Origin: Bdellovibrionota bacterium
GTDB taxonomy: Bacteria > Bdellovibrionota > FAC87 > UBA2466 > JACKAF01
Direction of reading: 5' to 3'
Length of the DNA: 64,000 nucleotides
Assembly: GCA_041751875.1 (NCBI GenBank)
Contig: JBGSIC010000018.1
Coordinates: forward strand, 32,723 to 96,722
In this document: positions 1 to 64,000 of the stretch, in pieces
Position numbering within the stretch: position 1 is the first letter of the stretch
How the letters are laid out: every line of letters starts with the position of its first letter
Made by a program: the position numbers and the translations under genes
The notes under the pieces: generated by a model
Database searches by the model: none
What the model was told of the DNA's origin: nothing
Seen by the model: only the letters and a program-made list of their open reading frames with translations

Positions 1-143
1 AAAAGCAGTCTATCAGCTTTTTGTTAGTCCTCATTTTTGGGAAAAAACGAAGCACGGGATAAGCCGAGTCGGAGTGGAGGAAAGGCAATCGATACTGAGA
101 AGCCTTAAATACCTTCGGCCTAAACTAAAGAAGAGTCTTCAGA

Positions 144-986
144 ATGGGGAAAGCAAACCAACTGATGACCTACCAACGGAGAAAAAGGTTGGCTAAACAT
201 TTGGGCATGGTGGTGGTGTTATTTCTAGTAAGCCTTAATTCCTTTGCGTCTGCTTGGGCAAGAGGGAAGGGGCGTTTCCTTTTTGTTAATTCAGCTTCGC
301 GGGAGCAATCGTCCTTCAACTTTGATTCCGAAGGAGAAGTAGTTCCCACTAGGCGATTCGTAAAGTTTGATATCTCTTCATACGGAGAATTAGGACTTTC
401 CGATAAGGTCACCGCTGGTTATCGGTTAACCGTTCAGTCAAGTATCCTCAGCGTAAATGGAGTTGATCAAGTTAACACGCGTGTTACCGACGGCGATTTT
501 TTTGGGCGTTACACCCTATTTACGAATGAAGGGTCTTCGTTTTCCACACAGTTTCTTTCTCGCATTCCGATCAAGCCCGGCACAACGTTGCCTCCTGAAG
601 TGCAGGACAGTGAGCTGCACTTGGAGTGGCGGGTTCAGTACGGGAAAGATCTACGCGAGTGGGGACTTCCTGTGTTTGTCGAATTGGAACCAGGATACCG
701 AGCTAAGCTGGGTAACCTGACAGACCAGGTCGTGTTTGATGTTACGTTAGGTGTGTCCCTCCACAAGCGTTGGACCGTGTTGCTTAAGACGTTCAACAAT
801 ATTCCAGTGGGAGAGAGCTTGGTGACTAATGATTTCGGTCGTACCGACTTACAAGCTTCAGTAGTTTGGAATGTGGGAGAAACCGCATCGGTCCAGGTGG
901 GTTCTACGCGTCGATTGACTGGGCGAAACATCAACCAGGGACTGGGATTTTTTGTGGGGATATGGGGCAATGTTTCGGCATTCTAA
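144..986 (+). CDS. putative outer-membrane beta-barrel protein (hypothetical)
   Basis: ORF track, 280 aa. Basic N-region then hydrophobic segment VVVLFLVSLNSFASAWA. Alternating amphipathic pattern, and C-terminus ...GNVSAF ends in Phe as in OMP C-terminal signatures. True start may be Met at 165 or 207. Confidence 0.45.
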   Translation: MGKANQLMTYQRRKRLAKHLGMVVVLFLVSLNSFASAWARGKGRFLFVNSASREQSSFNFDSEGEVVPTRRFVKFDISSYGELGLSDKVTAGYRLTVQSSILSVNGVDQVNTRVTDGDFFGRYTLFTNEGSSFSTQFLSRIPIKPGTTLPPEVQDSELHLEWRVQYGKDLREWGLPVFVELEPGYRAKLGNLTDQVVFDVTLGVSLHKRWTVLLKTFNNIPVGESLVTNDFGRTDLQASVVWNVGETASVQVGSTRRLTGRNINQGLGFFVGIWGNVSAF

Positions 987-1017
987 AGTCATCATCCCAC
1001 TTTAAAAAGGGCTCAAC

Positions 1018-2493
1018 TTGAAGATTTGCCTTTCCATCATTCTGCTAGCTTGGTGCGTGATGCCCCAGCTTTGTTTCGCAGAACCATCGGGTTTTCTCGG
1101 AACGCCGGATGAATTCGTGGAGGGTGAAGACTCCGATCCGAATGATTCGATTGAAAACCGGCCATCTGAAAAGCTGTTTATGCTTCCCGCGCGCGAGTTC
1201 ATTGAATGGGCCACTTTGGATCCGGTGCCCAAAAGTATTTTTATATTGAGTAAAACAACAGCCCAGAAGCTTTTTTACAATTCGCAAGGAAGACTATTCA
1301 TTGTACTTCGGGGAAAGGTCCGAAAGGGTTACAAGGTTCTGTTCGGGATGACAAAGCTAAGCGGAGATGAAAACCAAAAGTTCGAAAAACAGTTCGATCT
1401 CCCTCCAAAGTCAGGTGCGATTGCCGTGACTGTGACAAGTCCCGCGGGACAAGTAAGCTCCTATCAGTATTGGTTCGCTTGGAAGAAAATTCCCAAGCAG
1501 GTCGGAGTTCGGGTAAGGGATGACTCGGGAGCTGTTACTGAGCTAAGTCGAGGTTCACGGATATCGGTAGCACCGCATAACTTTGTTCAGCTATACAGAG
1601 GGCGTAGGCCGACGCGGAAGCTTAAAGGAGAGAGTGCGCCGCTAACCTTTCGTATCTTATCTTCCAATGTGCCGGAGAACGCTCGATGGAAGCTTGTGAT
1701 ATCGGATGCAGAAAAAAAAGTCATCGGTGAGGTGAGCGGCGGCGGAGTTCCACCGAGCCAAATTGAGTGGGCCTCTTTAAACACTTCGATCGAAAAACAA
1801 GGAGAATACTTTTACACTCTCAAGATTGATACGGGAGATGCCACCTACGAGGGGTATCAAAGCAGCTTTGAGCTGATCGTACCCGAAAGAGGGAGAAAAA
1901 ATCCCGAGATGGCAGGTATCACTACGCGCTTTCTCGCTGGTTTGAGTCCCGTGTCGCTAGGTGGGCTTGACACTCAAATTAATGTCAGTGGGGCAACACT
2001 CGCCAAGTACTATGCACTGGAAACCTCTGTTTCTGCTTTCAGTCAGCTCAGTCTCTTGCTACGGATTGAATTTGTCTCTAATAGGCAATCTGTCAGTAAT
2101 CTCTTGGCTTCGGAAAATTACGGTCTTAGCTATTCCGCTCTTCCGGTCTCATTGGGTGCAACCTGGCACGTTCCGCTGTCAGGGAGTCGCCTGTTTTTAG
2201 ATTTTGATGCATTTGCCGGGGTCAGCTGGATGACTCAACTCTCGCTGACTCGAGAAATTCCTAGCCTAGCGACTGCGGAAGTAGCTCAGCATGCGTTCTT
2301 TTTTGGCGGGAAGGCTAAGTTGGGTTGCCGCGTTTCATCCTCTTTAAGCTTTTACCTTGAGGGTGGATTCCGTTTCATGAGTATTCGGGAAGAAGATCCT
2401 CAGGTCACTGGAGCACCTTTGCTCTTATCTTCGACAAAAATCAATCTAGGGGGACTGTTTATGGGATTGGGGGTAGGGATAGCTCTGTTCTAA
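1018..2493 (+). CDS. secreted / outer-membrane hypothetical protein (TTG start)
   Basis: 491 aa. N-terminal signal peptide MKICLSIILLAWCVMPQLCFA. C-terminal ...GVGIALF ends in Phe (beta-barrel signature). No recognizable catalytic motif. Confidence 0.45.
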   Translation: MKICLSIILLAWCVMPQLCFAEPSGFLGTPDEFVEGEDSDPNDSIENRPSEKLFMLPAREFIEWATLDPVPKSIFILSKTTAQKLFYNSQGRLFIVLRGKVRKGYKVLFGMTKLSGDENQKFEKQFDLPPKSGAIAVTVTSPAGQVSSYQYWFAWKKIPKQVGVRVRDDSGAVTELSRGSRISVAPHNFVQLYRGRRPTRKLKGESAPLTFRILSSNVPENARWKLVISDAEKKVIGEVSGGGVPPSQIEWASLNTSIEKQGEYFYTLKIDTGDATYEGYQSSFELIVPERGRKNPEMAGITTRFLAGLSPVSLGGLDTQINVSGATLAKYYALETSVSAFSQLSLLLRIEFVSNRQSVSNLLASENYGLSYSALPVSLGATWHVPLSGSRLFLDFDAFAGVSWMTQLSLTREIPSLATAEVAQHAFFFGGKAKLGCRVSSSLSFYLEGGFRFMSIREEDPQVTGAPLLLSSTKINLGGLFMGLGVGIALF

Positions 2494-2653
2494 ACCTGAC
2501 CTCTATATACGCGGCACCTCGCACTAACCAAATGACAATCGTCTTCCGCACACCCTTCGGCGGTCTTATCGACGAGGTGAATTTGTGGAAGCGAGCCCTT
2601 ACGCCCCGCGGAAACAGCGGAGATTTTCACCAGTCCGACAAATCTTCCCTAAC

Positions 2654-3376
2654 TCAGCTGCCCAAGTGGCGGTCAATCACGCGCGAAAACTCAGCCGCAG
2701 GATAAGCTCCTTTTAGAGGCACACCATTTACAATAAAAGAAGGAGTGCCGCGGAAATCAAACTTCGTGGCCTCTGCCATGTCTTTGGCGATCTTATCCTT
2801 CACCTTCGGTGACGCGAGGTCTTTTTGGACTTGATCCATTTTCGCGCCGACCTTCTGTGCTTCCTGCTTTAAAAAACTTTCTCCCTCGGCAGTCAGCTTC
2901 GTTTGGCCTTCGAAAACCGCATCATGGAACTTCATCGCCTTTTCTTTGCTCTGAAGCGCGATGGCTTCGAAGTATTGAGCCGCGATCATGGCATGGGGGT
3001 GAAATTCGAGTGGCAGATGCTTTACCGTAACACGCAACTTGTTGCCGTATTTATCCATGAGTTCTTTCATGGTTCTGGCCCCGTTGGAGCAATAGGGGCA
3101 CTGGAAATCAGTGTACTCCACAATGGTGACTTTCGCGTTCGCAGGACCGCGAAAGCTTTGTTCGCCGCTGAGATCGGGTTTTAAGGGGTTCTTGAAATAG
3201 GTTTCGCGCTCTTCTTCCATCGCGATTTGGCGGCGTCGTTCGAGCTCCTGTTGCGCCTTAAACTGTTCGAGCAAGTTGTTTTGGGCGTCCAACGCATTTT
3301 TCTTTTTGTCTCCCGTGCATCCGCTTAAGAGAGCGAGAAAAATTACCCATGCGACTGCGCTTCCAAAACTTTTCAT
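2654..3376 (-). CDS. DsbA-family thiol:disulfide oxidoreductase lipoprotein
   Basis: Thioredoxin-fold motif FQCPYC and lipobox LLSGC. ATG at 3376 is preceded by AGGGGA, whereas the track start at 3397 is TTG. Confidence 0.7.
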   Translation of the reverse strand: MKSFGSAVAWVIFLALLSGCTGDKKKNALDAQNNLLEQFKAQQELERRRQIAMEEERETYFKNPLKPDLSGEQSFRGPANAKVTIVEYTDFQCPYCSNGARTMKELMDKYGNKLRVTVKHLPLEFHPHAMIAAQYFEAIALQSKEKAMKFHDAVFEGQTKLTAEGESFLKQEAQKVGAKMDQVQKDLASPKVKDKIAKDMAEATKFDFRGTPSFIVNGVPLKGAYPAAEFSRVIDRHLGS

Positions 3377-3668
3377 GAATTCCCCTTGAAGGTTCAACCT
3401 ACGAACGATTCATCGTACCCAAGCCAGCAGGGCCAAGCAAGAAGCGCTCGTAATGCGAAGCGTTAGGCGCCTTCGGATTTCGCGGAAAAGTATGCTATAG
3501 TATCGCCTTTAGAGCTAAGTCATTGGTTTGCTTGTTGATCACATTCTGCGCTGCCGAGCCTCTACTCATAGAAGCTATTCCGGCTGTTGAAAATTCTGCT
3601 GACGGTGAACCTCCGTCTGCCCTGGCTACATCACCGCACCCAAATTGCTTTTCTTATACTGAGGCCCC

Positions 3669-4943
3669 ATGACCCCGATTGTCCTTTTTTCCATCGTGTG
3701 CATTTGTGTTTTGGTCGCTGCCTTTTTCTCCGCGGCAGAAACGGCGCTTCTTCGGCTTCGTTCCGATGAAATCGACTCGGACATCAAAACGGCCAGCGGT
3801 CCTGGTGCGGTTGCCGCCCGAAACCTACTGAGCTCCACGTCCCGCCTCTTGGTTACTATTCTCTTGGGAAACAATATTGTTAACAGCCTGGGGGCGGCCT
3901 GTGCGTCGGCTTTGGCTATCTACTATTTAGGCGAAACCAACGGCATCTTGGTCGCCACGGTTGTCATGACCCTGGTGATGTTTCTTTTTGCCGAAGTGTT
4001 ACCCAAAGCTGTTGCCGCAAGCAGCCCAAAGCCAGTGGCTTACATGGTTTCTTTACCCCTCTACCTTTTTCACCATTCCTTATTTTTCGTGCACATTCTG
4101 TTCGACAAGCTCGTGGATCCCATCGTGAAACGCTTGGTGGGAACGGGAAACCCGGCGATTGATTCCTCCGAAGAAGTGTTGCGCATGGCTCGTCGCTTGC
4201 GTGATGACGGAGCGGAAGGAACGCCGGCGGCGATCATTGCCGCCACTGCCGGAGCCGCGGATATGAACGTCGGCGAGATCATGATTCCGCGCACAGAAAT
4301 TGTGGCCTTTTCAGATAAAACGCCGGTCGATGAGCTTCTTGACCGTTTGGTCGAAGAAGCCCACACGCGCGCACCCATTTATGAGGATACACTCGACAAC
4401 ATTTTAGGCATTGTGCACATCAAGGATTTGATTGCGATGGTGCGCGCGAAGAAAACAGACCTACGACGGATTCTTAAACCTGTGCTCCGCGTTCCCGAAC
4501 GCAAACCTATTTTGCGCCTCCTTGAAGATATGCAGCATGCCTTTTGTCACATGGCTTTAGTGAAAGACGAGTTCGGCGTGACGTTGGGCTTGATCACCCA
4601 AGAAGATATTTTGGAAGAAATTGTCGGTGAAATTCGTGACGAGTTTGACAAAGAAGAACTCGAAACCATTCAGCAGCGGGAAGACGGCAGCTACGAAGTG
4701 CTCGGTCGCGTTTCTGTTTTGGATTTCAACCGCGAAACCGGGATGGAAATTGAAGCCGAAAAAGGCGACACCCTAAGTGGACTCGTTTTCAACCGTTTAG
4801 GCCGCGCTCCGCGACCGCGTGATGAAGTGAGAGTGGGCGATTACGTGCTCTCTGTTGCCCGCATGGCTGGTACCCGAATTGCCTGGGTGAAGGTAAGTAA
4901 GGATTCGCACGAGGGGCGCGACGAAACTAGCGAAACGGCCTAG
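3669..4943 (+). CDS. CNNM/TlyC/CorC-family membrane protein (DUF21 TM domain + CBS pair + CorC_HlyC)
   Basis: 424 aa. N-terminal multi-TM region, then a CBS pair (IMIPRTEIVAF...), then a C-terminal CorC/HlyC-type domain (TLSGLVFNRLGRAPRPRDEV). Confidence 0.8.
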   Translation: MTPIVLFSIVCICVLVAAFFSAAETALLRLRSDEIDSDIKTASGPGAVAARNLLSSTSRLLVTILLGNNIVNSLGAACASALAIYYLGETNGILVATVVMTLVMFLFAEVLPKAVAASSPKPVAYMVSLPLYLFHHSLFFVHILFDKLVDPIVKRLVGTGNPAIDSSEEVLRMARRLRDDGAEGTPAAIIAATAGAADMNVGEIMIPRTEIVAFSDKTPVDELLDRLVEEAHTRAPIYEDTLDNILGIVHIKDLIAMVRAKKTDLRRILKPVLRVPERKPILRLLEDMQHAFCHMALVKDEFGVTLGLITQEDILEEIVGEIRDEFDKEELETIQQREDGSYEVLGRVSVLDFNRETGMEIEAEKGDTLSGLVFNRLGRAPRPRDEVRVGDYVLSVARMAGTRIAWVKVSKDSHEGRDETSETA

Positions 4944-5941
4944 TTCGAAATGATTTTGGGCTGCTTTCGCAGCAAATACACAAAAGCCGGAACAATCAGA
5001 CAAGACCCTACCGCAAGCGCAATGAGCATTTGTTTTAGCGTCGCAGCAGGCGCGGCCAACTCGTAAAACGTGTAGGGCCTATCGGTCATAAACAACAAGA
5101 CCGGGAACTGCGCGCAAAACCAACCCGCTAAAATAAAAAAGATCTGCATTCCCGCCAGGACTCGCAAGTGCCAAGCGCGACGTTGTTTGAGAAAGAGCCA
5201 TAGCGGTACGAGGGTAAGAGACGCTAGCGCGAAGCAAACAATACTCCACGGTTCTGTGAAGAAACGATGGACCAAGACGATACCCGAGTACTCCCCGACC
5301 AGGAAAATAGCGCCACCGAGGACAATAGCCACTAGATTTGCGTAACGCGCTTGTTTTACACAGAGGCCTCTTAATTTCTCATTCTCTGTTTCGCCAACCA
5401 AGTAGACTGCTGCCAAGAAAGTAAAAAGCGCGCAAAGGAAAAAGCCCACCAAGAAAGAAAAGAGATTGAGCCAGTTTGCGATGTAGCCTTCAAAAAAAGA
5501 ACTCGGGCTGGGTTCAATTTGTCCACGAATGAGACCAGCTGCGACGACGCCCAAGAAAAAGGGGGTAAGTAAACTTGCCACTTCAAATGCCCGCCAATAG
5601 TAGCTGCCGTAATCCGGGAAAGCGTCGTAGTGCCGAAAAGTAAAAGAGCAACCCCGGAAAATAATGCCAAGAAGCATCAGCGTGAGTGGCACATGAAACG
5701 TGATACTCATCTGCGCGTAAGCTTTGGGAAAGGCGGTAAACAGGATGACGATGGCGAGGATGAGCCACACGTGATTGGCTTCCCAAACCGGCCCCATGAC
5801 TTTGGTGACGAGCTTTCGCTGGGCACTTTTGAGTTCAGACGGGGTGAAGAGGCTTAGAATGCCGGCACCGAAATCTGCCCCACCAAAAAGGCAGTACAAG
5901 CACAGCGCAAGGAGCAGAATGATCAAAATCGTTTCAACCAT
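4940..5941 (-). CDS. cydB: cytochrome bd ubiquinol oxidase subunit II
   Basis: 333-aa polytopic protein beginning MVETILIILLLALCLYCLFGGADFGAGIL (CydB signature). Overlaps cydA by 8 nt in operon arrangement. Confidence 0.85.
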   Translation of the reverse strand: MVETILIILLLALCLYCLFGGADFGAGILSLFTPSELKSAQRKLVTKVMGPVWEANHVWLILAIVILFTAFPKAYAQMSITFHVPLTLMLLGIIFRGCSFTFRHYDAFPDYGSYYWRAFEVASLLTPFFLGVVAAGLIRGQIEPSPSSFFEGYIANWLNLFSFLVGFFLCALFTFLAAVYLVGETENEKLRGLCVKQARYANLVAIVLGGAIFLVGEYSGIVLVHRFFTEPWSIVCFALASLTLVPLWLFLKQRRAWHLRVLAGMQIFFILAGWFCAQFPVLLFMTDRPYTFYELAAPAATLKQMLIALAVGSCLIVPAFVYLLRKQPKIISN

Positions 5942-7214
5942 GCTGCGGCTCTTTTTCTAGTGCTTGAATTTGGCGAACCAGGAGCCAGGAAACCAGCACC
6001 CAAAGAAACAGGTAGAGCAAAGTGAACAGTAAAAAAGGCACTTGAAGGCCGGGCATGGGAGTCAGAGCATCCTTGGTGCGCATGATGCCATAAATGATCC
6101 AAGGCTGTCTTCCGACTTCCGTCACGATCCAGCCCAGTTCTGTAGCGATAAAGCCCAGAGGAATGGACAAAACAAAAAGTTTTCGTAGAAACGTCTGTCG
6201 GGATAGGTCGAAATTGTTCCGGAACCGTAAGAAGAAATAGAGAAGGCCTAGAAAAGCCAGCCACATTCCCAACAGAATCATTCCCTGGAAACTAAAGTGC
6301 ACGATGCCAATGGGAGGCCGATTTTCCTTCGGAAAGGCCTCGTATCCTTTTACTTCGGCGTCAAATCGACCATAAGCGAGGAAACTCAAAAGTCCCGGTA
6401 TCTGAACGGGCCCCAGAGTGAGAGGTGCATGCGTTTGGGTTTGCGCGAGTCCCTCCATTGCTGCGAGTTTGAGCGGCTGATATCGGGCCACTTCTTTGGC
6501 CGCAAAATCCCCGGTAAGAGGCTGAATCAAAGCGGCTACGCCACCGAACACGAGAGCAATGCGTACCGCCTTTTCATGAAAGCTCTTTAGGTGCGGTTGC
6601 TTAATAAGAAGCCACGCATGAATCCCCGCGACGGCGAAACCGGTGGCCTCAAAGGCGGCTACGACCATATGAATTCCCTGATGAAGCGCGGAGGGATTAA
6701 ACATCGCTTTAATGGGATCAATTTCAGTGAATTGACCGTTCGCCCAAACAAACCCGGTAGGGGTGTTCATCCAGCCGTTTGCGCAAATGACAAAGAATGC
6801 CGACATGACGCCGGAAATACCGACGACAAGCCCGCATACCCAGTGTGCTTTCTCTGGCAAGCGATCCCAGCCGTAGAGAAAAAGCCCCAGCGCAATGGCC
6901 TCCAGAAAAAAGGCCGTTCCTTCCCAGGAGAAGGGCATACCAATCAAGGGGCCGGCGTGTTCCATAAAGGTAGGCCAGAGAAGGCCTAGTTCGAAGGAAA
7001 GGGCCGTTCCGGAAACCGCTCCGGTGGCAAAAAAGATAGCGACACCTTTTGCCCAGCTCTGAGTGAGTTTTTTGTACTGCGGATCGCGCGTTTTAAGCCA
7101 GCGGGCGTGCGCTACGGCCATCAGAAAGGGCATCGCAATACCGATCGAAGCAAAGATGATGTGGAAGCCCAAAGAGACTGCCATTTGCGTTCGGGCGGCG
7201 AGAAGGTCCGTCAT
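5934..7214 (-). CDS. cydA: cytochrome bd ubiquinol oxidase subunit I
   Basis: N-terminus MTDLLAARTQMAVSLGFHIIFASIGIAMPFLMAV parallels E. coli CydA [28 protein letters not shown]. Contains the conserved GRQPW Q-loop motif. ATG at 7214 is preferred over the upstream GTG at 7472 of the track ORF. Confidence 0.85.
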   Translation of the reverse strand: MTDLLAARTQMAVSLGFHIIFASIGIAMPFLMAVAHARWLKTRDPQYKKLTQSWAKGVAIFFATGAVSGTALSFELGLLWPTFMEHAGPLIGMPFSWEGTAFFLEAIALGLFLYGWDRLPEKAHWVCGLVVGISGVMSAFFVICANGWMNTPTGFVWANGQFTEIDPIKAMFNPSALHQGIHMVVAAFEATGFAVAGIHAWLLIKQPHLKSFHEKAVRIALVFGGVAALIQPLTGDFAAKEVARYQPLKLAAMEGLAQTQTHAPLTLGPVQIPGLLSFLAYGRFDAEVKGYEAFPKENRPPIGIVHFSFQGMILLGMWLAFLGLLYFFLRFRNNFDLSRQTFLRKLFVLSIPLGFIATELGWIVTEVGRQPWIIYGIMRTKDALTPMPGLQVPFLLFTLLYLFLWVLVSWLLVRQIQALEKEPQHG

Positions 7215-7437
7215 GCCCGCAGCATAGTACAAGCAAACTAATAGAGAAAGGAGAGAAAGGTGCCCATCTACTTCCCGGCCGGATAAGTTGCGTATACTTT
7301 TAGGACGCCCGCTACCTTTAGCCTGCGGCTCGTCTCGCTCTGACTGACCACGCCGATAAAGCGTAGTTGTTCGCGAGGTTCCGGCAGGGAAGTAGGTGGG
7401 TTCCCTTGCAGGGGGATTTGGCATTTTTGGAGATGAA

Positions 7438-7905
7438 ATGAAATATTGGTTAATGAAATCTGAGCCGACCACGTTTTCTTACGATGACCTTTTGAAAGCG
7501 CCGAAAAAGACTACTGCTTGGGAAGGCGTGAGAAACTACCAAGCCCGAAATCTCATGCGCGATGAACTGAAAAAGGGGGACCAGGTCCTTTTTTATCACA
7601 GCAACTGCGATGAGCCCTCCGTGATGGGAACGGCGGAAGTGGTGAAAGAAGCTTACCCGGATCCTTTCGCATGGGACGCAAAGAGCAAGTACTACGACTC
7701 AGACGCAAAAAAGAAAGGCACCAATCCCTGGGTGCTCGTTGAAATAAAGGCGAAAACAAAGTTCGAGCGACCGGTCACCCGCCATATGCTCAAAGCGGAA
7801 AAGGCATTGGCGAAAATGATGGTGCTTAAAAAGGGATCGCGTCTTTCGGTACAGCCAGTGACCGAGGCGGAATTCGAGGCTGTTTTGAAGCTAGGAAGGG
7901 CCTGA
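7438..7905 (+). CDS. EVE (PUA-like) domain protein
   Basis: MKYWLMKSEPTTFSYDDL...VLFYHSN matches the EVE/thymocyte-nuclear-protein-like family pattern. ATG at 7438 is in frame within track ORF 7396..7905. Confidence 0.7.
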   Translation: MKYWLMKSEPTTFSYDDLLKAPKKTTAWEGVRNYQARNLMRDELKKGDQVLFYHSNCDEPSVMGTAEVVKEAYPDPFAWDAKSKYYDSDAKKKGTNPWVLVEIKAKTKFERPVTRHMLKAEKALAKMMVLKKGSRLSVQPVTEAEFEAVLKLGRA

Positions 7906-8022
7906 GTGCCCTCATTGTAAGTCATTGAAATAATAATGTATTACAAGTCGAGCGTGCTGCGATTTTGTGTTTAGAGCGCGTCGTGTTAAAACGTAGCCCG
8001 ATTTATTAACCCAAGAAAACAA

Positions 8023-9264
8023 ATGTCACCTTTTGAAATTCGAAACAACGAATACCACTGCGAAGGCGTGCCTCTTTCCAAAATTGCTCGCGAGCAGGGA
8101 ACCCCTGTTTATGTCTACTCGCGCACGGCACTGGCGGAACGCTGCAACCTGATAAAAGAAGCTTTTAAGGGGCGCGACTTTTTGCCTTGTTACGCTGTTA
8201 AAGCGAACTGCAACTTATCTGTTTTGCGCGAAATTGCTTTGCACGGTTTTGGGGCGGATGTCGTCTCCGTGGGGGAAATGGAACGCGCACTGAACGCGGG
8301 TATTCCCGCTTCCCAGGTTGTGTTTTCTGGAGTGGGGAAAACCGCGAGTGAAATTGAACGCGCTCTACACGCGGGTATTTTGTCTTTCAATGTCGAGTCG
8401 GTGGAAGAACTAAAGCAAATTGGCAAGCTTGCTCAAAAGTTAAAAAAACGCGCGCCCATAGCGTTTCGGGTAAACCCCAATGTTGATGCGCAGACCAATC
8501 CTTACATTGCCACCGGGCTCTACTCCACAAAGTTTGGGATTGCGGTCGAGGATGTGGACGCTTTTCTCGACGTCATTAGAAGCTATGAGGAACTCGAGCT
8601 GGTGGGGCTTTCTTGTCACATCGGCAGTCAAATCACCGGTCTGGGGCCCTTCCGTGAAGCGGCGGCAAGTATGCGCGAGCTTTGCGAACAAGTTCAGGCC
8701 AAAGGTTTTAAGTTGAAGTTTTTGGATATGGGAGGCGGCCTGGGCATTCGTTACGACCAAGAAGAGCCACCCAGCATGGCGGCCTACGCTGAAGCGCTTC
8801 TCTCCGAAGTGGGTGACTTGGGTTTAAAGATTCTCATCGAACCCGGTCGTTCTATCGTCGGTAATATCGGTGTGTTGGTGACAGAAGTGCAGTACATTAA
8901 AACGACTCCGGCCAAAACCTTTGTGATCGTGGACGCGGCGATGAATGATTTGTTGCGCCCCAGTCTATATAAGTCCTTTCACGGAATTGAACCGGTGAAA
9001 GCTGTGAAAAATGCGGCCACCGAGACAGTCGATGTCGTGGGTCCTATTTGCGAGAGCAGTGATTTCTTGGCCAAGGATCGCCCGCTTCCTGCCGTAGTTT
9101 CCGGAGACCTTTTGATGGTCCGTTCTTGCGGTGCTTACGCCTCTTCGATGGCGTCAAATTACAACTCCCGGCCTCGCGCTCCCGAAGTGCTCGTGACCGG
9201 GGAGGACTACCGAGTCGTCCGCACACGCGAACATATTTCTGATCTGTGGAAGCGGGAGATCTAG
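8023..9264 (+). CDS. lysA: diaminopimelate decarboxylase
   Basis: 413 aa, fold-type III PLP decarboxylase. The YAVKAN motif and EPGRSIVGN match LysA signatures. Confidence 0.9.
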   Translation: MSPFEIRNNEYHCEGVPLSKIAREQGTPVYVYSRTALAERCNLIKEAFKGRDFLPCYAVKANCNLSVLREIALHGFGADVVSVGEMERALNAGIPASQVVFSGVGKTASEIERALHAGILSFNVESVEELKQIGKLAQKLKKRAPIAFRVNPNVDAQTNPYIATGLYSTKFGIAVEDVDAFLDVIRSYEELELVGLSCHIGSQITGLGPFREAAASMRELCEQVQAKGFKLKFLDMGGGLGIRYDQEEPPSMAAYAEALLSEVGDLGLKILIEPGRSIVGNIGVLVTEVQYIKTTPAKTFVIVDAAMNDLLRPSLYKSFHGIEPVKAVKNAATETVDVVGPICESSDFLAKDRPLPAVVSGDLLMVRSCGAYASSMASNYNSRPRAPEVLVTGEDYRVVRTREHISDLWKREI

Positions 9265-9275
9265 TGTTTCCGGGA

Positions 9276-10526
9276 ATGACAAAAGAATCTGTTGTGGTGC
9301 AGAAATATGGCGGGACTTCCGTGGGGAGTGTCGAGCGTATCCAGAAAATCGCCAAACGCGTCGCTGAACAACACAGAGAAGGGTTTACGAAGATTGCTGT
9401 CGTGGTAAGCGCGATGGCGGGAGAAACCAACCGCGTCGTGGAACTTGTGCATCAGGTAAATCCGCGCGCCTCGGCGACACACTACGATTTGGCGGTAGCA
9501 ACCGGTGAGCAAGTTAGTAGCGCGCTCATGGCTGCTGCCTTGGAAGCCGAGGGTGTCGGCGCGCAAGCTTTTTTGCCTTATCAAATTGGACTTTTGACAG
9601 ATGGCTTACACGCTCAAGCCCGCGTCCGCTCGATTGAAACGGAAAAGATTGAGGCCTGCTGGCGCGACGGAAAGATTCCGGTTGTTCCCGGTTTTCAGGG
9701 GATTAACGAGGAGAATGAGGTCACAACTCTCGGACGGGGAGGAAGTGACATAAGCGCGGTCGCCCTTGCTGTGGTTCTCAAGGCCCATTTTTGCGAGATC
9801 AATACCGATGTGGATGGCGTGTACACCGCCGATCCTCGGGTGGTGAAAACCGCTCGTTTAGTTGAAGTTTTGGATTACGAGACGGCTCTGGAGATGGCGG
9901 CACTGGGAAGTAAGGTGCTCCACAGCCGCTGTGTGGAGCTCGGAGCGAAATATCAGATGCCCATCGTAGTGCGAAACAGCCATGGTGGGGACGAAGGTGA
10001 AGAAAGGAAGACCGTGATTATGAATTACAGTGCGCAGTCTGCGTTGGAGGCTCCGGTAGTCTCGGCAGTCAGTTTGGATACCAACGTCGCGAAGATCTCA
10101 CTCACGGGCATGAGCAAGCACACGCGGGCTATCTCGGGCGTGTTTGAAGCGGTCGCCAAGGCCGGCATCAACGTGGATATTATCGTGCAAAATCTCCTCG
10201 CCAATAAGACCACGATGCGAGTGGGGTTCACCATTCTAGAAAATGACTTGAGCCGAGCGCTTGAAGTGATCGAATCGCTGCGCCAAAAGGAAGAATACAA
10301 AGGAATGCACGCCAGCAGCCGCACGGATTTAGCAAAAGTCTCGGTGGTAGGGTTAGCGATGCGATCGTACGCGGGTGTGGCGAGCCGTGTTTTTGAGACG
10401 CTTGCGCAAAAGGGGATTGATATCTTGATGATCTCCACTTCAGAGATCAAGATTTCGTGCGTAGTTCCGCAAGACATGGGGAAACTTGCCGCGCAAGCAC
10501 TCCACGAAGCCTTCTTAGAACAATAA
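9276..10526 (+). CDS. lysC: aspartate kinase
   Basis: VVVQKYGGTSVGSVERI amino-acid kinase N-terminus followed by tandem ACT-type C-terminal domains. ATG at 9276 lies just after the lysA stop. Confidence 0.9.
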   Translation: MTKESVVVQKYGGTSVGSVERIQKIAKRVAEQHREGFTKIAVVVSAMAGETNRVVELVHQVNPRASATHYDLAVATGEQVSSALMAAALEAEGVGAQAFLPYQIGLLTDGLHAQARVRSIETEKIEACWRDGKIPVVPGFQGINEENEVTTLGRGGSDISAVALAVVLKAHFCEINTDVDGVYTADPRVVKTARLVEVLDYETALEMAALGSKVLHSRCVELGAKYQMPIVVRNSHGGDEGEERKTVIMNYSAQSALEAPVVSAVSLDTNVAKISLTGMSKHTRAISGVFEAVAKAGINVDIIVQNLLANKTTMRVGFTILENDLSRALEVIESLRQKEEYKGMHASSRTDLAKVSVVGLAMRSYAGVASRVFETLAQKGIDILMISTSEIKISCVVPQDMGKLAAQALHEAFLEQ

Positions 10527-10534
10527 TTGTTAGA

Positions 10535-10885
10535 TTATTCGTTTACGAAATCAATGAGCGTAAGCTCTTCGAAGCCCTGATAGGCCTTGTTGTCCTTGAT
10601 GACCAACGGGCGCTTAATCAAATTGGGGTCTTTCAACATCAAACGAATCGCTTCGTTCTTCGTCGTACGACGTTTGCCTAAGCTATTGGAACGATACGTG
10701 GTGCTACGTTGATTCAAGCTCGAGTAAATGTTCTCGGCGCGGATAACTTTTTCTAAAAGGGAGCGCGGGGGTGGCTCATGAACGATATCTTTCAATTGAT
10801 AGTTCACACCTTTTTTATTGAGAAAAGCGATGGCCTTCTTGCATTGCTGACAGCTTTTCTTCGCATATACCACTAGTTCGCCCAT
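10535..10885 (-). CDS. ArsC/Spx/YffB-family redox protein (glutaredoxin-like)
   Basis: 116 aa with CQQC near the N-terminus and a KRPLVIKD motif typical of the ArsC/Spx family. Confidence 0.72.
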   Translation of the reverse strand: MGELVVYAKKSCQQCKKAIAFLNKKGVNYQLKDIVHEPPPRSLLEKVIRAENIYSSLNQRSTTYRSNSLGKRRTTKNEAIRLMLKDPNLIKRPLVIKDNKAYQGFEELTLIDFVNE

Positions 10886-11029
10886 TCAGGACCTCCGAGT
10901 TCTCAACGATAGGGTGTGTCTTAACATGAACCTCGATTTGCCACAAGACTGAATGCCAGAGAGCCATTGAGGAGATAGCGCGGCAACTTGCGCATTGAGA
11001 TTTATGTAAATATTTGGGACAACGAGCCC

Positions 11030-11584
11030 ATGCAAGGTCCTATTTCCGATCAAGGCGTTCGTTCTACTTCGACTCAGCTCGAGGGTAAGCAGCTCGCTTT
11101 AGCGATTTGTGGCGGGATCGCGTCGGTCGAAGTCGTTAAAATAATTCGGGAATTGCGACGGCGTGGGGCGAGCGTGCAGCCGTATATGAGTCCCTCGGCA
11201 GAAAAGTTCATTACGCCCTTAAGCGTAGGGTGGGCAGCGGATAAGGAAGCTGTGCGCGACTCAAGTGAAGGGGCAAATCATTTGGCGCAATTTGATTTAG
11301 TGGTGGTTGCTCCACTCACTTTAAATACGTTGTCGAAGGCGGCTCAAGGAGTGTGCGATAACGTCGTGACTCTTTTGATTGCCGCGCAGCTTGGACGATC
11401 GCTTCCCGTTATGATGGTGCCTACGATGAACGACGCGCTTTGGAAGCATCCGATGACGTCCCAGCACTGTGGCCGTTTAAAAGAGTGGGGCGTGAGGTTT
11501 TTTGATTCCCCCCATGAGGAAGATCGTTTAAAGATGCCCGCACCCGAGAAACTTGCGGATTTCGCCGTCGAAGTGCTGGGATGA
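11030..11584 (+). CDS. flavoprotein, phosphopantothenoylcysteine decarboxylase-like (standalone CoaC/HFCD family)
   Basis: LALAICGGIASVEVVKIIREL...ITPLS...DLVVVAPLTLNTLSKAAQGVCDNVV...MVPTMN parallels the CoaC half of Dfp. There is no CoaB domain. ATG at 11030 is preferred over TTG at 10988. Confidence 0.65.
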   Translation: MQGPISDQGVRSTSTQLEGKQLALAICGGIASVEVVKIIRELRRRGASVQPYMSPSAEKFITPLSVGWAADKEAVRDSSEGANHLAQFDLVVVAPLTLNTLSKAAQGVCDNVVTLLIAAQLGRSLPVMMVPTMNDALWKHPMTSQHCGRLKEWGVRFFDSPHEEDRLKMPAPEKLADFAVEVLG

Positions 11585-11598
11585 AGAGGTTTTAAGAA

Positions 11599-12720
11599 AT
11601 GGAAACGCAATTAGAAATTCTCCGCACGGGGCTCGAAGGGCAGGGCGTGGCGAACGATGAGGAAGGCAACGTCTACTTCGTAGAACGGGCGCTGCCTGGA
11701 GATGTCATCGTTGCTGAAGTTCCCGATACGCGTAAACGGTACCGCGACGCGAATTTGGTAAGCATCATCACCCCTTCTTCGGAGCGACGGGAATCACCTT
11801 GTGCATACTTTCAAAAATGTGGCGGATGCGATTGGTTGGACTGGAACTACGCTTCTCAGCTAGAAGCCAAAGAAAGCACCATTCGGCACACCTTTGATCG
11901 GCTGAAACTTCAGCCCAAAGAATTTTTACCTATTATTCCAGCGCAAGAGCAGTTGTCCTATCGCCACCGCATTCAGTTGCACCAACAAGGTACGATGCTC
12001 GGATTTTTTAAGCGACGCAGCCATGATGTGGTGGATGTTGAGAAGTGCGTGGTCGCCCATCCCAAGATTAATGAACACCTTACAGAACTACGCTCGCGTT
12101 TAACCTTGGCCTCGGAGACCCAAAAAGTAGAGTTGAGTCTTTCGACTTCAGGTGCTGTTGAGGAAACCTGGAATTCGGCGCACGCTTCGAAGGGATTTGT
12201 TCAAAGTCATGGCGCACAAAACGCCCACCTCCGTCGCGAAGTGGGAGAGATGATTGCGCGCGCGGCATCGGAACACGTTCTTGAGCTTTACAGCGGCAAC
12301 GGAAATCTGACTTTTGAATACGCTTCAAAGGTGAAATCTGTGGTGGGAGTCGAAGAGAACCGCTATTCCATCGAGCAAGCAGAGAAGTCGCGTAATGCAA
12401 GCCAATTGGAGAACGTCCGCTTTCAAGCCGGCCGCGTCAGCGAAGTTTTGGCAGCCAAAGTCGGGGAGAACTTTGTACAACCCTATGATACACTGCTAGT
12501 AAATCCGCCCCGTAAAGGGATGGGAGGCTTGCTGGACGAATTCGTTCACCGAGACGTAAAAGCGATTCTTTATGTCTCTTGCTCCCCTCCAGCGTTTTCA
12601 AAAGACGTGAGCGGTCTTCAACGTAAGGGATTTCAACTCGAGTGCGTCAGACCTATCGACATGTTTCCGCAAACGCATCACATAGAGTTTGTTTCTCTCT
12701 TCTTGCGTTACTTACACTAG
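11599..12720 (+). CDS. TRAM-domain 23S rRNA (uracil-C5)-methyltransferase, RlmD/RumA family
   Basis: N-terminal TRAM-like beta domain, Cys cluster CAYFQKCGGCDW, and a C-terminal class I SAM methyltransferase fold. Confidence 0.75.
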   Translation: METQLEILRTGLEGQGVANDEEGNVYFVERALPGDVIVAEVPDTRKRYRDANLVSIITPSSERRESPCAYFQKCGGCDWLDWNYASQLEAKESTIRHTFDRLKLQPKEFLPIIPAQEQLSYRHRIQLHQQGTMLGFFKRRSHDVVDVEKCVVAHPKINEHLTELRSRLTLASETQKVELSLSTSGAVEETWNSAHASKGFVQSHGAQNAHLRREVGEMIARAASEHVLELYSGNGNLTFEYASKVKSVVGVEENRYSIEQAEKSRNASQLENVRFQAGRVSEVLAAKVGENFVQPYDTLLVNPPRKGMGGLLDEFVHRDVKAILYVSCSPPAFSKDVSGLQRKGFQLECVRPIDMFPQTHHIEFVSLFLRYLH

Positions 12721-13577
12721 CAATTCTCACCTCATCGCCAGAAGCTCAGGCAGAAATTGTTTGGAAGCCCGACATGGAAGGGCGAGTTCTCTTTGAAACT
12801 GAGCTGAAGAAACAAGGTAAAGCGAACGCGCCCGCAAAAGGACGTCTGCCCGAAGGTTCTCTGGTCACCATCATCGGTTCGCAGAAAGCGGACTTCATTT
12901 TAGTTGAAGTCGAACTGGAAAATGGAAAACCCATTACGGGATGGGTAAATCAAAATACCTTGGCTCCCGTGGATCCCGACGAAATCGCTCCCAAGATTCG
13001 ACCCAAGCAACGCGTGCGGATACCGGATGATGAAGCGATACTCCTTCGCCGAAAGCCCTCTCTGTTCTTTGGTGCGGCTTTGGGCGGCAACTACGCCATC
13101 ATTTTGCCTAGTCAGCTACCAGGCAGCGAGCTGACCTACACGGGAGTTGGCTTCTTGGCTGGTGCGTATGTGGGATTTTATTTAAAGGACAACATGCCCT
13201 TACGTTTTGAACTGAATTACACCCAGTTCAATGGGGTTGCCCCCGTGGGGAGTAGCGCAACCGAGGACCTAGGTTACGGGTTTATGGAAATTGGAGTTAC
13301 ACCGGGCTTGATCGTCGGCAAATTCGAACTCTTTGCGGGCTTTCAGTACGCCATGGGTTTGAGTATCGCAAACGATCCGAGCAACTATGCGGGCGACCCA
13401 ATAGATACCCCCTTTGCGCTATCGACCCTGGCCGGGCAGTTAGGGGTGGGCTACACCTACGAACTCAACTCAGAAACCAATCTGGGCGTGCGGCTTCGGT
13501 ATGTGCTGCACTTTCAGTCATCCTCTATTCTTCGCCATGGCATAGGCCTAATAGCGACGCTGGGGCTTCAAGGCTAG
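12642..13577 (+). CDS. outer-membrane beta-barrel protein with N-terminal SH3b-like domain
   Basis: GTG start. Signal peptide ...LLALLTLAILTSSPEAQA, then a bacterial SH3-like segment (GRLPEGSLVTIIGSQ...GWVNQNTL), then a C-terminal alternating beta-strand region. Overlaps the rlmD-like 3' end by 79 nt. Confidence 0.45.
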   Translation: MRQTYRHVSANASHRVCFSLLALLTLAILTSSPEAQAEIVWKPDMEGRVLFETELKKQGKANAPAKGRLPEGSLVTIIGSQKADFILVEVELENGKPITGWVNQNTLAPVDPDEIAPKIRPKQRVRIPDDEAILLRRKPSLFFGAALGGNYAIILPSQLPGSELTYTGVGFLAGAYVGFYLKDNMPLRFELNYTQFNGVAPVGSSATEDLGYGFMEIGVTPGLIVGKFELFAGFQYAMGLSIANDPSNYAGDPIDTPFALSTLAGQLGVGYTYELNSETNLGVRLRYVLHFQSSSILRHGIGLIATLGLQG

Positions 13578-13774
13578 CTCTTCTCCCCCTCCCCACCAGT
13601 GTCTAGTGTAGTCCGACTGTATGCGGGCCATAGTACCTGTCTGTCAGATGGCATCACAGCTTAAGCTATTAGAATTATAAAGGAAAAATGGAGGTGTCGA
13701 ACTCCATGCCTGTACCGTACACTTTCTTGACTATTTCCCCTATCGAAATCGTCAATGATCCCAAGGGGGTAACT

Positions 13775-13790
13775 TGGCACACGCCCTGCA
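13775..13790 (+). promoter_or_regulatory. candidate sigma-54 (-24/-12) promoter TTGGCAC-N5-CTGCA
   Basis: TGGCACacgccCTGCA has GG and GC spaced 10 nt apart, matching TGGCAC-N5-TTGCA. It points into a non-coding A/C-rich region. Confidence 0.4.
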
Positions 13791-13797
13791 ATCTAGA

Positions 13798-14027
13798 ATG
13801 AGTGCACACAGACAAGGACACGGCTCGAAGCTTAACGGCATCGAACAGCAACTAGAACGGCAACGAAGACAACAACACGATAGCAACTAGTAACGGCACC
13901 TGAGAAGACAACTTAGAACACAAAACGGATCGCAACTTGACTCGACTTGACTACACAACCGCTGTTTAAGTTTCCATAGCCGATTTTGAAAAGGGCTCCC
14001 AAACTCCAGGGAGCCCTTTTCTTTTTT
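13798..14027 (+). ncRNA. candidate small RNA (about 225 nt) with CAACTWG / AACGGCA repeat modules, ending in intrinsic terminator
   Basis: No ORF of 60 aa or more. Extreme A+C strand bias on the + strand across 13800-13960. Iterated motifs. Strong terminator hairpin at 13993-14016 plus a T-run. Confidence 0.3.
13990..14027 (+). terminator. rho-independent terminator (GGGCTCCC-N8-GGGAGCCC + TTTTCTTTTTT)
   Basis: Perfect 8-bp GC stem flanked by an A-run upstream and a T-run downstream. Could act bidirectionally. Confidence 0.7.
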
Positions 14028-14128
14028 CCCCTACCTTTTTCCAACCTGGTCAAAGCTAAAAACATGTCTAATATAGTGGTATTGAAAACGGGGGCATTGA
14101 TCCGCGTTGCTATTCATTAGGTGGCCCT

Positions 14129-15052
14129 TTGGACAAAGATCTCTATGAAATTTTGGGTGTGAGCCGCACGGCCACACCGAATGATATTAAAAAGCAGTTT
14201 CACAAACTCGCTAAGCAGTACCATCCCGACCGAAATCCTAACGACAAAGCCTCGGAAACTAAGTTTAAGGAAGTTAATCTTGCTTACGAAGTCCTAAAAG
14301 ATAAGAAGAAAAAAGAGCAGTACGATCAACTACGAGCAGCGGGACGAAATCCCTTTGCGGGAAGAGAACCGGGTGGCGGCGGATTTGAGTACAGTGCAGG
14401 CGGAGCCAGCGATTTCGGGCTTGGCGACCTATTCGAGGAAATTTTTGGCGGCGGTGGTGGTGGCGGCGGATTTGGTGGCCCGTTCGCCGGGCGACGACGT
14501 TCCGGCGGCGGATCGTATTCGCAGATGCCTGTACGCGGCGTGAGTCGTGAAGCGGAAATCTCGATCAGTTTCAACGAAGCCGCGCGCGGCGGGGAAAAGC
14601 AGCTCGAGCTTGTGGGCGGAAAGAAAATCACCGTAAAGATTCCAGCGGGAGTTGAGACAGGTTCGAAGATTAAGCTGCGCGGGCAGGGAGATCCCGGCAC
14701 CGGAGGAGCGCCCAGCGGTGATCTTATTTTGACTTTGAAAGTGATGGCGCACCCGCAGTTCACGCGCCAGGAAAACAATATCTTGTATCAACTTCCTGTT
14801 ACCTTTGCTGAAGCTGTGTTGGGAGGAGAGGTCGCGGTACCGACCTTGGATGGCCCAGTTCGCATGACATTGCCACAGGGAATCTCGAGCGGGCAGCAAT
14901 TGCGGCTCAAAGGTAAAGGCGTGGGCGAGGCTAATGGTACGCGGGGCGATCAACTCGTTGAGATTCAAATTAAGGTTCCCCGTCCCCCTTCAGATAAATA
15001 CAAAGAAGCCGCGAAGCTTTTAGAGCAGGAAGACTTCAACCCGCGTCGCTAG
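14129..15052 (+). CDS. cbpA: DnaJ-class co-chaperone lacking zinc finger (CbpA-like curved-DNA-binding protein)
   Basis: TTG start preceded by AGGTGG. J-domain DLYEILGVSRTATPNDIKKQFHKLAKQYHPDRNP. G/F-rich linker and C-terminal DnaJ_C domains. No CxxCxGxG repeats. Confidence 0.75.
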   Translation: MDKDLYEILGVSRTATPNDIKKQFHKLAKQYHPDRNPNDKASETKFKEVNLAYEVLKDKKKKEQYDQLRAAGRNPFAGREPGGGGFEYSAGGASDFGLGDLFEEIFGGGGGGGGFGGPFAGRRRSGGGSYSQMPVRGVSREAEISISFNEAARGGEKQLELVGGKKITVKIPAGVETGSKIKLRGQGDPGTGGAPSGDLILTLKVMAHPQFTRQENNILYQLPVTFAEAVLGGEVAVPTLDGPVRMTLPQGISSGQQLRLKGKGVGEANGTRGDQLVEIQIKVPRPPSDKYKEAAKLLEQEDFNPRR

Positions 15053-15064
15053 TTATCTTGACGG

Positions 15065-15976
15065 CTACACTGCCGGACTAAGCACGCTCTGGGCAATGGC
15101 ATTGATGGTATGAGGCGCGCATCCTTCGAAGCGGTTATTCACTAAGACGTACACCGAGACTTTCTCTTTCATCGCTCTGCGAATGAGGGCCCCCGCATCG
15201 GTTCGCCCTTCCACTTGTTCTTCTTGGACTTCCCGGTAGGGCGCAAATCGTTCAACGGCATCCTCATATTGTGTTCCGGGACGCAGCAGGAGGCGGGACA
15301 CATAAAAAGGGAGAGCGTAATTGTCGCTGGAATGCAGCTGGTCCTTTATCGAGGGCATTTTTGTCCAACTGTTGTAAACATGTCCAATTTGAAACTTTTT
15401 TAAGAATGTGAAGTAGGCGGGTTGTAGCCAGTTCGCGTTTCTCAGCTCAATCGCAAAGCGGAAGTTGGCGGTGTCTCCCAGTCCTGTGAAGAACTGGTCT
15501 AGTCGGTCCAAAAACTCTCTCCCGTTCTCCAGCATGCCAGCGTGAAATTGGGAAAACTCCAGCATGATCGGTCCCAAGCGATCTTGAAAAGGCGCGAGCG
15601 GGCCCAAAAAATGCTGCTTGAAATCAGTGGGGTTAAGAAAACCCGCATTCGCTTTACCCGCGACTTTTCCGTAGCGAGGCAGGCGCGGGTATTTAAAAAC
15701 AGTGGTGTGCTCAGTGGCTTTTAAGACAAATTTAAAGTTCGCAGGCGTTTGTTCAACATATTTTTCGAACGCTTTTTCTTGGGGCCAGTTATAGTAAGTG
15801 TGGTCAACACCGACGACAGGGTATTGCTGAGCGTACTCCTCGAGGCACGTATCGTTGAACTGCTTTTTACTCGTATAGGGCTTTTTATAAATAAGTCCCT
15901 GCCAGCCCTCATACTTCCAGCTAGAGGTCCCAAAGTAGACTTGTTTTTTAGCGAGCTCACTGAGTGCTGCGTCCAT
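15065..15976 (-). CDS. DUF72 (YecE-like) family protein
   Basis: 303 aa. FGTSSWKYEGW N-terminus and overall pattern match UPF0759/DUF72. Confidence 0.7.
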   Translation of the reverse strand: MDAALSELAKKQVYFGTSSWKYEGWQGLIYKKPYTSKKQFNDTCLEEYAQQYPVVGVDHTYYNWPQEKAFEKYVEQTPANFKFVLKATEHTTVFKYPRLPRYGKVAGKANAGFLNPTDFKQHFLGPLAPFQDRLGPIMLEFSQFHAGMLENGREFLDRLDQFFTGLGDTANFRFAIELRNANWLQPAYFTFLKKFQIGHVYNSWTKMPSIKDQLHSSDNYALPFYVSRLLLRPGTQYEDAVERFAPYREVQEEQVEGRTDAGALIRRAMKEKVSVYVLVNNRFEGCAPHTINAIAQSVLSPAV

Positions 15977-16015
15977 AGGGACATGAAAATCGAAGGAAAC
16001 CGGGAAGGCAAGTGG

Positions 16016-16966
16016 CTAGCGCTGGGAGGATACTTTGCGCTGAATTTGGAGTTTTTTGAAGATGCTCGATTTGGAATCGAGAAAACCGCGGTGCTTTTCA
16101 AAGTAGCGTTCAAACACGATTCGAAGCGCTTCCCCTTCTTCCCAAAGAGTCGGTTGGCCCTCGGGGTTTTCGAGCGCGAGAAAGCGCGGAATACTTTCGT
16201 GAGAATAGTTTTTCGGATGAGGAAAAAGTTCCTTTAGAATCTCTCCGTCAAAGAGCTGTTGCTTGGGATCGTCTATCATGATCGAATGAAGGGTGAAATT
16301 GTTGTCGGGGTACTGTTTGACGTAAGTCTCCAAAAGCGCTCGGTACTCTAGGCAGCTTTCACACCAGCTTGCCGATATAATAAAAAAATGAAACGTGCGT
16401 TTGTTGTCTTTGGGAATAAAGGATTTCACAAAGCGGAGTTGTTTGAAGTTTTCCTGAATCTCTGTCGACTTGAGCTTTAAAATCTCATTAATTTTGATTC
16501 TGTCGGTGAGAGAAATTCCGTCGAATGCCCGACGCGAAATAGGTATCTTGTGTGAAATCAAGCTCGCGCTGATGACCTTCGTCTCGTTGAGAGGGGCTCC
16601 ACTGGTGAGAAAGAGAGAGCGCCGTTTCCAGGTCTCTCTAATTTGGTCCCACTCTTGGTTGATCGTTTCAATTTCTTGCGCCTCGACCAAACGTTTAGAA
16701 ATGCCTTTCTCATCTTTGTCTACGAAAGGAAGGATCTCGTTTACGTCATTTCCTTCCCGGAAGTACAAACTGAAAGGTAGATAATACAGTCGGAACATGT
16801 AGAGCAGTTTGTTCGTCGGAGGGGGAGCAGCCACGGGTTTCTGGGCTATGGCCGAACTTGCCAAAAAAAGGATTGCGAATGCAGTCCAGATCCTTGCCCA
16901 GGACGCAGCTTTGCGCTCAACGGTTAAAGTGGCGAAATGTTTGCCGAAGTGGCTTGAGCGAAACAT
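16016..16966 (-). CDS. thioredoxin-fold (TlpA/redoxin-like) periplasmic protein
   Basis: WCESC CxxC motif. Signal peptide from Met at 16966 (MFRSSHFGKHF...AILFLASSAIAQ). Same strand as, and upstream of, the DUF72 gene. Confidence 0.5.
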   Translation of the reverse strand: MFRSSHFGKHFATLTVERKAASWARIWTAFAILFLASSAIAQKPVAAPPPTNKLLYMFRLYYLPFSLYFREGNDVNEILPFVDKDEKGISKRLVEAQEIETINQEWDQIRETWKRRSLFLTSGAPLNETKVISASLISHKIPISRRAFDGISLTDRIKINEILKLKSTEIQENFKQLRFVKSFIPKDNKRTFHFFIISASWCESCLEYRALLETYVKQYPDNNFTLHSIMIDDPKQQLFDGEILKELFPHPKNYSHESIPRFLALENPEGQPTLWEEGEALRIVFERYFEKHRGFLDSKSSIFKKLQIQRKVSSQR

Positions 16967-17075
16967 GCGTGGTCCTTCACGTATATTTCGGCTGGATGCG
17001 TCAAAAAGTTTAAGAAAATCCGAAGCAAAGAGGCAGAGTTTTGCCATCCTCCAACCTGTCGGAGATACTGACTAG

Positions 17076-18131
17076 GTGCAGAGCCCAAGTGACGTCGCCG
17101 TAGTTCTTTCTCCTCGTTTTCTGGAACACCAGTCCCAGGAAACTCATCCTGAATGCCCGGAACGTATCCAGGCGGTATTGGACCTTTTTCAAGAACGTCC
17201 CGACTTGGCGGCTTTACCGCGCGTAGGGTTACGTCCGGCGAAATCTTCTGAAGTGACCCTCTTTCATTCTGCGGAAATGTTGAGCGAGCTAGAGAAAAAG
17301 AAAGGCCACAAAGGGTGGTTTGATTCGGATACCTTTTTCGGTAGCGAAAGTATCGACACCGCTTTTTTCGCAGCCGGTAGCACCGTCGAATTGGCTCAAC
17401 AAATTTGGAATAAACAATTTCGTCGCGGCTTTTCTCTCGTACGCCCTCCTGGGCATCATGCGGTGGCGGGACACCCGATGGGATTTTGTCTTTTGAATAA
17501 CGTAGCACTGGCGGCGAAAGCAATTCTACAGAACGCGCCTCAGGCCAGGCTGGCTATCGTCGACTATGATCTGCATCATGGCAACGGTACACAAGACGCA
17601 TTTTGGGAATCCGACCAAGTGCTCTTTGTTTCCTCGCATCGCTTTCCGTACTATCCGGGAACGGGGCGACTCGACGAAGTGGGGGGGCAAAAAGGGAAAG
17701 GGACCACCGTTAATTTTCCGCTGGCCCTTTCGTATGAGGATCCTCTTTTCAGAGCGCTCTACGAGCGGCTGGTTACTCCGATCGTACGCGCTTTTAAGCC
17801 CGATATGATTTTGGTTTCCGCGGGCTTTGATGGACACACACTTGATCCGATGCAGGGCATGAGAATGAGCACAGAGCTTTATGGGTGGTTTGCCGAAATG
17901 TTGATGAACCTCGCTGAGGAAACGGCAGAAGGTCGCATCCTTTTTTGTTTGGAGGGTGGCTATCATCCAGGGGTGCTGAAGAAAAGCGTGGAGGTAACCT
18001 TGGACCAAATGGTTCGCCAACCTCGCCAGAAAAATGAAATGGGTCTAGACGAGAAGAACGCTTTCGATTTACTGGATACATTTTACTGGGGCCTCAAGGC
18101 CTTCTATCCTGAACTCATCAGCCCAAACTAA
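17076..18131 (+). CDS. histone deacetylase-family (AcuC/arginase-deacetylase superfamily) protein
   Basis: Conserved HDAC motifs: PPGHHA, DYDLHHGNGTQ, and the GFDGH region. Confidence 0.8.
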   Translation: MQSPSDVAVVLSPRFLEHQSQETHPECPERIQAVLDLFQERPDLAALPRVGLRPAKSSEVTLFHSAEMLSELEKKKGHKGWFDSDTFFGSESIDTAFFAAGSTVELAQQIWNKQFRRGFSLVRPPGHHAVAGHPMGFCLLNNVALAAKAILQNAPQARLAIVDYDLHHGNGTQDAFWESDQVLFVSSHRFPYYPGTGRLDEVGGQKGKGTTVNFPLALSYEDPLFRALYERLVTPIVRAFKPDMILVSAGFDGHTLDPMQGMRMSTELYGWFAEMLMNLAEETAEGRILFCLEGGYHPGVLKKSVEVTLDQMVRQPRQKNEMGLDEKNAFDLLDTFYWGLKAFYPELISPN

Positions 18132-18147
18132 ACTTGTCATCAGAGTT

Positions 18148-19734
18148 CTACTCTGTGGGGGTCAAGAGTTCGCCCGCTTCTTGAAGATCGGCGGCTGCCT
18201 TTTCTCGACCGCGTTCCGCGGATTGACGGGCCAGAGTATCAATTAAACCTTGCGTGCCCGAACCATCTTCACCAAAGAACCGCTCTTCGAGAGCCGCATC
18301 GCGTGTGAAACCACCTGGTAATTCCTGTGCGGCTTTGAGTGCCTTGGCCCAAAACGCGCGATAGATATCGACGTCAAGACGACCTTTTTCCGTATAGCGG
18401 TCGGGGTGCTCGGCTGCCTGCGCGCGTATATCTTTTTCGGCATCGGCGTAAGCTTGACGGGCAAGTCGGCGGTGTTCGGGATTAAGGAAATCAAAAGGGA
18501 AGGGGGCGTTCATTTCGTCGCCATATTCATCTCGTAAACCCTGCCACTGCTGGACCATCATAAAAAGAAGGTCGTCGCCCGCTGAGGTGACCACTGGTAA
18601 CTGATTGCGAAGCGCGGCTTCCTGATCTTGGTCTATGAGCTCGTTCTGTTCTTGTTCGGCCCGTTCGCCCTGCGCCTGCATATTGAGCTGCTGCTGCATG
18701 AAATAAACGCCAAACGGGGTGCCGAAAAGCACGACGAGTAGACGCGCGGACTTCATGGTGCGCCCGGTGATACGTGATAAGTTCTTTAAGGGCAACCAGG
18801 CGCGGTTTAATAAACCCGGTTTTGTCCACGGGCCTAAGTCGTGAGGGACGGTAGCTCGGCGCAAGCGACGTCCCGCTGATTCCGGCATGTCGTCGATAGC
18901 TAGAGGACCGTTGATTAATGCGGCGGCTTGATCGCGTTCCGAATGCAAACTCTGTGAGTACCGCTCGGCTCGGCTTAAAAGTTGCTCCAAATTTTCTAGC
19001 TTGAGACTGCCGGAACTGGGATCGATAGCAAGGGACTGCAAAGCTTCCGCAGGCACGTGGGCTAAGCCCATTTGTTTAAGGGCTTGGGCGAGTTTCTCGG
19101 CCTTCGCATCGCGGTTGGTTACGTGAGTGCGAAGCTTGTTCTGCAAACCCTCAAGGTACTGATCTTTAACAAAGGGAATGCCGTTGCCGTCCTGGCGCGA
19201 ATGATCCAAAGCGTTGTCTGGAAGCGCGGGGGGAGTACCCGCTTTGCGTAATTTCTTGAGCTGCTTGGCGAACGCAGGAGCCTGCCCTTTTGCCCATTCC
19301 TTAAACTGTTCTTCGGGCATCGCTAAAATTGCTTTCTCGTGCTCACGTAACGTTTCTTCGAAATCCTTTACTTCCGCTTCGTAAGCCTTCATTTGGGGCA
19401 AGCGAGTGGCGGCATCCAGATGTTGATAACGTTGGGTGAGGGCCTTTTTATTGCCTCGTCCTAGTCGGTAGGCAAGATAAACACCGGCCGTAGAAACTGC
19501 CGTCACCGATCCATACAACAAGGGATCGTTCCAGTGGTCGGAACCGAAATTGGTTGTCTCCATCGCGGTCTTCGCGACTTCCCCGGCGGATTGAGCTTTT
19601 TCTCCCATCCAGGAAAGGGCTTGTCCGCAGAATTCCGTAAAGCCATTGGCGTGGGCGGGCGAAGGAAAGACGATTGAGAAAACTAGCAGAATCTGAACAA
19701 TCCAAAGATTCAATTTTGCAAAAATCGATTTCAC
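18148..19734 (-). CDS. secreted hypothetical protein (528 aa), no recognizable domain
   Basis: Signal peptide MKSIFAKLNLWIVQILLVFSIVFPSPAHA. Charged/coiled-coil-like central region and one internal hydrophobic segment (LLVVLFGTPFGVYF). Confidence 0.5.
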   Translation of the reverse strand: MKSIFAKLNLWIVQILLVFSIVFPSPAHANGFTEFCGQALSWMGEKAQSAGEVAKTAMETTNFGSDHWNDPLLYGSVTAVSTAGVYLAYRLGRGNKKALTQRYQHLDAATRLPQMKAYEAEVKDFEETLREHEKAILAMPEEQFKEWAKGQAPAFAKQLKKLRKAGTPPALPDNALDHSRQDGNGIPFVKDQYLEGLQNKLRTHVTNRDAKAEKLAQALKQMGLAHVPAEALQSLAIDPSSGSLKLENLEQLLSRAERYSQSLHSERDQAAALINGPLAIDDMPESAGRRLRRATVPHDLGPWTKPGLLNRAWLPLKNLSRITGRTMKSARLLVVLFGTPFGVYFMQQQLNMQAQGERAEQEQNELIDQDQEAALRNQLPVVTSAGDDLLFMMVQQWQGLRDEYGDEMNAPFPFDFLNPEHRRLARQAYADAEKDIRAQAAEHPDRYTEKGRLDVDIYRAFWAKALKAAQELPGGFTRDAALEERFFGEDGSGTQGLIDTLARQSAERGREKAAADLQEAGELLTPTE

Positions 19735-19750
19735 GCGCTCTCCGCCGGGC

Positions 19751-19774
19751 GCTCACTGTATACAAGCAGTGAGC
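19751..19774. promoter_or_regulatory. palindrome GCTCACTG-tatacaa-GCAGTGAGC in divergent control region
   Basis: 8-bp perfect inverted repeat immediately upstream of the 528-aa gene start (19734). Possible operator or leader hairpin. Confidence 0.3.
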
Positions 19775-20143
19775 AGGTCACACTATGCCCTCACTCCTAT
19801 AACCAACATTCGTGCCAGGGGGAACGGGAATATTCCACCGTGATGTTGAGCGTTTTCGCTTGTTTTTCGAACCGGCGGCGCATTTTTGTCGGGCAGCTGG
19901 AAAAAGGGTCGACGGGGGCGTATTCCGTAAAGATACTAAGCGCGCCTCTCCCAACCGCACCAAGCCCCGATTCCGCAATAGATTGGGCACCTTCTCGTCT
20001 TTGCGTAGCCATTGCGTCTACGTTGCTTACACCCTTCAAAAACTCCCTATTGCTCCACCGCTAAGGCCCGAAATTAATTGGTTTTACAGATGCGATTTAC
20101 CCTCTATCTTGGCGCAGAGCTTGCTCTGTAAAGAGGAACAGCT

Positions 20144-23100
20144 TTGAGCCAACGACCGGGGGGCGGTACGCATCTCTTAATAAAAAGCATTCTGGGTCTC
20201 GCTCTTGTCAGCGCGTTTGCGGTTTTCGCGGACGAAGAGGGGTCCACTTTTCCCATCCAAAATGGGTACATGCGCCTTCAAGCGCATGCGCAAGCGGGTC
20301 GACTTCCTCCGAGCGAACTATTGCGCTATCTGAACTGGGGAGGAACTTCCACTTTCAACCGCCTTTTCGAAATCTACCAGTCGGAATTCTTTCGCCCATG
20401 GAGCAACAAGGAGGAGCGCAAGCGCCTTGAGGCTTTCTTGACCGAACAAGCCATTGCGTGGAGAGCTAGCGGTAGTGATGCTGCGGAACTCGGTTTCAAT
20501 CCGCTGGAGAGGCTCTCCGCTGATATTAGACGTTTTGTTCGCGAACAGTCTGTCGATCTCGATAAGCCGATGGGGTTTCACCGCGCAGAAGCACTAGCCC
20601 GCTCAACTGTCTCGACACGACTCTTGCGGTCCGAACGAGACAAACAGATTCGAAAACTCGCTCTGCAATTAGAAGATGAAGTCGATCCCCTGGCCCGCCA
20701 ACAACTAGCGGTTCCCCTAACGGATCGCTTTGGGCCATGGATCAAGGAAACGATGGGTGAAATTGCAGAAGAGAGTATGCGCCACCATCTGCGCTTGCGT
20801 CGCGCGGCCGCACAGGTCGATCCCGATTTAAAGTTCATGTTAGTCCCGGCTGCCGCTGATCTGAATTCGTTGGAAGGAGGGATAGAAATCTCTCCGGACG
20901 AACTCTTGCGGCTAGCCCCGGTCTATAGTCGCGAGGAGAAGTTTCCCATCGGATTAGCCATGCGATTTCGCGATCCCGCTAGAGACGGGGATTTTCGTTT
21001 GGTGGCGAGTCACCCGCGTTTGCAACCGCAGATGGTAAGCCATTTCAATGTAGCTGCTGATGAAACCCTTGCGGCGCTGATGCGTCTTCACACCTTTACA
21101 GACCCAGAAAAAGCCAAGGCGCTTTTTGCGATTCGTACGCAAGCGGATCACGCGAGCGGTCTTTTGTCGGGGACTTTTTCAGCGTGGGGGAGAGGGAGTT
21201 CGCCTGCCGAAGTATTAAAACACTTAGAGGCGAAAAAGTTTTCGTACGAGTCCATGATTTCCTATTTCGGAGATCGCGAGCGCGTACACGATCTGGTGCT
21301 TGCGCAAGTACTGCACGAGCCGCAAAAATGGCAGAAGCGGTATGAATTTTTAAAGCGTTACGGCGCGCTGGGCTCATCTGCGTTGAAGGGACTTAAGGCT
21401 GCAGCCAGCTCCGGAATGGCAGTCGTTCACTACTCTCACGCTCTGGTCGATGAAATGCGGAATTGGCCGGCCGATCTCAAGAGTTTCGCCCACTCGATAA
21501 AAAACAATGTTGATGTTCAGGCGATAAAATTTGGCGATGTACGGGCGAATAACTCTGGGTATTTGGCCAATTTCTTTCGCCGTTTATTTGGGCGCGTGCC
21601 GGCCGGTGTGGCCGCGCAGCCGGCGGTTCAGTCCAGAGGGGAAAGAGTCCAAAGTCCCAATGGAATGGTAGAAGGGGCAAAGCGTGTGGCGAGAGACGTT
21701 GCGATGGCGGTGGCCGGTGCGGGCGTTCTTTCTGGGGTGGCCATCGGCGCTCATGAGCTCGGTCTTCTCGACGACATCAGTTGGGATTTCTTTAAGGGCG
21801 CCGTAGAGGAATCATTTCGTACGCGTTCGCTTGCTTCCGATATGGGGGACCGTTTGGTTGAGCCCAGTAAGGGGTTTTTGGCCTCAGCGATGAAATGGCC
21901 AGCCTTCGCTGGCGTCGCTCTTGTTGCGGCGGCAACACCCGCGCTCTTGAAAAAAATGGGTAAAAGCGCCCGCGCGCAAGTGGAAGAATCAGACCGGCCG
22001 GTCGATGCACTTTTTACCTACCGACCGGCCGAAGGAGGTCAGATGCCCGCGGGTTTGGAAATTCCCATGAGGACGGATTTGACCTTTGGCGACAGCGAAG
22101 TACGCACGATACCGACTGAGGCGGCGGACGAAAACGTGGGTTTAGTCCATTCTCGGCGTCCGGTTGTGTCGCTGGCAGACGGGATGGTCCCCATTGCGCG
22201 TCCGCTGGGCCAAGCTCTTATCGGGCTTAGAGTCACAGATGCCAATCACCGAAGCCTTAAGCAAGGAAGCGATTTCGAAGTGGTTTATCGCCCCGAGAGA
22301 GATGCTTATTTTATTCGTTTGCTAAACCCAGAAATCGGCTCGGTTCATTATCGTGCGGAAGTGGAAGAAACTCCGAGTGGCTCCCATCGTTTAGACGTAC
22401 GCGGCACTTTGGCCTTAGATGATGTAGACGCGCAGAAAGCTTTGAAGGAGGCAATCGAAAGCTCGGGCTTTGACCGTTTGGGGCGACAAATGGGCCAGCG
22501 CATGACAAGGGGAGCTCTCGCCACAACAGGCGACTTGGAAGCCCTTTTATCGCAGAGTAACTCGTATCCGCTCATGAAAGGGGAAAGTCTTCCCGATTTA
22601 CCGACGGATGATGTCGGTAAGTATGAAAAGTTTCAAGTAGGCGGTTGCCTGAATGGTAATTGCACCGTGAGTAACGGCTTTGGTGCCTCCGCGCTAAACG
22701 CGCTTTTACAAGCGCAGGATCCGGAACTGCGTGCTGAAGTGCGAACGACTCTTCCCCTTCACCAGGATGGACGAGCCTTGGAAGGGCACGTGCGCACCTA
22801 TGTATACCGAGGAGACCAACTCGTAGACGTGCTGGACTTTACTTCCAGCAACATCCGGTACGGGGATATTTTCCGTCACATCATGCGCCGGATCACAGGA
22901 CGTCTTCCCAAGCCCCAGGAAAAAGCGAGCGCACCACCGGCGGACAAGAATGCGGTATTTTTCAACTGGGCGCGCACAGAAGGCAAATCTCTCTTAAAAG
23001 CGTTAGCCGATGATCGAAAGTTTTTGGAGGACCAACTTAAACGCCATCGCGTGAGCGATCAGTCTGATCCGTCCAAGCGTCTCTATGCGCTTCATAATTT

Positions 23101-23443
23101 AATGGAGGCCGTACTCGATCCCCACCAGAAGATCGAAGAAGTCGTTGAGCGTGTGGGAAGGCACGTTTCGTTGCCGGATGGGGAAACCGATCGCTACGCT
23201 TTATTCGACGCTATTTCGGCAGCCATTGAAAGGGAAGGTAAGCAAATTGACAAACTTTACGTTGAAAATCCCGGCAGAAATGATTTTGGTACACGTCGCC
23301 GGCACTTTAACCGTGTGAGCTTAGATCCAGTCGAGAAAGTAGCCCCGATGCAAGATGTGGCCCGCGCGATGGCGAGCACAAACGGACAACTCAGCCGAGG
23401 CGTGAAACGCTGCCGAGAAGCCCTAGCGAGTGTCGCTGATTAA
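20144..23443 (+). CDS. large secreted/membrane-associated hypothetical protein (1099 aa) with possible C-terminal transglutaminase-like Cys-His-Asp core
   Basis: TTG start with an AAGAGGAA SD. Signal peptide. Two central hydrophobic helices. C-terminal segment ...GNCTVSNGFGASALNALL...(about 45 aa)...GHVRTYVYRGDQLVDVLDFT resembles the C / HxW-EVY / D-x-T spacing of the transglutaminase-like cysteine-peptidase core. Confidence 0.5.
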   Translation: MSQRPGGGTHLLIKSILGLALVSAFAVFADEEGSTFPIQNGYMRLQAHAQAGRLPPSELLRYLNWGGTSTFNRLFEIYQSEFFRPWSNKEERKRLEAFLTEQAIAWRASGSDAAELGFNPLERLSADIRRFVREQSVDLDKPMGFHRAEALARSTVSTRLLRSERDKQIRKLALQLEDEVDPLARQQLAVPLTDRFGPWIKETMGEIAEESMRHHLRLRRAAAQVDPDLKFMLVPAAADLNSLEGGIEISPDELLRLAPVYSREEKFPIGLAMRFRDPARDGDFRLVASHPRLQPQMVSHFNVAADETLAALMRLHTFTDPEKAKALFAIRTQADHASGLLSGTFSAWGRGSSPAEVLKHLEAKKFSYESMISYFGDRERVHDLVLAQVLHEPQKWQKRYEFLKRYGALGSSALKGLKAAASSGMAVVHYSHALVDEMRNWPADLKSFAHSIKNNVDVQAIKFGDVRANNSGYLANFFRRLFGRVPAGVAAQPAVQSRGERVQSPNGMVEGAKRVARDVAMAVAGAGVLSGVAIGAHELGLLDDISWDFFKGAVEESFRTRSLASDMGDRLVEPSKGFLASAMKWPAFAGVALVAAATPALLKKMGKSARAQVEESDRPVDALFTYRPAEGGQMPAGLEIPMRTDLTFGDSEVRTIPTEAADENVGLVHSRRPVVSLADGMVPIARPLGQALIGLRVTDANHRSLKQGSDFEVVYRPERDAYFIRLLNPEIGSVHYRAEVEETPSGSHRLDVRGTLALDDVDAQKALKEAIESSGFDRLGRQMGQRMTRGALATTGDLEALLSQSNSYPLMKGESLPDLPTDDVGKYEKFQVGGCLNGNCTVSNGFGASALNALLQAQDPELRAEVRTTLPLHQDGRALEGHVRTYVYRGDQLVDVLDFTSSNIRYGDIFRHIMRRITGRLPKPQEKASAPPADKNAVFFNWARTEGKSLLKALADDRKFLEDQLKRHRVSDQSDPSKRLYALHNLMEAVLDPHQKIEEVVERVGRHVSLPDGETDRYALFDAISAAIEREGKQIDKLYVENPGRNDFGTRRRHFNRVSLDPVEKVAPMQDVARAMASTNGQLSRGVKRCREALASVAD

Positions 23444-26079
23444 GCAGCCCCTGAAGCTTCGAGATCCTGTTGCGGGCGCGATTGAGACCGTTTCGCGTTG
23501 CCTGTCCATGCTGAGTAAATGGCTTCCTCAGAAATCTGTTCCGGATGCACCAAAGAAATGACAGCCTGCTGAGGTTGCAGATATTTTTGGGCGACTCGCA
23601 GAATGGTTTCCGCGGTGACTTCCTGGATTTTCTTCGGGTATTCAAGAGAGTGTAAATGTCCGTAACCGTAAGTCTCATCCAAACCATAGAGCATAGCTTG
23701 GGAAGAATTGCGCTGCAGGTCTAGTTCGAAACGTCCCACGAGGTATTGCTTAGCGCGCGCGAGTTCTTTGGCACTCATCGGCTTATTTAGCACCTTGTCT
23801 AGTTCAGCGCGTATACCCGTAATGGATCGCTGCCATTTTTCGGGCGAAGTCCCAATATAAAATGCAAAGGTCCCCCGTTCGATGCTTTCGCTTTCCATGG
23901 GCGCTACCGTGTAGGCGAGACTCTGCTTGTCGCGCAACTCGAGGAACAGTCGTCCCCCTTGGCCCGACAAACAAGAAGACAACACCCGCAGAGCAAAACG
24001 GTCTTCATCATTTAACGTCGTGCCCAAAAAACCAATCAGCGCGTGCGCCTGAAAGAGGGGCGTTTTCACGGCCGAGCGGATACGAATTTGAGAAGGCGCA
24101 GAAATGTCCGCTGCTGGTAGGCTGGCTTTTCCCCGAGGACGCAAGGGCGCGACCAGGGACTGCAATTCTTCCATCCAGTCCTGGGGAGCAAAAGCCCCTA
24201 CCGTCGAAATCACGAGGCGTTCCTTATGAATGTAGTCGCGGTACCACTGTTTGAGCACGTCGGTGCTTAGTCCACCCACGGCTTCTTTCGTTCCAATCGA
24301 CGGGAAACCAAAACGATGGTTTTCGTACATAGCCGAAAGGAAATTGAGCTGGCACATCTGGCCGGGAGAGTCATTGATCGACTCAATCTCGCGCAGCGTG
24401 ATGTCCCTTTGGGTCTTAAATTCTTCTTCCGGAAAGGTCGGATTATAAAGGATATCCGACAAGATGGGCTTAATCCGGTTCCAGTGGTGAGAAACAAAAT
24501 CCACGCTGAGTCCGCAGGTGTTTTTTCCCGCAAACGCGCCGACCGAAGCGCCGAGAGATTCCAAAATTTTGGCCATCGCTAGCGAGGTATAATTCTGTGT
24601 GCCGGAAGTCCACAAAGTAGAGAACAGACTGGAAATCCCCAGATTGTGAGTTTGCTCTTCACGCGACCCGCCGCCTAAAAAGATAAAACGAAGCGAGGTG
24701 AGTGGCAGAGTGTTGTTACGTTTCCAGATAAACGAGCATTTCTCGACCACCTTTTTCTGAGGGGGATCCAAAGTGACACGGCTCTTGGTGACCTGAACCT
24801 TGGGAAGCTTGATGGCACCCCACAGTTGTTTCTTATCCAACTCGAATTTTTGTGGGTGCACAATGGATACAACGGGCTTGGCTTTCATGAGTGCCTGAAA
24901 AGCTAGCTGTACATCTGCGCCTGTGCACTCTGAAATCATTTCAAGGTAAGTTTTCTCAAATTCTGGGTCCTTGAAGTGCAGGTTGTAGTATCCGAGACGG
25001 CGAGCATAGCCCTCGACAGTTTGCTTGCCGTAAAAAATTTCTGATTCCATGCCGCTTTTCACTCTGTCGAGTTCTTCGGCATGTAAGCCCTCGGCTGCCA
25101 CTTCCGCGAGAATTTTCATCATCTCTGCGACAGCTTCATAAAGTTTATCGGGAGCGGTGAGTAGGCTAAGGGTCGCAACGCCGCAACGATCGGTGGCAAC
25201 GATCCCCATATCGGCGTCCATGGCGAGGCGCGTTTCTTTCACCAGTCGTTGATAAAAACGGCTGCTTTCCCCTTGTCCAACCGCGGTGGCCAGAAGGTCC
25301 AGAGCGGCGACGCTGGGGTCACGGAGCGCAGGACTGCGAAAGCCAATTTGCAAATGGCACTCTTGTACGTCACGGGCAAGGGTGGCCATCGGCTGCCCAC
25401 TGAGAGAGGCAAGGCTGAGAGGCTTTTCTTTAGCTTTCGACTTAGGCGCCTTCCTTACCTTTGCAAACTTCTTTTCCGCAAGTTCGTAGGCTTCTTGCGG
25501 GTCAATGTCGCCTACCAAAAAGAGAGAAAAGGTTCCCGCGTGGTAATTTTCTTGGAAATACTTTTTGAGTGTCGCAGCCGAAAAGCCGCCGACTGTTTTT
25601 TCAAAGCCGAGCACCGGGCGGCCGTAGGGGGTTCCCGGAAAGGTCTTTGCCCATAGGTTGGTGAAAACCATTTTGGACGGAGAATCATAGGCACGCTTGA
25701 TTTCTTCCAAAATCACTTCGCGTTCCCGATCCATTTCCACGCGATCAAAGGTGGCGTTCTGAACGGCGTCGGCGATTACGTCTAGACCGTTCTCAAAAAA
25801 GCGACTTGCGAGCGTGGTGTAGTACACGGTTTCTTCGAATGAGGTGTAGGCGTTGACTTCGCCTCCCCAGGTTTCGATATCCAGAGCAATCTGGCCGACT
25901 TTGCGTTTCTTGGTGCCCTTGAAAAGGGCGTGTTCAATAAAATGGGAAATCCCGGCCAAAGGGGCGGGCTCATGCGCACTTCCGCGGGCGACCCAGGCCT
26001 GGATGCTCACCACCGGAGCGTTGTGCATCTCCACAACAAAAAGTGGTATTCCGCTCTTGAGAGTGTATGTTTTGACCAT
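23440..26079 (-). CDS. M16-family zinc metallopeptidase (tandem insulinase/pitrilysin-like halves)
   Basis: Inverted zinc motif HFIEHALF in the N-terminal half. 879 aa consistent with two M16 domains. Confidence 0.85.
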   Translation of the reverse strand: MVKTYTLKSGIPLFVVEMHNAPVVSIQAWVARGSAHEPAPLAGISHFIEHALFKGTKKRKVGQIALDIETWGGEVNAYTSFEETVYYTTLASRFFENGLDVIADAVQNATFDRVEMDREREVILEEIKRAYDSPSKMVFTNLWAKTFPGTPYGRPVLGFEKTVGGFSAATLKKYFQENYHAGTFSLFLVGDIDPQEAYELAEKKFAKVRKAPKSKAKEKPLSLASLSGQPMATLARDVQECHLQIGFRSPALRDPSVAALDLLATAVGQGESSRFYQRLVKETRLAMDADMGIVATDRCGVATLSLLTAPDKLYEAVAEMMKILAEVAAEGLHAEELDRVKSGMESEIFYGKQTVEGYARRLGYYNLHFKDPEFEKTYLEMISECTGADVQLAFQALMKAKPVVSIVHPQKFELDKKQLWGAIKLPKVQVTKSRVTLDPPQKKVVEKCSFIWKRNNTLPLTSLRFIFLGGGSREEQTHNLGISSLFSTLWTSGTQNYTSLAMAKILESLGASVGAFAGKNTCGLSVDFVSHHWNRIKPILSDILYNPTFPEEEFKTQRDITLREIESINDSPGQMCQLNFLSAMYENHRFGFPSIGTKEAVGGLSTDVLKQWYRDYIHKERLVISTVGAFAPQDWMEELQSLVAPLRPRGKASLPAADISAPSQIRIRSAVKTPLFQAHALIGFLGTTLNDEDRFALRVLSSCLSGQGGRLFLELRDKQSLAYTVAPMESESIERGTFAFYIGTSPEKWQRSITGIRAELDKVLNKPMSAKELARAKQYLVGRFELDLQRNSSQAMLYGLDETYGYGHLHSLEYPKKIQEVTAETILRVAQKYLQPQQAVISLVHPEQISEEAIYSAWTGNAKRSQSRPQQDLEASGAA

Positions 26080-26128
26080 TGTGAGCCCTTTATTGGAAAA
26101 ATCTCAGTCTACCTGCAAGAACCTACCG

Positions 26129-27268
26129 GTGACAATTCCCTTCGGTATTTACGTTCACATCCCGTTTTGCGTGCATAAGTGTTCTTACTGTGACTTCTAC
26201 TCTTTTACTCAGTATGGCCGGAACGACTTTGAGCGTCTTGAGGCGCAGCTCGTAAACGAGGTGCGTCAGATGGCCGCTTATATAAAAGAACGCCAGGGTA
26301 ACCTATCGCCGGTCACCAGTGTTTTTTTTGGTGGGGGCACTCCTTCCTTGATGCCCACCTCGTCGATTCAAAAAATTTGCGATACCTTGGCAGAAGAATT
26401 TCCTTTTGCAAAAGAGGTTGAGATCACACTAGAGGCGAATCCGGAAACCGTGGATGCGAGGTTTGCCGCCTCCCTTTTTGCGACACCGGTGAATCGGGTG
26501 AGCTTGGGAGCCCAAAGTTTTCAGGCCAAACATCTAAAATCTTTAGAACGGTTGGGTAGCGCGGAAAGTATTGTTTCTGCGGTCGGCTTTCTGAAAGAAG
26601 CGGGCTTTACGAATTTCAATCTTGATCTCATCACGGGAATCCCCGGACAAAGCGAAGAGGAGTTTCTGGAGGACATTGAAAAAGCGGTAAGCTTGGGGCC
26701 CACCCATCTGAGCTTTTACACCCTTACTTTAAAGAGCAAGCACCCGCTGGCCACTCAACTCCCCAGTGAAGACAAGGCTGCGGATCTGTATGAGGCAGGT
26801 ATCCGACGTTTGCAGATTTTGGGTTTTGATCAGTACGAGATTTCTAATTTCGCGCGTCCTGGTTTAGGTTGCCGACACAACCTTCTCTATTGGAGTGGGG
26901 GCGATTTCCTAGGCATTGGGCCATCGGCGTCGAGCCGCTTTTTCTGGGAGAGGGTGTTTCACCACCGAAAGCAAAAGGCCCACTTCGAAACTTACTTGGA
27001 GCTAAACGAATTTAGAAGTCTGCCATTTGAAACGACCACCAAAGCCCAAACTGTCCTCGAAGCGAGCTTTCTGGAACTGAGAACAAACGATGGTGTGGAT
27101 TTGGATCAGTTTCAAGCCCGATACGGGTACGACTTTAGAAAAGCAAAAAAGTATGAGCTTTTTGCAAAAAACGCGCTGATCCAGGAAAAGGACAACCGCC
27201 TTGTCTTAAGCCACCGCGGCCGCCTTCTTGCTGATTCTGTTACCGAGCAGTTGGTCGACTGGATCTGA
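26129..27268 (+). CDS. hemW: radical SAM heme chaperone HemW / HemN-like coproporphyrinogen III oxidase family
   Basis: GTG start gives MTIPFGIYVHIPFCVHKCSYCDF (CxxxCxxC) plus the HemN_C region. The upstream track extension would overlap the M16 gene start. Confidence 0.8.
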   Translation: MTIPFGIYVHIPFCVHKCSYCDFYSFTQYGRNDFERLEAQLVNEVRQMAAYIKERQGNLSPVTSVFFGGGTPSLMPTSSIQKICDTLAEEFPFAKEVEITLEANPETVDARFAASLFATPVNRVSLGAQSFQAKHLKSLERLGSAESIVSAVGFLKEAGFTNFNLDLITGIPGQSEEEFLEDIEKAVSLGPTHLSFYTLTLKSKHPLATQLPSEDKAADLYEAGIRRLQILGFDQYEISNFARPGLGCRHNLLYWSGGDFLGIGPSASSRFFWERVFHHRKQKAHFETYLELNEFRSLPFETTTKAQTVLEASFLELRTNDGVDLDQFQARYGYDFRKAKKYELFAKNALIQEKDNRLVLSHRGRLLADSVTEQLVDWI

Positions 27269-27274
27269 CTCCCG

Positions 27275-28420
27275 TTATTTCCTCACTGTTTTTATTGGAG
27301 CTTCGAGCGTATCGGGGTGCGGTAAAGCTATTGTCCTTTCGGAAATGGCGAGAAAAGTCGGAACCATTTTGCTGGCCAGACGATTGTGAATTTGGATGCT
27401 TGCATGCATATCTTTGCGACTTATGACTCGTTGTTCTGCTGGCCAATCGGTTACCCAGGTCGAGACATCGTGGACATCAACGTTGTGTTCCGCAGCAACA
27501 CGTTGGAGTGGCTCTCGGTAAGCGAGGCTTTCGTCAATCTGATTAAGAAAAGGGAAAATAACTAGCTGAGTCCTAATCCCTTTCCCGTTTGCCCATTTAA
27601 AAATCCGTTTTACGTCTTCGAGGTGCTTTTCCAGAATTTGTGGCGAGCGATACAGCGTAATCAGTTTGTTGCCTATATTCGAGGGATTCGGGAGAAACTT
27701 CCAGAATAGGAAATCGGCTAGGTACGAGTTTTTTACGAGGTATCTGAGCCAGCTGGAACGGCCTTCGAAGGGTGAGAAGGACAAGTCGACGCCCGCTTCG
27801 GCGGCCAGATAGTCGATGTCATTCCCAAAATAGACGTACAGCAAATGGTGCGGAATGAGGGGGTAATTGTGCAGAGCCCTTAATTGATCTCTGGTATTCC
27901 ATCCGTTTTGGGCAACGGTGTAGAAACGGTATTGCTTGCCCAGAGAGCGTTCTAATTGGTTTTGGAAGCGGTCTGACACATCATTTATTCCATGACCCGC
28001 GACAAAGGAGTCCCCTAGAACTACGACGTTCGTGGGATTGAACCCCGGATCGTGAGGCTCATTCAGGTCACGAAATCCAATCGAGTTAATGGGATTCCAA
28101 TAGACTCGAGCCCAATTGTGAGCGGCTTTAGCAAAGTTGAGACCGTGAGTCTCGGGGTAGTAGACGAAAAATCTCTCCAGGCCGCAGAGGACGGTTAAAA
28201 CAATCGTTGCTGTACACCAGAAGGAAGTCCAGTTCCGATTGAGATGGTGCCGCTTTTCAAGACGCAGGAGAAAAACGAGTGCTGTTGTCGCTAGTAGTAC
28301 CGGGACAAGCAGAAACCAATTCTTCAAAAAGCCGAAAAGACGGGTATAGAGGAATAGGCATACCAAGCTACAAAGGCCGACTGACATTACTGTGCAAAGG
28401 GCGTAAAGGCGGACTCTCAT
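27275..28420 (-). CDS. membrane-anchored SGNH/GDSL-family hydrolase
   Basis: N-terminal TM helices, then VVVLGDSFVAG (GDS(L) block I). ATG at 28420 versus GTG at 28459. Confidence 0.6.
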   Translation of the reverse strand: MRVRLYALCTVMSVGLCSLVCLFLYTRLFGFLKNWFLLVPVLLATTALVFLLRLEKRHHLNRNWTSFWCTATIVLTVLCGLERFFVYYPETHGLNFAKAAHNWARVYWNPINSIGFRDLNEPHDPGFNPTNVVVLGDSFVAGHGINDVSDRFQNQLERSLGKQYRFYTVAQNGWNTRDQLRALHNYPLIPHHLLYVYFGNDIDYLAAEAGVDLSFSPFEGRSSWLRYLVKNSYLADFLFWKFLPNPSNIGNKLITLYRSPQILEKHLEDVKRIFKWANGKGIRTQLVIFPFLNQIDESLAYREPLQRVAAEHNVDVHDVSTWVTDWPAEQRVISRKDMHASIQIHNRLASKMVPTFLAISERTIALPHPDTLEAPIKTVRK

Positions 28421-36810: not shown

Positions 36811-38465
36811 TTTATTTCCTTCTTGAGAGAGTAGATCGAGTAGTCTTCTCTGTTCCGCACTTCCTGGTGATATCTCTGTACGAAAGAATCGAGCTCTCTG
36901 TCCTCAGTGGGTTCATGCTTCATTTTCACAACCACATTGGAACCGGCGAGTTTCCCCTGATAGTAGCGCAGGCATTGGTTGCGTTCAGTTTGTGAGAACT
37001 GGATGCAGTTCCAAACGGTCGGTGTAGCCGGACGCATGCTGGTCATCAGGTAGCCCGCCGGGAAAGCATCATAGAAAAGAATGTGGCTTCCGGCATTTTC
37101 CAGTGTGCTGAGGTCAGCGGAAAGCTCCCCTAAAAAACGCGCGCGTGCGGGGGTGGTGTAAAGACCCGAGTAAACACCGGTTTTCATTTTGGCAGTGAGG
37201 GTAGGGACACTTCCATCTCCGTAAACCATCAGCAAAAAGTGGGAAAGAAAAAGAAGAACAAGAAGGACCGGAGCGGTGGCACGAATCCATCCTAGACTTG
37301 GTCGACCTGCTTCCTTGATCAGTCGCGATTGAATTAAATACAAAAGAAATAAGGAAACCAAAGCGGCAGGCAACATCCCCAAACCCGCCATCGTCGTGTG
37401 ATTGGTGCTACTCATCCCTGTGGCGATGCCAGCTGCAAGCGAGGGAATCCAGACGAGAAAGAATAAATGGCGGGCGACTGCGGTCTGAGCAGTAAAGACA
37501 AAGAAAAAAGGGCCCAGCAAAGCAAAGTACAGACTGATTTGGAGCGCGCCCAAGGAGGTTTGTACGGGAGCAACCCAGCAGAGTAGCGGTGTGAAACAAA
37601 GTAGTATCGCGGCGGCCGAGGGGCGATAGCGGGCGGTCGCGAAGGTGAGGAGTGAGAGAAAAAACACCCACGGTTTAGAGGGGCCCCAGTAGTAGAAATC
37701 ACGAACGAGAGAAAAAAGCTTCGGCCATGCGAGGCGGTTATTGTTTTCAGAAAAACTAAATTCTTTGGCGCGCTCAAGATCGGAAAGGGAAACTTGCGTA
37801 AACAACCATGCCGCCGTAAGGGCCCCACCTAGAACATAGGCAAGGAAAAGGCTCTTGTTTCGCCGCCAGGTCAGTAAAAGAAAAAATAGCGCGTAGGTCC
37901 CGACTCCAGGGACAAAGGAGGGATGCGCGATGACCGATATTCCTTGTGCCAGCCCCGCGAGCAACGCTAACCAGCTTGCCTTGCTCTTACTTTGTAGTGC
38001 GCTCCACCCGAGAAAGACGCCTGCGGTCCAGAAACCTATCGCCCAGGTGTTGTACGAGAGATTGGCAATCGAAAAGGGTACGAAAGCGATCGGGACGAGG
38101 GCAAACAAAAGGGCATAGTTTTTTCCAAGGCGTTTTCGCAAGAGAAAATAAAGCACGCCGGCAACACTGATGGAAAACAGGAGTGATAGTACACGCATAA
38201 AAAGCATCAGACCCGTTACACCAAACAAAGCATGATAGCCACGGACGAAAGGGAGCGAAATGAGGGAAAAAGTTTGGGCGAGCATCAAATCGTCTTTGAA
38301 GATCTGATCGCCCAAGACATAGCGGTAAGGCAGAGCAACGTAAAAACTCTCATCCCAGAAACTGATGCCATAGGGTAAGCGCCAAGCCATCGCGGCCACC
38401 ACAACCAACGCAAAGCATAGTGCTGCGTGTTGAAAAGTTAGGATTCGTTGGTTGGAGGGGTTCAC
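36783..38465 (-). CDS. GT-C family glycosyltransferase (ArnT/PMT-like, GT39/GT83-type)
   Basis: 560 aa with more than 10 TM helices. DE-containing first periplasmic loop (ISFWDESFYV) and a C-terminal soluble domain. Overlaps the methyltransferase 3' end by 28 nt. Confidence 0.7.
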   Translation of the reverse strand: MNPSNQRILTFQHAALCFALVVVAAMAWRLPYGISFWDESFYVALPYRYVLGDQIFKDDLMLAQTFSLISLPFVRGYHALFGVTGLMLFMRVLSLLFSISVAGVLYFLLRKRLGKNYALLFALVPIAFVPFSIANLSYNTWAIGFWTAGVFLGWSALQSKSKASWLALLAGLAQGISVIAHPSFVPGVGTYALFFLLLTWRRNKSLFLAYVLGGALTAAWLFTQVSLSDLERAKEFSFSENNNRLAWPKLFSLVRDFYYWGPSKPWVFFLSLLTFATARYRPSAAAILLCFTPLLCWVAPVQTSLGALQISLYFALLGPFFFVFTAQTAVARHLFFLVWIPSLAAGIATGMSSTNHTTMAGLGMLPAALVSLFLLYLIQSRLIKEAGRPSLGWIRATAPVLLVLLFLSHFLLMVYGDGSVPTLTAKMKTGVYSGLYTTPARARFLGELSADLSTLENAGSHILFYDAFPAGYLMTSMRPATPTVWNCIQFSQTERNQCLRYYQGKLAGSNVVVKMKHEPTEDRELDSFVQRYHQEVRNREDYSIYSLKKEINQIDEDRRG

Positions 38466-38652
38466 AGATTAATCAGTATAGCACGCGTCACAGCGCGCCA
38501 AGGTGGGACTACGCGTCTGCCCCAGCCTTTAAAAAAGGCATCATAATATGGTAAAATAAAAAGGTCTTTTAGCTGCAGATCTTTGTTCCTTAAGGCCGTT
38601 CCGGCCTCTTCAAATCAAGCCTTTGCCTTCGGATTCGAAAGGATTTCCCACG

Positions 38653-39681
38653 ATGAAAACCGTTTTAGTGACTGGTGCCGGCGGATATATCGGCACGATG
38701 ATAGTCGAGCGTCTGTTGGAAGAAAATTATAAAGTTATTGGCGTCGACAGATACTTCTTTGGGAAAGAGTTGTTAGGGGAATCACGGCAACACGAAAATT
38801 TCAGTCTTCTTCAGAAAGACAACCGCAAGCTGACGGTTGAGGATTTCAAGGATGTCGATGCGGTGATTGATCTTGCTGGGTTGTCGAACGATCCCACCGC
38901 TGAATTGTCTCCGACACTTGCTTGGAGCATCAACTATGAGGGCGGGGTTCACACCGCAAAAATGGCGAAGGCCGCCGGAGTGAAACGCTTTCTCTACTCT
39001 TCGTCGTGTTCGGTTTACGGAACAGGACAAGCACTTTGTCTGGACGAGAGTTCCGAACCCAATCCCGCTACCGTTTATGCAGAAACCAAAGTTCAGGTGG
39101 AAAAGGAACTCGCGAAAATCCAGTCTTCGGACTTTGAAGTGGTTGTGCTGCGCAATGCGACAGTTTATGGCTTGTCCAAACGCATGCGTTTTGACCTGGT
39201 GATCAATCTGATGTCACTCACCGCGTGGCGTGATGGAAAGATTGTGATCATGGGAGGCGGAAAACAGTGGCGCCCCGTCGTGCATATTCGCGATGTGGCG
39301 GAAGCCTTTCTTATTTGTTTGGAAGCCGCAAGCGAAAAAGTCGCGGGACAAGTGTTTAATGTTGGCTCCGACGATCAGAACTATCAAATTTTTCAGCTCG
39401 CCTACATGATAAAGTCGGTGTTCCCAGGCTGTGAAATCATCACAGCGCCTGATGACGCCGACAAGCGAACTTACAATGTCAGCTTCAAGAAAATTCAGAA
39501 AGAGCTGAATTTCATTGCGACGATGACTCCGCTGGCGAGTGCCAATGAACTTAAAGTGGCGCTCACGATGGGGCGGATCGATATTTCTGATTCTCGCCTA
39601 AACACTTTGAAGTACTACCAACACCTCCTGAAGGTGCAGGAACTTTTTAAGGAACTCGCCGAAGATGGAAAAATTATCTAA
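38653..39681 (+). CDS. NAD-dependent epimerase/dehydratase (extended SDR)
   Basis: TGAGGYIG Rossmann motif. The YxxxK catalytic pair is expected. ATG at 38653. Confidence 0.8.
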   Translation: MKTVLVTGAGGYIGTMIVERLLEENYKVIGVDRYFFGKELLGESRQHENFSLLQKDNRKLTVEDFKDVDAVIDLAGLSNDPTAELSPTLAWSINYEGGVHTAKMAKAAGVKRFLYSSSCSVYGTGQALCLDESSEPNPATVYAETKVQVEKELAKIQSSDFEVVVLRNATVYGLSKRMRFDLVINLMSLTAWRDGKIVIMGGGKQWRPVVHIRDVAEAFLICLEAASEKVAGQVFNVGSDDQNYQIFQLAYMIKSVFPGCEIITAPDDADKRTYNVSFKKIQKELNFIATMTPLASANELKVALTMGRIDISDSRLNTLKYYQHLLKVQELFKELAEDGKII

Positions 39682-40852
39682 AAGATCCGTCCCCTTTTTT
39701 AAGCATAATCTCCAGGAAGAAGATTTTCTGGAGCTGCAAGATACTCTTAAAAGCGTCTTTCTCACCACGGGTCCAAAGACCAAACGTTTTGAAGAACAGC
39801 TTGCCTCCTATTTAGGAGCAAAACATGGCATCGCCTGTACCAGTTGGACCACCGCTGCTTTTTTGGTGCTAAAGGCCTGGGGGATTGGGCCCGGTGACGA
39901 AGTCATTGTACCGGCGCTAACCTTTATAGCGACTCCCAACATTGTTCTTCACTGTGGCGCCAAGCCGGTCTTTGTCGATTCGGAAGCCCTCACAGGCAAC
40001 ATTGACGTGGAACAGATTGAGAAAGCGATTACTCCGGATACCAAGGCCATCATTCCCGTTCATCTTTATGGACAAATGGTGGACATGGAGAAACTTTCGG
40101 CGATTGCGAAAAAACACAAACTTAAAGTGTTGGAAGACTGTGCGCATTGTATTGAAGGTACGCGGGATGGCTATCGCCCAGGGCAAAAAAGCGACGCTGC
40201 TTGTTTTAGTTTCTACGCCACCAAAAACATTACCTGTGGTGAAGGTGGGGCGATTGTGACGTCTGACTCCGAGCTCAATGAAAAGGTGCGCCTGCTTAGA
40301 CTTCACGGAATGAGTCTGTCGGCAAGCGATCGTTATACAAGCACCTACAAACACTGGGACATGCTCGCTCTGGGATACAAAGCGAATCTCTCTGATATCC
40401 AATCAGCGCTCTTGATTCATCAGCTCGAGCGCATCGACACGGTATTGAAGAAAAAGGAAGAGCTCTGCCAGTTTTATGAAAAGAAACTTTCTGCCGCGGG
40501 TGTTCCGTTCCCGAAGGTGCTACCGGGTAGCCAGTCGGCACGGCATCTATTTACTTTCTGGGCACCACGGGGAAAAAGAGACGAAATGCTTACCGGCTTG
40601 CAAGAAGCGGGCATTGGTGTGGCGGTGAACTTTCGTTCGGTGCCCACCCTGAAGTTTTATCGAGAACGTTACGGTTACGGGCCGGGCAAATTTCCTGTAG
40701 CGGAGAAAATAGGGGAGCAAACCATTACGGTTCCGATGTATGTTTCTTTGAGTCAGGAAGACGCCAGCTACGTGGCGGATCAAATCATTGCGCTGTACAA
40801 GCGCCTTCAGCCTCAGCCTGCCTCAAGCGGAGAATTAACCGCTTCACTCTAG
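39665..40852 (+). CDS. DegT/DnrJ/EryC1/StrS-family PLP-dependent sugar aminotransferase (ArnB/GnnB/WbpE-like)
   Basis: Family pattern ...SFYATKNITCGEGG... with PLP-Lys in ATKN. Confidence 0.85.
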   Translation: MEKLSKRSVPFFKHNLQEEDFLELQDTLKSVFLTTGPKTKRFEEQLASYLGAKHGIACTSWTTAAFLVLKAWGIGPGDEVIVPALTFIATPNIVLHCGAKPVFVDSEALTGNIDVEQIEKAITPDTKAIIPVHLYGQMVDMEKLSAIAKKHKLKVLEDCAHCIEGTRDGYRPGQKSDAACFSFYATKNITCGEGGAIVTSDSELNEKVRLLRLHGMSLSASDRYTSTYKHWDMLALGYKANLSDIQSALLIHQLERIDTVLKKKEELCQFYEKKLSAAGVPFPKVLPGSQSARHLFTFWAPRGKRDEMLTGLQEAGIGVAVNFRSVPTLKFYRERYGYGPGKFPVAEKIGEQTITVPMYVSLSQEDASYVADQIIALYKRLQPQPASSGELTASL

Positions 40853-40856
40853 GTTC

Positions 40857-40878
40857 TAAAACGTGCCAGGCACCTTTT
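40857..40878. terminator. weak bidirectional terminator hairpin AAAA-CGTGCC-A-GGCACC-TTTT between convergent genes
   Basis: 5-bp GC stem flanked by an A-run and a T-run. The sequence is related to the intergenic repeat family. Confidence 0.3.
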
Positions 40879-40882
40879 GGAA

Positions 40883-41971
40883 CTAGCTGGCTAGTTTGGT
40901 TTGGGTGGGATCCGTTTTGGGATCGTTGATGGTCGGGTGACCGCCCAAGGGTTCGAGCGGTAAGGGCACCCAACATTGCTGGGTGTGTGCGAGCTTATCT
41001 GCTTGCTCCAAAATTCTCACCACACGTAAGCCCTGATAGCCATCCGTGCGCGGGGCAACCCCTTTTTGCAAGCAAGATACCATGTGGTTCACTTCGATTC
41101 GAAGAGCCTCAGTTTGATCTATCGCCGGTGAGTAGACATCGCCGTGGCGGTACTTAATGTAGTCCACGTAGCTTTTCTCTTTGTCAGCGGTTTCCAGCGC
41201 GTCCACACCTTTGTCGAATACCTTTATTTTCTGCACGACATCCACATCGTCGTACACAACCATCTTTTTCCGACCAGTCAAAACCGTGCGACGGATTTTC
41301 GAGGGCGACAACCAACTTGCGTGAATCGAAGCAATGAAGTTGTTTTGGTAGTTTAGGTGCATAAAGCCGATATCGGGTTGCGGCAAGCGAGCTGCGTTTT
41401 TCGCCGAAACTGAGATCTCAATCGGATCGTAGGGAATGAGTTCATTGAGAATGGAAAGATCATGCGCCATGAGATCAAAAATAACACTGATGTCCGGTTG
41501 ATAGAGGCCTAGGTTCATGCGCTCCGATTCGTAATAAAGGAGGTCGCCCAAGTCTTTCTTCTTCACCATCTCCTTCATGTAGGCAACAGCGGGGTGGTAC
41601 ACGTAGGTGTGGTCCACCATGAGCATCTTTTTTCGACGCTGGGCTTCTTCAATCAGATAAAGACTTTCCTTTTCCGTCGCCGTCATCGGCTTGGTAATCA
41701 AAAGATGTTTGTCGGCCTTAAGCGCTTTCATACCCAACGCGAAATGACTATGGACGGGAGTGGCGATGACAATCAGGTCGAGATGCGTGTCTTCAAAAAG
41801 ATCGTCGGCGCGCGTCGTGGTACGCACGGAAGGGTAACGTTGGCCTAGCTTTGCCAAACGTTTGGTGTCGAGGTCACACATCCACAAAACTTTCATGTCC
41901 TCGTTCTCGAAGAGGTTTCTAAGTAAGTTGGGACCCCAGTAGCCTATACCGATGATGCCGGCGCGTATCAT
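40883..41971 (-). CDS. Gfo/Idh/MocA-family NAD(P) oxidoreductase (GnnA/WbpB-like sugar dehydrogenase candidate)
   Basis: GIIGIGYWGPNLLRNL Rossmann N-terminus. 362 aa. Confidence 0.8.
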   Translation of the reverse strand: MIRAGIIGIGYWGPNLLRNLFENEDMKVLWMCDLDTKRLAKLGQRYPSVRTTTRADDLFEDTHLDLIVIATPVHSHFALGMKALKADKHLLITKPMTATEKESLYLIEEAQRRKKMLMVDHTYVYHPAVAYMKEMVKKKDLGDLLYYESERMNLGLYQPDISVIFDLMAHDLSILNELIPYDPIEISVSAKNAARLPQPDIGFMHLNYQNNFIASIHASWLSPSKIRRTVLTGRKKMVVYDDVDVVQKIKVFDKGVDALETADKEKSYVDYIKYRHGDVYSPAIDQTEALRIEVNHMVSCLQKGVAPRTDGYQGLRVVRILEQADKLAHTQQCWVPLPLEPLGGHPTINDPKTDPTQTKLAS

Positions 41972-42131
41972 GCCTGCTCCTATTTAGTTTGTGAGGGGGA
42001 AAAAGAAGGTGAGAGGTGAAGCTATAAAGATCATCGGTGAGTTAAAGAATTTCCTTAAGAAAAAAGAATAACGCACACGGTTAACAGTCACGGTGCGTTG
42101 TCGCCGACAGACAGCCCGCCGCGCTGTTTTA

Positions 42132-42140
42132 TGCTACAAT
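42132..42140 (+). promoter_or_regulatory. extended -10 element TGCTACAAT upstream of pilM
   Basis: TGn plus TACAAT lies 110 nt upstream of the pilM GTG start. Confidence 0.3.
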
Positions 42141-42249
42141 GTTATTGTTATCTACGGAGCATCCGTTTTTCCACCCGCTCCACAAGTTATTCAGCCATTG
42201 CGTAGAAAAGGGCGTTTGCCCGTCGCGTATTCTCTTTCATGGGAGTCTT

Positions 42250-43314
42250 GTGGGGTTTTGGGATCAGTGGAAAAAAAGACGTCTGGTGGGAATTGACGTA
42301 GGCATGTCCGGAATAAAAGCGGTGGAGCTTCAGATGGGCAAGAGGCCGCGTTTGATTTCCTACAATCGCGTGAATCTCCCATGGGAAGCCATCGGTAGTG
42401 ATGGGGCGATATCCGATCCCCAAGCCGTCTCTGAGGCTTTGCGATCGTTGTTTGAGTCGTCCACTTTTTCTTCTCGCAAAGTGGCGGTAGGTGCATCAGG
42501 CGCGTCGGTTTTTACAAAGCGTGTGCGCATGCCGCGCATGAAAGAGGTTGAATTGCGTGAGCAGATTAGTTTTGAAGCCGAGCAGTATCTGCCGTTTTCA
42601 GCGGACGAAGTGAACCTTGATTTTGCGATTCTCGGACCGGTTCCTCAGACCAATCAAATGGAAGTGCTGTTGGTTGCCATAAAGAAAGATTTTGCGAGGA
42701 ACTGGGAAACAATTGCCAAGCAGGCCGGGCTTGAACTGGCCGTGCTCGATATCCAACCCTTCGCTTTGGGAAATGTTTTTGAGTTTAACTACGCCGAGAA
42801 CAAAGAGCTGCCGGTGGGTGTGGTTACCCTTTTGTTAGATTTTGGAGCTGGAGCGATCAAGCTGTCCGCTGTGGAGAAAGATAAAACCACTTTCACCCGA
42901 GAAATTCTCGCGGGGGGAATGGTCTGTAGTCAGTTGATCGCCGAAGCGATGGAAATTCCGCTCGACGAGGCGGAGTACCACAAAATTCATCATCCATCGG
43001 CTGACGGCGTTAAGGCGGCGGTTGCCGCCTATGTGCAACACGCCACGGATCAAGTCGCTCGTGCTATTGAAGTTTATCTAAGTGGCGAGGGCGATGTCGT
43101 GATCGACGGCCTCTATATATGTGGTGGCGCTTCACAGACGCCGGGTTTGAAGGACAGTTTGGAAAAGCAGTTGGGTTATTCGGTTCACACCCTCAATGCG
43201 GTACGCAATATCGCAGGCTCTGGGGCAAAGATGAATCCGGAAGCCATTGAGGAACTGAGTTACTTAGGTGCCGTAGCCATGGGATTGTCGCTCCGTTCTG
43301 AGGGCGATTCTTAA
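42250..43314 (+). CDS. pilM: type IV pilus assembly protein PilM (actin-like ATPase fold)
   Basis: GTG start after GGGAG. RRLVGIDVGMSGIKAVEL N-terminus and overall PilM pattern. Confidence 0.8.
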   Translation: MGFWDQWKKRRLVGIDVGMSGIKAVELQMGKRPRLISYNRVNLPWEAIGSDGAISDPQAVSEALRSLFESSTFSSRKVAVGASGASVFTKRVRMPRMKEVELREQISFEAEQYLPFSADEVNLDFAILGPVPQTNQMEVLLVAIKKDFARNWETIAKQAGLELAVLDIQPFALGNVFEFNYAENKELPVGVVTLLLDFGAGAIKLSAVEKDKTTFTREILAGGMVCSQLIAEAMEIPLDEAEYHKIHHPSADGVKAAVAAYVQHATDQVARAIEVYLSGEGDVVIDGLYICGGASQTPGLKDSLEKQLGYSVHTLNAVRNIAGSGAKMNPEAIEELSYLGAVAMGLSLRSEGDS

Positions 43315-43353
43315 ACGGTTGAATTGCGAAGTTTGCCTTAAAGGAGGCATTAG

Positions 43354-43779
43354 ATGGAAGCACTCATTGGATTGCAAGCGGGTTTGAATCTGCTGTTTTT
43401 GAGTTTAGGCCTCTATTTATATAAGAAGAGATCTAACGCGTTTGACGGGGAAGCCCAAGCTCAAGCGAAGGCCTACCTGACCGTTCTCGAAAGTCGAGTC
43501 GAAGAGGCCGAGGGGAGAACGCGCAAAGTGATTAATGAGAGCGAGCGCCAACTAAAAATTCTTTTGCAAATTTGTGATCGCGCCGCGGCAGTAATGGATC
43601 AAGCGCAGGTGCCTTCTATCACTTTGTCCTCTTCAGAAGAACAAAAAGAACTCCTCGAAGCGCGTCCCAAGGGCGCGGAATCGATTCCCACCGTAGCGGA
43701 TGTCCAAAAAATGCGACAAAAGATCACAGCAGACAGCGCGGTGGATCTTCCTCAGCTTCTCAACGAGCAACTCGCCTAA
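43354..43779 (+). CDS. small single-TM hypothetical protein
   Basis: 141 aa. N-terminal TM helix (LNLLFLSLGLYLY) then a coiled/charged region. Does not match PilN. Confidence 0.4.
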   Translation: MEALIGLQAGLNLLFLSLGLYLYKKRSNAFDGEAQAQAKAYLTVLESRVEEAEGRTRKVINESERQLKILLQICDRAAAVMDQAQVPSITLSSSEEQKELLEARPKGAESIPTVADVQKMRQKITADSAVDLPQLLNEQLA

Positions 43780-43894
43780 AGCGCCGTTATCCCCCCTTTC
43801 TGTCCACTTTTGAGCCGATCACGGATCGGCCGCGTGCGGCAATTTTCCCTTTTATCTCAACGGAATACGATGACACACCGGGGAAAAAATTCCC

Positions 43895-43923
43895 TTGACA
43901 GAGGGGGTCACTCATCCAAGAAT
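43895..43923 (+). promoter_or_regulatory. candidate sigma-70 promoter TTGACA-N17-AAGAAT
   Basis: Perfect -35 hexamer and 17-bp spacer. Located about 350 nt upstream of phaR. Confidence 0.3.
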
Positions 43924-44040
43924 ACCAACTGGATCATCGGTAGCCTCTTGCGTCCAAGTGGTACTTACCTCTAGGTGGGGCTTGGTAGCAAGGAGCCGGG
44001 TTTGGGGTTGAGAGAGGGCCAGTTTTCTTTTACCGGGATT

Positions 44041-44072
44041 CTGTTCAGATAGCGCGACGCGCTGTTAAACAG
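44041..44072. promoter_or_regulatory. nested palindrome CTGTT-cagat-AGCGCGaCGCGCT-gttaa-AACAG in phaR leader
   Basis: 13-bp perfect palindrome AGCGCGACGCGCT flanked by a CTGTT/AACAG pair. Confidence 0.3.
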
Positions 44073-44273
44073 GTTATCAGTCGTCACGTGGCTTGCAATT
44101 ATCATTGGTGGGAGGAGGGTGCTTTAACTAGCGCCTACTAATAGATAAGTTTTATGCGTTGTATACAAAGGCCTTGTGATGATTTCTCGGCAAAAAGAAG
44201 ATGAAGGCTCTGGATTCGGTTCCAAGCTCAAAATTGAAACTGAAACAGTCCTTTCAGGTTGGGGGTAAAAAAC

Positions 44274-44693
44274 ATGGAGAAGGCTAAAATTATTAAACGG
44301 TATCAGAATCGTAAATTGTACGACACTGATGCAAGCTGCTACGTGACGCTTGATGAGATCGCAGACATGATTCAGCAAGGCGAGCAAATCACGGTCGTCG
44401 ACAATCGGAACCAAAAGGACATCACAGCAGCTACGCTTACTCAGATCATTTTTGAGAAGCAGAGACGCTCTGAATCTCCGATTCCGATCTCGACTCTGCG
44501 CCACATCATCCAACAGGGTGATGGTTCGTTCAGTTCTTTTCTCGCTAAATCGGGTGATGGGAATCAGCTCGATTTGATCGATACCCTCGAAGCTCAGATT
44601 AAGAGTCTGAACGCTAAGGTGGGTGAGCTTGAACAGAAAGCCGGAATGTCCCCGAATGCGGGTCAATCCCACTCTGTCGAAGCGGAAGTCTAA
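44274..44693 (+). CDS. phaR: polyhydroxyalkanoate synthesis repressor PhaR-family DNA-binding protein
   Basis: KIIKRYQNRKLYDTDASCYVTLDEIADMI matches the PHB/PHA accumulation regulator DNA-binding domain signature. Confidence 0.8.
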   Translation: MEKAKIIKRYQNRKLYDTDASCYVTLDEIADMIQQGEQITVVDNRNQKDITAATLTQIIFEKQRRSESPIPISTLRHIIQQGDGSFSSFLAKSGDGNQLDLIDTLEAQIKSLNAKVGELEQKAGMSPNAGQSHSVEAEV

Positions 44694-44696
44694 TTA

Positions 44697-44760
44697 AATC
44701 CCGCTCCGGGGCTTTAAGTTCCTTTTTGGGGGAATTTGAATCTGGAGCGGGTTTTTTTTC
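44697..44760 (+). terminator. rho-independent terminator (long-loop hairpin CCCGCTCCGG...CTGGAGCGGG + T8)
   Basis: About 10-bp GC-rich stem followed by TTTTTTTT, immediately after the phaR stop. Confidence 0.5.
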
Positions 44761-44965
44761 TTTTCGGGTAACTCTTAAGCTCCCCTGTCCGGTGCGTGGT
44801 TGGGAATAATTCTAACCTACGAGTATTTACTCGGGTGCTTTCCCTTATTGCTGTGCGCATACCTGCTTGCAGGGAGCCTAAGGTAATAACAGAGTGCCCC
44901 CCTATCTCTGATAGGGTTAAGAATTATCCCGCTACGGCCCATGATGGGGGAGCTTTAAACTCCGT

Positions 44966-45475
44966 ATGATGACAAGTGATAAAACGATCCGCTGGATCGA
45001 GAACCTCGCCGAACAAGAAGTTCTGATTAACTCAGGCGAAAAAACTTCTATCGATATAACAACCACAAAAGGCGAAGTCCTATCGGTTGAAACCGGAAAT
45101 TTTGTTCAAGATTTGCTCCAACAGTTTGAATACCTGGTGCGACTTTTTAATTCCCGAATCGAAAACCGGGATCTCCATATCATTTTGGTGAGTGGCACGG
45201 AAAGAGGGGCGGGTTTCTCCCTGGTGCGCAACCAGATGAAGCTCACGCTCAGCGCCCCCCTTGCGGGTCGCATTCAGCTCAGCTGCATGAAGATTGTCGA
45301 AGAGGACAAATCGATGCCTCCCAAGGTGAGTGTCATGTTTAGTGGACTCATCGAATCAAGTTTCGGTACCTTCCATGACGTGGAATGGTACTTTTTGGGC
45401 ACTCGGGTTGACGCTGAGCAGGTGGCGCGCCACTACTTGACCGAGTTTATCCAGGCGAGCCGCCGTCCGAGTTAG
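44966..45475 (+). CDS. hypothetical cytoplasmic protein (169 aa)
   Basis: ATG start. No TM, signal peptide or known motif. Upstream of the flp gene. Confidence 0.4.
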   Translation: MMTSDKTIRWIENLAEQEVLINSGEKTSIDITTTKGEVLSVETGNFVQDLLQQFEYLVRLFNSRIENRDLHIILVSGTERGAGFSLVRNQMKLTLSAPLAGRIQLSCMKIVEEDKSMPPKVSVMFSGLIESSFGTFHDVEWYFLGTRVDAEQVARHYLTEFIQASRRPS

Positions 45476-45541
45476 TTTTCCAACTCTCGTACTACAGACC
45501 ATAATTTCGACCCTTTAGTTTCCCGCTTGAGCCTATGTTTT

Positions 45542-45556
45542 TGGCATCCCGTTCGC
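45542..45556 (+). promoter_or_regulatory. candidate sigma-54 promoter TGGCAT-N5-TCGCA upstream of flp pilin gene
   Basis: GG and GC elements spaced 10 nt apart, about 30 nt upstream of the flp ATG. Confidence 0.4.
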
Positions 45557-45584
45557 ATTGCTTTGTTAGGAAAGCGAGGGGAAC

Positions 45585-45836
45585 ATGAAAAAACACCCTA
45601 GAAAAAATGTCGGGCAAGGATTGGTGGAATACCTCATCCTGACCTGTTTAGTGGCGGTATCCGCGATCGCCGTGGTGAGCGTCGTAGGACAAAACATCCG
45701 CGCCCGGTACGCGAATATTTCGGCAGCGATTCGCGGGACGCGGGGAGGAGAGAAACTGGAGGCGGCCGATGATTCCTCCGTTGAGATGCGAGGATTCCAT
45801 GATTTTGGGGAAGCGTCGTTCAATCAAGGGAACTAG
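45585..45836 (+). CDS. flp: Flp/Fap-family type IVb prepilin
   Basis: Leader MKKHPRKNVGQG followed by G/LVEYLILTCLVAVSAIAVV. The G-x4-EY processing motif and hydrophobic core are typical of Flp pilins. Confidence 0.75.
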   Translation: MKKHPRKNVGQGLVEYLILTCLVAVSAIAVVSVVGQNIRARYANISAAIRGTRGGEKLEAADDSSVEMRGFHDFGEASFNQGN

Positions 45837-46185
45837 CGGACAAGTCTTTTGCGAAGCCAGTATGATTTGTTTTTTGGTCGTTCTGGCACTTGTTCTCAAT
45901 ATTGAAATAGTTCGTCGAGCGGGTTGGGAAACTACGTTGCAATACGCCAGTTTCAGATTCGCCCGGAAGCGTGCGATGGGCAAAAGTGATCGGAGAGCTA
46001 GAGACGAAGTGAGATCCTTTCTGCTTCTCACCGGAGCTCATGGCAGGGGAGGGCCTCGGTTAAAGTGGACGAGTCACATTTCCTGGGACGACAAAATGGT
46101 GGGAAAAATCTCCACGCGCTTTCCTTCGCTTCTGGCTCTTCCAGATAAACATCACTACGAAATGACCAAAGCATGCAGGTTTTAG
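45799..46185 (+). CDS. TadE-like pseudopilin
   Basis: MILGKRRSIKGTSGQ-VFCEASMICFLVVLALVLNIEIVRR parallels the TadE N-terminal domain (basic leader, hydrophobic helix, IEFGR-like end). Start is uncertain (45769, 45799 or 45862). Overlaps the flp 3' end. Confidence 0.45.
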   Translation: MILGKRRSIKGTSGQVFCEASMICFLVVLALVLNIEIVRRAGWETTLQYASFRFARKRAMGKSDRRARDEVRSFLLLTGAHGRGGPRLKWTSHISWDDKMVGKISTRFPSLLALPDKHHYEMTKACRF

Positions 46186-46760
46186 TGCTCCTTTCCCTTC
46201 CCGTCTTTGTGGCAAGTCTTGCTGCTTCGCTCGATTTGTACAAAGAGGTGTACCGATTGGAAGAACGCACCATCGGTGTGGATAACGCGGGAATAAGCTT
46301 AGCCAGCGCAGACGCCCATCTGTTCAACCATTTTGAGAAAAGTAAGAGAACCTTTGACCGTCTCGAAACGGCTCATCATATCGTGCATCTTTGTGCGCGC
46401 TCCGCTGTCGCGACAGCGGCTTGCCTTAAGCAGGATGTGGCGCTGGAGAAAGCCCTTACTGTTTCGGCGAACTTGCTATGGAAGAGTCTGCAAATCAAAT
46501 GGACTAAAAATCTGATCGCCGCCCAAAGCGAGGCGATAAAAAGGCGCACCACAGTTTGCATAAAACACCGGCCCCGTCTTCCCCCGTTTGAAAGAGGCGT
46601 TTGCGAAACATGCAGCCTCCCTGTGAAATGGAAGCAAACGGTTCGGCGTCCGCTTTGGGAAGTTTCCGAATGTCCACAAAGAAACGCCCCTCTCGTTATT
46701 CAAACACTATTGGAAAAAAGTCCCTCTGGAAAATGGTGGAGCCGCTTGAGGGAAGGGTGA
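46173..46760 (+). CDS. hypothetical protein with N-terminal hydrophobic helix (possible TadF/TadG-like)
   Basis: MQVLVLLSLPVFVASLAASLDLYKEV N-terminus. The Cys-rich C-terminal half is of doubtful coding quality. Confidence 0.3.
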   Translation: MQVLVLLSLPVFVASLAASLDLYKEVYRLEERTIGVDNAGISLASADAHLFNHFEKSKRTFDRLETAHHIVHLCARSAVATAACLKQDVALEKALTVSANLLWKSLQIKWTKNLIAAQSEAIKRRTTVCIKHRPRLPPFERGVCETCSLPVKWKQTVRRPLWEVSECPQRNAPLVIQTLLEKSPSGKWWSRLREG

Positions 46761-46918
46761 AAACAAAAGGCACTTTTCTCATCGAGGGGTTTCTGGTGAT
46801 TTGGCTTTTAGTCGCTGTGATAGGCACGGTTCATCTTTCGCTTCTTTGTAAAACCCAACGTGAACTTAAGGTTCTTCAAGAAAAGCGGCTGCACTATAGT
46901 AGAGAGAGCCCGCCATGA
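46733..46918 (+). CDS. small prepilin-type N-terminal cleavage/methylation-motif protein
   Basis: MVEPLEGRVKTKG/TFLIEGFLVIWLLVAVIG has Glu at +5 after Gly, then a hydrophobic helix. Its stop overlaps the cpaB ATG (ATGA). Confidence 0.35.
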   Translation: MVEPLEGRVKTKGTFLIEGFLVIWLLVAVIGTVHLSLLCKTQRELKVLQEKRLHYSRESPP

Positions 46919-47604
46919 AGGGGGCTCAGTTTCCGAAATGTTCCCGCCGAAGGGCGCAACTACTTTTCTCTCTTTTTGTATCTTGCTGCGTAGGAATGGT
47001 GGTCGTGTGGGAAGTTTTTCGGTTCACAAATCGCTCCCTTGATCAGGTGGAAGATTACCTTCTCGTGGCTCGCCGAGATTTGAAGGGGGGGCACCGCGTG
47101 ACGCTTCAAGATCTTTCTCTCGTTCCGGAATCAAACTGGCATGTGGAAAGAAGCGCGGATGCTCTCACGGATGCCGATCTTGAGTTTGTAGGAAGAAGGT
47201 TGATAGCTGACATCAGCGGCGGAACCCTCTTTACGCGTTCCCTCTTTAAGCCCCCCGAGTCCAAGGCTACGTGGGGTGCGAAGGTTCCGAAGGGCTTTAG
47301 AGCGTATGCGCTTTGCGTGGAAACAGTCCTTCCCGTTCAAGCCAAAGACAGGGTGGACCTGGTTCATTCAGAGAAGCGGAGCGCTGCTCAGGTAGCGGAG
47401 GATCTTTTGGTGTTGGGGGTGCGGCCTTGTGAAGGGGGAAGGGAGGTAATTCTTGCGGCGCGTCCTAAAGACGTTGAGTTGGTGGAAAAGGCGCGCCAAA
47501 CAGGTAAACTAACAATAGTCATTCGAAACCCCGCCGATAAAAAACGAAACCGGCACCGAAAGAAAACCAACCCAGCTAAGGTGATTATTTGGAACGAAGA
47601 GTAA
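46915..47604 (+). CDS. cpaB: Flp pilus assembly protein CpaB/RcpC-like
   Basis: N-terminal TM, SAF-like segment (LLVARRDLKGGHRVTLQDL), then a C-terminal RcpC-like region. Confidence 0.6.
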   Translation: MKGAQFPKCSRRRAQLLFSLFVSCCVGMVVVWEVFRFTNRSLDQVEDYLLVARRDLKGGHRVTLQDLSLVPESNWHVERSADALTDADLEFVGRRLIADISGGTLFTRSLFKPPESKATWGAKVPKGFRAYALCVETVLPVQAKDRVDLVHSEKRSAAQVAEDLLVLGVRPCEGGREVILAARPKDVELVEKARQTGKLTIVIRNPADKKRNRHRKKTNPAKVIIWNEE

Positions 47605-48881
47605 AAAGTGGGGTTTTGAGAACTTTACGAAAGACGCTAGGGGGGCATCCTCTTGTATGGGGCCTAATCTTTTCCTACGGCATTGCCCAGGCCGTACCCA
47701 TTCCAACTCGTGAGCGGGTGCTCGGCATCGCCCAGTTGGGAGTTCCGGCAGATATCTCCCATTCGCGCGCGTATCCCCTGCTGGAAAAGAAACTCGAAAA
47801 CTTTTTGGAAAAACTGGGTCGCACACCCGTCAAACGTTCCCCAATCACTCTTCCCAAAAGTCAGGTGCAGATGTTGACCGCCAGCACTCAGGTACAAAAA
47901 CAAACCGAAAGTCTGACGGTAGCGCTTAGCGAAGATGCTTCCTCTTTGAAGTCTGTTCATGCAGCGCTCGACCAAACCCTGAGCGCTTATCCCATTCATT
48001 TTCCTTCAGCGGGAATCTGGCAGCGCGCCTATGTGGCACAAGCGGCGTATTGGTGGCAACGGCAGAATAAAGAAAAGGCGCTGGAATGGTTGAGCCGTGC
48101 GGCGTTGCTGCATCCGGATCAAAAGATCCAGGATAGCAGTTCGTTTGCCTTTGAGGCACAGGCGCAACCTAAACTTTGGCTGGCGTTTGATTCCCAGTTG
48201 GAAAATCAGCCCTCTTTACTCAACTATTGCGCGGTGGAAGTGGTTGTTCCGAAAATGCCTCACTCAGGAAACATAAGGGTGAACGGTTTTTCGTTTGGAA
48301 CTCGCCGGGCTTTTCGCCTTCCTTTGGGAGGGACCTATCTTTTCGACTTCAGTCATGAAAAGTGGAGCTCCACGCGGGAAATGGTTCGTTGTCAGAAGGT
48401 GAGCAAAATCCGAGTGGAGTTAGCTCTGGTTCCCAAGAAAGAAGATTTCTTGGCCCTTGATTCCCGTAACGTGTCAGAGGAAAGCTCATCGGTTGTTTTG
48501 ATCGAATCACTCCAAGATCGCTTTCGTTTTTTTCTCTATACACCGGGCGAGGCCTTGGACGAGATCCCTCTCGAAAAGCCAGTGCGAATCGCAGAACTTC
48601 TAGAAGATCCTCTTTCCGCCACAGTTCCTATTCAAAGCGATGCGCTTAAGCACTTGCTTGAAAAGCACGAGGGAAGCCCTTTGAGTCTGGCAACGCTCTC
48701 GCTGGATTCTCCGTCATTTGCAGGTCAGGAAGAGCACGGTGTCACGACGCCTTGGTACAGGGACTGGAAAGTTTGGGCGGTAGCCGGCGGCATCGTGGGC
48801 GGTGTGATCGCGGTTCACTTAGCGACGAAAAAATCAGAGGTAACAGGCCAGGCCCACGGCCTGAGAATCGAGATTAAATAA
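47589..48881 (+). CDS. secreted hypothetical protein with TPR-like motif and C-terminal TM anchor
   Basis: Signal peptide ...PLVWGLIFSYGIAQA. TPR-like AYVAQAAYWWQRQNKEKALEWLSRAALLHPD. C-terminal helix WAVAGGIVGGVIAVHLA. Not a secretin. Confidence 0.4.
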   Translation: MERRVKSGVLRTLRKTLGGHPLVWGLIFSYGIAQAVPIPTRERVLGIAQLGVPADISHSRAYPLLEKKLENFLEKLGRTPVKRSPITLPKSQVQMLTASTQVQKQTESLTVALSEDASSLKSVHAALDQTLSAYPIHFPSAGIWQRAYVAQAAYWWQRQNKEKALEWLSRAALLHPDQKIQDSSSFAFEAQAQPKLWLAFDSQLENQPSLLNYCAVEVVVPKMPHSGNIRVNGFSFGTRRAFRLPLGGTYLFDFSHEKWSSTREMVRCQKVSKIRVELALVPKKEDFLALDSRNVSEESSSVVLIESLQDRFRFFLYTPGEALDEIPLEKPVRIAELLEDPLSATVPIQSDALKHLLEKHEGSPLSLATLSLDSPSFAGQEEHGVTTPWYRDWKVWAVAGGIVGGVIAVHLATKKSEVTGQAHGLRIEIK

Positions 48882-49129
48882 TGGATGAGAGCCAGAGTAA
48901 GTTCTTGGTTAACTTCTTTTCCCAGTTTTCTCGTGAGCAGTTGTTTATTGGTTTTTGGTTGATGATTCTGGGGTTGTTTCTACTCTCGGCGACACGCTTT
49001 TTGGGTGGGCGAAGTCAACGCAACTTCAGAAACGGGCCCTCAACTCCACAGAAACCTCCGACGCCTTCCTCGAGTAAAGCGGTGAGTGTCCCACGTAAAG
49101 ACCTCACGAAGGGGCCACGATCGCGCTAA
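48881..49129 (+). CDS. small membrane protein (hypothetical)
   Basis: One TM (LFIGFWLMILGLFLLSA) then a Pro/Ser-rich tail. Start overlaps the previous stop. Confidence 0.3.
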   Translation: MDESQSKFLVNFFSQFSREQLFIGFWLMILGLFLLSATRFLGGRSQRNFRNGPSTPQKPPTPSSSKAVSVPRKDLTKGPRSR

Positions 49130-49141
49130 GCGCACTCTAAG

Positions 49142-49921
49142 TTAGGGAAGATTTTTGAGGCCTTCAAAAGGCACGCGCACTTCATCTAGGTACCGTTGAA
49201 AGACTAGTGGATTCTGCTCGAGCACGCCTTCCATTTGTTTAAGGCTTTCCTCAAAAGAACTTCCATTGAACCTTTGCCCAATCACTGAATTAATCTGTTT
49301 AGCCCCTTTCATATCGGTGCTCTCCAGCCATGTGCGCGTGGCTAGAATAAGGGCTTGTGCGCGACTGAGGTCCCCCTTGGGCGAGGGCCGATTTACTAAG
49401 TTTCCTCGAATCCGGCTTTGTTTTTCCTTTAACTCCGAATCCGTTAGCTTCCTTGGTGTCCAGATTTGCGTTTTGCCGTTGGTCTCAGATTTCTCTTTTG
49501 GCGGAATACATTCGAGAGTTCCCTTCTTGTTAGGAAGTTCGATTTTTCCCGCAGCACCCTCGGGTATGGCCGCGACCAAAACAGTTTTACCTTGGCTATC
49601 TTTTGCATCCACTCGAAAGTTGTTACCGTAGCGAGAAAACTCCCAATTCAAGCCGCCGCGTTCCACCACACTCGGTTTTGCCAATGGTTGTCTATAAGCG
49701 GGACGTGTTTTGCTGATCATCAAGGGGGGATCGGTCACTCCACCCAAAGTAAAAGCACAGGAGTACTTTCCTATTTCATCCACGTAGACCCACGGCCTAT
49801 CAGAACTGGGGGATGGTGTGCTTGGGGAATCTCCATGATCACTTGCGGCGACTTGTTCACGTGCGAGCGCCGGCAACCACAAGCAAGAAAATAAAACGAT
49901 GAACTTAAGAAAGTGAGTCAT
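49142..49921 (-). CDS. secreted hypothetical protein (259 aa)
   Basis: Signal peptide MTHFLKFIVLFSCLWLPALA. No known motif. Confidence 0.45.
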   Translation of the reverse strand: MTHFLKFIVLFSCLWLPALAREQVAASDHGDSPSTPSPSSDRPWVYVDEIGKYSCAFTLGGVTDPPLMISKTRPAYRQPLAKPSVVERGGLNWEFSRYGNNFRVDAKDSQGKTVLVAAIPEGAAGKIELPNKKGTLECIPPKEKSETNGKTQIWTPRKLTDSELKEKQSRIRGNLVNRPSPKGDLSRAQALILATRTWLESTDMKGAKQINSVIGQRFNGSSFEESLKQMEGVLEQNPLVFQRYLDEVRVPFEGLKNLP

Positions 49922-49992
49922 CGAAGGGGTCCTTTGATTGATAAGAAGTTAAATAATATCACCCATTCTAAGCCCCGAGCTATGTAAAAAGT

Positions 49993-51060
49993 TCACCACA
50001 CTCCGGGAAGCGGATGGTCGCAGTCCGGGCACTTGCCATTCTCAAGTTCCATGCCGATTACCATAAAGCCGTGGCGTTCGATGAGAGTTTTCTCACACTG
50101 AGAACAGCGCGTGTTCTCCCATTCTCCCACTTTGCCCGGAAGGTTTCCGGCGTACACATACCGCAAGCCAGCGTTTTTACCCTGCTCAGCCGCGCGCAGG
50201 AGGTCTTCGGGAGTCGTAGCACGGGGGCCTTGCATTTTATAGTCAGGATGAAACGCGGTCACGTGCCATGGAATATCCCTTGAAACCCCTGCGATAAAGC
50301 TAGTGAGTTCCTTAATTTCCTCAGGAGAATCATTAAAGTCTGGAATGAGTAGTGTAACGATTTCTAAGTAAAACCCCATTCGGTGTATGGTTTCGATGCT
50401 CGAAAGCACGTTGGCGAGTACGCCACCGAGCTCGCGGTAGTGTTTGTCCTGAAAACTTTTCAAATCAACTTTGTACAGATCCACATACGGTCGAATGAAC
50501 TGCAAGACTTCCGGCGTGGCATTTCCGTTTGAAACAAAGGCACACAGTAAGTTTCGTTTTTTTGCTTCAGAAAAAATTTCTACAGCCCATTCTGCAGTAA
50601 TGAGTGGTTCGTTGTAGGTGCTAGCGATGATACGGGCATTACTTTGCATAGCCTTTGCGACAAGGTTAGTCGCTCGCATATCATAAGGGTGGGATTGTGC
50701 GTTGCTATCTCGCAGACTTTGAGACGTAACCCAGTTTTGGCAATAGGCGCAGTGCAGATCGCAGCCCAGCATGCCGAAACTCAGCGCAAGGCTGCCAGGT
50801 AGAACGTGAAAGAACGGTTTTTTTTCGATGGGATCAACATGGATACCTCCCACGTAACCCCAGGGAACGCGCAACTCTCCTGCTTTGTTGTAACGAACCT
50901 TGCAGACCCCTTCCAATCCTTCGGGAATAAAACAACGGTGGCCGCACGCGAAACAACGGATTCCTTTTTTGCCGGAAGCGTTGGTTTCATTGATTCCCAG
51001 GGTGCCAATTGTGGTCCGTTCTTGGAGAGAGGCTCGCAGAGTTCCGGGTTGCGCTTTCAT
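49993..51060 (-). CDS. AmmeMemoRadiSam-system radical SAM enzyme (PFL-activase-like)
   Basis: N-terminal CFACGHRCFIPEG...VCKVR Cys cluster. HVDPIEKKPFFHVLPGS...GCDLHCAYCQNW radical-SAM CxxxCxxC. Length and C-terminus fit this family. Confidence 0.65.
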   Translation of the reverse strand: MKAQPGTLRASLQERTTIGTLGINETNASGKKGIRCFACGHRCFIPEGLEGVCKVRYNKAGELRVPWGYVGGIHVDPIEKKPFFHVLPGSLALSFGMLGCDLHCAYCQNWVTSQSLRDSNAQSHPYDMRATNLVAKAMQSNARIIASTYNEPLITAEWAVEIFSEAKKRNLLCAFVSNGNATPEVLQFIRPYVDLYKVDLKSFQDKHYRELGGVLANVLSSIETIHRMGFYLEIVTLLIPDFNDSPEEIKELTSFIAGVSRDIPWHVTAFHPDYKMQGPRATTPEDLLRAAEQGKNAGLRYVYAGNLPGKVGEWENTRCSQCEKTLIERHGFMVIGMELENGKCPDCDHPLPGVW

Positions 51061-51214
51061 TTCACCACCCTAGCAAACGCATGAACTTCTCGCCAGATGG
51101 CCCAAAACCGAAAAAGCCTCTAAAAATAGGCTGCAAGTATTTGATAATACACATGTTTTGAAACTCATCCGATAGACTTTTCCTTCCGAAACGTATGATG
51201 GAGGACTGTTCGAC

Positions 51215-52081
51215 TTGAGCAAAGACGAAAAATCTAAAAGCGGCGTTACGAAGAAGCCCAGCGGGCGGCGCGAGCCCGACCGCCTTTCGGAAAGCTCCAT
51301 TTCTTTCGATCCTGAAGCGATTGAGTCGATGGAATCAAGCGAAAAGGCCGGCTTCGTAAAGCAACAACTCGGCCGCATGCAGTCTCAGATCGATGACATC
51401 GCACGTGTGCCCCGAAAAGAACGCCTCAGTGACAACCAAGTTGATACCCTACGCAAGTATATTGAGGTGAAAGAACTCGAAGTACGCGATCTTAAGGATC
51501 AAAAAACGCAGTACAAGAGTTATCTGGACAAGTTGACGACTGAGATCACTCAGCTTTCGCAAAAGAATAAAGAACTTTCGGAATCGGTAAGAGAACTTTC
51601 CCGTCAACGTGACCATCTGAAAAGTGAGCTAGATAAAATCAACAGCCACTATGAAAATAAACTCGCTTCGATGCGCGAAGAAAGCGATGACAAGCTACGT
51701 TCGTTTGGTGGCTACGAGAGCAAGCTTAAAGAATTGAAGCAAGAGAAAGAAGAGTGGAAAGAAAAAGTTCGCACCGATCTCAAGAAGATTAAGCTCAAAG
51801 AAAAAGAAATTGAAAACAAGTACGAGCTTCTCAAACGCGATGCCCAGACCTTGTTAGATGCCAAAGACCGCCATGCTCTTGAGCTGAAGAAAAAAGGCGA
51901 CGCGCTTGAAATGGAACTAGAAGCTTCCGAAGAGCGTTTGCGCCAAAATGCGATGATTTTGGGTTCGATTGATTCCAAGAAACGCCGCTTAATCGAAACG
52001 ATGAAATTGGCGGTATCGTTGTTGGAAGAAATCGACAAAGAAACAGATTCTTCAAGCGCCCCTAAGAAAAAAGCGGGCTAA
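51215..52081 (+). CDS. coiled-coil hypothetical protein
   Basis: Highly charged heptad-like K/E-rich sequence. Alternative start codon. Confidence 0.45.
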   Translation: MSKDEKSKSGVTKKPSGRREPDRLSESSISFDPEAIESMESSEKAGFVKQQLGRMQSQIDDIARVPRKERLSDNQVDTLRKYIEVKELEVRDLKDQKTQYKSYLDKLTTEITQLSQKNKELSESVRELSRQRDHLKSELDKINSHYENKLASMREESDDKLRSFGGYESKLKELKQEKEEWKEKVRTDLKKIKLKEKEIENKYELLKRDAQTLLDAKDRHALELKKKGDALEMELEASEERLRQNAMILGSIDSKKRRLIETMKLAVSLLEEIDKETDSSSAPKKKAG

Positions 52082-52087
52082 CCTGAC

Positions 52088-53182
52088 ATGGCGGCACCTC
52101 GAAAGTTAAAGCTCATTGTCTCCGACTTTCATCTGGGACGGGGCCAGCACCTACCCGATGGGTCTTTCAATCCGATGGAAGATTTCCATTGGGGACACAA
52201 GTTCCGCGAGTTTCTGCAGTACTACTCCAAACCGCCTTACGACGACACCGAGATTGAGCTCATCTTCAACGGTGACATGCTCAACCTGATTCTCACGGAT
52301 TATCATGGCCACTACACCGTGATTCTCACTGAGGCGGTCTCGACACATAAACTCAAAGGGATCATCGAAGGGCATCCCATCTTTTTTAATGCATTAAAAG
52401 CGTTTCTAAAGAAAGGTAAGCACTCTTTGTCCTATGTGATCGGCAACCATGATCAGGAAATGTTCTGGGACGAAACGAGAAAGATGTTCGAGAAGGCCGT
52501 TGGTGCCAAGGTGAACTGGAAGAATATTCACTACCAAGTGGATGGTATTCACATCGAGCATGGACATCAATTTGAAGCGGTAAACCGGATGGATCCTACC
52601 CAACCTTTTTTGTCGCAAAGTCTTCCGGAACCTATCATCAACCTACCGTGGGGCTCGCTTTTCGCGGTGCAGTTCATTGTGAAACTAAAAAAACTGCGCC
52701 CAGCGATCGACAAAGTTCGCCCATTTCGCCAGCTCATCTGGTGGAGCCTGGTGCACGACACCTGGTTCGCACTCACCAATATTCTCAACTTGGCATTTTA
52801 CTTCATCAATACTCGCTTTAGTAAGAATCGCTATCGCCAGTCGAGCTTGAAAACAACGTTGAAGATTCTCCGGGAAGCGTCCGTGTACCCAGACCTAAGC
52901 GACGCGGCTAAACGTATTTTGCGCACACCGGAAGTTCACACGGTCATTTTCGGTCATACCCATGTCCCGCTCTTTCAACAGGTGGGAGGGGGTAAATTCT
53001 ATATCAACCTGGGAACTTGGAATGAGATCACCTCGTTGGACTTGATCTCCTATGGCCGACGAACGCAACTCACCTACGCGCGCGTAGAGTACCGCGAAGG
53101 TCAGTCCCACCCCACCACCGTCCTCCGTCACTGGATCGGCGCCGTTCCCGTAGAAGACGACGCCGTCAATTTCCACTTATAA
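52088..53182 (+). CDS. calcineurin-like metallophosphoesterase
   Basis: DFHLG, GDM, GNHD, GH and GHTH motifs in canonical order. Confidence 0.7.
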   Translation: MAAPRKLKLIVSDFHLGRGQHLPDGSFNPMEDFHWGHKFREFLQYYSKPPYDDTEIELIFNGDMLNLILTDYHGHYTVILTEAVSTHKLKGIIEGHPIFFNALKAFLKKGKHSLSYVIGNHDQEMFWDETRKMFEKAVGAKVNWKNIHYQVDGIHIEHGHQFEAVNRMDPTQPFLSQSLPEPIINLPWGSLFAVQFIVKLKKLRPAIDKVRPFRQLIWWSLVHDTWFALTNILNLAFYFINTRFSKNRYRQSSLKTTLKILREASVYPDLSDAAKRILRTPEVHTVIFGHTHVPLFQQVGGGKFYINLGTWNEITSLDLISYGRRTQLTYARVEYREGQSHPTTVLRHWIGAVPVEDDAVNFHL

Positions 53183-53242
53183 TCCGCCGCTTCCGGAAGC
53201 TTCTTTTCTTATGCCTGGCGGGCGTGCTACGTTTTTCGCTCT

Positions 53243-53944
53243 ATGCAGCGACTGTTCGTGTGGCTTTGTTTTCTATTGGGATTGGTGTGGACGTTGATTA
53301 TTTCAGCGGTTTCCGTGCCTATCATGTTGGTCAGCGAGAAAACAGGTCACCGTTGTTTCCGCCTTTTTGGAAGGGTGTGGTGCCTCCTACTTGGGGTAAA
53401 GATCAAGTTTGAAGGAGAAGAGAAGCTGCGTCACGCCGGCCCCATGGTGTTGACTCCCAATCATGCCAGTATCTTCGACATCTTTGTGGCGGCCGTCTTG
53501 CCCGTCGACTTTAAGTGGATTTTAAAGCGCGAACTGATGTGGATTCCCTTTTTAGGGTGGTCTATTTGGGCGATGAAAAACTACAGCGTCCGTAGGGATG
53601 GATCGGGCAAGGACTTACGCGCGATGAAAGACGTAGAAAAAGGACTCAGAGCGGGCAAATCAGTTTTGATGTTCCCCGAGGGCACTCGGACGCGCACAGG
53701 TGAGCTGCTCCCCTTTAAGAAAGGGGCTTTTAGGGTGGCGGAAAACGCTGGGGTTCCGCTTTGCCCGATGGTTTTTGTAGGAACGTACGAAATCTCGCCT
53801 CCGGGCCAAGTTCCCAGCCGATGGGGGCATGATGTCACAGTCCGTGTGGGGACCCCCTTTACGGTGTCGGAAGTGGGAGGTTCGATTGCTGCCAACCAAG
53901 AGCTTCGTCGGCAGTTAACAGGCCTTCTTTCAGCTGGAAAGTGA
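53243..53944 (+). CDS. plsC: 1-acyl-sn-glycerol-3-phosphate acyltransferase
   Basis: NHASIFD (HX4D) and FPEGTRT motifs after an N-terminal TM helix. Confidence 0.8.
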   Translation: MQRLFVWLCFLLGLVWTLIISAVSVPIMLVSEKTGHRCFRLFGRVWCLLLGVKIKFEGEEKLRHAGPMVLTPNHASIFDIFVAAVLPVDFKWILKRELMWIPFLGWSIWAMKNYSVRRDGSGKDLRAMKDVEKGLRAGKSVLMFPEGTRTRTGELLPFKKGAFRVAENAGVPLCPMVFVGTYEISPPGQVPSRWGHDVTVRVGTPFTVSEVGGSIAANQELRRQLTGLLSAGK

Positions 53945-54000
53945 TATGAAATTAATGGCTTGCCGGGGGACTGCTCCCGCATCTATGTTATGATCCGAAC

Positions 54001-56523
54001 ATGATCCAGACTCTCGCTAAAAAAGTTTTTGGCAGCGCCAATGAGCGCTACGTAAAGCGCCTGCGTCCCTTGCTTGAACAGATCGCAGGCTATGAAAGCC
54101 AACTGCAAACCCTTTCCTCGGAGCAACTCGCCGCAAAAACGGTGAGCTTTCGTGAAAAGTTGCAGAGTGGTGCTACGCTCAACGATATTTTGCCTGAGGC
54201 ATTTGCGGTAGTACGTGAAACCTCTCAACGCGTTCTGGGAATGCGTCATTTCGACGTTCAGCTTATTGGCGGGATTGTGCTTCACGAAGGCAAAGTTGCC
54301 GAAATGAAGACCGGTGAAGGCAAGACTCTCATGGCCACCCTCCCGGTTTACCTCAACGCGCTCGCCGGGCTCGGTGTGCACGTGGTCACCGTCAACGATT
54401 ATCTCGCTAAACGTGACAGCGAATGGATGGGCCAGGTTTATCAGGCTCTGGGTTTGACGGTCGGTTGCATTGTTCATGGCCTTAACGATCGGCAGCGCCG
54501 TGAGAGTTATGCGGCTGACGTTACCTATGGCACGAATAACGAATTTGGTTTTGATTATCTGCGCGACAACATGAAGTTTCGCTTGGAAGACTACGTCCAG
54601 CGCGAACTCAACTACTGCATTGTCGATGAAGTGGATTCCATTTTAATTGATGAGGCGCGCACGCCCTTGATCATTAGTGGGCCTACGGAAGATTCCACCG
54701 ACAAGTACTACATCATCAACGCGATTTTACCGGGCCTGAAGAAAGAAGAAGATTTTACGATTGAAGAGAAGTCGCGAACAAGCGCTCTGACCGAAGCGGG
54801 TGTCGGCAAAGTGGAAAAAGCCCTTCGCGTGGATAACTTGTACGCGCCGGAAAATATTGAGTTAGTTCATCACGTTCACCAAGCCTTAAAGGCCCATGCC
54901 ATTTTCAAGCGCGATGTGGATTACGTAGTGAAAGATGGCCAGGTAATCATCGTTGATGAATTTACCGGTCGTCTTATGCCGGGCCGTCGCTATAGTGATG
55001 GACTCCACCAGGCGCTCGAAGCCAAAGAGAACGTCAAAATTGAGAACGAGAACCAGACACTCGCAACGATAACGTTCCAGAACTATTTTCGCATGTACAA
55101 AAAGTTGTCTGGCATGACGGGTACCGCCGATACCGAAGCGGCTGAATTCCAGAAAATTTACAATCTAGAAGTGATGGTGATTCCCACCAACCGGCCCATG
55201 GTGCGCCAAGATCATGCGGATGTGGTGTACAAGAACGAAGCAGCGAAGTTGCGTGCCATAGCCAAAGAAATTCAGGAAATGCAGCAAAAAGGGCAACCGG
55301 TTTTGGTTGGTACCACTTCCATCGAGAAGTCTGAACGCTTAAGTGAAGTGCTGAAACGCACGGGCGTGCAGCACCACGTACTAAACGCGAAGCAACATGA
55401 GCGCGAAGCAGAAATTGTCGCGAACGCGGGACAGAAGGGCTCGGTAACGATTGCCACTGCGATGGCTGGTCGCGGAACGGACATTGTGCTTGGCGAGGGC
55501 GTGGCTCAGATGGGCGGCCTACATATTATCGGAAACGAACGACACGAATCGCGACGCATCGATAATCAGTTCCGAGGGCGATCGGGTCGTCAGGGAGACC
55601 CTGGCTCCAGCCGTTTTTACCTCTCATTGGAAGATGACCTTTTGCGTATTTTCCAGGGTGAAAAAATTAAAGGTTACATGGAACGCTTCAATATGGAGGA
55701 GGACGTCCCCATTGAGTCGAAGCTGATTTCACGCGCGATTGAAAACGCGCAAAAGAAAGTAGAATCTCACAACTTCGATATTCGTAAGCATCTCCTCGAA
55801 TATGACGATGTGCTCAATAAGCAGCGTGAGGTCGTATACGAGCTGCGAAAACTTATTCTTTCGGGACAAAACACACGCGCGCTTATTTTGGACATTATTC
55901 GGGAGCAGGTAGATGGCGTGGTCGGAACCTTCGCTTCTACGAAGCTCAAAGCGGAGTGGGATCTTAAGGGACTTACCGAGACACTGCAGTTTTTGTTCGA
56001 CAATGATCTGGGACTTGCTGCCGGAGCGCCGGACCAAGTAGAAAACTCGGATCAATTTGCGGATTGGATCTACGAGCAAGGAGTCAAAGCGTACGAAGCG
56101 CGAGAGCAGTCGATGACTCCCGACGTGATGCGCCAGCTCGAAGAGTGGGTTTATTTGGGTACGATTGACCAGTTGTGGAAGGATCACCTTCTCAACATGG
56201 ATCACCTCAAAGAAGGCGTGGGGCTTCGGGGCTACGGGCAAAAAGATCCTTTGGTCGAATACAAGAAAGAGGGGTTTGAGCTCTTTAAGCTGATGGACGA
56301 GCAGGTTAAAACTGACGTCCTTAGCAAACTGTTCCGTGTTCAGGTGAATCGGCAAGAACAGGTGGAAGACCTGCAGCCCAAAGAACAAAAAATGACCCTT
56401 TCTCGTGGCGAAGCTGCGGGTAGCGCTGAGGCGCCAACCCGTCGACAGGATGAAAAAGTGGGTCGCAATGATCCGTGTCCGTGCGGTAGCGGCAAAAAAT
56501 TTAAAAAGTGTCACGGGGCCTAA
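54001..56523 (+). CDS. secA: preprotein translocase ATPase SecA
   Basis: 840 aa. DEAD-like motor motifs ([27 protein letters not shown]). C-terminal zinc finger [14 protein letters not shown]. Confidence 0.95.
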
Positions 56524-56525
56524 CA

Positions 56526-57266
56526 GTGGATTCCATTTGCCCTAAATGCCTCAGCCAGTTGCAACACGAAGAAGGCATGAGCAATGTCACGTGTCAGGTC
56601 TGCGGGACGCAGTATGATCCGCGAGAGGAAACAGGTGATCTGCCTCCGTTGGATATGGCTTTCACCCGAGAAGAGAGCAGCGAGGAAGTTTCGCACGCGG
56701 CAGGCCTTCGCACCCCTCTGAACGAACTCCCCACCAATGAGGGCGATAGCGGCGATTTTGAGGAAGTAAAGCTACCTGCCATTGATAACGCGATGGACGA
56801 GATGGAGAGCGAGAACCTGCCTCCCGTAGATGAACTCGACCCGTTTAGTCAGGGCGACAAGGCTAAAGATTTTCAACAGAGCGAATCGGTGTTCGAAGAA
56901 CTTCGTAATTTTGGCGAATCTCTCCAAGAAGACGAAGAGGATATTGAGAAAACCAATCCGACGCAGGGGTCAGCAAAGTTGCCCCAATCCCCTGCTGCAC
57001 CGAAGGCAAGTGGTGGCGGACTCGCGATGACATCGGCCCCTGTTCTCCAGGGGTTTAAGATTGGCCATTATTTCACACCCGTTTCCCTTTCAGCCGCGGT
57101 GAAAAGGGATGCCGAAGAACCTCTCAAAGAGGCGTTTGGTAAATTCAATCAGAAAGTCTCAGAAACGGGCGCAAACGCCGTGGTCGATCTCAAATGGAAT
57201 TTATCGGGAGACGGCTCCAAGGTTTTGATTTGCGGAACGCCCGTGAAATGCGTTAAGGAGAGCTAG
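56526..57266 (+). CDS. zinc-ribbon plus UPF0145/YbjQ-like domain protein
   Basis: CPKC...CQVC ribbon, acidic linker, and C-terminal ...GANAVVDLKWNLSGDGSKVLICGTPVKC resembling the YbjQ fold. GTG starts at 56508 or 56526, abutting the secA stop. Confidence 0.55.
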   Translation: MDSICPKCLSQLQHEEGMSNVTCQVCGTQYDPREETGDLPPLDMAFTREESSEEVSHAAGLRTPLNELPTNEGDSGDFEEVKLPAIDNAMDEMESENLPPVDELDPFSQGDKAKDFQQSESVFEELRNFGESLQEDEEDIEKTNPTQGSAKLPQSPAAPKASGGGLAMTSAPVLQGFKIGHYFTPVSLSAAVKRDAEEPLKEAFGKFNQKVSETGANAVVDLKWNLSGDGSKVLICGTPVKCVKES

Positions 57267-57375
57267 GCCAGGTGCCTGCTGTCTGAAAAAGTGCCAGGTC
57301 ACTTTCCGTACTTCGTCCGGAAAGTGCACAGGCACCTTTTCCGAAACGGCTGGCACCTTTTCCCAAAGGTGTAGC
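57267..57375. repeat. palindromic intergenic repeat element, copy A (about 90 bp)
   Basis: About 85 % identical to the reverse complement of 60931..61025. Internal hairpin CACTTTCCG-N9-CGGAAAGTG and direct repeat GGCACCTTTTCC x2. Confidence 0.6.
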
Positions 57376-57430
57376 TCTGAAACCACGCACCCCCGATCTC
57401 CGTCCTCTTACTTCCCGAGCGCTTACCAGT

Positions 57431-57892
57431 GTGATGGATACCCTACGTGCCGAGTTTCCCGGCACTCATGTGCTCGACCTTTACAGCGGAAAAGGCCGAT
57501 TTGGTTTCGGGGCGCTTGAGGAGGGAGCCAAGCGTGTTAGCTTCGTGGAAAAAAGTCCCAACGAGGCAGAAACACTAAAAAAGGAAGGGAAGAAATGGGC
57601 TGAAGGGTGCCGTGTGTTTTCAAACGATGTGTTTGCGTACCTTCACCGCGCGAAGGAAGAAAACTCTGTTTTCGATATTGTATTTGCCGATCCGCCGTTC
57701 CGCTTGTGGGAAGGTAAGTATTCGGAAGAATTGGTGAATGCGGTTCTGCCGGTGCTAAAGAAGCCGGCAATTTTTCTTGTGAGACACCCTAAGAAGGTGG
57801 TAGTTTCCTTTGCGATTCCGGCCTTGGAGGAGTGGAAAACTTCGATTTTTGGGGACTCCAAGCTGATTTATTTTTCCCATGTAGGTGGTTAG
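57431..57892 (+). CDS. rsmD: 16S rRNA (guanine966-N2)-methyltransferase RsmD (apparently 5'-truncated)
   Basis: VLDLYSGKGRFGFGALEEGA...DIVFADPPF match RsmD motifs. The in-frame upstream sequence (57365-57430) encodes the RsmD-like KGVALKPRTPDLRPLTSR but has no start codon, and further upstream is the repeat element. Confidence 0.7.
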   Translation: MMDTLRAEFPGTHVLDLYSGKGRFGFGALEEGAKRVSFVEKSPNEAETLKKEGKKWAEGCRVFSNDVFAYLHRAKEENSVFDIVFADPPFRLWEGKYSEELVNAVLPVLKKPAIFLVRHPKKVVVSFAIPALEEWKTSIFGDSKLIYFSHVGG

Positions 57893-58371
57893 TGTCTCGC
57901 GTTGCGGTTTATCCAGGAACTTTTGATCCCATCACAAACGGTCACGTTGATCTCGTAAACCGGGCTCTGACCGTTTTTGATAAAGTCATCATTCTCGTCG
58001 CGCATTCTGGCAAAAAGACACCCCTCTTTGACCCCAAAACCCGTATGGAGCTCATTCGAGAGTGCTTTCCCGGCAACGGTCGTATCGAGGTCGATCAATA
58101 CGAAGGACTTTTGGTCGACTACGCCAAGAAAAAAAATATTCTTACTGTGTTACGCGGGCTTCGTGCCGTTTCAGATTTTGAGTACGAATTTCAAATGTCG
58201 ACGATCAATCGGCGCATGTACCCACAGATGCAAACCTTTCTTCTTATGGCATCGGAGAATTATTTTTTCGTCAATTCTACCTTGGTGAAGGAAGTTCTTT
58301 CTCACGGAGGGGATATTTCGGAAATGGTTCCCGCACACGTGAATCAGAAACTGAAGGAAAAATTATGTTGA
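57892..58371 (+). CDS. coaD: phosphopantetheine adenylyltransferase
   Basis: GTG start overlaps the rsmD TAG (TAGTG) after an AGGTGG SD. MSRVAVYPGTFDPITNGH matches the CoaD N-terminus. Confidence 0.9.
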   Translation: MSRVAVYPGTFDPITNGHVDLVNRALTVFDKVIILVAHSGKKTPLFDPKTRMELIRECFPGNGRIEVDQYEGLLVDYAKKKNILTVLRGLRAVSDFEYEFQMSTINRRMYPQMQTFLLMASENYFFVNSTLVKEVLSHGGDISEMVPAHVNQKLKEKLC

Positions 58372-59546
58372 AGTATTCGAATCGGACTCAGTCGCTTAAG
58401 CCGAGTTCGACCATGGAAATTACGGCGAAAGCGGCGCAGCTTCGCGCTGAGGGCGTCGACGTGATTAGCCTTGCGGCGGGAGAACCTGACTTTAATACGC
58501 CAGTTGAAATTCAGCAGGCCGCAACGGAAGCCATGGCGAAGGGCATTACGCGCTATACGCCGGCGGCGGGTTTCTTAGCCTTGAGGGAAGCGATCGCCCA
58601 GAAGGTAAGTGAAGAAAATAATTTCCCCGTAAAGCCCACGGAAGTGGTGGTGACTTCGGGTGCGAAGTACGCCCTTTACCTGGCGTTGCAGTGTTTGGTG
58701 GAAGAGGGAGAATGCGTGCTGGTTCCGACCCCGGCATGGGTGAGCTATCAAGCCATGATTGAGCTCGCCGGCGCCTCGATTGTGCCCTTGCCCCTATTTG
58801 AGGAAGACGGATTTCGGGCCAATGTGGATCGTTGGAAAGGGATGGCCATCCCCAAGAATGCGCGCGGGATCATTCTCAACTCTCCCAACAACCCCACCGG
58901 TGTGGTGTACAACAAAGAAGACCTGGTGAAGATCGTCAGCTGGGCGCTGCAGCGAGATTTGTGGGTGATGAGTGACGAGGTATACGAGAAAATTTTGTTC
59001 GACGGAGTCACTCACACTAGCGTGGCATCTCTCGGACCGGAAGTGAAAGATCACACCATCACCATCAGCAGCGTTTCCAAAACTTACGCCATGACGGGGT
59101 GGCGTGTGGGCTGGGCCATTGCGCAGACCCCTCTGGCGCAAAAAATGGCCGCGTTGCAGAGCCAGAGCACGAGCAACGTGACGAGCTTTGCCCAAATGGC
59201 GACCCTCGCCGCTTTTAATATGAAAAAAGAATCTGTCGACCAGATGCTTTCGGTTTTCGAAAAGCGCCGTGCCTACTGCGAGCAGCGACTAGACCGTTTA
59301 TCCCAGTACATCAGCTATGTTCGTCCTCAGGGAGCCTTTTATTTCTTTCTCAACCTCTCGCGCTGGCTAGATGATCGCAAGATGTCGGACTTAGACTTCT
59401 GCAAGGTACTGCTCGACAAAGCCCATGTGGGGATGGTTCCCGGTACCGCGTTTGGTAAGGAAAAGTTCGCGCGCATGAGCTACGCGACTTCCGATGCTAA
59501 TCTCGAGAAAGCCTTCGACCGTATTGAAAAGTTTCTTAAAGCCTAG
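58365..59546 (+). CDS. class I/II PLP-dependent aminotransferase (aspartate aminotransferase-like)
   Basis: 393 aa. The SKTYAMTGWRVGW region contains the PLP-Lys. Overall AspB/AspC-like pattern. Confidence 0.85.
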   Translation: MLKYSNRTQSLKPSSTMEITAKAAQLRAEGVDVISLAAGEPDFNTPVEIQQAATEAMAKGITRYTPAAGFLALREAIAQKVSEENNFPVKPTEVVVTSGAKYALYLALQCLVEEGECVLVPTPAWVSYQAMIELAGASIVPLPLFEEDGFRANVDRWKGMAIPKNARGIILNSPNNPTGVVYNKEDLVKIVSWALQRDLWVMSDEVYEKILFDGVTHTSVASLGPEVKDHTITISSVSKTYAMTGWRVGWAIAQTPLAQKMAALQSQSTSNVTSFAQMATLAAFNMKKESVDQMLSVFEKRRAYCEQRLDRLSQYISYVRPQGAFYFFLNLSRWLDDRKMSDLDFCKVLLDKAHVGMVPGTAFGKEKFARMSYATSDANLEKAFDRIEKFLKA

Positions 59547-59560
59547 GCCCTAAACCTGTT

Positions 59561-60904
59561 TTAGAACGCGTTGCCGAATTCCACGTTGAATGTGGTGCCT
59601 TCTCGCGAAAGACCAAAGTCGGCGCGCAAGACCATTCGGTAGTTCCAAATGGAACGAAGCCCCAGCCCCACCGCTCCATGAAAGGGGCCGAACGTGACAG
59701 GTTGGTTTTTGTTCCACACGCGGGCAATATCTAGAAACGGAACAAACCCCACTGTGACTCTTTGGCGTTTGAAATAAAAAGTAATCGGATCCCAACGCAT
59801 TTCAACACTCGTCGCAAACTTGATATCGCCGATATATTGGTTTTCATAAACACCGCGCAAAAAGCGCGAAAAGCCAAAGCCTTGCGAAGGGTCTTGACCC
59901 CCGGTAGACCCGAGTTCGTAAAAGGGCGTATTGCCTACCATGGCTTCGAAAAAAGTTCGGTGCGCCAAGGTAAGAGTGCGATCCAAAGGCCAGTACTTAC
60001 GAAACGTATAGGTTCCACGAAAGAAATTGTAGTCGCTGCCAATGACGTTGTTGTAAATCGTCAAGTAAAGCTCGTGTGACGTTCCCCGCGCCGGGTAAGG
60101 CTCGAAATCGGTGGTGTCATTGATGATGGCAACGCCTAGGTAATTGGTGCGCCCACCCGCGATCCCCACGGGTTTTTCGATGTCCATCAAACTTCCCGTC
60201 GGATAGCTAATCGTCGTAGTTGCCACACCAAAAACCGGTCCGATTGTCAGGTATTTTCCGAAGCGCTTTAAAACTTCCACATCCAGACGCGGTTGCAGGC
60301 GGGTGTTGAGATAAATGGGATTTTCATTTTCCACCCAGTCATCGTTCACGTCAGTCGTGTTCGAAATACCAAAATAGCGGCGCATGATATCGCGGTTGAG
60401 ACTGACGCGTCCTCTAATGCGAAACTGGCCATCGAAAGCGTGCGGTGAATCCACCAAAAGAAAGTGGCGCATTCGACCGCGATCGCTGGCGAGCACCTGC
60501 CCGGAGAGCTTAAGTTTGTGAGGATCCTGGCGGCGAATGTTGTAGAGAGAAACGTGCACACCGAGGTTACTACCCTGGTGTTTGGTAATAAAGAAAATGG
60601 GCAAACCTTGCACAGTCCAAGGATCACCCATGAGTTCAAATGATTTCTTTTTGATGAGTCGATCGAGACTCAATACCGCTTTTTCCCCCAGACTTGTGAC
60701 GGCCGGGGGAGGCGTGACGGCCTCTAGTACCGTGTTGAGTGGGCTGCGCGTGGGCGGTTTCGCAACGGCTTTGTACTTTTGGGATGAGGCCGGTCGGCGA
60801 ACAGGGGGTTGTTTTTTTAGGGCCTTTTTTTTGGCGGCTTCCCCCTGGGGACACACAGCCGCACACGCCAGAAAAAGGCAAAGCAATACAACGCGTCGCA
60901 ACAT
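59561..60904 (-). CDS. Omp85/Bac_surface_Ag-family outer-membrane beta-barrel protein with Lys/Pro-rich N-terminal extension
   Basis: C-terminal blocks LRGVYENQYIGD, PFLDIARVW and TFNVEFGNAF align with BamA/TamA barrel motifs. Signal peptide from Met at 60904. Confidence 0.65.
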   Translation of the reverse strand: MLRRVVLLCLFLACAAVCPQGEAAKKKALKKQPPVRRPASSQKYKAVAKPPTRSPLNTVLEAVTPPPAVTSLGEKAVLSLDRLIKKKSFELMGDPWTVQGLPIFFITKHQGSNLGVHVSLYNIRRQDPHKLKLSGQVLASDRGRMRHFLLVDSPHAFDGQFRIRGRVSLNRDIMRRYFGISNTTDVNDDWVENENPIYLNTRLQPRLDVEVLKRFGKYLTIGPVFGVATTTISYPTGSLMDIEKPVGIAGGRTNYLGVAIINDTTDFEPYPARGTSHELYLTIYNNVIGSDYNFFRGTYTFRKYWPLDRTLTLAHRTFFEAMVGNTPFYELGSTGGQDPSQGFGFSRFLRGVYENQYIGDIKFATSVEMRWDPITFYFKRQRVTVGFVPFLDIARVWNKNQPVTFGPFHGAVGLGLRSIWNYRMVLRADFGLSREGTTFNVEFGNAF

Positions 60905-60930
60905 GGCGGCCTGGATCTTCACGACCTGAC

Positions 60931-61025
60931 ATTGTCTTCGAAGCGAAGGTGCCTGTCTACTTTTGGAAGGTGTCTGTGCACTTTCGGGACGAAGTACCGA
61001 AAGTGACCTGACACCTTTCCGGTCT
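60931..61025. repeat. palindromic intergenic repeat element, copy B (inverted relative to copy A)
   Basis: Lies between two outer-membrane protein genes. Hairpin CACTTTCGGG-N8-CCGAAAGTG. Confidence 0.6.
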
Positions 61026-61660
61026 TAGAACTGAAAGGTAAGCGCCAGCCCACCGAAGAATCCCGACAGATCAAAATCCGCGGCGCCCGCGAGGTAGGGA
61101 GCGCCACCATTGTTCAGTGCGCCCAGATTGGCGAAGCGGTAGCCTGCGTAGAAAGCAAAAGAATGAAGACTACTAAAATGAATCCCCAGTTGGACGCGAG
61201 CGAAATACGCAAGCGGAGAGGTGACGGGAGAAAAAGTCCCCGTGGTGCTCTGAATTTCCGCATTGAGTGGATAATTTAGCCCCGCACTAAAGAGGAAATA
61301 CATGCGGTCCCGTTCTTTAAGAAAACCAATTTCCCCCCCCACGGTTTGGTAGTTCAGCGTGTCTTCTTGAACGGGTCCTCCTGTCATAAAGACCCGTTTG
61401 GCGAGCCAGTGATCAAAATTTAAGGTAAGGAGCCAATTGCGATAAAGCAAAACTCCGATGCCTCCACCGACCACAAAGCCTTCGCTAAATTTTGTCGTGT
61501 ACGTCGCTCCCGAATCGTTGTCCGCCGCCGACGAGGTGAGCGGGAACTCTCCCCGTAGCTGCACCACCCATTGGAAGTCCTTGGTCGGCTTCCTCCAACG
61601 GGCATGGGCCTCCCCGGGAACGAAAAGGAAAACCGCCATAATAAGGACAAAAAAGCGCAT
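61025..61660 (-). CDS. small outer-membrane beta-barrel protein (OmpA-like/OmpW-like, hypothetical)
   Basis: Signal peptide MRFFVLIMAVFLFVPGEAHA. Alternating strands. C-terminal ...LTFQF. Confidence 0.5.
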   Translation of the reverse strand: MRFFVLIMAVFLFVPGEAHARWRKPTKDFQWVVQLRGEFPLTSSAADNDSGATYTTKFSEGFVVGGGIGVLLYRNWLLTLNFDHWLAKRVFMTGGPVQEDTLNYQTVGGEIGFLKERDRMYFLFSAGLNYPLNAEIQSTTGTFSPVTSPLAYFARVQLGIHFSSLHSFAFYAGYRFANLGALNNGGAPYLAGAADFDLSGFFGGLALTFQF

Positions 61661-61740
61661 GTCCTTTCCTATCGGCAGAATTCGCTCTAAAGTAAAAGAG
61701 AAGCATTTAAAGGTGTTTACGCCATTTTGAGGGCCCCTAG

Positions 61741-62340
61741 ATGACGCCTAGAGCGCGGTACTCCGCTTTTTTAAACGTATTGTTTCCGGGTTTGGGACAC
61801 GTTTACATCGGCGAGTACTCTCGTGGTTTGGCCCTTTTTGTGGCCTTTGTGCTTCTGCTCTCGATGCCCTTTACGCGCTTTTGCATTCCGCTTTTGGGAA
61901 TTTACGCCGGCTGGGAAAGTTTCAAGCGGGCGGGCGGAAAGGACAGAGATTCCATCCTGAGTTCCAAAGCTGAGGAAGTGGCCTATCTCAAAGAGTCCTT
62001 CCCACGCGCACGACTGCCCCTCTATCTGCTGGTGGGAGCCTTAGGGGCAACGTGTTGGCTTTTGGCGCTCTATCCCTTTAGCGGCGACGCTGGGCGCTCT
62101 GGTCGGGCGGCGGAACAGGCTCGTGGCCTATCCCAGAAAATACGGGCGTGCGAGAATGAAACCGGTGTTCTTCCCCCCACCCTGGAAAACTGTATCCAGC
62201 CTGAAGAAGCAGCTCACCTGCGGACCGATCCGTGGGGCCAGGCCTATCTGTATGAACCTATCGACGGTGGCTTTGAAATTCGTTCCAAAGGCCCTGATCT
62301 GCGGTCTCGCACGGCAGACGATCTCATCTATATCTTTTAA
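61741..62340 (+). CDS. membrane protein with C-terminal T2SS GspG-like (pseudopilin globular) domain
   Basis: C-terminus DPWGQAYLYEPIDGGFEIRSKGPDLRSRTADDLIY matches the GspG C-domain pattern (DPWGxxYxY...G.DG...DDI). The N-terminus has TM helices but no prepilin cleavage motif. Confidence 0.5.
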   Translation: MTPRARYSAFLNVLFPGLGHVYIGEYSRGLALFVAFVLLLSMPFTRFCIPLLGIYAGWESFKRAGGKDRDSILSSKAEEVAYLKESFPRARLPLYLLVGALGATCWLLALYPFSGDAGRSGRAAEQARGLSQKIRACENETGVLPPTLENCIQPEEAAHLRTDPWGQAYLYEPIDGGFEIRSKGPDLRSRTADDLIYIF

Positions 62341-62415
62341 CTTATCGCACCTAGACCGCATGGGGTTCACTTGACCCAGGCAGGGGCGCGTGGTGGTGTG
62401 GAGTTAGGTTTGATT

Positions 62416-63174
62416 ATGCAGTCGATTGTTTTTACAAGCTGCTTGGGTGTAGCACTTCTTTTTCCCGGCTCCTCCGCAGCAAACATGGAGGAAAACTCCC
62501 ATCCTGTGGTTGAGCCTCTTGATCTGGAACAAGCACTTCCCGCTCTTTTGCAAAATTGGAATTCAGAAGAAGAGAAACAACGCCGCGAAGTGTTTGCGAT
62601 AGTCGATAAGTTATCGGAGCAAGCTCCACGGAGAGCACTCGATCTCATTTGGGAGCACCGAAAAGTTTCAAAGACAGAAGGCGACGAAGCGGCCCTAAGT
62701 CAGCTCTATGATCACCTGGCTCAACGAGTGGTGCGAGAGCAACTGCCCAGCAACTCAGCTCGTCAGCAGATTCCCGATACGCGTATTGAGAACACACTGG
62801 GTTCCGTAGACGTTTATTTTGTACCGAGCCTAAAGTTTGCTGCGGAATGGGAAGTTTACCTGCGACCCAAATCCTTTTTGGAAGGCCAAACCCAGATGCT
62901 CGTCAATTTTGGTGTGTTGGACCCGGCCACTTTTGAGGTCGTTTATCTGCGCAAGGAAGTCTTGATAGAAAAAGGGCGCCTTAGTTTTGTCGGGAGCTTT
63001 TCTCGCTTTTACTGGGCCAACGACGGCACGAGTTTCTTGGTGGAATCCTTCGATGAAGGGCGCGCCGACCAAGCCCACCGATTTGTGTTTTTTCGCCGGG
63101 CTACCCCCATAGCCCCTCCCAAAGCCCAATCTCCCGTTCCCCAGGTTCTCCAGAGTGTTGATACGGTTGAATAA
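62416..63174 (+). CDS. secreted hypothetical protein
   Basis: Signal peptide MQSIVFTSCLGVALLFPGSSAA from the internal Met. No known motif. Confidence 0.4.
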   Translation: MQSIVFTSCLGVALLFPGSSAANMEENSHPVVEPLDLEQALPALLQNWNSEEEKQRREVFAIVDKLSEQAPRRALDLIWEHRKVSKTEGDEAALSQLYDHLAQRVVREQLPSNSARQQIPDTRIENTLGSVDVYFVPSLKFAAEWEVYLRPKSFLEGQTQMLVNFGVLDPATFEVVYLRKEVLIEKGRLSFVGSFSRFYWANDGTSFLVESFDEGRADQAHRFVFFRRATPIAPPKAQSPVPQVLQSVDTVE

Positions 63175-63249
63175 ATTCGGCTCCTGTGGTGCCGAGGAAT
63201 GTCACTTGAGAGTAGGGTGCCAGATTCTGTACAATGCGCCTTCTTAACA

Positions 63250-64000
63250 ATGAAACTCACCCTTTACATCGCTTTTGGGTTCGCCCTTTTTAGTGCAAGT
63301 CACGCGCAAGCCAAACCGTGGACACGCGTTTCGACCCTGCTTGAACTAGAACCAGGCCTTTCGTGTCGCGCATACTTATGGCTCCCGGATGGCGAAGTGG
63401 ATCGCCCTCTCATTTTCTACGCCTACGGAACCGGAATATACAGTGCGGCTGAAAATATTCACCCCGCTGCAAAGTCTTTTCTAGAAAAAGGGCGAGCCGC
63501 CGTTTTGACTTTCGACAAACCGGGAATTGAAAACACATTGGACAAGGGGAGCGTTTACGAGCGCGACGTGTTTGCGCGTCACCGACAGGGACATTTAGTC
63601 GCTTGCGCAAAAGCTGCGGTCGCATGGGCCAGTGAAAAAGCGGAAGTCGGGGCGGATTCTTCGATTTTGCTTTTGGGACACAGCGAGGGCGCGCAGGTGC
63701 TGACACGTCTCTACGCAGAGTGGATGGAACAAAGTGATCCCGAAACAGAACGGGTGGAACTGTTGCAGCTCTCCGGTGCTCCTTTAGATGACTGGAAAAA
63801 ATTCATCGGCTGTCAGATGGCCGGAGATGCGGAGTTTGAAAAGAGATTCGAAAAAGCTCTCAAGGAAAATGACGAAGAGTTTTTTCTGGCCGCTGAGAAC
63901 GCCGGCGTGCCTTTAGAATATTTGAAAGAGATGTTTGAGACGCCCGCTTTGTATGAAATGTTGCAAACGCTACTCAGTGAACGGCCTGAGTTAAATGTGG
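63250..64000 (+). CDS. secreted alpha/beta-hydrolase-fold protein (partial, runs off window)
   Basis: ATG at 63250 (not in the ORF track because it is open-ended). Signal peptide MKLTLYIAFGFALFSASHAQA. GHSEG nucleophile-elbow motif. Confidence 0.5.
   Translation, partial: MKLTLYIAFGFALFSASHAQAKPWTRVSTLLELEPGLSCRAYLWLPDGEVDRPLIFYAYGTGIYSAAENIHPAAKSFLEKGRAAVLTFDKPGIENTLDKGSVYERDVFARHRQGHLVACAKAAVAWASEKAEVGADSSILLLGHSEGAQVLTRLYAEWMEQSDPETERVELLQLSGAPLDDWKKFIGCQMAGDAEFEKRFEKALKENDEEFFLAAENAGVPLEYLKEMFETPALYEMLQTLLSERPELNV

Follow-up and report, generated by a model that had tools for sequence, protein, structure and literature searches.

The described RNAs closest to the one reported here are CrcZ, CrcY and CrcX of the Pseudomonadaceae, which titrate Hfq/Crc; the NtrC/sigma-54-dependent NrsZ of Pseudomonas, an RNA of ~226 nt with three repeated modules, whose stem-loop repeats are processed into short units; the Qrr RNAs of the Vibrionaceae, which are ~100 nt in length, contain four stem-loops and are encoded as multiple paralogues; and the multivalent repeat decoys CsrB, RsmY and RsmZ. 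A further RNA reported to be sigma-54-dependent is Pxr of Myxococcus, ~100 nt in length with three stem-loops.

In the window, by which we mean the whole stretch of 64,000 nucleotides of DNA analysed here, an intergenic gap of 551 bp (13578-14128) separates the ORF of an OMP-like protein from the DnaJ/CbpA ORF (cbpA), and this gap contains an element which, judged from its sequence and those of its relatives, is with high probability the gene of a non-coding RNA of a new family (Table 1). The original prediction, made from the window alone, had proposed an independent, terminator-ended ncRNA of ~225 nt with a sigma-54-type promoter and of no named family. The proposal is strongly supported by conservation in seven lineages and by a predicted long-range helix which co-varies between them, and the Rfam search which it had called for returned no match. 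At the gathering threshold Rfam 15 gave nothing for the window or for the six homologous loci, and at E<=10 only chance matches arising from the terminator hairpin were obtained (ctRNA_p42d with 29 bits vs the 50 needed, and others).

Table 1. Features of the candidate RNA gene and its surroundings (positions in the window), followed by the promoter regions of the seven element sequences and the P1 extensions of six of them.
Feature	Position	Strand	Sequence and remarks
OMP-like protein ORF	12642/12774-13577		Stop at 13577
Partly conserved upstream elements	13600-13665	+	From alignments
Upstream element	13600-13610	+	TGTCTAGTGTA
Upstream element	13617-13624	+	CTGTATGC
Upstream element	13638-13647	+	TGTC-TGTCAG
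Upstream element	13658-13665	+	AGCTTAAG
AATGAT	13754-13759	+	~20 nt 5' of the -24 element; GAT invariant in 7/7 (alignment)
Candidate ncRNA gene (promoter to T-run)	13775-14027	+	Gap between OMP-like gene and cbpA
Sigma-54-type -24/-12 promoter	13775-13790	+	TGGCACACGCCCTGCA; GG 13776-77, GC 13788-89
Predicted transcript, ~227 nt	13801-14027	+	Predicted start 12 nt past the -12 GC (+/-2 nt); end at the terminator T-run
Conserved 5' block	13808-13827	+	ACAGACAAGGACACGGCTCG; identical in 4 lineages
P1 5' arm	13821-13839	+	C-GGCU-c-GAAGCUUAACGGC; MFE fold
A/C-rich body with repeats	13840-13960	+	CAACT at 13849, 13884, 13909, 13933; AACGGCA at 13834, 13856, 13892
Composite module	13847-13862	+	AGCAACTAGAACGGCA
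Composite module	13882-13898	+	AGCAACTAGTAACGGCA
P1 3' arm	13961-13982	+	GCUG-u-UUAAGUUUC-cau-AGCC-G; MFE fold
Single-stranded U-rich stretch	13983-13987	+	AUUUU, between P1 and terminator; RUUU(U) in 7/7
Intrinsic terminator	13988-14027	+	13-bp perfect stem (13988-14021) with 8-nt loop, then UUUUCUUUUUU
cbpA promoter	14046-14073		TGGTCA-N16-TAATAT; 3' of the terminator; conserved
DnaJ/CbpA protein ORF (cbpA)	14129-15052		
Promoter region, window			CTTGGCACACGCCCTGCAATC
Promoter region, L030			CTTGGCATGAGCCGTGCAAAT
Promoter region, L031			TTTGGCACGAGCCGTGCAAAT
Promoter region, L035			GTTGGCATAGGCCGTGCACCG
Promoter region, L047			AGTGGCACGTCCTATGCAATA
Promoter region, L051			TTTGGCATGCGCCGTGCACTT
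Promoter region, L052			CTTGGCACACGCACTGCAATT
P1 extension, window			GAAGCUUAAC with GUUUAAGUUUC
P1 extension, L030			GGAA..AAUG with CAUU..UUCC
P1 extension, L035			GGGGAUUUCA..CUAAGUAACUC with GAGUUACU..UGAAUUUCC
P1 extension, L047			UUAGGA with UCCUAA
P1 extension, L051			GGAAAUAGA with UCUAUUACC
P1 extension, L052			GGAAUAU with AUAUUCC

The RNA is like CrcZ, NrsZ and Qrr in its logic and is a member of none of these families. It shares with CrcZ/CrcY/CrcX a sigma-54-type promoter, an A/C-rich, T-poor repeat body, a stand-alone gene and an intrinsic terminator, and the logic proposed below, titration of a single-strand-binding regulator, would also be the same. What sets it apart from these RNAs are an invariant 5' block, a clamp helix, a length of ~225 nt as against ~400 nt for CrcZ, its origin in another phylum and CAACU(U)RR as its repeat. 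Membership of the CrcZ family was rejected on two counts, since there was neither a covariance-model match (even at E<=10) nor the presence of several AAnAAnAA motifs, of which each RNA contains 0-1. The suggestion in the original prediction that the repeats are (A-R-N)-like and could bind Hfq was unsupported as stated, the longest ARN runs being 2-4 triplets and the conserved repeat being of a non-ARN type. NrsZ is similar in promoter type, length and the presence of internal repeats, whereas the repeats found here are short unstructured motifs within one large loop. The Qrr RNAs likewise combine a sigma-54 promoter with an invariant recognition segment and an Hfq-type 3' module; membership was rejected on the different length and architecture (221-274 nt, one copy per locus and a large repeat loop) as well as the missing Rfam match. 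With CsrB/RsmY/RsmZ there is a common concept of a multivalent repeat decoy, and ACAAGGA, an invariant site present once, is compatible with the CsrA core, but the RNA contains just 2-4 GGA, as counted 5' of the P1 3' arm, with none in a conserved hairpin loop, and its dominant repeat lacks GGA, so that this family was rejected also. With Pxr, a developmental/regulatory sRNA from a neighbouring phylum, it has in common a sigma-54-type promoter and an origin in a former deltaproteobacterial lineage; no Rfam family of any kind was matched by the RNA described here.

Seven distinct sequences of the element were compared, namely those of the window, which is from a Bdellovibrionota MAG, and of loci L030, L031 (identical to L032 and L033), L035, L047 (identical to L048), L051 and L052 (identical to L053), and they were counted as six independent lineages, L030 and L031 being close. 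All seven were from MAGs or unbinned assemblies of uncultured Bdellovibrionales, with 5-11 kb seen around each homologue, and the further loci were chosen via a CbpA tree. The window CbpA is 57% identical to that of L030, the only pair compared directly, and, an identical NCBI protein aside, 62% identical to its best homologue, the homologues being labelled as Bdellovibrionaceae/Bdellovibrionales MAGs. For the OMP-like protein a single database homologue (44% identity) was found, on the L030 contig, where the gene order is the same as in the window (flavoprotein, TrmA-like, OMP, a 510-nt gap, cbpA, DUF72) and the gap can be aligned with that of the window. The loss of the motifs in relatives, which the original prediction had named as evidence that would count against it, was not observed, as promoter, 5' block, repeats and terminator are all kept in the seven lineages. 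No element was present at the loci of the closest CbpA relatives, L028 and L029 (62% and 60% identity), which have a gap of 120-130 nt upstream of cbpA and another upstream gene, or at L049, with a gap of the same size; the RNA is thus either not universal in the order or located elsewhere in those genomes. Searches of the window and all loci by nhmmer with 5' and 3' profiles gave no paralogues, the element being single-copy in the window and in each retrieved locus. Among JGI metagenome contigs the 18-mer CAGACAAGGACACGGCTC had 11 matches, all by chance inside unrelated sequence; in viral contigs promoter plus core gave three matches, all by chance, blastn of plasmids gave nothing, and a scan of reference-genome contigs with CbpA returned only distant DnaJ proteins of other phyla and did not reach the clade.

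The promoter-like element at 13774-13790 (TTGGCACacgccCTGCA) had been assigned to the -24/-12 class on the basis of GG and GC located 10 nt apart, and this reading was borne out. The element has the TGGCAC-N5-TTGCW-like form of the sigma-54 class, GG and GC being separated by exactly one helical turn; if these bases were read as a sigma-70 promoter, a spacer of 14 nt would result. TGGCAC-N6-TGCW occurs twice in the 64 kb vs an expectation of 0.17, a count that was reached in 0 of 100 dinucleotide shuffles. In all seven lineages TGGCA-N7-TGCA is invariant in content and spacing and keeps a constant position with respect to the conserved block of the RNA, while the bases around it vary (Table 1). 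Taken with the comparisons above, the sequence data make it very likely that this is a new sigma-54-dependent regulatory RNA family of the Bdellovibrionales. Further upstream, four relatives (L030, L035, L051 and L052) carry two motifs at fixed distances from the predicted start, GTGTATGC at exactly -185 and GGCTTA at -172, both of which are absent from this position in L047. The region 13600-13665 of the window is treated as a candidate, either for an enhancer (bEBP) region or for the 3' end of the OMP transcript. A clear palindromic UAS was not found upstream of the promoter, no bEBP gene (GAFTGA motif) was detected in the 64-kb window, and Pfam analysis of 36 window ORFs identified no RNA-binding protein and no sigma-54 component.

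The predicted homologous RNAs are 221-274 nt in length. Their most conserved element, more so than the repeats, is the 5' block, in which the core 11-mer AAGGACACGGC (13814-13824) is invariant in all seven sequences at 23-36 nt past the promoter. The block was predicted to be single-stranded up to 13820, and ACA(G)ACAAGGACA had a P(unpaired) of 0.47-0.95 by partition function. As originally described, the element (13775-14027) has no ORF of at least 60 aa and contains only a 30-codon ORF at 13798-13890. Although the ATG of this ORF is located at the predicted transcript start, none of the relatives has it; there is no shared ORF of at least 12 aa, and stop codons occur in all frames. A conserved coding frame, which would have spoken against the proposed RNA, was thus not seen in the seven sequences.

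A long-range helix, P1, was predicted in all seven independent MFE folds. Its core is formed by CGGC of the conserved block with GCCG located just 5' of the U-rich stretch, and CGGC was paired with a probability of 0.99 by partition function in 7/7. Support for the extension of P1 came from duplex energies: when the invariant CGGC/GCCG was left out, duplexes between cognate arms had a mean energy of -13.9 kcal/mol vs -7.7 kcal/mol for non-cognate arms, and in a permutation test on the six lineages none of the other 720 possible assignments of arms scored as well as the true one. The P1 core and the terminator were also recovered by RNAalifold from a MAFFT alignment made without guidance, with 88.6% of cells paired vs 44-66% when the partners were slid by 1-3 columns. 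Double changes were observed in seven pairs, mostly of the terminator; column-wise covariation in the P1 core was weak, four pairs being invariant and hence uninformative and one pair having a double change. Helices kept by compensatory change, as in structured ncRNAs, were observed here in seven sequences only, and the evidence from these models for selection on RNA structure is good, though with so few sequences short of conclusive. The RNA as modelled consists of a 5' single strand, the P1 clamp, a weakly structured loop of 120-170 nt with 2-5 copies of the unit (ACGR)CAACU(U)RR(GA), and a U-rich stretch followed by terminator and poly-U.

The perfect hairpin and T-run which had been noted at the end of the region were confirmed, with stem arms GAAAAGGGCTCCC/GGGAGCCCTTTTC and the T-run extending to 14027 (TTTTCTTTTTT). 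The terminator is kept in 7/7, its stem sequence differing by lineage with compensatory changes, and all seven sequences have a common 3' end made up of (A)GCCG-RUUU(U), a hairpin and 6-9 U. A U-rich stretch, Rho-independent terminator and poly-U constitute the kind of module that anchors Hfq in other bacteria, and the 3' signature of Hfq-dependent sRNAs can, by sequence, be recognized in every lineage.

The stretch 13800-13960 had been described as almost devoid of T. This was overstated, T accounting for 11.8% of the 161 nt (A 64, C 44, G 34, T 19), yet no other part of the window's + strand is as poor in T (minimum 0.106 vs a mean of 0.245, sd 0.046), and the AT skew peaks here at 0.63. The three AACGGCA modules claimed for it are present, the + strand of the entire window containing only eight of them in all, whereas the claimed four CAACTWG modules are three exact copies (13849, 13884, 13933) and one CAACTTAG (13909). 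Nowhere else in the 64 kb, on either strand, are there at least three CAACT per 150 nt (four copies here; Poisson P ~1e-5 per 150-nt window), and internal repetition exceeded that of dinucleotide shuffles (p ~0.006-0.012 for k=6-8). Across lineages the body is 120-170 nt in length with 36-40% A, 22-27% C and 15-23% T and cannot be aligned; CAACU(U)RR is still found in all of them at 2-5 copies per RNA, often with ACG(G/A) before it (GUACGGCAACUUAGA, AUAGCAACUUGAGA and GUACGACAACUUUGA are examples). The 21 CAACU copies in the six independent lineages vary in number and position and were mostly unpaired by prediction. A motif which is kept in multiple copies while position and copy number vary is typical of decoy RNAs, and the persistence of CAACU(U)RR in a scrambled body thus favours a role of the loop as a multivalent decoy.

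Taking these sequence comparisons together, we lean towards a stand-alone sigma-54-type ncRNA gene of a new Bdellovibrionales family, acting in trans with a 5' recognition segment and a decoy loop. Under this proposal the gene would be switched on by an enhancer-binding ATPase in response to a specific signal, the motifs at -185/-172 being candidate sites for the enhancer-binding protein, and the RNA would act in trans. Recognition would depend primarily on the invariant exposed 5' segment, which could be a seed for base pairing or else a CsrA-type site (ACA-R-GGA), the 3' end may serve as an Hfq-type anchoring module, and the repeat loop, as a multivalent decoy, would titrate a partner specific for single strands, whether a protein or a complementary RNA, with a logic like that of CrcZ or CsrB and a different motif. 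The decoy mechanism in this specific form is tentative and falls somewhat short of being probable. Within the window the only exact complement of at least 11 nt to the 5' block or the repeats was the gene's own antisense, and duplex energies to 60 translation-start regions of the window gave no outlier, OMP gene and cbpA being unremarkable. A complementarity between repeat and cbpA leader (14099-14115) was dismissed as chance as it sits in a window-specific insertion of 41 nt which the relatives do not have.

The main rival to the decoy model is that of an ordinary Hfq-dependent base-pairing sRNA, in which the 5' block is the seed and the repeat region a spacer or a low-complexity contact with the distal face of Hfq that has no decoy role; we regard this as possible, if on the doubtful side. 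A seed at the 5' end is the commonest sRNA design, and the 5' block is both exposed and, as noted, better conserved than the repeats, which would equally fit a seed-type sRNA with the repeats being secondary; the conserved U-rich stretch, terminator and poly-U are also in line with such an RNA. It does not account well, however, for the retention of CAACU(U)RR in 2-5 copies in every lineage despite a fully reshuffled body, or for the short ARN runs; no complementary target was seen in the 64-kb window, a sample far too small to weigh either way. A CsrA-binding RNA, in which the invariant ACAAGGACA and a nearby GGGAA/AGGAA would bind a CsrA dimer and so antagonise or deliver CsrA, appears unlikely. 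The ACAAGGA of the 5' segment corresponds to ACA-R-GGA, the core of the consensus obtained for CsrA by SELEX, and a second GGA follows 8-12 nt downstream in six of the seven lineages. In CsrA systems of the FliW type, though, the antagonist is usually a protein, and the second of the few GGA is inside P1, the window's own RNA is without a second site, the dominant repeat is free of GGA and there is no Rfam match to CsrB/Rsm. In favour of this reading, the CsrA of B. bacteriovorus is functional and has been implicated in predation; according to the paper that tested it very little is known about its regulation, and no RNA antagonist is named there (PMC13443453).

The remaining readings would tie the element to its neighbours or do without an RNA. 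In five of the seven lineages it is directly upstream of cbpA on the same strand, as would be expected of a cis-acting leader or attenuator in which a sigma-54 transcript would control the chaperone gene by read-through of the terminator. In L051 and L052, however, a convergent peptidase gene on the opposite strand is located between RNA and cbpA, the TGGTCA-N16-TAATAT promoter after the terminator is kept even in L051 despite this separation of cbpA from the RNA, and the terminator is strong with no conserved alternative anti-terminator, so that a leader is disfavoured as very improbable. Equally improbable is the view that the element belongs to the OMP gene, as its 3' UTR or terminator region or as an sRNA derived from that 3' UTR, with a fortuitous TGGCA..TGCA match. 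The RNA does follow an OMP-like gene in six of seven lineages and no + strand terminator is found between the OMP stop (13577) and 13988, but in L047 the upstream gene encodes a peptidase M16 and promoter and RNA are nevertheless kept, and the -24/-12 elements are invariant in 7/7 while their surroundings diverge. Transcription solely as an OMP 3' UTR, which the original prediction had named as a result that would count against it, is therefore not what the comparison suggests. The separation from cbpA in two lineages and the different upstream gene in a third together indicate a stand-alone gene and neither a cbpA leader nor an OMP 3' UTR. Least credible of all are a small protein gene, whether in the 30-codon ORF or in some other frame, and a repeat element of the DNA itself. 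The former has in its favour the ATG at the predicted start and the latter the presence of direct repeats, but ATG and ORF are absent in all relatives, which have no peptide in common, while strand asymmetry, a helix predicted to co-vary at the RNA level and a one-sided terminator speak against a DNA element. A dispersed DNA repeat was rejected because no other copies were found in the window or in any retrieved locus.

Riboregulation in Bdellovibrionota is almost wholly unexplored. We found a single survey, in which eight attack-phase sRNAs of one strain (HD100) are listed by coordinates only, no function being given and FliA being the only promoter class (PMC3627812), and our literature search gave no description of this RNA nor of any sigma-54-dependent sRNA in Bdellovibrio. 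In its fullest and quite speculative form, our reading is that of the first RNA decoy in predatory Bdellovibrionales, switched by sigma-54, in which a clamped (ACGR)CAACUURRGA loop titrates an unrecognised single-strand RNA-binding regulator or complementary RNAs, with ACAAGGACA providing a second site, perhaps for CsrA. If the decoy reading is true, this would be a new pair of RNA motif and partner and not another Hfq/ARN or CsrA/GGA sponge; two decoy codes are well understood, that of CsrA (GGA) and that of Hfq (ARN/AAnAAnAA), and as the repeat motif is unlike either of them it could lead to a new RNA-binding partner. The seven sequences, together with the invariant 11-mer and the P1/terminator structure, suffice to seed a covariance model for finding the gene in cultured strains. 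A conserved sRNA with a sigma-54-type promoter would point to enhancer-dependent signalling into post-transcriptional control in predatory bacteria.

Upstream of the sigma-54-type promoter of the RNA gene we observed a cluster of conserved motifs (see the table below) which, counted from the predicted start of the RNA, was found at -185/-172 in four lineages (homologous loci L030, L035, L051 and L052), the distance being constant in all four. These motifs were missing in L047, a homologous locus where the upstream gene differs, and could represent an enhancer site; alternatively, they may correspond to the OMP transcript's 3' end. Closer to the promoter, at -113 to -94 relative to the predicted RNA start, lies an inverted repeat which was scored as a minus-strand terminator. 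Hairpin-capable sequences were observed at the equivalent place in the homologous loci L030 and L031, the sequence itself not being conserved.

Features of the region around the RNA gene and elsewhere in the window
Feature	Position	Strand	Sequence or remark
Conserved motifs upstream of RNA promoter	13600-13665		TGTCTAGTGTA, (G/C)TGTATGC, GGCTTA(A/G)G, recurring TGTC
Inverted repeat	13688-13707		ATGGAG-N8-CTCCAT; T-run after it on the minus strand, none on the + strand
cbpA promoter-like element	14046-14073 (L051, 3916-3943)	+	TGGTCA-N16-TAATAT
41-nt insertion in cbpA leader	about 14078-14118		Genome-specific; contains GATCCGCGTTGCTATTC
Second sigma-54-like site	32776-32791	-	TGGCACTGGCTTTGCA
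6S (SsrS) RNA gene	44779-44954	+	Rfam RF00013, 82.9 bits

The 6S RNA gene was the sole Rfam match within the 64-kb window. The strongest A-depleted 160-nt stretches on the + strand of the window were located at about 32077, inside an RDD-family ORF (31799-32320), and at about 60600 (A ≤10% in both), extremes of about the same magnitude as the RNA gene's depletion in T. The second sigma-54-like site is followed by an ORF of 146 aa, whose N-terminus (MALRLFILIALIVTTSGC) resembles that of a lipoprotein and whose ATG (32761) is only 14 nt downstream of the 3' end of the site. As the leader would be nearly nil, this site may belong to a near-leaderless sigma-54 gene or may be a fortuitous match.

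The promoter-like element preceding cbpA was kept in most lineages, was not evident in L047, and was also found where the RNA gene does not adjoin cbpA. Because it is retained even without an adjacent RNA gene, cbpA has its own promoter, downstream of the terminator of the RNA gene. The insertion in the cbpA leader was not found in any relative among the homologous loci compared. Its segment GATCCGCGTTGCTATTC could pair with the RNA's GCAAC/ACGG modules, being complementary to them (inverted repeats I7-I9 and I13), and this complementarity is probably due to chance.

In L028 (1321-2379) and L029 (1307-2368), the loci that carry the two closest relatives of CbpA, the place of the TrmA-OMP-RNA block upstream of cbpA is taken by a catalase-like gene together with a divergent HTH regulator. 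This replacement indicates that the cbpA neighbourhood has been rearranged within the order.

Follow-up and report, generated by a model that had tools for sequence, protein, structure and literature searches.

The 528-aa gene of the window (the whole 64,000-nucleotide stretch of DNA that was analyzed) encodes a member of a very small, predicted all-α family of which three members are known. In the only two other loci where the family is found, as in the window, its gene stands head to head with a giant gene, which points to a positional association; the giant protein of the window has no detectable similarity to the other two giants. The reading that we prefer, at a probability of roughly 0.4, is that the sequences describe a lineage-restricted envelope protein with a recurrent, non-homologous giant neighbor, and that both may act together in the envelope.

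The gene pair

We begin by considering whether the two genes are real. The 528-aa gene occupies positions 18148 to 19734 on the minus strand and starts with GTG, while the 1099-aa gene, whose product is exported, runs from 20144 to 23443 on the plus strand and starts with TTG. The divergent intergenic region between them (19735 to 20143) is 409 bp long, has a GC content of 0.528 and is not AT-rich. A Shine-Dalgarno (SD) sequence can be read directly in front of each gene: GGAG at 19740-19743 on the minus strand, 5 nt 5' of the GTG, and AGAGGA at 20132-20137 on the plus strand, 6 nt 5' of the TTG. The codon-usage score per codon is 0.26 for the 528-aa gene and 0.19 for the 1099-aa gene, to be compared with 0.21 ± 0.07 in the reference and about -0.45 off frame. 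These scores are frame-specific over the full length of both genes, and GC3 equals the genome mean. Because the codon usage is native and frame-specific, both open reading frames are taken as real genes, and for the 528-aa gene the two homologs described below add to the call. The two genes are genuine, native and monocistronic, and are transcribed in opposite directions. An earlier note on this DNA had described divergent genes over a 409-bp gap, with an SD and a TTG start for the larger one; coordinates, starts and codon usage all agree with that description.

Two open reading frames inside the intergenic region (19812-20147, plus strand, 111 aa; 19797-20039, minus strand, 80 aa) have coding scores under those of every reference gene and no Pfam match. 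The pair is flanked by convergent housekeeping genes, one of the histone-deacetylase family (HDAC) on the left and one for an M16 peptidase on the right, and the locus has neither a compositional island nor signs of a mobile element. The small and the large proteins are not paralogous to each other, and no paralogs are found inside the window. About 30% of the scanned window proteins are without a Pfam match, so neighboring orphans are not rare in the window.

The 528-aa protein and its family

The N-terminus of the 528-aa protein resembles a signal peptide (MKSIFAKLNLWIVQILLVFSIVFPSPAHA, then N; cleavage at AHA/N), and so does that of the 1099-aa protein (ending in SILGLALVSAFAVFA, then DEE; cleavage at VFA/DEE). 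Sec/SPase I signal peptides were called from a basic region, a hydrophobic core and a small-x-small site by inspection and hydropathy, and by this procedure both window proteins read as Sec-exported SPase I substrates. N-terminal hydrophobic segments of 2.1-2.3 on the Kyte-Doolittle scale, together with AxA-type cleavage sites, are present in all six proteins of the three loci (three small and three large). Neither window protein reaches a curated cut-off in Pfam-A or NCBIfam. The best sub-threshold matches are ATG17_like (E = 0.08, 12.8 bits against a cut-off of 43) and TssR_C (E = 0.09), none of the weak matches is common to more than one family member, and the PADLOC defence-system and PHROGs phage profiles do not match the pair. 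The earlier description of both proteins as carrying signal peptides and belonging to no curated family is borne out by the cleavable-looking Sec signals and by the empty Pfam and NCBIfam searches.

That description also gave the 528-aa protein a single internal hydrophobic helix, which has to be corrected, as hydropathy finds two conserved, weakly hydrophobic helices at residues ~71-92 and ~329-350. A conserved C-terminal helical domain covers residues ~325-508. The two internal helices have a summed biological-scale value of at least 6.2. In two control membrane proteins the strongest helices range from -1.2 to 1.8, but one of these controls, the multi-pass VTT-domain protein, also has weaker helices with values similar to those of the 528-aa protein. 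The charges flanking the helices fit an N-out/C-out topology. The protein could be periplasmic or secreted, or it could be an inner-membrane protein with N-out/C-out topology if the marginal helices insert. An AF2 model built from the three-sequence alignment is all helical and of low confidence (pLDDT 49.8), and a Foldseek search of this model against the PDB finds nothing beyond matches that are either insignificant or generic for helical folds.

When 1.84 billion representatives are searched exhaustively with phmmer, the 528-aa protein matches only two of them, both hypothetical proteins: P0003 (E = 5e-28; MCB0416120.1, 568 aa), from the MAG GCA_020435265.1 labelled Bdellovibrionales, and P0004 (E = 5e-23; 727 aa), from Logan ERR15087766. 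The alignment of the three proteins (A1) is full length and has ~70 invariant columns, which include both weak helices. The homologs are 26% identical to the 528-aa protein overall and 31-35% identical in the C-terminal domain, and tblastn covers residues 63-507. Full-length similarity and an architecture common to the members place the 528-aa protein in this family. The order of the elements is a signal peptide, the motif W-[NE]-[DE]-P-L-x-Y-G, weak helix 1, a helical middle with F-[KD]-E-W-A-K, an Arg-flanked weak helix 2 and then the conserved C-terminal helical domain, which is without a catalytic signature. These elements are common to all three proteins, but P0003 and P0004 carry an additional C-terminal coiled-coil tail of ~50 aa, P0004 has an insert of ~130-150 aa, and both homologs lie among other flanking genes and beside other intergenic motifs than those of the window.

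The rest of the search space is empty. Word-indexed homolog searches with both proteins and with the A1 profile return only self matches, metagenome scans with A1 and with a profile of the C-terminal domain (A4) return nothing, and neither do two viral scans and tblastn against plasmids, phages and viral contigs. The neighboring HDAC gene has a best identity of 45% (partial) among GTDB genomes, with 39% for the top-ranked near full-length match; as none of its matches exceeds 45%, there is no close relative genome among the GTDB genomes. A search for literature under the sample and assembly accessions found none. The 528-aa protein had been called an orphan, and this holds for curated families but not for homologs, since the exhaustive phmmer search brings up two distant ones of full length. 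To have no recognizable family is not to have no homologs: the three-member family surfaced only by exhaustive search.

The giant neighbors

We turn our attention to the genes that face the 528-aa family. In the first homologous locus (L018) the homolog at 10001-11707 on the plus strand is head to head with a 1318-aa gene at 5851-9807 on the minus strand, and in the second (L020) the homolog at 6623-8806 on the plus strand is head to head with a 1456-aa gene at 1990-6360 on the minus strand. The 1318-aa and 1456-aa partners are exported and have no Pfam domain. All three large proteins (1099, 1318 and 1456 aa) combine a signal peptide with internal hydrophobic helices, which in the L018 and L020 partners are strongly hydrophobic (1.9-2.9) and resemble true inner-membrane anchors. 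Among ~80 genes in the three loci, these three are the only ones of at least 1,000 aa. By our own estimate the chance of such an adjacency in a second independent lineage is ~1-3%. L018 and L020 have flanking genes in common and count as one lineage, which brings the independent lineages known to two.

The L018 and L020 partners are 34% identical to each other (alignment A2), and their small neighbors are ~37% identical. The 1099-aa protein has no detectable similarity to either: BLASTP gives E values of at least 0.34, hhalign a probability of 0.5%, and Smith-Waterman scores lie at z = 0.46 and -0.03 against shuffles. The top hhalign match between the 1099-aa protein and A2 is a Cys stretch, VG-G-C-x-[ND]-G ... 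C, which is not significant (E = 0.13, probability 0.5%) and which comes before the hydrophobic helices in one architecture and after them in the other. Had the large gene diverged at the relative rate of the 528-aa family (26% identity), proteins of more than 1,000 aa should still be recognizable as homologs; the 1099-aa protein is therefore not a simple ortholog of the 1318-aa and 1456-aa proteins. The partners being non-homologous to it, the position of the pair is conserved and its sequence is not. The expectation that the pair would be conserved together in relatives is therefore borne out for a head-to-head, giant, exported neighbor without a Pfam domain, which both other loci have, and fails for the 1099-aa protein itself.

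Within the 1099-aa protein, Gly/Ala-rich hydrophobic helices are found at residues 519-537 and 578-605, and there are only three Cys residues (835, 840 and 1090). Word-indexed searches, and tblastn in phage and plasmid collections and in viral contigs, find no homologs. The AF2 model of residues 620-1099 has a pLDDT of 37.8, and Foldseek against the PDB assigns it no significant fold. A transglutaminase-like or papain-like core was considered for residues ~830-900, with C835/C840, H881 and D897 as what we take to be the corresponding residues. As in such a core, the low-confidence model has the Cys, a helix, and then the His and the Asp on successive predicted strands. This candidate was rejected because the fragment has no match in Pfam, even at E = 10, and none among PDB sequences, and because the Foldseek matches include no protease or transglutaminase fold; membership of the C-terminal part in this class is not supported, and the model, at its pLDDT, is too poor to exclude it.

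The intergenic region

The next question is whether the 409 bp between the genes contain the control elements that had been proposed for them. The most conspicuous element is the perfect inverted repeat GCTCACTG-N8-CAGTGAGC at 19751-19774, which lies upstream of the 528-aa gene and stops 7 nt short of its GGAG and 16 nt short of its GTG. The repeat is real and perfect, as had been reported, with a spacer of 8 nt and not 7. No second copy turns up in the window, even when 3 mismatches are allowed. As minus-strand RNA it forms a 9-bp stem (-13.6 kcal/mol, local z = -2.9). Over the whole window, perfect 8-nt inverted repeats with spacers of 3-12 nt number 20, where Markov simulations give 12.8 ± 6.2; a 409-bp region has a chance of 0.05 of containing one or more such repeats, and the 6-nt inverted repeats (2 observed, 0.76 expected) give p = 0.19. 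With 8-nt and 6-nt counts not above chance, the region cannot be described as rich in palindromes. The 19751-19774 palindrome is absent from the L018 and L020 intergenic regions, which is weak evidence because these loci are very distant (26% protein identity). None of the marks of an operator (enrichment, regulon copies, conservation in orthologous promoters) is found for it, and the suggestion of an operator-like palindrome kept at orthologous loci finds no support, given its absence from L018 and L020, p ~0.05 and the one copy in the window. A LexA-box reading of the core was also rejected on inspection, as CTG-N8-CAG has the wrong spacing for an E. coli-type box, and the core presumably does not match the Bdellovibrio LexA box either. 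The palindrome sits between any plausible promoter and the SD; if functional, it would serve the 528-aa gene alone, either as a stem-loop in the 5'-UTR or as an operator for a repressor.

In front of the 1099-aa gene, the inverted repeat CAGAGC-tt-GCTCTG (20115-20128, plus strand) has a 6-bp stem and a 2-nt loop, and an RNA hairpin cannot close with a 2-nt loop. The minimum free-energy fold of the leader is a different one, in which CUCU pairs with the AGAG of the SD (-11.9 kcal/mol, z = -1.07). The repeat noted earlier is thus present before the SD, but it is at chance level and is not the predicted fold of the leader; it is best read as something other than a leader hairpin. The 8-mer GGCACCTT at 19986-19993 (plus strand) most likely matches the repeat element of the window by chance. 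The real element lies at 57290-57375 and 60925-61015 and contains an CACTTTCCG/CGGAAAGTG hairpin, while the 19986 copy agrees with it in the 8-mer and in no more than a few bases on either side, and is missing the hairpin part. Of the proposed stretch related to the repeat family at about 19985, then, the 8-mer is there, at chance level, and the sequence does not belong to the repeat element. There is also a perfect 10-nt palindrome, GGAATATTCC, at 19827-19836, with a related copy, GGGCGTATTCC, at 19916-19926; sites of this type with at most one mismatch number 3 versus 1.9 expected, which is not above chance.

Considered as a structured RNA, the intergenic region has no Rfam match with E below ~1 and no excess folding versus shuffles (z = +0.22 on the plus strand and -1.23 on the minus strand). 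It does not qualify as a structured cis-regulatory RNA or sRNA, and only the local palindrome hairpin (z = -2.9) stands out. A σ70-like promoter, TTTACA-16-TATCTT (9/12), at 20083-20110 on the plus strand faces the 1099-aa gene and would leave a leader of ~27 nt including the SD; σ70-like matches in the scanned region, which are consensus matches only, number 6 versus 3.0 ± 2.0 expected. A σ28 pattern scan gives no credible site. σ54 promoters have a -24/-12 structure with the consensus TGGCAC-N5-TTGC, and a scan of the 64-kb window with this pattern at no more than one mismatch yields 6 sites versus 4.5 expected. One of them, TGGCACGAATGTTGG (19803-19817, minus strand), faces the 528-aa gene with an inferred start at ~19791; its one mismatch gives TTGG in place of TTGC, and its spacing is GG-N10-GG. 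Another, TGGCGCAGAGCTTGC (20110-20124, plus strand), has the correct GG and GC and overlaps the 20115-20128 repeat. It is probably not the promoter, because its predicted start at ~20136 would cut the SD.

In classical divergent pairs, promoters placed back to back share a control region that has palindromic operators between them. The window pair is like them in its head-to-head genes and in a non-coding region with inverted repeats, but here neither gene is a regulator, the 409-bp gap is long and the palindrome lies beside one gene only. Start-adjacent short palindromes, 6-bp "hairpins" and 8-mer repeat matches are all covered by chance expectation in an intergenic region of ~400 bp, and the best reading of the intergenic motifs is that they are ordinary sequence, specific to this genome.

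Interpretation of the pairing

In the reading that we prefer, the 528-aa family would supply the conserved member of an envelope pair, as a structural partner or anchor, and the giant protein would be the member that varies by lineage. If the pairing is a real partnership, a Bdellovibrio-like lineage that has been poorly sampled would be seen to have a new envelope module. The pair would then also exemplify a small conserved protein with a non-homologous giant at its side, and would offer a handle on the many uncharacterized exported proteins of Bdellovibrio-like bacteria. A bolder form, which we regard as decidedly unlikely, makes the 528-aa family the conserved half of an unrecognized two-component envelope or prey-interaction module of these bacteria. 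The giant partner would have been exchanged or would have diverged beyond recognition while keeping its layout (signal peptide, long soluble region, helix pair). It would be a large, hypervariable cargo, and the small protein its anchor, delivery factor or gate.

The alternative to be taken most seriously, possible if still doubtful, is that two unrelated lineage-specific envelope genes are coincidental neighbors, with motifs that arose by chance and with no regulation or function in common. The motifs at or near chance, the intergenic region without excess folding, the 1099-aa protein that is not co-conserved with the 528-aa family, the commonness of orphans in the window and the flanking genes that differ between the window and L018/L020 are all as coincidence would have them. 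What coincidence accounts for poorly is that a giant, exported neighbor without a Pfam domain stands head to head with the family in both lineages that carry it, when no other gene among ~80 is as long. It is unlikely, on the other hand, that the two proteins are a pair of predation effectors, secreted onto prey by a presumed Bdellovibrio-like predator under a common predatory-phase switch, with marginal helices that permit Sec export and then insertion into the prey membrane. Signal peptides in all six proteins, internal helices too weak to be clear stop-transfer anchors, one source-named homolog from a MAG labelled Bdellovibrionales, and a large partner that diverges fast or is replaced, as is expected of interface proteins, would suit such a role. 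Against it, nothing in Pfam, NCBIfam, PADLOC, PHROGs, PDB sequences or Foldseek resembles an effector, a toxin, a pore-former or a secretion signal, and the large partners of L018 and L020 have helices that resemble inner-membrane anchors.

A conserved adaptor with a variable cargo, in the manner of polymorphic toxins or effectors, would have the 528-aa family help in export, anchoring or immunity while the giant is swapped. The position is indeed kept while the large partners are non-homologous, and these are alike in gross layout, with a signal peptide, a long soluble region and a hydrophobic helix pair. Yet we consider this highly improbable, for there are no toxin, Rhs, PAAR, immunity or secretion-system domains and no defence-system match, the genes are divergent and not operonic, their composition is native with no signs of a mobile element, and two lineages are all that is known. 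The remaining explanation concerns regulation and holds that the two σ54-like sites are divergent promoters (19817->19803 on the minus strand and 20110-20124 on the plus strand) with common enhancer sites in the ~290 bp between them, so that the 20115-20128 "hairpin" would be the -12 element of the 1099-aa gene promoter. Two of the six window matches do fall inside the 409-bp region, where ~0.03 are expected, each pointing at its gene as the sites of such promoters would, and a perfect consensus at 32791->32777 upstream of another gene suggests that the organism uses σ54. We judge this quite improbable all the same. The motif is not enriched over the window, the -12 GC of the minus-strand site lacks its C, which is nearly invariant, the plus-strand site is so close to the start codon that transcription would begin inside a good SD, no enhancer-binding protein is found among the 18 neighboring window proteins scanned, and the observation is post hoc. 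Nor is either site kept in the relatives: the L018 and L020 intergenic regions have no σ54-like sites and carry σ70-like promoters instead. In L020 these σ70-like promoters stand back to back with 10/12 matches, an arrangement that, as far as consensus sequences can tell, fits divergent transcription from one compact control region.

The gene pair and its products

The two ORFs, which encode 528 aa (18148-19734, minus strand, GTG start) and 1099 aa (20144-23443, plus strand, TTG start), face away from each other across a gap of 409 bp. Each start is the most upstream codon possible and follows a good Shine-Dalgarno match, GGAG at a distance of 5 nt for the GTG and AGAGGA at 6 nt for the TTG. 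The codon scores per codon (0.26 and 0.19 for the 528-aa and 1099-aa genes, against 0.21 +/- 0.07 in 41 reference ORFs) and the off-frame score of about -0.45 indicate strong native usage in frame across the full length of both genes. GC3 is 0.55 and 0.54, compared with 0.55 in the reference ORFs, and there is no compositional island. Both genes are monocistronic; the 528-aa gene converges with a histone-deacetylase-family (HDAC) gene (17076-18131, plus strand) and the 1099-aa gene with an M16 peptidase gene (23440-26079, minus strand).

Neither protein has a significant match in Pfam, NCBIfam, PADLOC, PHROGs or the PDB sequences, and word-indexed searches of 5.8 billion clusters return only the queries themselves. 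In the 1099-aa protein a signal peptide is accompanied by Gly/Ala-rich hydrophobic helices (residues 519-537 and 578-605), and there are just three cysteines. No relative of it is found in the collections searched (word-indexed clusters, plasmids, phages and viral contigs). The divergent arrangement given in the earlier note is confirmed, with the ORFs, the native codon usage and cleavable-looking signal peptides all present. Judged from these features, both are real genes, with products predicted to be exported and belonging to no curated family. Since about 30% of the scanned window proteins are without a Pfam domain, two adjacent orphans are less surprising, an ordinary finding of modest interest. 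Four further sizeable ORFs without Pfam domains lie at 1018-2493 (plus, 491 aa), 16016-17047 (minus, 343 aa), 36783-38465 (minus, 560 aa) and 47589-48881 (plus, 430 aa).

A small family with giant neighbours

Searched exhaustively with phmmer, 1.84 billion representatives give two relatives of the 528-aa protein. The first, P0003 (MCB0416120.1; 568 aa, E = 5e-28), belongs to a MAG with the label Bdellovibrionales (GCA_020435265.1) and is the only other member with a source name; the second, P0004 (727 aa, E = 5e-23), comes from a Logan assembly. Both align with the 528-aa protein over the full length at 26% identity, with about 70 columns invariant among the three. The term "orphan" thus holds for the lack of a curated family, but not for the lack of homologs, and the three proteins define a tiny family. 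No genome of a closer relative is found by way of the neighbouring HDAC gene or in metagenome and viral scans, and the sequence of L001, a contig from Logan, is the same as that of the window and contributes nothing independent.

All three members have cleavable-looking signal peptides (AHA|N, ALA|Q, AVA|Q). They have in common a W-[NE]-[DE]-P-L-x-Y-G motif that runs into a weakly hydrophobic helix ending AY[RK], an F-[KD]-E-W-A-K segment within the helical middle region, basic residues before a second weak helix, and, at the C-terminus, a helical domain that is conserved (P-F-x-F-x-N-x-x-H, Y-R-x-F-W). The alignment shows no evident catalytic motif. The internal helices of the 528-aa protein are marginal, with summed biological-scale values of at least 6.2; in two membrane proteins of the window used as controls, the strongest helices have values of -1.2 to 1.8. 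The charge distribution fits an N-out/C-out two-pass topology, and the protein might equally well be translocated completely by Sec. The AF2 model, from a shallow alignment of three sequences, is all-helical and of low confidence (pLDDT 49.8, reaching 65-87 only for residues about 100-275), and Foldseek with this low-confidence model finds generic helical bundles only.

Each known member of the family (3/3) has a giant exported protein encoded head to head with it. At the P0003 locus (L018) the neighbour is a 1318-aa protein (5851-9807, minus strand, 193-bp gap), and at the P0004 locus (L020, Logan ERR15087766) a 1456-aa protein (1990-6360, minus strand, 262-bp gap). Both are without Pfam domains and have signal peptides and strongly hydrophobic internal helices. 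Among the approximately 80 genes of the window locus, L018 and L020, these two and the 1099-aa gene are the only ones of at least 1,000 aa. In another MAG, of Bdellovibrionota, a near-identical version of the 1318-aa protein is annotated as two fragments of 663 and 416 aa (MEZ4751853.1 and MEZ4751854.1), which points to a frameshift, pseudogene formation or misassembly.

The likeliest reading, to which we give a probability of about 0.4, is that the 528-aa family and a large partner that varies between lineages would form a functional envelope partnership. Nearly as likely is the coincidental adjacency of two lineage-specific genes. L018 and L020 count as one lineage because their flanking genes are shared (Kinase-PPPase and 2-Hacid_dh, versus HDAC and M16 peptidase in the window), and we estimate the probability that a giant gene is adjacent by chance in the second independent lineage at about 1-3%. 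The 1318-aa and 1456-aa proteins are 34% identical over the whole length, and P0003 and P0004 about 37%; small and large proteins have diverged alike, and therefore an ortholog evolving at the same relative rate as the 528-aa family should be detectable. The 1099-aa protein is not detectably related to the two large partners by BLASTP (E at least 0.34), by hhalign against their alignment (probability 0.5%) or by Smith-Waterman comparison against shuffles (z = 0.46 and -0.03). It is either non-homologous to them or abnormally diverged. The co-conservation expected of the pair is thus not borne out, and at the level of sequence the specific 528-aa/1099-aa pair is not co-conserved. A co-regulated effector pair, as proposed in the earlier note, would be a less likely reading.

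The top hhalign match, which is not significant, pairs cysteine-bearing stretches (VGGCLNGNC..SNGF..S with VG.GVCR[DN]G...C....[DN]F.PS); it includes two of the three cysteines of the 1099-aa protein (residues 835-840, window 22646-22663) and falls at residues about 433-457 and 493-524 of the L018 and L020 large proteins.

The intergenic region

The proposed operator, GCTCACTG/CAGTGAGC at 19751-19774, is a real and perfect inverted repeat, with a spacer of 8 nt rather than the 7 nt of the earlier note. Its end is 16 nt from the GTG and 7 nt from the GGAG of the 528-aa gene, on the upstream side of both; if transcribed, it would form a 9-bp stem (-13.6 kcal/mol, local z = -2.9). No further copy occurs in the window, even at 3 mismatches. 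With spacers of 3-12 nt allowed, 20 perfect inverted repeats of 8 nt occur in the window, where Markov simulations give 12.8 +/- 6.2, and at least one falls in a 409-bp region in 5% of the simulations. At a length of 6 nt, the region has two inverted repeats where 0.76 would be expected (p = 0.19), so that the description "rich in palindromes" is unsupported. Nothing similar to the 19751-19774 palindrome is present in the L018 and L020 intergenic regions, which is weak evidence against function because non-coding conservation is unexpected at 26% protein identity.

One of the two 6-nt repeats is CAGAGC-tt-GCTCTG (20115-20128), proposed as a leader hairpin; a 2-nt loop cannot close an RNA hairpin. 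In the predicted leader fold, CUCU is instead paired with AGAG in the 1099-aa Shine-Dalgarno, and this fold is not significant (-11.9 kcal/mol, z = -1.07). The whole region shows no folding beyond that of shuffles (z = +0.22 and -1.23) and matches nothing in Rfam; the ORFs inside it have coding scores below every reference gene and no Pfam match. Neither the proposed operator nor the leader hairpin can be told apart from chance.

The GGCACCTT 8-mer is indeed present at 19986, but this copy has little else in common with the repeat family to which it had been tied. Three or four of its six occurrences in the window (2.4 expected) are within a repeat element roughly 85-90 nt in length (57290-57375, plus; 60925-61015, minus; partial at 40830-40900, plus), located just downstream of gene ends, and this element is the repeat family meant in the earlier note. 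The element consists of a 9-bp hairpin, CACTTTC[CG]G...C[CG]GAAAGTG, and then one or two GGCACCTT(TTCC) units, and looks REP-like or terminator-associated.

Promoter candidates

Sigma54-like matches, each with one mismatch to TGGCAC-N5-TTGC, face both genes: TGGCACGAATGTTGG (19817 to 19803, minus strand) the 528-aa gene, and TGGCGCAGAGCTTGC (20110-20124, plus strand, overlapping CAGAGC-tt-GCTCTG) the 1099-aa gene. Although it is striking to find two of the six matches of the window in 0.6% of the sequence, the window as a whole shows no enrichment of the motif (4.5 expected), the site on the minus strand is missing the C at -12, and transcription from the site on the plus strand would begin within the 1099-aa Shine-Dalgarno. 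Moreover, the L018 and L020 intergenic regions have no such sites and carry sigma70-like promoters instead. In L020 these are back to back at 6480-6540, in the gap that separates the genes of the 727-aa and 1456-aa proteins (TTGAGA-16-TATAGT, plus; TTGATA-16-TATACT, minus; 10/12 each), and about 30 bp lie between their -35 boxes. We therefore consider it improbable that the sigma54-like sites are the promoters; a candidate sigma70-like promoter at 20083-20110 (plus strand, 9/12) fits the 1099-aa gene better.

At its 5' end the 528-aa gene contains a 9/12 promoter-like site (19674-19701, plus) of opposite direction, and an intergenic terminator-like hairpin with a T-run (19847-19870, plus) follows about 150 nt downstream; together they could bound a short transcript, antisense or divergent, that covers the ribosome-binding site of the gene, and both site types occur at chance frequency. 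Elsewhere in the window, 6S RNA (SsrS) is found in full length at 44779-44954 (plus strand; Rfam RF00013, 82.9 bits). A perfect sigma54 consensus, TGGCACTGGCTTTGC (32777-32791, minus), is separated by only 16 nt from the ATG of an ORF for a lipoprotein-like product of 146 aa (MALRLFILIALIVTTSGC..., 32321-32761, minus) that has no Shine-Dalgarno, and this arrangement implies a nearly leaderless, putatively sigma54-dependent transcript.

Follow-up and report, generated by a model that had tools for sequence, protein, structure and literature searches.

A putative 4-amino-sugar pathway with Arn-like carrier-lipid components in a Bdellovibrionota bacterium

The Arn system of Escherichia coli and Salmonella (PmrHFIJKLM; ArnA, B, C, D, T and E/F) adds 4-amino-4-deoxy-L-arabinose to lipid A. 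Other polyprenyl-phosphate systems deal in amino sugars too: FlmF2/FlmK/NaxD in Francisella (GalN), LgmABC in Bordetella (GlcN) and PpgS/Rv3779 in mycobacteria (GalN). Amination at C3 is the province of GnnA/GnnB (A. ferrooxidans, Leptospira, Campylobacter) and WbpB/WbpE (P. aeruginosa), each a nucleotide-sugar 3-dehydrogenase with its 3-aminotransferase. Genes resembling parts of both kinds of system sit side by side in the 64-kb stretch of Bdellovibrionota DNA analysed here, the whole of which we call the window. Our preferred reading, which we would put at about 60%, is that an SDR and a DegT-family aminotransferase make a 4-amino sugar for an Arn-like polyprenyl-phosphate pathway, and that the GnnA-like gene beside them is a separate matter.

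Three genes lie at the centre of the locus. The SDR gene (38653-39681, + strand) encodes a Cj1427-like extended-SDR nucleotide-sugar oxidoreductase, the DegT gene (39665-40852, + strand) a PLP aminotransferase of a distinct clade, and the monocistronic Gfo/Idh/MocA gene (40883-41971, - strand) a GnnA-like oxidoreductase. Profile searches put them in PF01370 (Epimerase, 1.9e-44), PF01041 (1.5e-116) and PF01408 (GFO_IDH_MocA, 7.6e-19, with a C3 domain in addition), and the 64-kb window holds no further DegT, SDR or Gfo paralogs of the three. The first TTG of the SDR reading frame is at 38623; the ATG at 38653 agrees with the gene call on an independent assembly of this same DNA (342 aa). The start of DegT overlaps the end of the SDR gene (39681) by 17 nt, an overlap that recurs in the relatives L008 and L009 and that would disappear if translation began at an alternative GTG at codon 9. 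Between the convergent stop codons of DegT and Gfo the 30-nt spacer is filled by a palindrome (40852-40884), which folds on both strands, with a dG of -15.0 kcal/mol for the + strand form and -13.7 for the - strand form (compared with shuffled sequences, z is about -2.6), and which a pattern scan for canonical intrinsic terminators did not pick up. The layout given in a sequence-only reading of this DNA, with its 17-nt overlap, convergent oxidoreductase and small bidirectional hairpin, is exactly what we find. In the 187-nt divergent intergenic region 5' of the SDR gene there is also a promoter-like site (38528-38557, + strand; TTTAAA-18-TAAAAT with an upstream TG), a consensus match only, of a type whose count is at chance level.

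Among solved structures the SDR is closest to Cj1427 (6vo6; 124 bits, 8.3e-35, residues 2-282), the runner-up scoring 79 bits. Cj1427 is a C4 dehydrogenase that holds its NAD(H) tightly, has it recycled by alpha-ketoglutarate and releases a 4-keto sugar (PMC10680097). Over some 280 residues the two proteins have RMRxDLxxN, HxRDV and DxDKRxY in common and neither has the dehydratase acid/base pair; the similarity is modest, however, and the partner here is an aminotransferase, whereas those of Cj1427 are epimerases and reductases. The active-site stretch of the SDR, SSSCSVYG, contains no Glu/Asp of the dehydratases (TDE) or decarboxylases (TSE), and where ArnA and RffG have their catalytic Glu, the window SDR and 12 of 12 orthologs have Ser. 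These orthologs (at least 40% identity) come from 12 loci in which they were picked as the genes directly 5' of DegT-clade genes; in several of them the Lys of YxxxK is displaced. The fuller motifs RMRFDLVIN, WRPxxHxRDV and DxDKRxYNVS, common to the SDR and 6vo6, are absent from ArnA-C and RffG. By sequence and by the dehydratase and decarboxylase residues that it lacks, the SDR falls with the Cj1427-like C4 dehydrogenases, and we propose that it supplies a 4-keto sugar in that capacity.

What, then, of the aminotransferase? DegT and E. coli ArnB share 37% identity (BLASTP, 1e-73), and the identities of DegT to ArnB, perosamine synthase and the 3-aminotransferases all fall between 33 and 39%; its scores against PDB entries run from ArnB (227 bits) through perosamine synthase (224) and QdtB (218) to WbpE (184). 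We placed it in a tree whose 3-aminotransferase side consisted of WbpE, QdtB, DesV and 18 Gfo-adjacent DegTs standing in for GnnB. The window's clade was monophyletic in 100 of 100 bootstraps and lay outside the WbpE/QdtB/DesV clade in 86 of 100; it grouped with ArnB in only 51 of 100. The phylogeny to which the sequence-only reading had looked for an answer separates DegT from the 3-aminotransferases and leaves its attachment to ArnB loose. After the HG motif there is an insertion of 11-12 residues, common to ArnB and PseC-like 4-aminotransferases and absent from every 3-aminotransferase in the alignment. Residue-level sharing across the clade leans slightly to the 3-aminotransferase consensus (18 columns versus 7). 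The suggestion that DegT is the equivalent of GnnB or WbpE is not supported by its position in the tree and its ArnB/PseC-like insertion; of the two products that had been offered, a 3-amino or a 4-amino sugar, the second fits. From these comparisons we propose that DegT is a nucleotide-sugar 4-aminotransferase.

Its relatives keep company with SDRs. In the three closest, L007, L008 and L009 (60-65% identity), a window-type SDR (47-52% identity) stands immediately 5' of DegT, and nearby are a GT2, GtrA, large membrane proteins and a transferase of the acyl or formyl type; Gfo is absent from all three. We assembled 83 DegT-clade loci: an SDR is directly 5' of DegT in 31 of the 59 with enough upstream DNA, 12 of these SDRs being of the window type, while among the more distant loci roughly one in two lacks a neighbouring SDR. 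One locus, L176 from a Bdellovibrionales MAG, repeats the module, with DegT, SDR, methyltransferase, divergent GT-C, methyltransferase and GT2. A Gfo homolog is present in just one of the 83, and that locus has a 3-aminotransferase-type DegT of its own. Since the DegT relatives pair with an SDR even where Gfo is absent, the SDR, we reason, must supply the keto group.

The Gfo protein was called GnnA-like on first reading, and so it is, as opposed to a dehydrogenase acting on inositol or some other sugar. Among NCBIfam models it matches NF040723 best (archaeal UDP-GlcNAc 3-dehydrogenase; 8.3e-42, 143.7 bits, below the 450 cutoff), with the next family at 75 bits, and its best PDB match by sequence is A. 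ferrooxidans GnnA (7bvj, 68 bits). The predicted fold also matches 7bvj best (E 1.2e-26, TM 0.86-0.88, rmsd 2.5 A, 23% identity), and a nucleotide-sugar 3-dehydrogenase is the probable function. As in GnnA/GnnB and WbpB/WbpE, genes of this family typically precede a WbpE/QdtB-type DegT and genes for sugar N-acetyltransferases: a co-directional DegT adjoins members of the wider family in 47 of 69 loci and, where tested, belongs to the WbpE/QdtB/DesV clade. In the window, by contrast, no 3-aminotransferase-type DegT adjoins Gfo; the DegT beside it belongs to a different clade and is convergent. At L002 a Gfo ortholog has a 3-aminotransferase-type DegT about 2 kb away, beside glmS, and in none of the six contexts of Gfo orthologs (61-66% identity) outside the window is there a window-type SDR-DegT pair. 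The functional trio that had been proposed is not supported: the Gfo-DegT adjacency is conserved in neither direction, and there is no GnnA/GnnB-type co-transcription of these convergent genes. The Gfo gene probably stands outside the SDR-DegT pathway. That a GnnA-like gene and a DegT gene should be neighbours by chance is nonetheless unlikely a priori, so a lineage-specific functional link may exist. Among the ORFs covered by the scan, from about 20 to 53 kb of the window, there is no lpx gene.

Just upstream is the glycosyltransfer module that the amination pathway had been thought to feed, and here the earlier reading holds: an ArnC-like GT2 and a GT-C enzyme are both present. The GT2, a polyprenyl-phosphate glycosyltransferase by its ArnC similarity (33102-34082, + strand), shares 33% identity with E. 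coli ArnC from end to end (310 aa, 5e-55) and matches NF007986 ArnC at 8.1e-51 (172.9 bits, below the cutoff of 529); homologs (34-40% identity) occur in 8 of the 12 loci with a window-type SDR-DegT pair. Downstream of it lies a small predicted lipoprotein (34150-34584, + strand; signal peptide and lipobox ISAC, both seen in its translation), for which a family search gave no match and whose membership of the module is uncertain. A PurN-like formyltransferase follows (34693-35364, - strand; PF00551, 4.5e-31). It resembles PurN far more than the sugar N-formyltransferases, scoring 119 bits against TIGR00639 PurN (cutoff 150) and, among PDB entries, 111 bits against PurN versus 30 against the ArnA N-domain; in the equivalent place L009 has an Fmt/ArnA-type formyltransferase and L007 and L008 a GNAT. 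Co-operonic with it is a WbqC-family gene (35364-36074, - strand; PF08889, 2.7e-79), whose stop codon shares 1 nt with the start of the formyltransferase gene and which has homologs in 10 of the 22 DegT-clade loci that extend at least 4 kb to either side. There is also a class I SAM methyltransferase (36163-36810, + strand; Methyltransf_11/25/12 matches), and methyltransferases recur in the related modules L009, L176 and L097.

The last member of the module, divergent from the SDR gene, is a membrane glycosyltransferase (36783-38465, - strand) from a rare, unnamed family. A search of 5.8 billion proteins returned only 21 homologs, none with a precomputed Pfam domain, and profile matches are weak (DUF2142, PMT_2). 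Its AlphaFold2 model (pLDDT 86, pTM 0.89) has a GT-C fold: the top 12 Foldseek matches in the PDB are all GT-C enzymes, the best being ArnT (5ezm, 7.5e-6), to which it has no sequence similarity. D38, after TM1, is nearly invariant. We propose that this enzyme moves sugar from a polyprenyl-phosphate sugar to a periplasmic acceptor.

Compared with Arn, the likeness is one of the proposed order of events, from C4 oxidation through DegT transamination, N-formylation and GT2 transfer to undecaprenyl phosphate to a periplasmic GT-C. It is also one of parts, in the resemblance of GT2 to ArnC, DegT to ArnB and the GT-C fold to ArnT, although the ArnC-type GT2 and ArnT-type GT-C are recognisable at family or fold level only. 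The oxidase, in contrast, is a free-standing SDR of the Cj1427 type that lacks the Glu of the decarboxylases, and for that reason UDP-GlcA-derived Ara4N is probably not the sugar made. A separate, PurN-like gene encodes the formyltransferase, WbqC and methyltransferase genes are added, and the whole is divided among five alternating transcription units where Arn is one operon. In BLASTP, none of the nine cluster proteins had a significant match to E. coli ArnD, ArnE or ArnF; ArnD or ArnE/F Pfam matches and small multi-TM ORFs are missing from 33.1-42 kb, and the cluster contains no ArnE/F- or GtrA-like flippase. The Francisella, Bordetella and mycobacterial systems likewise use an ArnC-like GT2 and a GT-C to place an amino sugar on a glycolipid or glycan of the envelope, but they start from UDP-HexNAc, which is deacetylated on the lipid carrier, and have no dedicated oxidase-aminotransferase pair.

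Could this simply be a canonical Arn or viosamine-type pathway, with the SDR acting as a 4,6-dehydratase or, like the C-domain of ArnA, as a decarboxylase, and L-Ara4N or a 4-amino-4,6-dideoxy sugar the product? The ArnC-, ArnB- and ArnT-like parts and the formyltransferase would suit it, and the SDR shows weak similarity to ArnA-C (24% identity, 3e-16), as it does to UDP-glucuronate decarboxylases (about 65 bits). We think it unlikely. The Thr-Ser-Glu of the ArnA C-domain decarboxylase is not matched by the SDR, which, with all 12 orthologs, has Ser in place of the Glu required by ArnA, UXS and RmlB (SSCS versus TSE/TDE); the Cj1427-specific motifs point elsewhere; the NCBIfam equivalogs score far under their cutoffs (ArnB NF008658, 289 bits against 631; ArnC, 173 against 529; ArnA, 48 against 777); and ArnD is not found in the cluster. 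A point against the preferred reading itself is that the SDR has a Ser-rich motif like that of GalE, also its top NCBIfam match (104 bits), and could simply be a 4-epimerase. The displaced YxxxK Lys of several orthologs, the PurN-like character of the formyltransferase and the failure to find an ArnD-like deformylase or a flippase in the cluster also count against it. In a rival built on this, the SDR would be only a 4-epimerase or reductase, DegT would receive its keto substrate from an enzyme encoded elsewhere, and the gene order would reflect general clustering of glycan genes, as the more distant DegT-clade loci without an adjacent SDR might suggest. To this rival we give very little credence: SDR and DegT overlap or abut in the window, L008 and L009, window-type SDRs lie directly 5' of DegT-clade genes (in loci identified by that position), and the closest protein of solved structure, Cj1427, is no epimerase but a dehydrogenase from which a 4-keto sugar is released.

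That leaves 3-amination in the style of GnnA/GnnB or WbpB/WbpE, in which Gfo oxidises C3 of UDP-GlcNAc, the neighbouring DegT aminates it, the SDR is an epimerase, and the product goes either into lipid A as GlcN3N or to the glycosyltransfer genes next door. Gfo is GnnA-like in both sequence and fold, its family normally adjoins a DegT gene and here one lies 30 nt away, and the regiochemistry of DegT is not certain from sequence, QdtB scoring close to ArnB. Yet Gfo and DegT are convergent and not co-transcribed, and DegT stands outside the clade of Gfo partners, WbpE, QdtB and DesV and has the 4-aminotransferase-type insertion. The linkage counts (1 of 83 and 0 of 6), the canonical 3-aminotransferase DegT kept near the Gfo ortholog at L002 and the pairing of DegT relatives with SDRs where Gfo is absent tell the same way, and we regard this as quite improbable.

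Under the preferred reading, SDR and DegT would be a translationally coupled pair making a nucleotide-activated 4-amino-4-deoxy sugar. The Cj1427-like SDR would oxidise C4 of a common nucleotide sugar, with neither dehydration nor decarboxylation, and DegT would transaminate the 4-keto product with glutamate. The PurN-like formyltransferase probably N-formylates the amino group, and the sugar may also be methylated. The ArnC-like GT2 would load it onto polyprenyl phosphate and, after flipping, the rare GT-C would transfer it to a periplasmic envelope acceptor, for which lipid A, core or another glycan are candidates. The natural partner of the GnnA-like Gfo would be a WbpE/GnnB-type aminotransferase encoded elsewhere. 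A fuller picture, which we offer only tentatively and with the odds against it, is that SDR and DegT form a C4 oxidase-transaminase couple complete in itself, an analogue of WbpB/WbpE built on an extended SDR, in which alpha-ketoglutarate from the aminotransferase re-oxidises the NADH held by the SDR. Its product would be neither 6-deoxygenated nor decarboxylated; N-formylated or methylated and carried on polyprenyl phosphate, it would be put on a Bdellovibrio-like envelope by a previously unrecognised GT-C family.

We read the locus as two pathways that meet at their ends. The SDR and the DegT-family aminotransferase would together make a nucleotide-linked 4-amino sugar, to be carried on polyprenyl phosphate much as in the Arn pathway, and the Gfo/Idh/MocA oxidoreductase (Gfo) would serve a separate purpose. 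The sequence-only reading had instead joined all three in a GnnA/GnnB- or WbpB/WbpE-like trio for a 3-amino or 4-amino sugar. Its account of the genes themselves is sound. An ORF check places the SDR at 38653–39681 (+), the DegT at 39665–40852 (+), overlapping the SDR stop by 17 nt, and Gfo at 40883–41971 on the opposite strand, convergent to DegT. The 30-nt spacer between DegT and Gfo holds the hairpin it described, on both strands (−15.0 and −13.7 kcal/mol, z about −2.6); a pattern scan found no match there to a canonical terminator. The most likely SDR start is the ATG at 38653: in a second, independent assembly of this DNA the gene call has that start too, giving a 342-aa product. Pfam families are unambiguous for all three proteins, none of which has a paralog within the 64-kb window, and the composition profile carries no signal of horizontal transfer of the cluster. 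Gfo is monocistronic, with the convergent DegT on one side and a divergent pilM on the other. The stretch that pilM opens (42139–49000, +; PF11104, 1.1e-58) continues as a run of ORFs without Pfam matches, which could encode divergent type IV pilus assembly proteins, and a full-length 6S RNA (SsrS) gene lies at 44779–44954 (+; Rfam RF00013, 82.9 bits, gathering score 46.4). Elsewhere in the window, a 1099-aa ORF (20144–23443, +) that matches no Pfam family at E ≤1e-5 adjoins genes for an M16 peptidase and a HemN-like radical SAM protein.

The identity of the aminotransferase is central to the argument. Two measures proved indecisive as a test of regiochemistry: bit scores against PDB references (ArnB 227, perosamine synthase 224, QdtB 218, WbpE 184) and residue-level counts, the window DegT having 7 conserved columns in common with ArnB versus 18 with the 3-aminotransferase consensus. 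Clade bootstraps, an indel and gene linkage were informative. In a neighbor-joining tree of 74 sequences, with references drawn from PDB alignments and E. coli K-12, the window DegT and 21 relatives form a clade of their own in 100/100 bootstraps. WbpE, QdtB, 2oga (which we take to be DesV), 7b0d and 7n63 group with all the sampled Gfo-adjacent DegTs in a clade that leaves the window clade outside in 86/100; the window clade joins ArnB in only 51/100. The phylogenetic placement proposed along with the trio puts the enzyme outside the WbpE-type clade. Every member of the window clade also carries an 11–12-residue insertion after the conserved HG motif (HGMSxSAxDRYTxxYxHWDM), as do E. coli ArnB, the 8sng ArnB and SDR-adjacent PseC-like DegTs. 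The insertion is missing from all five structural 3-aminotransferase references and from 18/18 Gfo-adjacent DegTs. A Gfo-adjacent DegT from locus L025 scores 436 bits with 7b0d, 362 with QdtB, 349 with 2oga and 304 with WbpE, and only 176–184 with ArnB. Its position outside the WbpE-type clade and its ArnB/PseC-like loop argue against the window DegT as a GnnB/WbpE-type partner. Since residue-level sharing gives ArnB no advantage, we place it in a clade of its own, toward the 4-aminotransferases, and do not call it an ArnB ortholog.

Gene neighborhoods in other genomes and contigs tell much the same story from both sides of the spacer. Orthologs of Gfo (61–66% identity) were inspected in six other contexts (L002, L003, L005, L172, L174 and L175), and in none does a window-type SDR–DegT pair lie beside them. 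Five of the six are surrounded by other glycan genes (GT2s, a Gfo paralog, methyltransferases and large membrane proteins). In L002, the Gfo ortholog has a 369-aa DegT some 2 kb away, adjoining glmS; this DegT plainly belongs with the 3-aminotransferases (7b0d 369 bits, 2oga 310, WbpE 275, ArnB 172) and lacks the insertion. In L005, L174 and L175, the ortholog adjoins GT2 genes and a second Gfo paralog, 29–35% identical to the window Gfo, which suggests a recurring Gfo–GT2–Gfo arrangement in these three relatives. Coming from the aminotransferase, a window-type SDR (47–52% identity) sits immediately upstream in all three of the closest long-contig DegT relatives (60–65% identity). More widely, 59 of the 83 DegT-clade loci have enough upstream DNA to judge, and an SDR lies directly upstream of DegT in 31 of them; it is of the window type in 12, eight of which also have an ArnC-like GT2. 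To say that the SDR is always upstream would be too strong, even among relatives of at least 55% identity (6/8). Where there is no adjacent SDR, the neighbors are methyltransferases, PMT_2-type GT-C enzymes and radical SAM proteins. A Gfo homolog occurs in only one of the 83 loci, paired there with its own 3-aminotransferase-type DegT. With the partners apart in both directions, Gfo is unlikely to work with the window SDR and DegT.

The oxidoreductase itself, considered alone, looks much as the sequence-only reading had it. Its best curated family is NF040723, the archaeal UDP-GlcNAc 3-dehydrogenase (8.3e-42), at 143.7 bits, well short of the 450 equivalog cutoff but roughly double what the next family scores. 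The closest solved structure by sequence is 7bvj, GnnA of A. ferrooxidans, and a fold search with an AlphaFold2 model (pLDDT 88) again puts GnnA first (E 1.2e-26, TM 0.86–0.88, rmsd 2.5 Å, 23% identity). A genome scan gave 80 loci with homologs 41–50% identical, in hosts that include Acidobacteriota, Nostoc, Rhizobium, Azospirillum and Methylomicrobium. Of these loci, 69 have sufficient flanking sequence, and in 47 of them a DegT in the same orientation lies no more than 450 nt away, mostly directly downstream. In Methylomicrobium the order is hexapeptide acetyltransferase, Gfo, DegT, NeuD/PglB-type acetyltransferase, SDR, second DegT and chain-length regulators, a layout typical of diacetamido-sugar pathways. 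Family, structure and the DegT neighbors of its homologs thus make the GnnA-like call reasonable, and that part of the trio stands; clade, insertion and linkage speak against its pairing with the window DegT. Gfo fits best as a GnnA-like 3-dehydrogenase with its canonical aminotransferase partner absent from the window, and in this organism it is a fair candidate for making GlcN3N or a diacetamido sugar. The backbone of Bdellovibrio lipid A is GlcN3N. This lipid A is known to be unusual in having mannose in place of phosphate (Schwudke et al. 2003, cited in PMC2233673). A GnnA role for the window Gfo would therefore be plausible.

For the SDR, the best solved relative is 6vo6 (124 bits; the runner-up has 79), which we take to be Cj1427, a GDP-heptose C4 dehydrogenase. 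Cj1427 releases its 4-keto sugar and is recycled with alpha-ketoglutarate (PMC10680097). Three motifs, RMRFDLVIN, WRPxxHxRDV and DxDKRxYNVS, are common to the window SDR, its 12 orthologs and 6vo6, and are lacking in the E. coli ArnA C-terminal domain and RffG. An extended SDR needs a Glu or Asp in its catalytic stretch to act as a 4,6-dehydratase or an ArnA/UXS-type decarboxylase. There, the window SDR and its orthologs have (S/A)SSCS(V/I)YG, against STSEVYG in ArnA and STDEVYG in RffG, so neither activity is expected. On the simplest reading, the SDR would oxidize C4 without further chemistry, providing the keto group for the aminotransferase encoded by the overlapping gene. We found nothing in the literature on a pathway that combines a C4 dehydrogenase with an aminotransferase. 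The window SDR has a canonical YAETK; in several orthologs (L098, L095, L008 and L007), the YxxxK lysine is off the +4 position (YARANLKA, YAHANLKA, YAECNIKA, YAKSSREA), which is unusual for a catalytic SDR.

Upstream lie genes that could carry such a sugar further. An ArnC-like GT2 (33102–34082) aligns with E. coli ArnC along its whole length at 33% identity (5e-55). At 36783–38465 (−) is a 560-aa membrane protein with only 21 detectable homologs in a search of 5.8 billion proteins, none with a precomputed Pfam domain. Neither BLASTP nor hhalign (probability <1% with E. coli ArnT) linked it to ArnT, and no PDB sequence matched in a profile search; it was the fold search that made the connection. 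With its AlphaFold2 model (pLDDT 86, pTM 0.89), the top 12 PDB matches are all GT-C glycosyltransferases, ArnT first, and an Asp just after the first helix is nearly invariant. By predicted fold it is confidently a GT-C protein, and a candidate new GT-C family. Between these two genes are others for a small lipoprotein, WbqC, a PurN-like formyltransferase and a methyltransferase. The wbqC (PF08889) and formyltransferase genes (34693–36074, −) overlap by 1 nt, and the latter's product scores under the PurN cutoff. WbqC, on whose function we found nothing in the literature, stands beside DegT-clade genes in 10/22 well-flanked loci and near a formyltransferase in L150 and L152. The place equivalent to the formyltransferase is taken by an Fmt/ArnA-type formyltransferase in L009 and a GNAT in L007 and L008, so related modules seem, as a rule, to N-acylate the amino sugar. 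The Bdellovibrionales MAG locus L176 repeats DegT, SDR, methyltransferase, divergent GT-C, methyltransferase and GT2. No homology could be detected between the window GT-C family and the large membrane proteins of L009 and L008, so this component is not conserved at the sequence level across all modules. A few kilobases upstream of the cluster are a DedA/VTT-domain protein (28516–29214, +) and an RDD-family membrane protein (31799–32320, +); in Burkholderia, Ara4N modification of lipid A is reported to require a DedA protein (PMC7835334).

The 33.1–40.9 kb cluster would work like Arn but differs from it in the ArnA decarboxylase, ArnD and ArnE/F; no ArnD-like or ArnE/F-like gene was found in it, and all equivalog scores of its proteins fall under cutoff. 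We would class it as a variant of the Arn kind whose oxidase is of the Cj1427 type. For annotation, a Gfo/Idh/MocA gene beside a DegT gene is insufficient for a GnnA/GnnB call; the aminotransferase clade has to be established as well, and for this the loop insertion offers an easy marker. If our reading is correct, this route to a 4-amino sugar linked to a lipid carrier would do without ArnA, and would be spread over several uncultured lineages (Bdellovibrionales MAGs, Pseudodesulfovibrio and many metagenomic contigs). It would give a function to a GT-C family without a Pfam model and a second biological role to Cj1427-type C4 dehydrogenases, and would enlarge the small set of known periplasmic systems for decorating the envelope.

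Follow-up and report, generated by a model that had tools for sequence, protein, structure and literature searches.

The region 45542-49129 of the window (the whole stretch of 64,000 nucleotides analysed, from a Bdellovibrionota bacterium) probably represents one sigma-54-dependent operon that specifies the fibre of a Flp/Tad (type IVc) pilus and its periplasmic components, without the ATPase, platform, peptidase and secretin. Its products would comprise a major-type Flp pilin, three accessory proteins that resemble pilins (two bear a G/XXXXE site), CpaB/RcpC as a ring protein, a TPR/PEGA protein of the periplasm that is anchored in the inner membrane through its C-terminal helix, and a small membrane protein. 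A sigma-54-type -24/-12 element is followed by seven overlapping plus-strand genes, and the features in order are:

45496..45511, + strand: candidate palindromic upstream element, a degenerate copy AGACCATAATTTCGAC of the consensus AGTCCGAnnTTCGGAC (motif search, orthologous upstream regions)
45542-45557, + strand: sigma-54-type -24/-12 element, TGGCAT-CCCGT-TCGCA (direct reading, class-A conservation)
45585..45836, + strand: flp, Flp-type prepilin, 83 aa, G/QGLVEY then a hydrophobic helix (motif, orthologs, profile matches)
45799..46185, + strand: pilin-like protein 1 ('TadE-like'), about 128 aa, G/QVFCE and a hydrophobic helix (alignment of 8 orthologs, HMM)
46173..46760, + strand: ORF3, 195 aa, following the pilin-like gene and preceding the 61-codon ORF
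46733..46918, + strand: mini prepilin-like protein (mini-pilin), 61 aa, KG/TFLIE, about 48 aa if processed (8 syntenic loci, HMM, pN/pS)
46915..47604, + strand: cpaB/rcpC homolog, 229 aa, with an N-terminal membrane anchor (TIGR03177, RcpC profile match)
47589..48881, + strand: TPR-like and PEGA-like multidomain protein, 430 aa
48881..49129, + strand: single-pass membrane protein, 82 aa, with conserved KFLV and QRNFR motifs (ortholog position, hydropathy)

The seven genes form a real and compact operon which occurs as a unit in an uncultured Bdellovibrio-like group. Neighbouring genes overlap by 1-38 nt throughout, and the identical order was found in L001, L003, L005, L008, L010, L011 and L012 as well as in nearly all sufficiently long metagenomic loci of the same class (class A). 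About 20 loci are long enough to span the whole cassette, and nearly all of these carry the seven genes with intact and collinear reading frames, while the G+C content of the orthologous loci ranges from 41 to 60% (measured in eight). Synonymous sites are saturated and pN is well below pS in every gene. Flp is the most conserved protein of the cassette and the accessory proteins diverge faster; CpaB of L010 is without the SAF region and L038 gave no match for the 430-aa gene. Direct reading found every feature that had been listed in the first-pass annotation, although its gene list had overlooked the conserved 195-aa gene at 46173-46760. It is barely conceivable that the cassette represents the decaying remains of a formerly complete tad operon, or that its small ORFs are not genes. 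The missing key Tad genes, the sub-threshold Pfam scores and the transcriptional silence of the flp3 relative in Bdellovibrio bacteriovorus (PMC5430801) would suit such a view, but it is already contradicted by the intact frames kept in nearly all full-length loci across this G+C range, by pN values far below saturated pS and by the conserved promoter. The 61-codon and 'TadE-like' ORFs, whose lack of conservation or expression had been named as a refutation, are conserved under purifying selection and therefore do not qualify as decayed remnants.

The identity of the first gene as a Flp prepilin was borne out, with the cleavage site placed after G10 (G/QGLVEY, that is G/XXXXEY) and not directly before LVEY as had been proposed. 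Its orthologs are 41-59% identical with an invariant GQGL[VI]EYLIL, all eight give sub-threshold matches to Pfam Flp_Fap and Class_IIIsignal, and the Flp profile matches a solved 45-residue pilin chain (8u1k PilA, E=0.0048). The ORF of pilin-like protein 1 spans 45769-46185, overlapping the 3' end of flp, and the ortholog alignment points to a start at 45799. This gene is conserved, as shown by a C-terminal KHHYEvt..CRFPF in the eight aligned orthologs, HMM matches in the class-A loci reaching it and pN below pS; the earlier TadE label stems solely from the G/XXXXE motif and hydrophobic helix, and no Pfam family was matched by any of the eight orthologs (8/8). ORF3 has no G/XXXXE site; a hydrophobic helix at its N-terminus continues into a long helical hairpin, beyond which lies a small beta domain, with invariant DN..I, H, W and CxxC residues, and its model matched no solved pilin or whole-protein fold. 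The mini-pilin, whose stop overlaps the cpaB start (ATGA) as annotated before, is present in all eight syntenic loci with the G and E of G/XXXXE invariant (consensus RGxxLxE) and a conserved C-terminal R.(P)YDG. It gives HMM matches in class-A loci, and its pN of 0.12-0.47 against a pS of 0.66-0.83 indicates purifying selection. One of its eight members matches Pfam TadF (E=0.045); the Pfam TadE, TadF and TadG models recognise none of the three accessory proteins, and three cassette proteins match no Pfam family.

The CpaB/RcpC assignment held, with a match to TIGR03177 at E=1.2e-13 (51 bits, under the cut-off of 71) and with the profile of seven orthologs matching the solved RcpC 9gzr_A (E=1.4e-5) along profile positions 44-208 of 237, 165 in all; the Pfam RcpC and SAF matches are weak. 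The 430-aa protein is secreted, TPR-like and C-terminally anchored as first described, and the fuller layout comprises a signal peptide, an alpha/beta N-terminal domain, a TPR-like helical domain, a PEGA-like beta-sandwich, an alpha/beta domain and the C-terminal transmembrane anchor. It is only 17-30% identical across the family, yet the cassette order persists, and its model matched no solved whole-protein fold. The 82-aa protein shows a hydropathy segment at residues 19-43, and its orthologs lie directly 3' of the 430-aa gene in the loci reaching that far.

The -24/-12 element has the canonical GG-N10-GC spacing and ends 27 nt upstream of the flp ATG; a GAGGGG ribosome-binding site occupies part of this gap. 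Sites with 2 mismatches to the sigma-54 consensus are about as frequent in the window as chance predicts (28 found vs 31.7 expected), and the narrower pattern TGGCAY-N5-TYGCW was found twice vs 0.34 expected. As the motif alone is at chance frequency in the window, the evidence for a real element is comparative. It is present in all eight syntenic loci and kept in 25 of 26 distinct class-A orthologous loci, whereas none of 47 loci of a sister class (class B), searched in the same way, has it. The anchored frequency matrix shows TGGCA conserved at 92-100% and T..GC at 100%, with the flanks at 31-58%. The sigma-54 promoter call is thus strongly backed by conservation, with its end corrected by one base to 45557 from 45556. 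In L001 only about 13 nt separate the end of the -12 element from the ATG, so that the mRNA would be nearly leaderless, a point against the proposed operon. Transcription from a sigma-70 or other promoter, with a fortuitous -24/-12 match, appears very unlikely: the chance frequency of such matches and a weak sigma-70-like site at 45477-45505 speak for it, but sigma-70-like matches are just as numerous as expected by chance, and exact spacing amid unconserved flanks in 25 of 26 loci, together with the absence from 47 class-B upstream regions, speaks against it. The upstream palindrome is a candidate activator (enhancer-binding protein) site. When 24 orthologous upstream regions were searched for the motif, the best matches averaged 10.57 of 16 vs at most 9.61 in 10 shuffles. 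Its spacing from the -24 element falls into clusters at 45/46, 55-57, 66-69 and 76-79 nt, about one helical turn apart (Rayleigh R 0.77-0.83 at a period of 10.5-11 bp). With a score of 8.4 the window copy ranks with the weaker ones, and the rest of the window shows no enrichment of the motif.

The absence of CpaC/RcpA, CpaE/TadZ, CpaF/TadA and TadB/C reported in the first-pass annotation was confirmed among the large ORFs of the window. The search extended over 64 kb of the source genome and +-6-10 kb around the cassettes of relatives. The Pfam scan, which covered selected smaller ORFs and those of at least 150 aa apart from a few overlapped by longer ones, detected no T2SSE/CpaF, T2SSF/TadBC, secretin, prepilin peptidase or TadZ in the 64 kb. 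Precomputed gene calls gave no Tad motor, secretin or peptidase within +-10 kb of the cassette in seven relatives. The window showed no PilS/PilR pair, and its only other pilus gene is pilM (42139-43314). No gene for the motor, platform, peptidase, secretin, rpoN or activator was seen in the stretch read, which counts against the reading; the cassette would depend on a Tad motor and these other components encoded elsewhere. In the proposed mechanism, RpoN holoenzyme would wait at the -24/-12 element until an enhancer-binding activator, probably bound at the phased palindrome, fires. A prepilin peptidase would then process the prepilins, and a CpaF/TadBC motor from other loci would assemble them. 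The accessory pilins may prime or cap the fibre, by analogy with the proposed TadE/F/G-type 'tip' complexes, and CpaB and the TPR/PEGA protein may build the periplasmic part of the conduit.

A cassette working with type IVa machinery (PilMNOPQ and PilB/C/D) in place of a Tad motor, its Flp fibre leaving through PilQ, would account for the lack of a secretin. Where the contigs of relatives extend sufficiently far in the upstream direction, pilMNOPQ precedes the cassette by 2-4 kb, and no TadV was found in Bdellovibrio genomes by Avidan et al. (PMC5430801). However, the source genome keeps the cassette and pilM while pilNOPQ is absent at that position, CpaB/RcpC is a Tad-specific part, and the flanks of the listed class-B (flp3-type) loci do not look like pil genes, as read from their translations only. 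Between pilMNOPQ and the cassette, relatives carry a gene of about 140 aa, a phaR-like gene, 6S RNA, a 168-aa gene and sometimes one or two reverse-strand genes; these include housekeeping genes such as 6S RNA, and therefore the pil linkage may be simple conservation of gene order. The use of type IVa machinery is considered unlikely. It is equally improbable that no surface pilus is made and that the products form a membrane or periplasmic assembly needing no secretin, be it a short pseudopilus or a complex for envelope sensing or anchoring. The lack of a secretin in the window and around the seven relatives, the unmatched folds of ORF3 and the 430-aa protein, the unlikeness of the mini-pilin and ORF3 to canonical TadE/F/G and the parts shortened or missing in L010 and L038 would agree with it. 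Against this, Flp is the most conserved part, bears a full G/XXXXEY signature and resembles the solved PilA chain, and a pseudopilus too would require an ATPase, platform and peptidase. A Flp/Tad pilus operon served by distant machinery remains our preferred reading. Observations on its other side are the failure of the TadE/F/G models, the lack of a solved pilin match for ORF3, the degenerate window palindrome and an flp3 relative that is silent and dispensable under laboratory conditions in B. bacteriovorus (PMC5430801).

The type IVa pilA genes of Pseudomonas, Myxococcus and Geobacter are under sigma-54/PilR-type control. Similarly, the pilin gene here stands right behind a -24/-12 promoter, with an upstream palindrome suited to an enhancer-binding protein; the promoter, however, drives a Flp-type (type IVc) cassette and the activator is not encoded nearby. 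The canonical tad/cpa loci (Aggregatibacter flp-tadV-rcpCAB-tadZABCDEFG; Caulobacter cpaA-F) share with the cassette Flp with G/XXXXEY, pilin-like proteins with G/XXXXE, CpaB/RcpC and a TPR-containing accessory protein (compare TadD), whereas TadV/CpaA, RcpA/CpaC, TadZ/CpaE, TadA/CpaF and TadB/C are missing from the cassette. Unlike the lipoprotein TadD, the cassette TPR protein has no visible lipobox and carries a C-terminal membrane anchor and a PEGA-like domain, and unlike in canonical tad the accessory proteins do not match Pfam TadE, TadF or TadG.

In Myxococcus, Tad systems divided between loci and satellite clusters of minor pilins have been described, and trios of minor pilins whose genes lie away from the motor genes are proposed as interchangeable pilus tips (PMC8460266, PMC12075869). 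The Tad-like Kil system of Myxococcus xanthus is split over several loci (Seef et al. 2021, PMC8460266; Herrou et al. 2025, PMC12075869). Compared by gene content, one Kil cluster likewise has a Flp pilin, three TadE/F/G-type minor pilins and CpaB apart from the ATPase and secretin. The faster divergence of accessory proteins relative to Flp is a further trait that the cassette has in common with the Myxococcus clusters. In contrast to the cassette, Kil cluster II has the platform genes KilG/H; in the cassette one accessory protein is only about 60 aa and ORF3 is without a prepilin site. No equivalent of the cassette's sigma-54 promoter, TPR/PEGA protein or small membrane protein was visible in the Kil cluster annotation.

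Judged by gene order and primer sites, the cassette is distantly related to the 'orphan' flp3 locus of B. bacteriovorus, described as a single pilin gene and not a cassette, in a species that has a complete TAD operon besides (Avidan et al. 2017, PMC5430801). Class B is collinear with class A (flp, G/XXXXE protein of about 120 aa, about 240 aa, G/XXXXE mini-pilin of about 60 aa, membrane protein of about 160 aa, secreted protein of about 290 aa), and the HD100 flp3 (bd3297) primers map onto class-B metagenomic loci at collinear positions with 2-4 mismatches. Therefore the nearest described relative is the non-TAD flp3 and not the hit region of Bdellovibrio, of which the locus had first seemed reminiscent. 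The hhalign probabilities between the classes were 94.6% for the mini-pilin, 65% for the 430/290-aa pair, 52% for CpaB/160-aa and 46% for the first pilin-like protein, as against 0.2-3% in four of six mismatched control pairs and 79-93%, via a shared N-terminal helix, in the other two, which were between pilin-like families. ORF3 and its class-B positional counterpart have no detectable profile similarity (1.9%). Class B differs in having no sigma-54 element and a shorter CpaB-like protein that Pfam RcpC does not recognise, and a counterpart of the 82-aa protein was not seen 3' of the secreted protein. Flp identity between class A and flp3-type class B is only 32-46%; the GQGL[VI]EYLI core is common to both Flp types, and flp3 also lies outside the TAD operon (PMC5430801).

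The cassette was found to consist of seven genes on the + strand, preceded by a sigma-54-type element, as follows:

45542-45557, + strand: sigma-54-type -24/-12 element, TGGCAT-CCCGT-TCGCA, read in the sequence
45585-45836, + strand: flp, 83 aa, from the ORF and its prepilin motif
45769-46185, + strand: ORF of a pilin-like gene (pilin-like protein 1), likely start at 45799, with a G/XXXXE site
46173-46760, + strand: 195-aa gene (ORF3), from the ORF
46733-46918, + strand: 61-codon gene (mini-pilin), with a G/XXXXE site
46915-47604, + strand: cpaB, from a TIGR03177 match under the cut-off
47589-48881, + strand: 430-aa gene, from the ORF
48881-49129, + strand: 82-aa gene, from the ORF

Each of these genes overlaps the next one by 1-38 nt, and the gene next downstream of the cassette lies in convergent orientation. 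This seven-gene arrangement is the layout of one translationally coupled operon. The terminator scan gave no clear terminator after 49129, and the counts from both the promoter and the terminator scans were at chance level. All the parts listed in the first-pass annotation of this region are present, and only the 195-aa gene had been overlooked. The cassette is real, and its support now extends beyond that reading, above all as regards the mini-pilin and the promoter. Behind a sigma-54 promoter, a compact and conserved operon encodes CpaB, an Flp pilin with three accessory pilin-like proteins, and two more envelope proteins.

Syntenic contigs were reached via homologs of the 430-aa protein, and 80 further loci came from scanning metagenomes with the Flp alignment. 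The HMM census divides the loci into two classes, A and B, of which class A has the same genes in the same order as the window (the window itself, L001, L003, L005, L008, L010-L014, L016, L023, L026, L028, L030, L032, L039, L043, L053, L088 and shorter fragments). Identity of the 430-aa protein goes down to 17-30% across the family, and the G+C content of class A ranges from 41 to 60% in the eight loci measured. Synonymous sites are saturated in all seven genes (pS about 0.6-1.1) and pN is far lower, being 0.12-0.47 for the mini-pilin; pN and pS are reported here as saturated synonymous sites mostly preclude dN/dS, which is 0.08-0.38 where computable. Since pN lies far below pS, the 61-codon prepilin-like ORF noticed earlier is a genuine conserved gene, and the same relation in all seven genes rules out the reading of the cluster as a decayed remnant.

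The sequence TGGCATCCCGTTCGCA at 45542-45557 has 2 mismatches to TGGCAC-N5-TTGCA and is followed 27 nt downstream by the flp ATG; the GG and GC of a sigma-54 promoter are placed 10 nt apart in it, just upstream of a gene. On motif statistics alone the call is weak, with 28 two-mismatch matches found in the window vs 31.7 expected. The comparison among loci settles the putative promoter as conserved. The pattern [T/C]GGCA[C/T]-N5-T[C/A/T]GC[A/C] occurs shortly upstream of flp in all 8 syntenic loci and the element is present in 25 of 26 distinct class-A loci, whereas the identical search of the class-B upstream regions gave none in 47. When the class-A loci were anchored on the motif, TGGCA was 92-100% and T..GC 100% conserved amid drifting flanks (31-58%), so that the sigma-54-type promoter proposed in the first-pass annotation is upheld.

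A palindrome, AGTCCGAnnTTCGGAC, was also found 45-102 nt upstream of the -24 box in class-A loci, with a mean best match of 10.57 of 16 positions against at most 9.61 in ten shuffles. Its distances group at 45/46, 55-57, 66-69 and 76-79 nt, and the helical phasing is strong (Rayleigh R 0.77-0.83 at 10.5-11 bp), the nominal p-value being overstated as the loci are related and not independent. This is what a site for an enhancer-binding protein would look like, and the palindrome is therefore a candidate for such a site. At 45496-45511 the window has a degenerate copy, and the rest of it shows no enrichment of the motif; strong copies occur in relatives such as L008 and L026. Neither rpoN nor a cognate enhancer-binding-protein gene was found in the window.

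Further sigma-54-like sites were observed at a distance from the cassette. A perfect consensus, TGGCACTGGCTTTGCA, lies at 32776-32791 (- strand), and 15 nt beyond its end is the ATG of an ORF for a putative lipoprotein of 146 aa without a Pfam family (32321-32761, - strand). This site suggests that the genome uses RpoN. Two intergenic one-mismatch sites at 19802-19817 (- strand) and 20110-20125 (+ strand) face outwards, towards divergent genes of 528 aa (18148-19734, - strand) and 1099 aa (20144-23443, + strand), both without Pfam families.

The Flp protein begins with MKKHPRKNVG/QGLVEYLILTCLVAVSAIAVVSVVG, which includes a canonical G/XXXXEY site (VG/QGLVEY) followed by a hydrophobic helix. 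The processing motif is invariant in 8 orthologs and the prepilin signature of Flp/Fap (PF04964) is present. The Flp_Fap model itself gave 13.8 bits for the window protein vs the gathering cut-off of 32.2 (E=0.052), and sub-threshold matches for all 8 orthologs (best E=0.0014). The ortholog profile matches the 45-residue pilin chain of 8u1k PilA (E=0.0048). Flp is the slowest-evolving gene of the cassette, and divergence is much faster in the accessory proteins and in the 430-aa protein: where two loci share 79-92% identity in Flp, the values for the three pilin-like proteins, for CpaB and for the 430-aa protein are 36-76%, mostly 36-57%. A conserved Flp with fast-changing accessory proteins is reminiscent of variable pilus-tip modules.

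Pilin-like protein 1 has an SG/QVFCE site and a hydrophobic helix, and the site is kept in 7 of 8 aligned orthologs (the gene call of L011 begins past it). In the mini-pilin, the KG/TFLIE site is likewise followed by a hydrophobic helix, with its G and E invariant in 8/8. Both proteins (45799-46185 and 46733-46918) thus carry the N-terminal G/XXXXE and hydrophobic helix of TadE/TadF minor pilins. None of the window proteins among pilin-like protein 1, ORF3 and the mini-pilin matched Pfam; no ortholog of pilin-like protein 1 (0/8) matched any pilin family, including TadE/TadF (PF07811, PF16964), and one of 8 mini-pilin orthologs matched TadF at E=0.045, with none matching TadE or TadG. The earlier term TadE-like hence stands for the motif and helix and not for the family, as no ortholog fits Pfam TadE or TadG and only one fits TadF at that E-value.

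ORF3 begins directly with a hydrophobic helix and is without a G/XXXXE site, and none of its 8 orthologs matched the TadG N-terminal domain (PF13400). Its structure was predicted with AlphaFold from a 10-sequence alignment of homologs (pLDDT 84.6, pTM 0.69), and the model has a 73-residue helix, a second long helix predicted to pack back on it as a hairpin, and a small beta domain, with no significant match in the PDB. The resemblance of its IAVDNAGI to the TadG N-terminal motif, and that of the modelled hairpin and beta domain to KilN as described in print, can be taken only as leads.

CpaB matched TIGR03177 (E=1.2e-13) at 51 bits, under the cut-off of 71, and its matches to Pfam SAF (E=0.0096) and RcpC (E=0.0061) were likewise sub-threshold; its ortholog profile matches the solved RcpC structure 9gzr_A (E=1.4e-5). 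The word-index homolog search with the window CpaB returned a sole match, a near-identical (99%) database copy of 199 aa. The family of the 430-aa protein is small, with 91 cluster representatives among 1.84 billion, and every named member in the 20 clusters looked up is called hypothetical. Judged by eye, the N-terminus of the 430-aa protein is signal-peptide-like, ending in AQA, and has no cysteine; a transmembrane helix is present near the C-terminus (residues 394-413). Its match to TPR_2 in the window is weak (E=0.21), the family profile matching consensus TPR proteins at positions 120-169, i.e. about 1.5 repeats, and a PEGA-like beta-sandwich is indicated by weak PEGA matches in 7 of 54 members. 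The predicted structure (pLDDT 82.9, pTM 0.73) would add a further alpha/beta domain to the TPR-like helical and PEGA-like parts. Unlike TadD-type TPR lipoproteins, which have a lipobox and TPR repeats, the 430-aa protein is without a visible lipobox. Some variation was also observed at this end of the cassette: CpaB of L010 (9345-10004) is apparently without the N-terminal SAF region, in L038 (2823-3330) a short CpaB match is directly followed by the small membrane gene with no match to the 430-aa family, and in L026 (7107-8663) the matches to CpaB and the 430-aa family are both weak and short.

The Pfam scan, which covered non-overlapped window ORFs of at least 150 aa and selected smaller ones, gave no CpaF/TadA ATPase, TadB/C platform, secretin, prepilin peptidase or TadZ in the window. 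The precomputed gene calls for seven syntenic loci include no Tad ATPase, platform, secretin or peptidase, and no GSGKT ATPase motif adjoins the cassette in the 11 class-B loci listed. CpaB has no secretin partner RcpA/CpaC beside it in the window or within +-10 kb in seven relatives, where the only secretin near the cassette is PilQ. The cassette is not a complete Tad/type IVc pilus locus.

The sole other pilus gene in the window is pilM (42139-43314). A 141-aa gene (43354-43779) begins 39 nt after it, and in relatives reaching that far the two are separated by pilN, pilO, pilP and the secretin gene pilQ (about 4 kb), so the window genome has lost or moved pilNOPQ and kept an intact pilM. An RDD-family gene (31799-32320), directly upstream of pilM in relatives L010-L012, is separated from it here (31799-42139) by about 10 kb of inserted sugar/O-antigen-type genes (glycosyltransferase, formyltransferase, WbqC, methyltransferase, DUF2142, epimerase, DegT aminotransferase and oxidoreductase). 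A 6S/SsrS RNA (44779-44954, + strand, Rfam RF00013, 82.9 bits) is placed between a phaR-like gene and a 169-aa gene, and occurs at the same place in 7/7 syntenic relatives (77-105 bits). The 169-aa protein (44966-45475, + strand) has no Pfam or NCBIfam family and is strongly conserved in all relatives with the C-terminal EQVARHYLTEFIQ.SR; its gene always follows the 6S RNA directly and precedes the flp promoter, and some relatives have an intervening phospholipase-D gene on the opposite strand.

The explanation that accounts best for these observations, and which we consider probable, is a sigma-54-switched Flp cassette whose fibre is processed and assembled by a peptidase and CpaF/TadBC motor encoded elsewhere. 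An activator bound at the palindrome would turn the operon on in response to a signal, and the fibre would be matured and built by the prepilin peptidase and CpaF/TadBC motor from elsewhere. Priming or capping of this fibre may be the role of the accessory proteins, and CpaB together with the TPR/PEGA protein (the 430-aa protein) may make the periplasmic part.

The main rival is that the cassette uses type IVa pilus machinery, as pilMNOPQ precedes it by 2-4 kb wherever the contig of a relative extends far enough upstream. The window genome, however, retains the cassette though without pilNOPQ at that position, and the class-B flanking ORFs listed do not look pil-like; we consider this rival unlikely. 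Equally improbable in our estimate is a bolder variant, i.e. a signal-gated replacement of fibre and periplasmic ring, in which Flp would exit via PilQ in a hybrid machine of Tad fibre and type IVa pore with the TPR/PEGA protein and CpaB as adaptor; Bdellovibrio-like predators would then swap fibre-tip-ring cassettes on a shared motor, the cue being sensed by the sigma-54 activator. On that reading, the cassette would be without its own secretin because the Flp fibre exits through PilQ.

Class-B Flp has 32-46% identity to class-A Flp and carries GQGL[VI]EYLI. It is followed in order by a G/XXXXE protein of about 120 aa, a protein of about 240 aa, a G/XXXXE mini-pilin of about 60 aa, a membrane protein of about 160 aa and a secreted protein of about 290 aa. 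The hhalign comparison of class A with class B gave 94.6% for the mini-pilin, 65% for the 430-aa vs the 290-aa protein, 52% for CpaB vs the 160-aa protein, 46% for the first pilin-like protein and 1.9% for ORF3. Four of six mismatched control pairs gave 0.2-3%; the other two, between pilin-like families, gave 79-93% over about 26 N-terminal columns due to the hydrophobic helix common to both. The gene order is shared, and judging from these alignments the two classes probably correspond position by position, class B being a related but deeply diverged sister and not the same family.

The primers for flp3 (bd3297) of B. bacteriovorus HD100 map collinearly onto the class-B loci L035, L040, L045 and L058 with 2-4 mismatches, and thus class B is the flp3 locus type; one primer encodes LKKFRQSP, and this peptide is conserved in the upstream gene of class B. 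As reported by Avidan et al., flp3 is a pilin gene apart from the TAD operon, is silent in the conditions tested, does not respond to FliA and is dispensable for predation (PMC5430801). A link to flp4 (bd4000) was rejected, as its HD100 primers gave scattered 4-mismatch matches in the fetched loci, consistent with chance, and its start, MNKRGQIVVE, is unlike the cassette Flp. In class B, the gene immediately before the flp3-type one invariably codes for a small conserved protein (KVKLSKDGSSIDFVQSDSLPTSLKKFRQSPEIEGFYRF; e.g. L035 5517-5876, L058 5463-5846), and this upstream gene adjoins an apparent folD, by translation, on the other strand.

Flp/Tad pili are required for Bdellovibrio predation and Myxococcus contact killing, and the cassette bears on the diversification and regulation of pili in these bacteria. 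At least one orphan flp type of Bdellovibrio-like bacteria heads a conserved cassette of six to seven genes that brings its own CpaB-like protein and pilin-like set. Four unannotated protein families are thereby brought out, namely the mini-pilin of about 60 aa, the helical-hairpin protein, the TPR/PEGA anchor protein and the small membrane protein. In one uncultured freshwater-rich clade, a sigma-54 promoter and a helically phased palindrome precede the cassette, and these two point to a specific missing activator and signal. Overall, it is a satellite Tad/Flp cassette with several unannotated families and a clear regulatory hypothesis.

The likeness to the Bdellovibrio hit region suggested earlier does not extend to a counterpart, as the hit/TAD region bd0108-bd0119 is a TAD operon with ATPase, platform, secretin and CpaB, whereas the cassette has no ATPase or secretin. 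The value of the cassette is incremental and not paradigm-changing, since Tad systems divided among loci and satellite clusters of minor pilins are known from earlier work. In Myxococcus, the Tad parts are spread over several loci, and trios of minor pilins encoded apart from the motor have been proposed as interchangeable pilus tips (PMC8460266, PMC12075869).

Follow-up and report, generated by a model that had tools for sequence, protein, structure and literature searches.

Two full copies of a palindromic repeat of 80-110 nt, lying 3.6 kb apart, were identified in the window (the complete stretch of DNA that we analyzed, 64 kb in length), together with what is probably a third, smaller copy. 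On balance, we favor the view that this repeat is a lineage-specific, low-copy, non-coding insertion element of a palindromic, MITE/REPIN-like kind, which would be transcribed together with the neighboring genes and carried in their mRNA as an intercistronic hairpin. The three loci, and the genes that bound the two full copies, are as follows.

57267-57376, forward strand: copy 1, the entire inserted spacer, with the layout L0, L1, core hairpin, R1, R2 and a Shine-Dalgarno (SD)-like tail.
57264-57266 and 57377, forward strand: bounds of copy 1, namely the TAG stop codon of a 252-aa gene upstream and the in-frame CTG of rsmD downstream.
About 60943-61021, reverse strand: copy 2, with the layout L1, core, R1 and R2, and without L0.
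61025-61027, and GTG 60922 or ATG 60904: bounds of copy 2, namely the TAA stop codon of a 211-aa gene and the start of an Omp85-family gene.
40853-40883, forward strand: mini copy (GTTCTAAAACGTGCCAGGCACCTTTTGGAAC), the outer stem (L1/R1) without the core; it had been placed at 40857-40880 before.

Copies, modules and folding of the repeat

A search for inverted repeats placed the pair of arms 57287-57338 and 60967-61018 at the top of the whole window (52 nt, 90% complementary), and the next-ranked inverted repeats (29-31 nt, 71-76%) correspond to the chance background. When copies 1 and 2 were compared directly with blastn-short, a stretch of 44 nt was aligned with 93% identity (E = 1e-12). 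These results bear out the initial annotation of two full copies of a non-coding palindromic intergenic repeat. The same annotation gave their identity as about 85%; the similarity is real, but when 57284-57362 and the reverse complement of 60941-61020 are aligned globally, 64 of 83 columns are identical, so that the identity amounts to 77% over the full 79-nt span and reaches 90% in the 52-nt core. The similarity between the two copies ends with the element, and their flanks do not align. Moreover, the genes that precede copies 1 and 2 encode unrelated proteins rather than paralogs, which rules out that the repeat is the common 3' end of duplicated genes. Each full copy is flanked by co-directional genes, and the two are oriented alike with respect to transcription. 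No ATG, GTG or TTG start codon is located inside the element in the forward frames across copy 1, and its length of 80-110 nt is within the range of bacterial MITEs (about 50-500 bp), which likewise have no coding capacity of their own. A covariance model built from the two copies scored 110.8 bits for copy 2 (reverse strand) and 102.9 bits for copy 1, and the antisense strand of copy 1 also fits the full model (48 bits). Elsewhere in the 64-kb window there was no third significant match to this model; a match at 29719-29782 was rejected because it is located inside a coding region. The number of full copies in the 64 kb is therefore two.

The element is assembled from short modules.

57270-57278, forward strand: L0 (AGGTGCCTG), which pairs with R2 and has no counterpart in copy 2.
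57286-57298, forward strand: L1 (AAAAAGTGCCAGG), the left arm of the outer stem, which pairs with R1.
57300-57326, forward strand: core hairpin of copy 1 (CACTTTCCG, loop TACTTCGTC, CGGAAAGTG).
57329-57340, forward strand: R1 (CAGGCACCTTTT), the right arm of the outer stem.
57350-57361, forward strand: R2 (CTGGCACCTTTT), the second right-arm module, 21 nt after R1.
60979-61005, reverse strand: core hairpin of copy 2, which on the forward strand reads CACTTTCGG-GACGAAGTA-CCGAAAGTG (CACTTTCGG-N9-CCGAAAGTG).

Read on the sense strand of the neighboring genes, L1 has the consensus (A/G)AA(A/G)GTG(C/T)CAGG. The core consists in both copies of a 9-bp stem and a 9-nt loop (TACTTCGTC) that is identical in the two, and it is flanked on both sides by CAGG in the full copies (gcCAGGtcac ... 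gcaCAGGcacc). R1 (consensus CAG(G/A)CACCTT) is followed by a spacer of 9-10 nt and then by R2, which reads C(T/A)GGCACCTT. The outer stem is thus composed of inverted copies of a 9-mer module, AGGTGCCWG / CWGGCACCT. The exact sequence AGGTGCCWG occurs five times in the 64 kb and all five sites fall within the three reported loci, which shows that the GGCACCTT modules described before at the ends of the element are real. The tandem spacing of R1 and R2 at 21 nt is visible by eye and lies below the threshold of Tandem Repeats Finder. Between the copies, conservation is greatest in the center and least at the ends, the reverse of what is typical of MITEs and REPINs, in which the ends are best conserved. 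Because the extra module L0 pairs with R2, copy 1 is a nearly complete palindrome of 110 nt; the reverse complement of its right end agrees with its left end (GCCAGGTGCCTGCTG) at 11 of 15 positions. As a separate observation, the window holds two 57-nt direct repeats (8267-8398, forward strand; 72% identical and 75 nt apart) within a gene for an ornithine/DAP decarboxylase-like protein (8023-9264), which probably represent an internal protein repeat or chance.

The mini copy takes up all 30 nt that separate two convergent genes, which encode a PseC/DegT-like aminotransferase and an oxidoreductase. It is probably related to the full copies, as judged from its resemblance to their outer stem. 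The claim of a shorter related hairpin holds in so far as the 22-mer that is obtained by deleting the core from the outer stem (AAAAAGTGCCAGGCACCTTTTC) fits the mini copy with 2 mismatches, with no match in 100 shuffles, although this construct was chosen post hoc and the covariance model gives the mini copy only E = 0.2. As CAGG stands on both sides of the core, the full element might be read as a core nested inside the loop of a mini-type hairpin. The members of the family are thus found at 40.9, 57.3 and 61.0 kb of the window, a spread of 20 kb. Since the mini copy, a probable relative, is separated from the full copies by 16 kb, the family probably extends beyond a single locus.

The sense-strand RNA of copy 1 folds with -57.2 kcal/mol (z = -6.8) and that of copy 2 with -38.1 kcal/mol (z = -4.4), and in neither case did a shuffled sequence fold as well. 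The long hairpin with an N9 core that had been noted in each copy is therefore upheld, the core being as described. The corresponding DNA folds have z-values of -6.4 for copy 1 and -3.9 for copy 2. It should be noted here that these values do not tell RNA and single-stranded DNA apart as the relevant structure, since both strands fold about equally. The element would be co-transcribed with its neighbors and fold in the transcript as a long intercistronic RNA hairpin, and single-stranded DNA could fold likewise. Four of the five differences between the two cores make up two compensated pairs (C-G to G-C, and C-G to T-A), the pair that is C-G in copy 1 and G-C in copy 2 being located in the core stem. 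A third compensated pair is found in the outer stem, which brings the pairs altered on both sides to 3 of 24. In a simulation of 5 random substitutions, at least 2 compensated pairs arose with P = 7.6e-4. Because the compensated pairs go beyond this simulated chance level, we conclude that the hairpin has been actively preserved.

The insertion at the rsmD junction

The window derives from an uncultured, Bdellovibrionota-like bacterium. When the extended RsmD translation was used as a search query, the relatives retrieved were distant (39-55% identical), and those with a name were MAGs of Bdellovibrionaceae, Bdellovibrionales, Bdellovibrionota or Deltaproteobacteria. Five related lineages served for the empty-site comparison (L009/L010/L011, L031, L012/L013, L032 and L033; RsmD 45-55% identical). 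The window and all five lineages share the gene order secA, a gene of unknown function, rsmD, coaD and an aminotransferase gene, which is followed on the opposite strand by the Omp85-family gene and then a further gene of unknown function. In all five lineages the start of rsmD overlaps the stop codon of the upstream gene, to an extent that ranges from 1 nt (TAATG; L009, L010, L011 and L031) through 10 nt (L033) and 16 nt (L032) to 19 nt (L012/L013). The upstream protein ends at the same residue (...GTPVKCVKES* in the window versus ...GTPVQCAKAE* in L009), and RsmD resumes at an equivalent point (KPRTPDLRP in the window versus KSRRDPPDLRP in L009). In the window, 110 extra nucleotides (57267-57376) are located exactly between the upstream stop codon and the RsmD N-terminus. 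Because the genes overlap at this junction in all related lineages that were retrieved, copy 1 represents a lineage-specific insertion of about 110 nt, although the distance of the empty-site relatives means that it can be neither dated nor given exact ends. The earlier suggestion of a non-autonomous inserted element agrees with this picture, in which the site is filled in the window and empty in five related lineages. The insertion would have abolished the ancestral overlap between stop and start.

At the site of copy 2, the spacer measures approximately 102-120 nt in the window, whereas L009 and L031 have 70 nt and L032 has 13 nt, and no such hairpin is present in the spacers of these three relatives. 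Likewise, a covariance-model search of 90 kb of the relatives' loci did not detect any copy. In L009, the closest relative, the spacer at this site (13660-13680, reverse strand) starts with TAA-GCCAGGTAAACCTTTC, and copy 1 in the window starts with TAG-GCCAGGTGCC; the GCCAGGT that directly follows the stop codon in both may be due to chance or may be a remnant of a related module. Candidates for a target-site duplication are TAG/TAG or the imperfect pair AAGGAGAGCT / AAGGTGTAGCT for copy 1, and TTCTAAGAC / TTCGAAGAC for copy 2 (8 of 9 positions, with a rough post-hoc P of ~0.04). As read from the sequence, no target-site duplication of consistent length is definable across the two copies.

The public annotation of rsmD (P0001) predicts a protein of 152 aa that starts at ATG 57434, and the extended gene covers 57377-57892 on the forward strand. 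Five residues of the extended RsmD (R39, P40, R44, L46 and S48) are invariant in 12 of 12 aligned sequences, and they are encoded upstream of the first canonical in-frame start codons (GTG 57431 and ATG 57434). Judging from this alignment, the public annotation probably truncates the protein. Between the in-frame stop codon at 57284-57286 and position 57431, the only near-cognate codons are CTG 57350 and CTG 57377. A start at CTG 57377 would result in an N-terminus of the same length as that of the homologue P0006 (MIKKTPDLRP), and this codon is preceded by an SD-like motif.

57365-57371, forward strand: SD-like AAAGGTG, followed by 5 nt.
57377-57379, forward strand: in-frame CTG, the probable non-canonical rsmD start.

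We infer that rsmD is now probably translated from CTG 57377; the alternative to a CTG start is that the gene is N-terminally crippled. In folds of a larger region, the hairpin is closed at its base by AGAGCUA (57259-57265), which includes UA from the start of the upstream stop codon, and UAGCUCU (57372-57378), which includes the CU of the CTG; these two segments pair with each other. Through this predicted pairing, the old stop codon (57264-57266) and the new start, with its AAAGGTG and CTG 57377, would be brought side by side, and the upstream gene and rsmD may have kept a coupling of termination to initiation.

Alternative explanations and searches for further copies

An explanation that we regard as unlikely is that the repeat is not mobile and that a cis-regulatory element was duplicated locally. 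It could be a structured 5'-leader RNA or the operator of a dimeric DNA-binding protein (9-bp inverted repeat, 9-nt spacer, flanking AGGTGCCWG sites). Either would have been copied once from one promoter-proximal position to a neighboring one, and rsmD-coaD-aminotransferase and the Omp85-family gene would be co-regulated by it. The full copies are indeed located directly upstream of the first genes of two convergent units, only 3.6 kb apart and in the same orientation. An identical loop, a covarying stem and a center that is better conserved than the ends would also suit a functional motif more than a transposon. The other 60 kb of the window contain no further full copy, and mobile-element genes are absent from the window. 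However, relatives with the identical gene order carry the element at neither site, which is not what is expected of a conserved regulator, and no Rfam family matches. In addition, copy 1 destroyed both the stop/start overlap and the canonical start of rsmD, which resembles the collateral damage of an insertion more than a regulation that evolved. The mini copy is a misfit for a regulon of two sites, as it is found at a distance of 16 kb, where it separates convergent genes for sugar modification. Two specific regulatory identities were also rejected. A sigma-54 promoter is suggested by TGGCAC in R2, but in our reading of the sequence there is no -12 GC element at the required distance. A CIRCE-like operator has the same 9-N9-9 geometry, but it differs in sequence from the repeat, which has no heat-shock genes next to it.

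The initial annotation further proposed that the repeats may serve as transcript-end hairpins, an idea that received little support. In this explanation, which we consider improbable, the loci would be intrinsic or bidirectional terminators, attenuators or mRNA-stabilizing 3' stem-loops that are alike by common design. All three loci begin within a few nucleotides of a stop codon, the mini copy exactly fills the gap between convergent genes, and the outer stem has a 5' A-run and a 3' T-run (AAAAAGTGCC...GGCACCTTTT), as in a bidirectional terminator. The full copies thus share with an intrinsic terminator a stable stem-loop straight after the stop codon and an A-run and a T-run that flank the outer stem, but they differ from it in that no U-tract follows the stem and in that both are located inside strings of co-directional genes. 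Indeed, a terminator scan (positions 56400-61800 in the case of the full copies) called none of the three loci, and the T-run of copy 1 has only 4 nt, while that of copy 2 has decayed to CTTCC. A genuine terminator in the window (13989-14027), with a GC-rich stem that is followed by TTTTCTTTTTT (T-run 4 + 6), differs strongly from the repeats. If copy 1 acted as a strong terminator, rsmD-coaD-aminotransferase would be silenced, and no promoter-like site is present after it. Both full copies are situated within formerly compact operons instead of at transcript ends. Finally, 90% identity over 52 nt, including the loop, argues for common descent and not for convergence. The genuine terminator (AAAAGGGCTCCC-AAACTCC-AGGGAGCCCTTTTCTTTTTT) is the end of an A/C-rich, T/G-poor stretch (13800-14027, forward strand) with many CAAC, AACA and (ARN)n motifs, located in a 551-nt gap upstream of a dnaJ-like gene. 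This stretch may encode a small RNA, although no Rfam family matches it at the gathering score.

A more far-reaching account, which we hold to be distinctly doubtful, views the repeat as an undescribed self-nesting hairpin insertion that spreads without a classical transposase, couples stop and start through the stem base across 110 nt and leads to CTG initiation. Each layer would have the form (A)AGGTGCC...GGCACCTT(T) and would be seated in the loop of the next one, the order being the mini hairpin, then L1/R1 around the core, and then L0/R2 around that. Such an insertion would be tolerated inside operons because its palindromy holds the stop and the start together at the base of the stem.

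The least plausible account, in our opinion barely credible, takes the inverted copies for recombination sites at the two ends of a 3.6-kb segment, invertible or mobile, that runs from rsmD to the Omp85-family gene: the copies are mutually inverted and bracket a block of four genes, but these are housekeeping genes, their order and orientation are identical in relatives that lack the repeats, and the window encodes no recombinase, invertase or transposase. The TR/VR pair of a diversity-generating retroelement was rejected as well, because the differences between the copies are not adenine-specific and no reverse transcriptase is present.

With regard to the insertion element that we favor, we searched a range of sequence collections for further copies, and the window for genes that might mobilize it. 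The pattern GTCACTTTCNG-N7-11-CNGAAAGTGCA was encountered 8 times in 185,579 species-representative genomes, the copies of the window itself not being among them, and 17 times in JGI metagenomes. In viral contigs, a less strict pattern matched 5 times. We regard these hits throughout as due to chance, because they occur singly, in unrelated taxa and without the flanking modules. Distant-mode blastn searches against plasmids, phages and 5,426 E. coli genomes returned no match. Six-frame peptides of both copies matched nothing at E-values up to 10 among 5.8 billion predicted proteins, a search of low power since intergenic copies are rarely called as genes. Rfam 15 contains no family that reaches its gathering score at the copies, and at E-values up to 10 only noise was obtained. 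The single Rfam match of the window is a 6S RNA gene (RF00013; 44779-44954, forward strand; 82.9 bits, E = 7e-15), which is flanked by two genes of unknown function that lie 293 nt apart.

A Pfam analysis of the approximately 60 ORFs of at least 90 aa in the window detected no transposase, RAYT, integrase, invertase or recombinase. The spread of the element could have depended on a transposase or a RAYT that acts in trans from elsewhere in the genome, or it could have occurred by templated or recombinational copying. Approximately 27 of these ~60 ORFs have no Pfam match at E-values up to 1e-5 (for example 18148-19734, 20144-23443, 36783-38465 and 46173-48881), including one that encodes a protein of 1099 aa, which fits a poorly sampled lineage. 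In the crude gene map, 1.2 kb within 25853-27275 were left without a chosen gene; this region is covered by an ORF of 471 aa with a TTG start (25853-27268, forward strand), which overlaps the end of an M16 peptidase gene.

Relation to known repeat families

Several families of small palindromic repeats are known from other bacteria. Correia elements of Neisseria and similar bacterial MITEs such as RUP are inverted-repeat elements of ~100-150 bp that are intergenic and co-transcribed, and their hairpin can alter downstream gene expression. Their terminal inverted repeats are well defined, the length of the target-site duplication is fixed (TA for Correia), and the copies number in the tens to hundreds. 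The present repeat is likewise a small intergenic inverted-repeat hairpin element, but copy 2 lacks the left terminal module, no consistent target-site duplication emerges, and 2-3 copies are seen in the window. The ERIC/IRU elements of enterobacteria are imperfect palindromes of ~127 bp in transcribed intergenic regions, and their versions differ by internal deletions or insertions. Our mini copy resembles a full copy minus the core in the same manner as the ERIC size versions resemble each other. However, the sequences are unrelated (no match in 5,426 E. coli genomes), the phylum is a different one and the observed copy number is far lower.

REPINs, as described for Pseudomonas fluorescens SBW25, are REP doublets that form hairpins and are mobilized by RAYT transposases; they have invariant ends and a variable central spacer, and compensatory changes keep the hairpin intact (PMC3116915). 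The present element is similar to REPINs in being extragenic and non-coding, in its length (~70-110 nt) and in the inverted short modules that give rise to a long hairpin in single-stranded DNA or mRNA, and compensatory changes are found in both. It differs from them in that the core and the loop are most conserved and the ends decay. Furthermore, REPINs reach tens to hundreds of copies and REPs flank the RAYT gene, whereas 2-3 copies are present here in 64 kb and there is no RAYT in the window; sequence similarity to genomes that bear the REP/BIME elements of E. coli is also absent.

A literature search for Bdellovibrio and MITE returned one paper, in which each term occurred once. If the repeat is dispersed in the genome, it would be, as far as we have found, the first small palindromic repeat family in a Bdellovibrionota-like lineage. 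Copy 1 would then also provide a clean natural example of such an element that landed exactly in an overlapping stop/start junction, after which the housekeeping gene rsmD has to start at a non-canonical codon or forfeit its conserved N-terminus. The element is otherwise an ordinary one for bacterial genomes.
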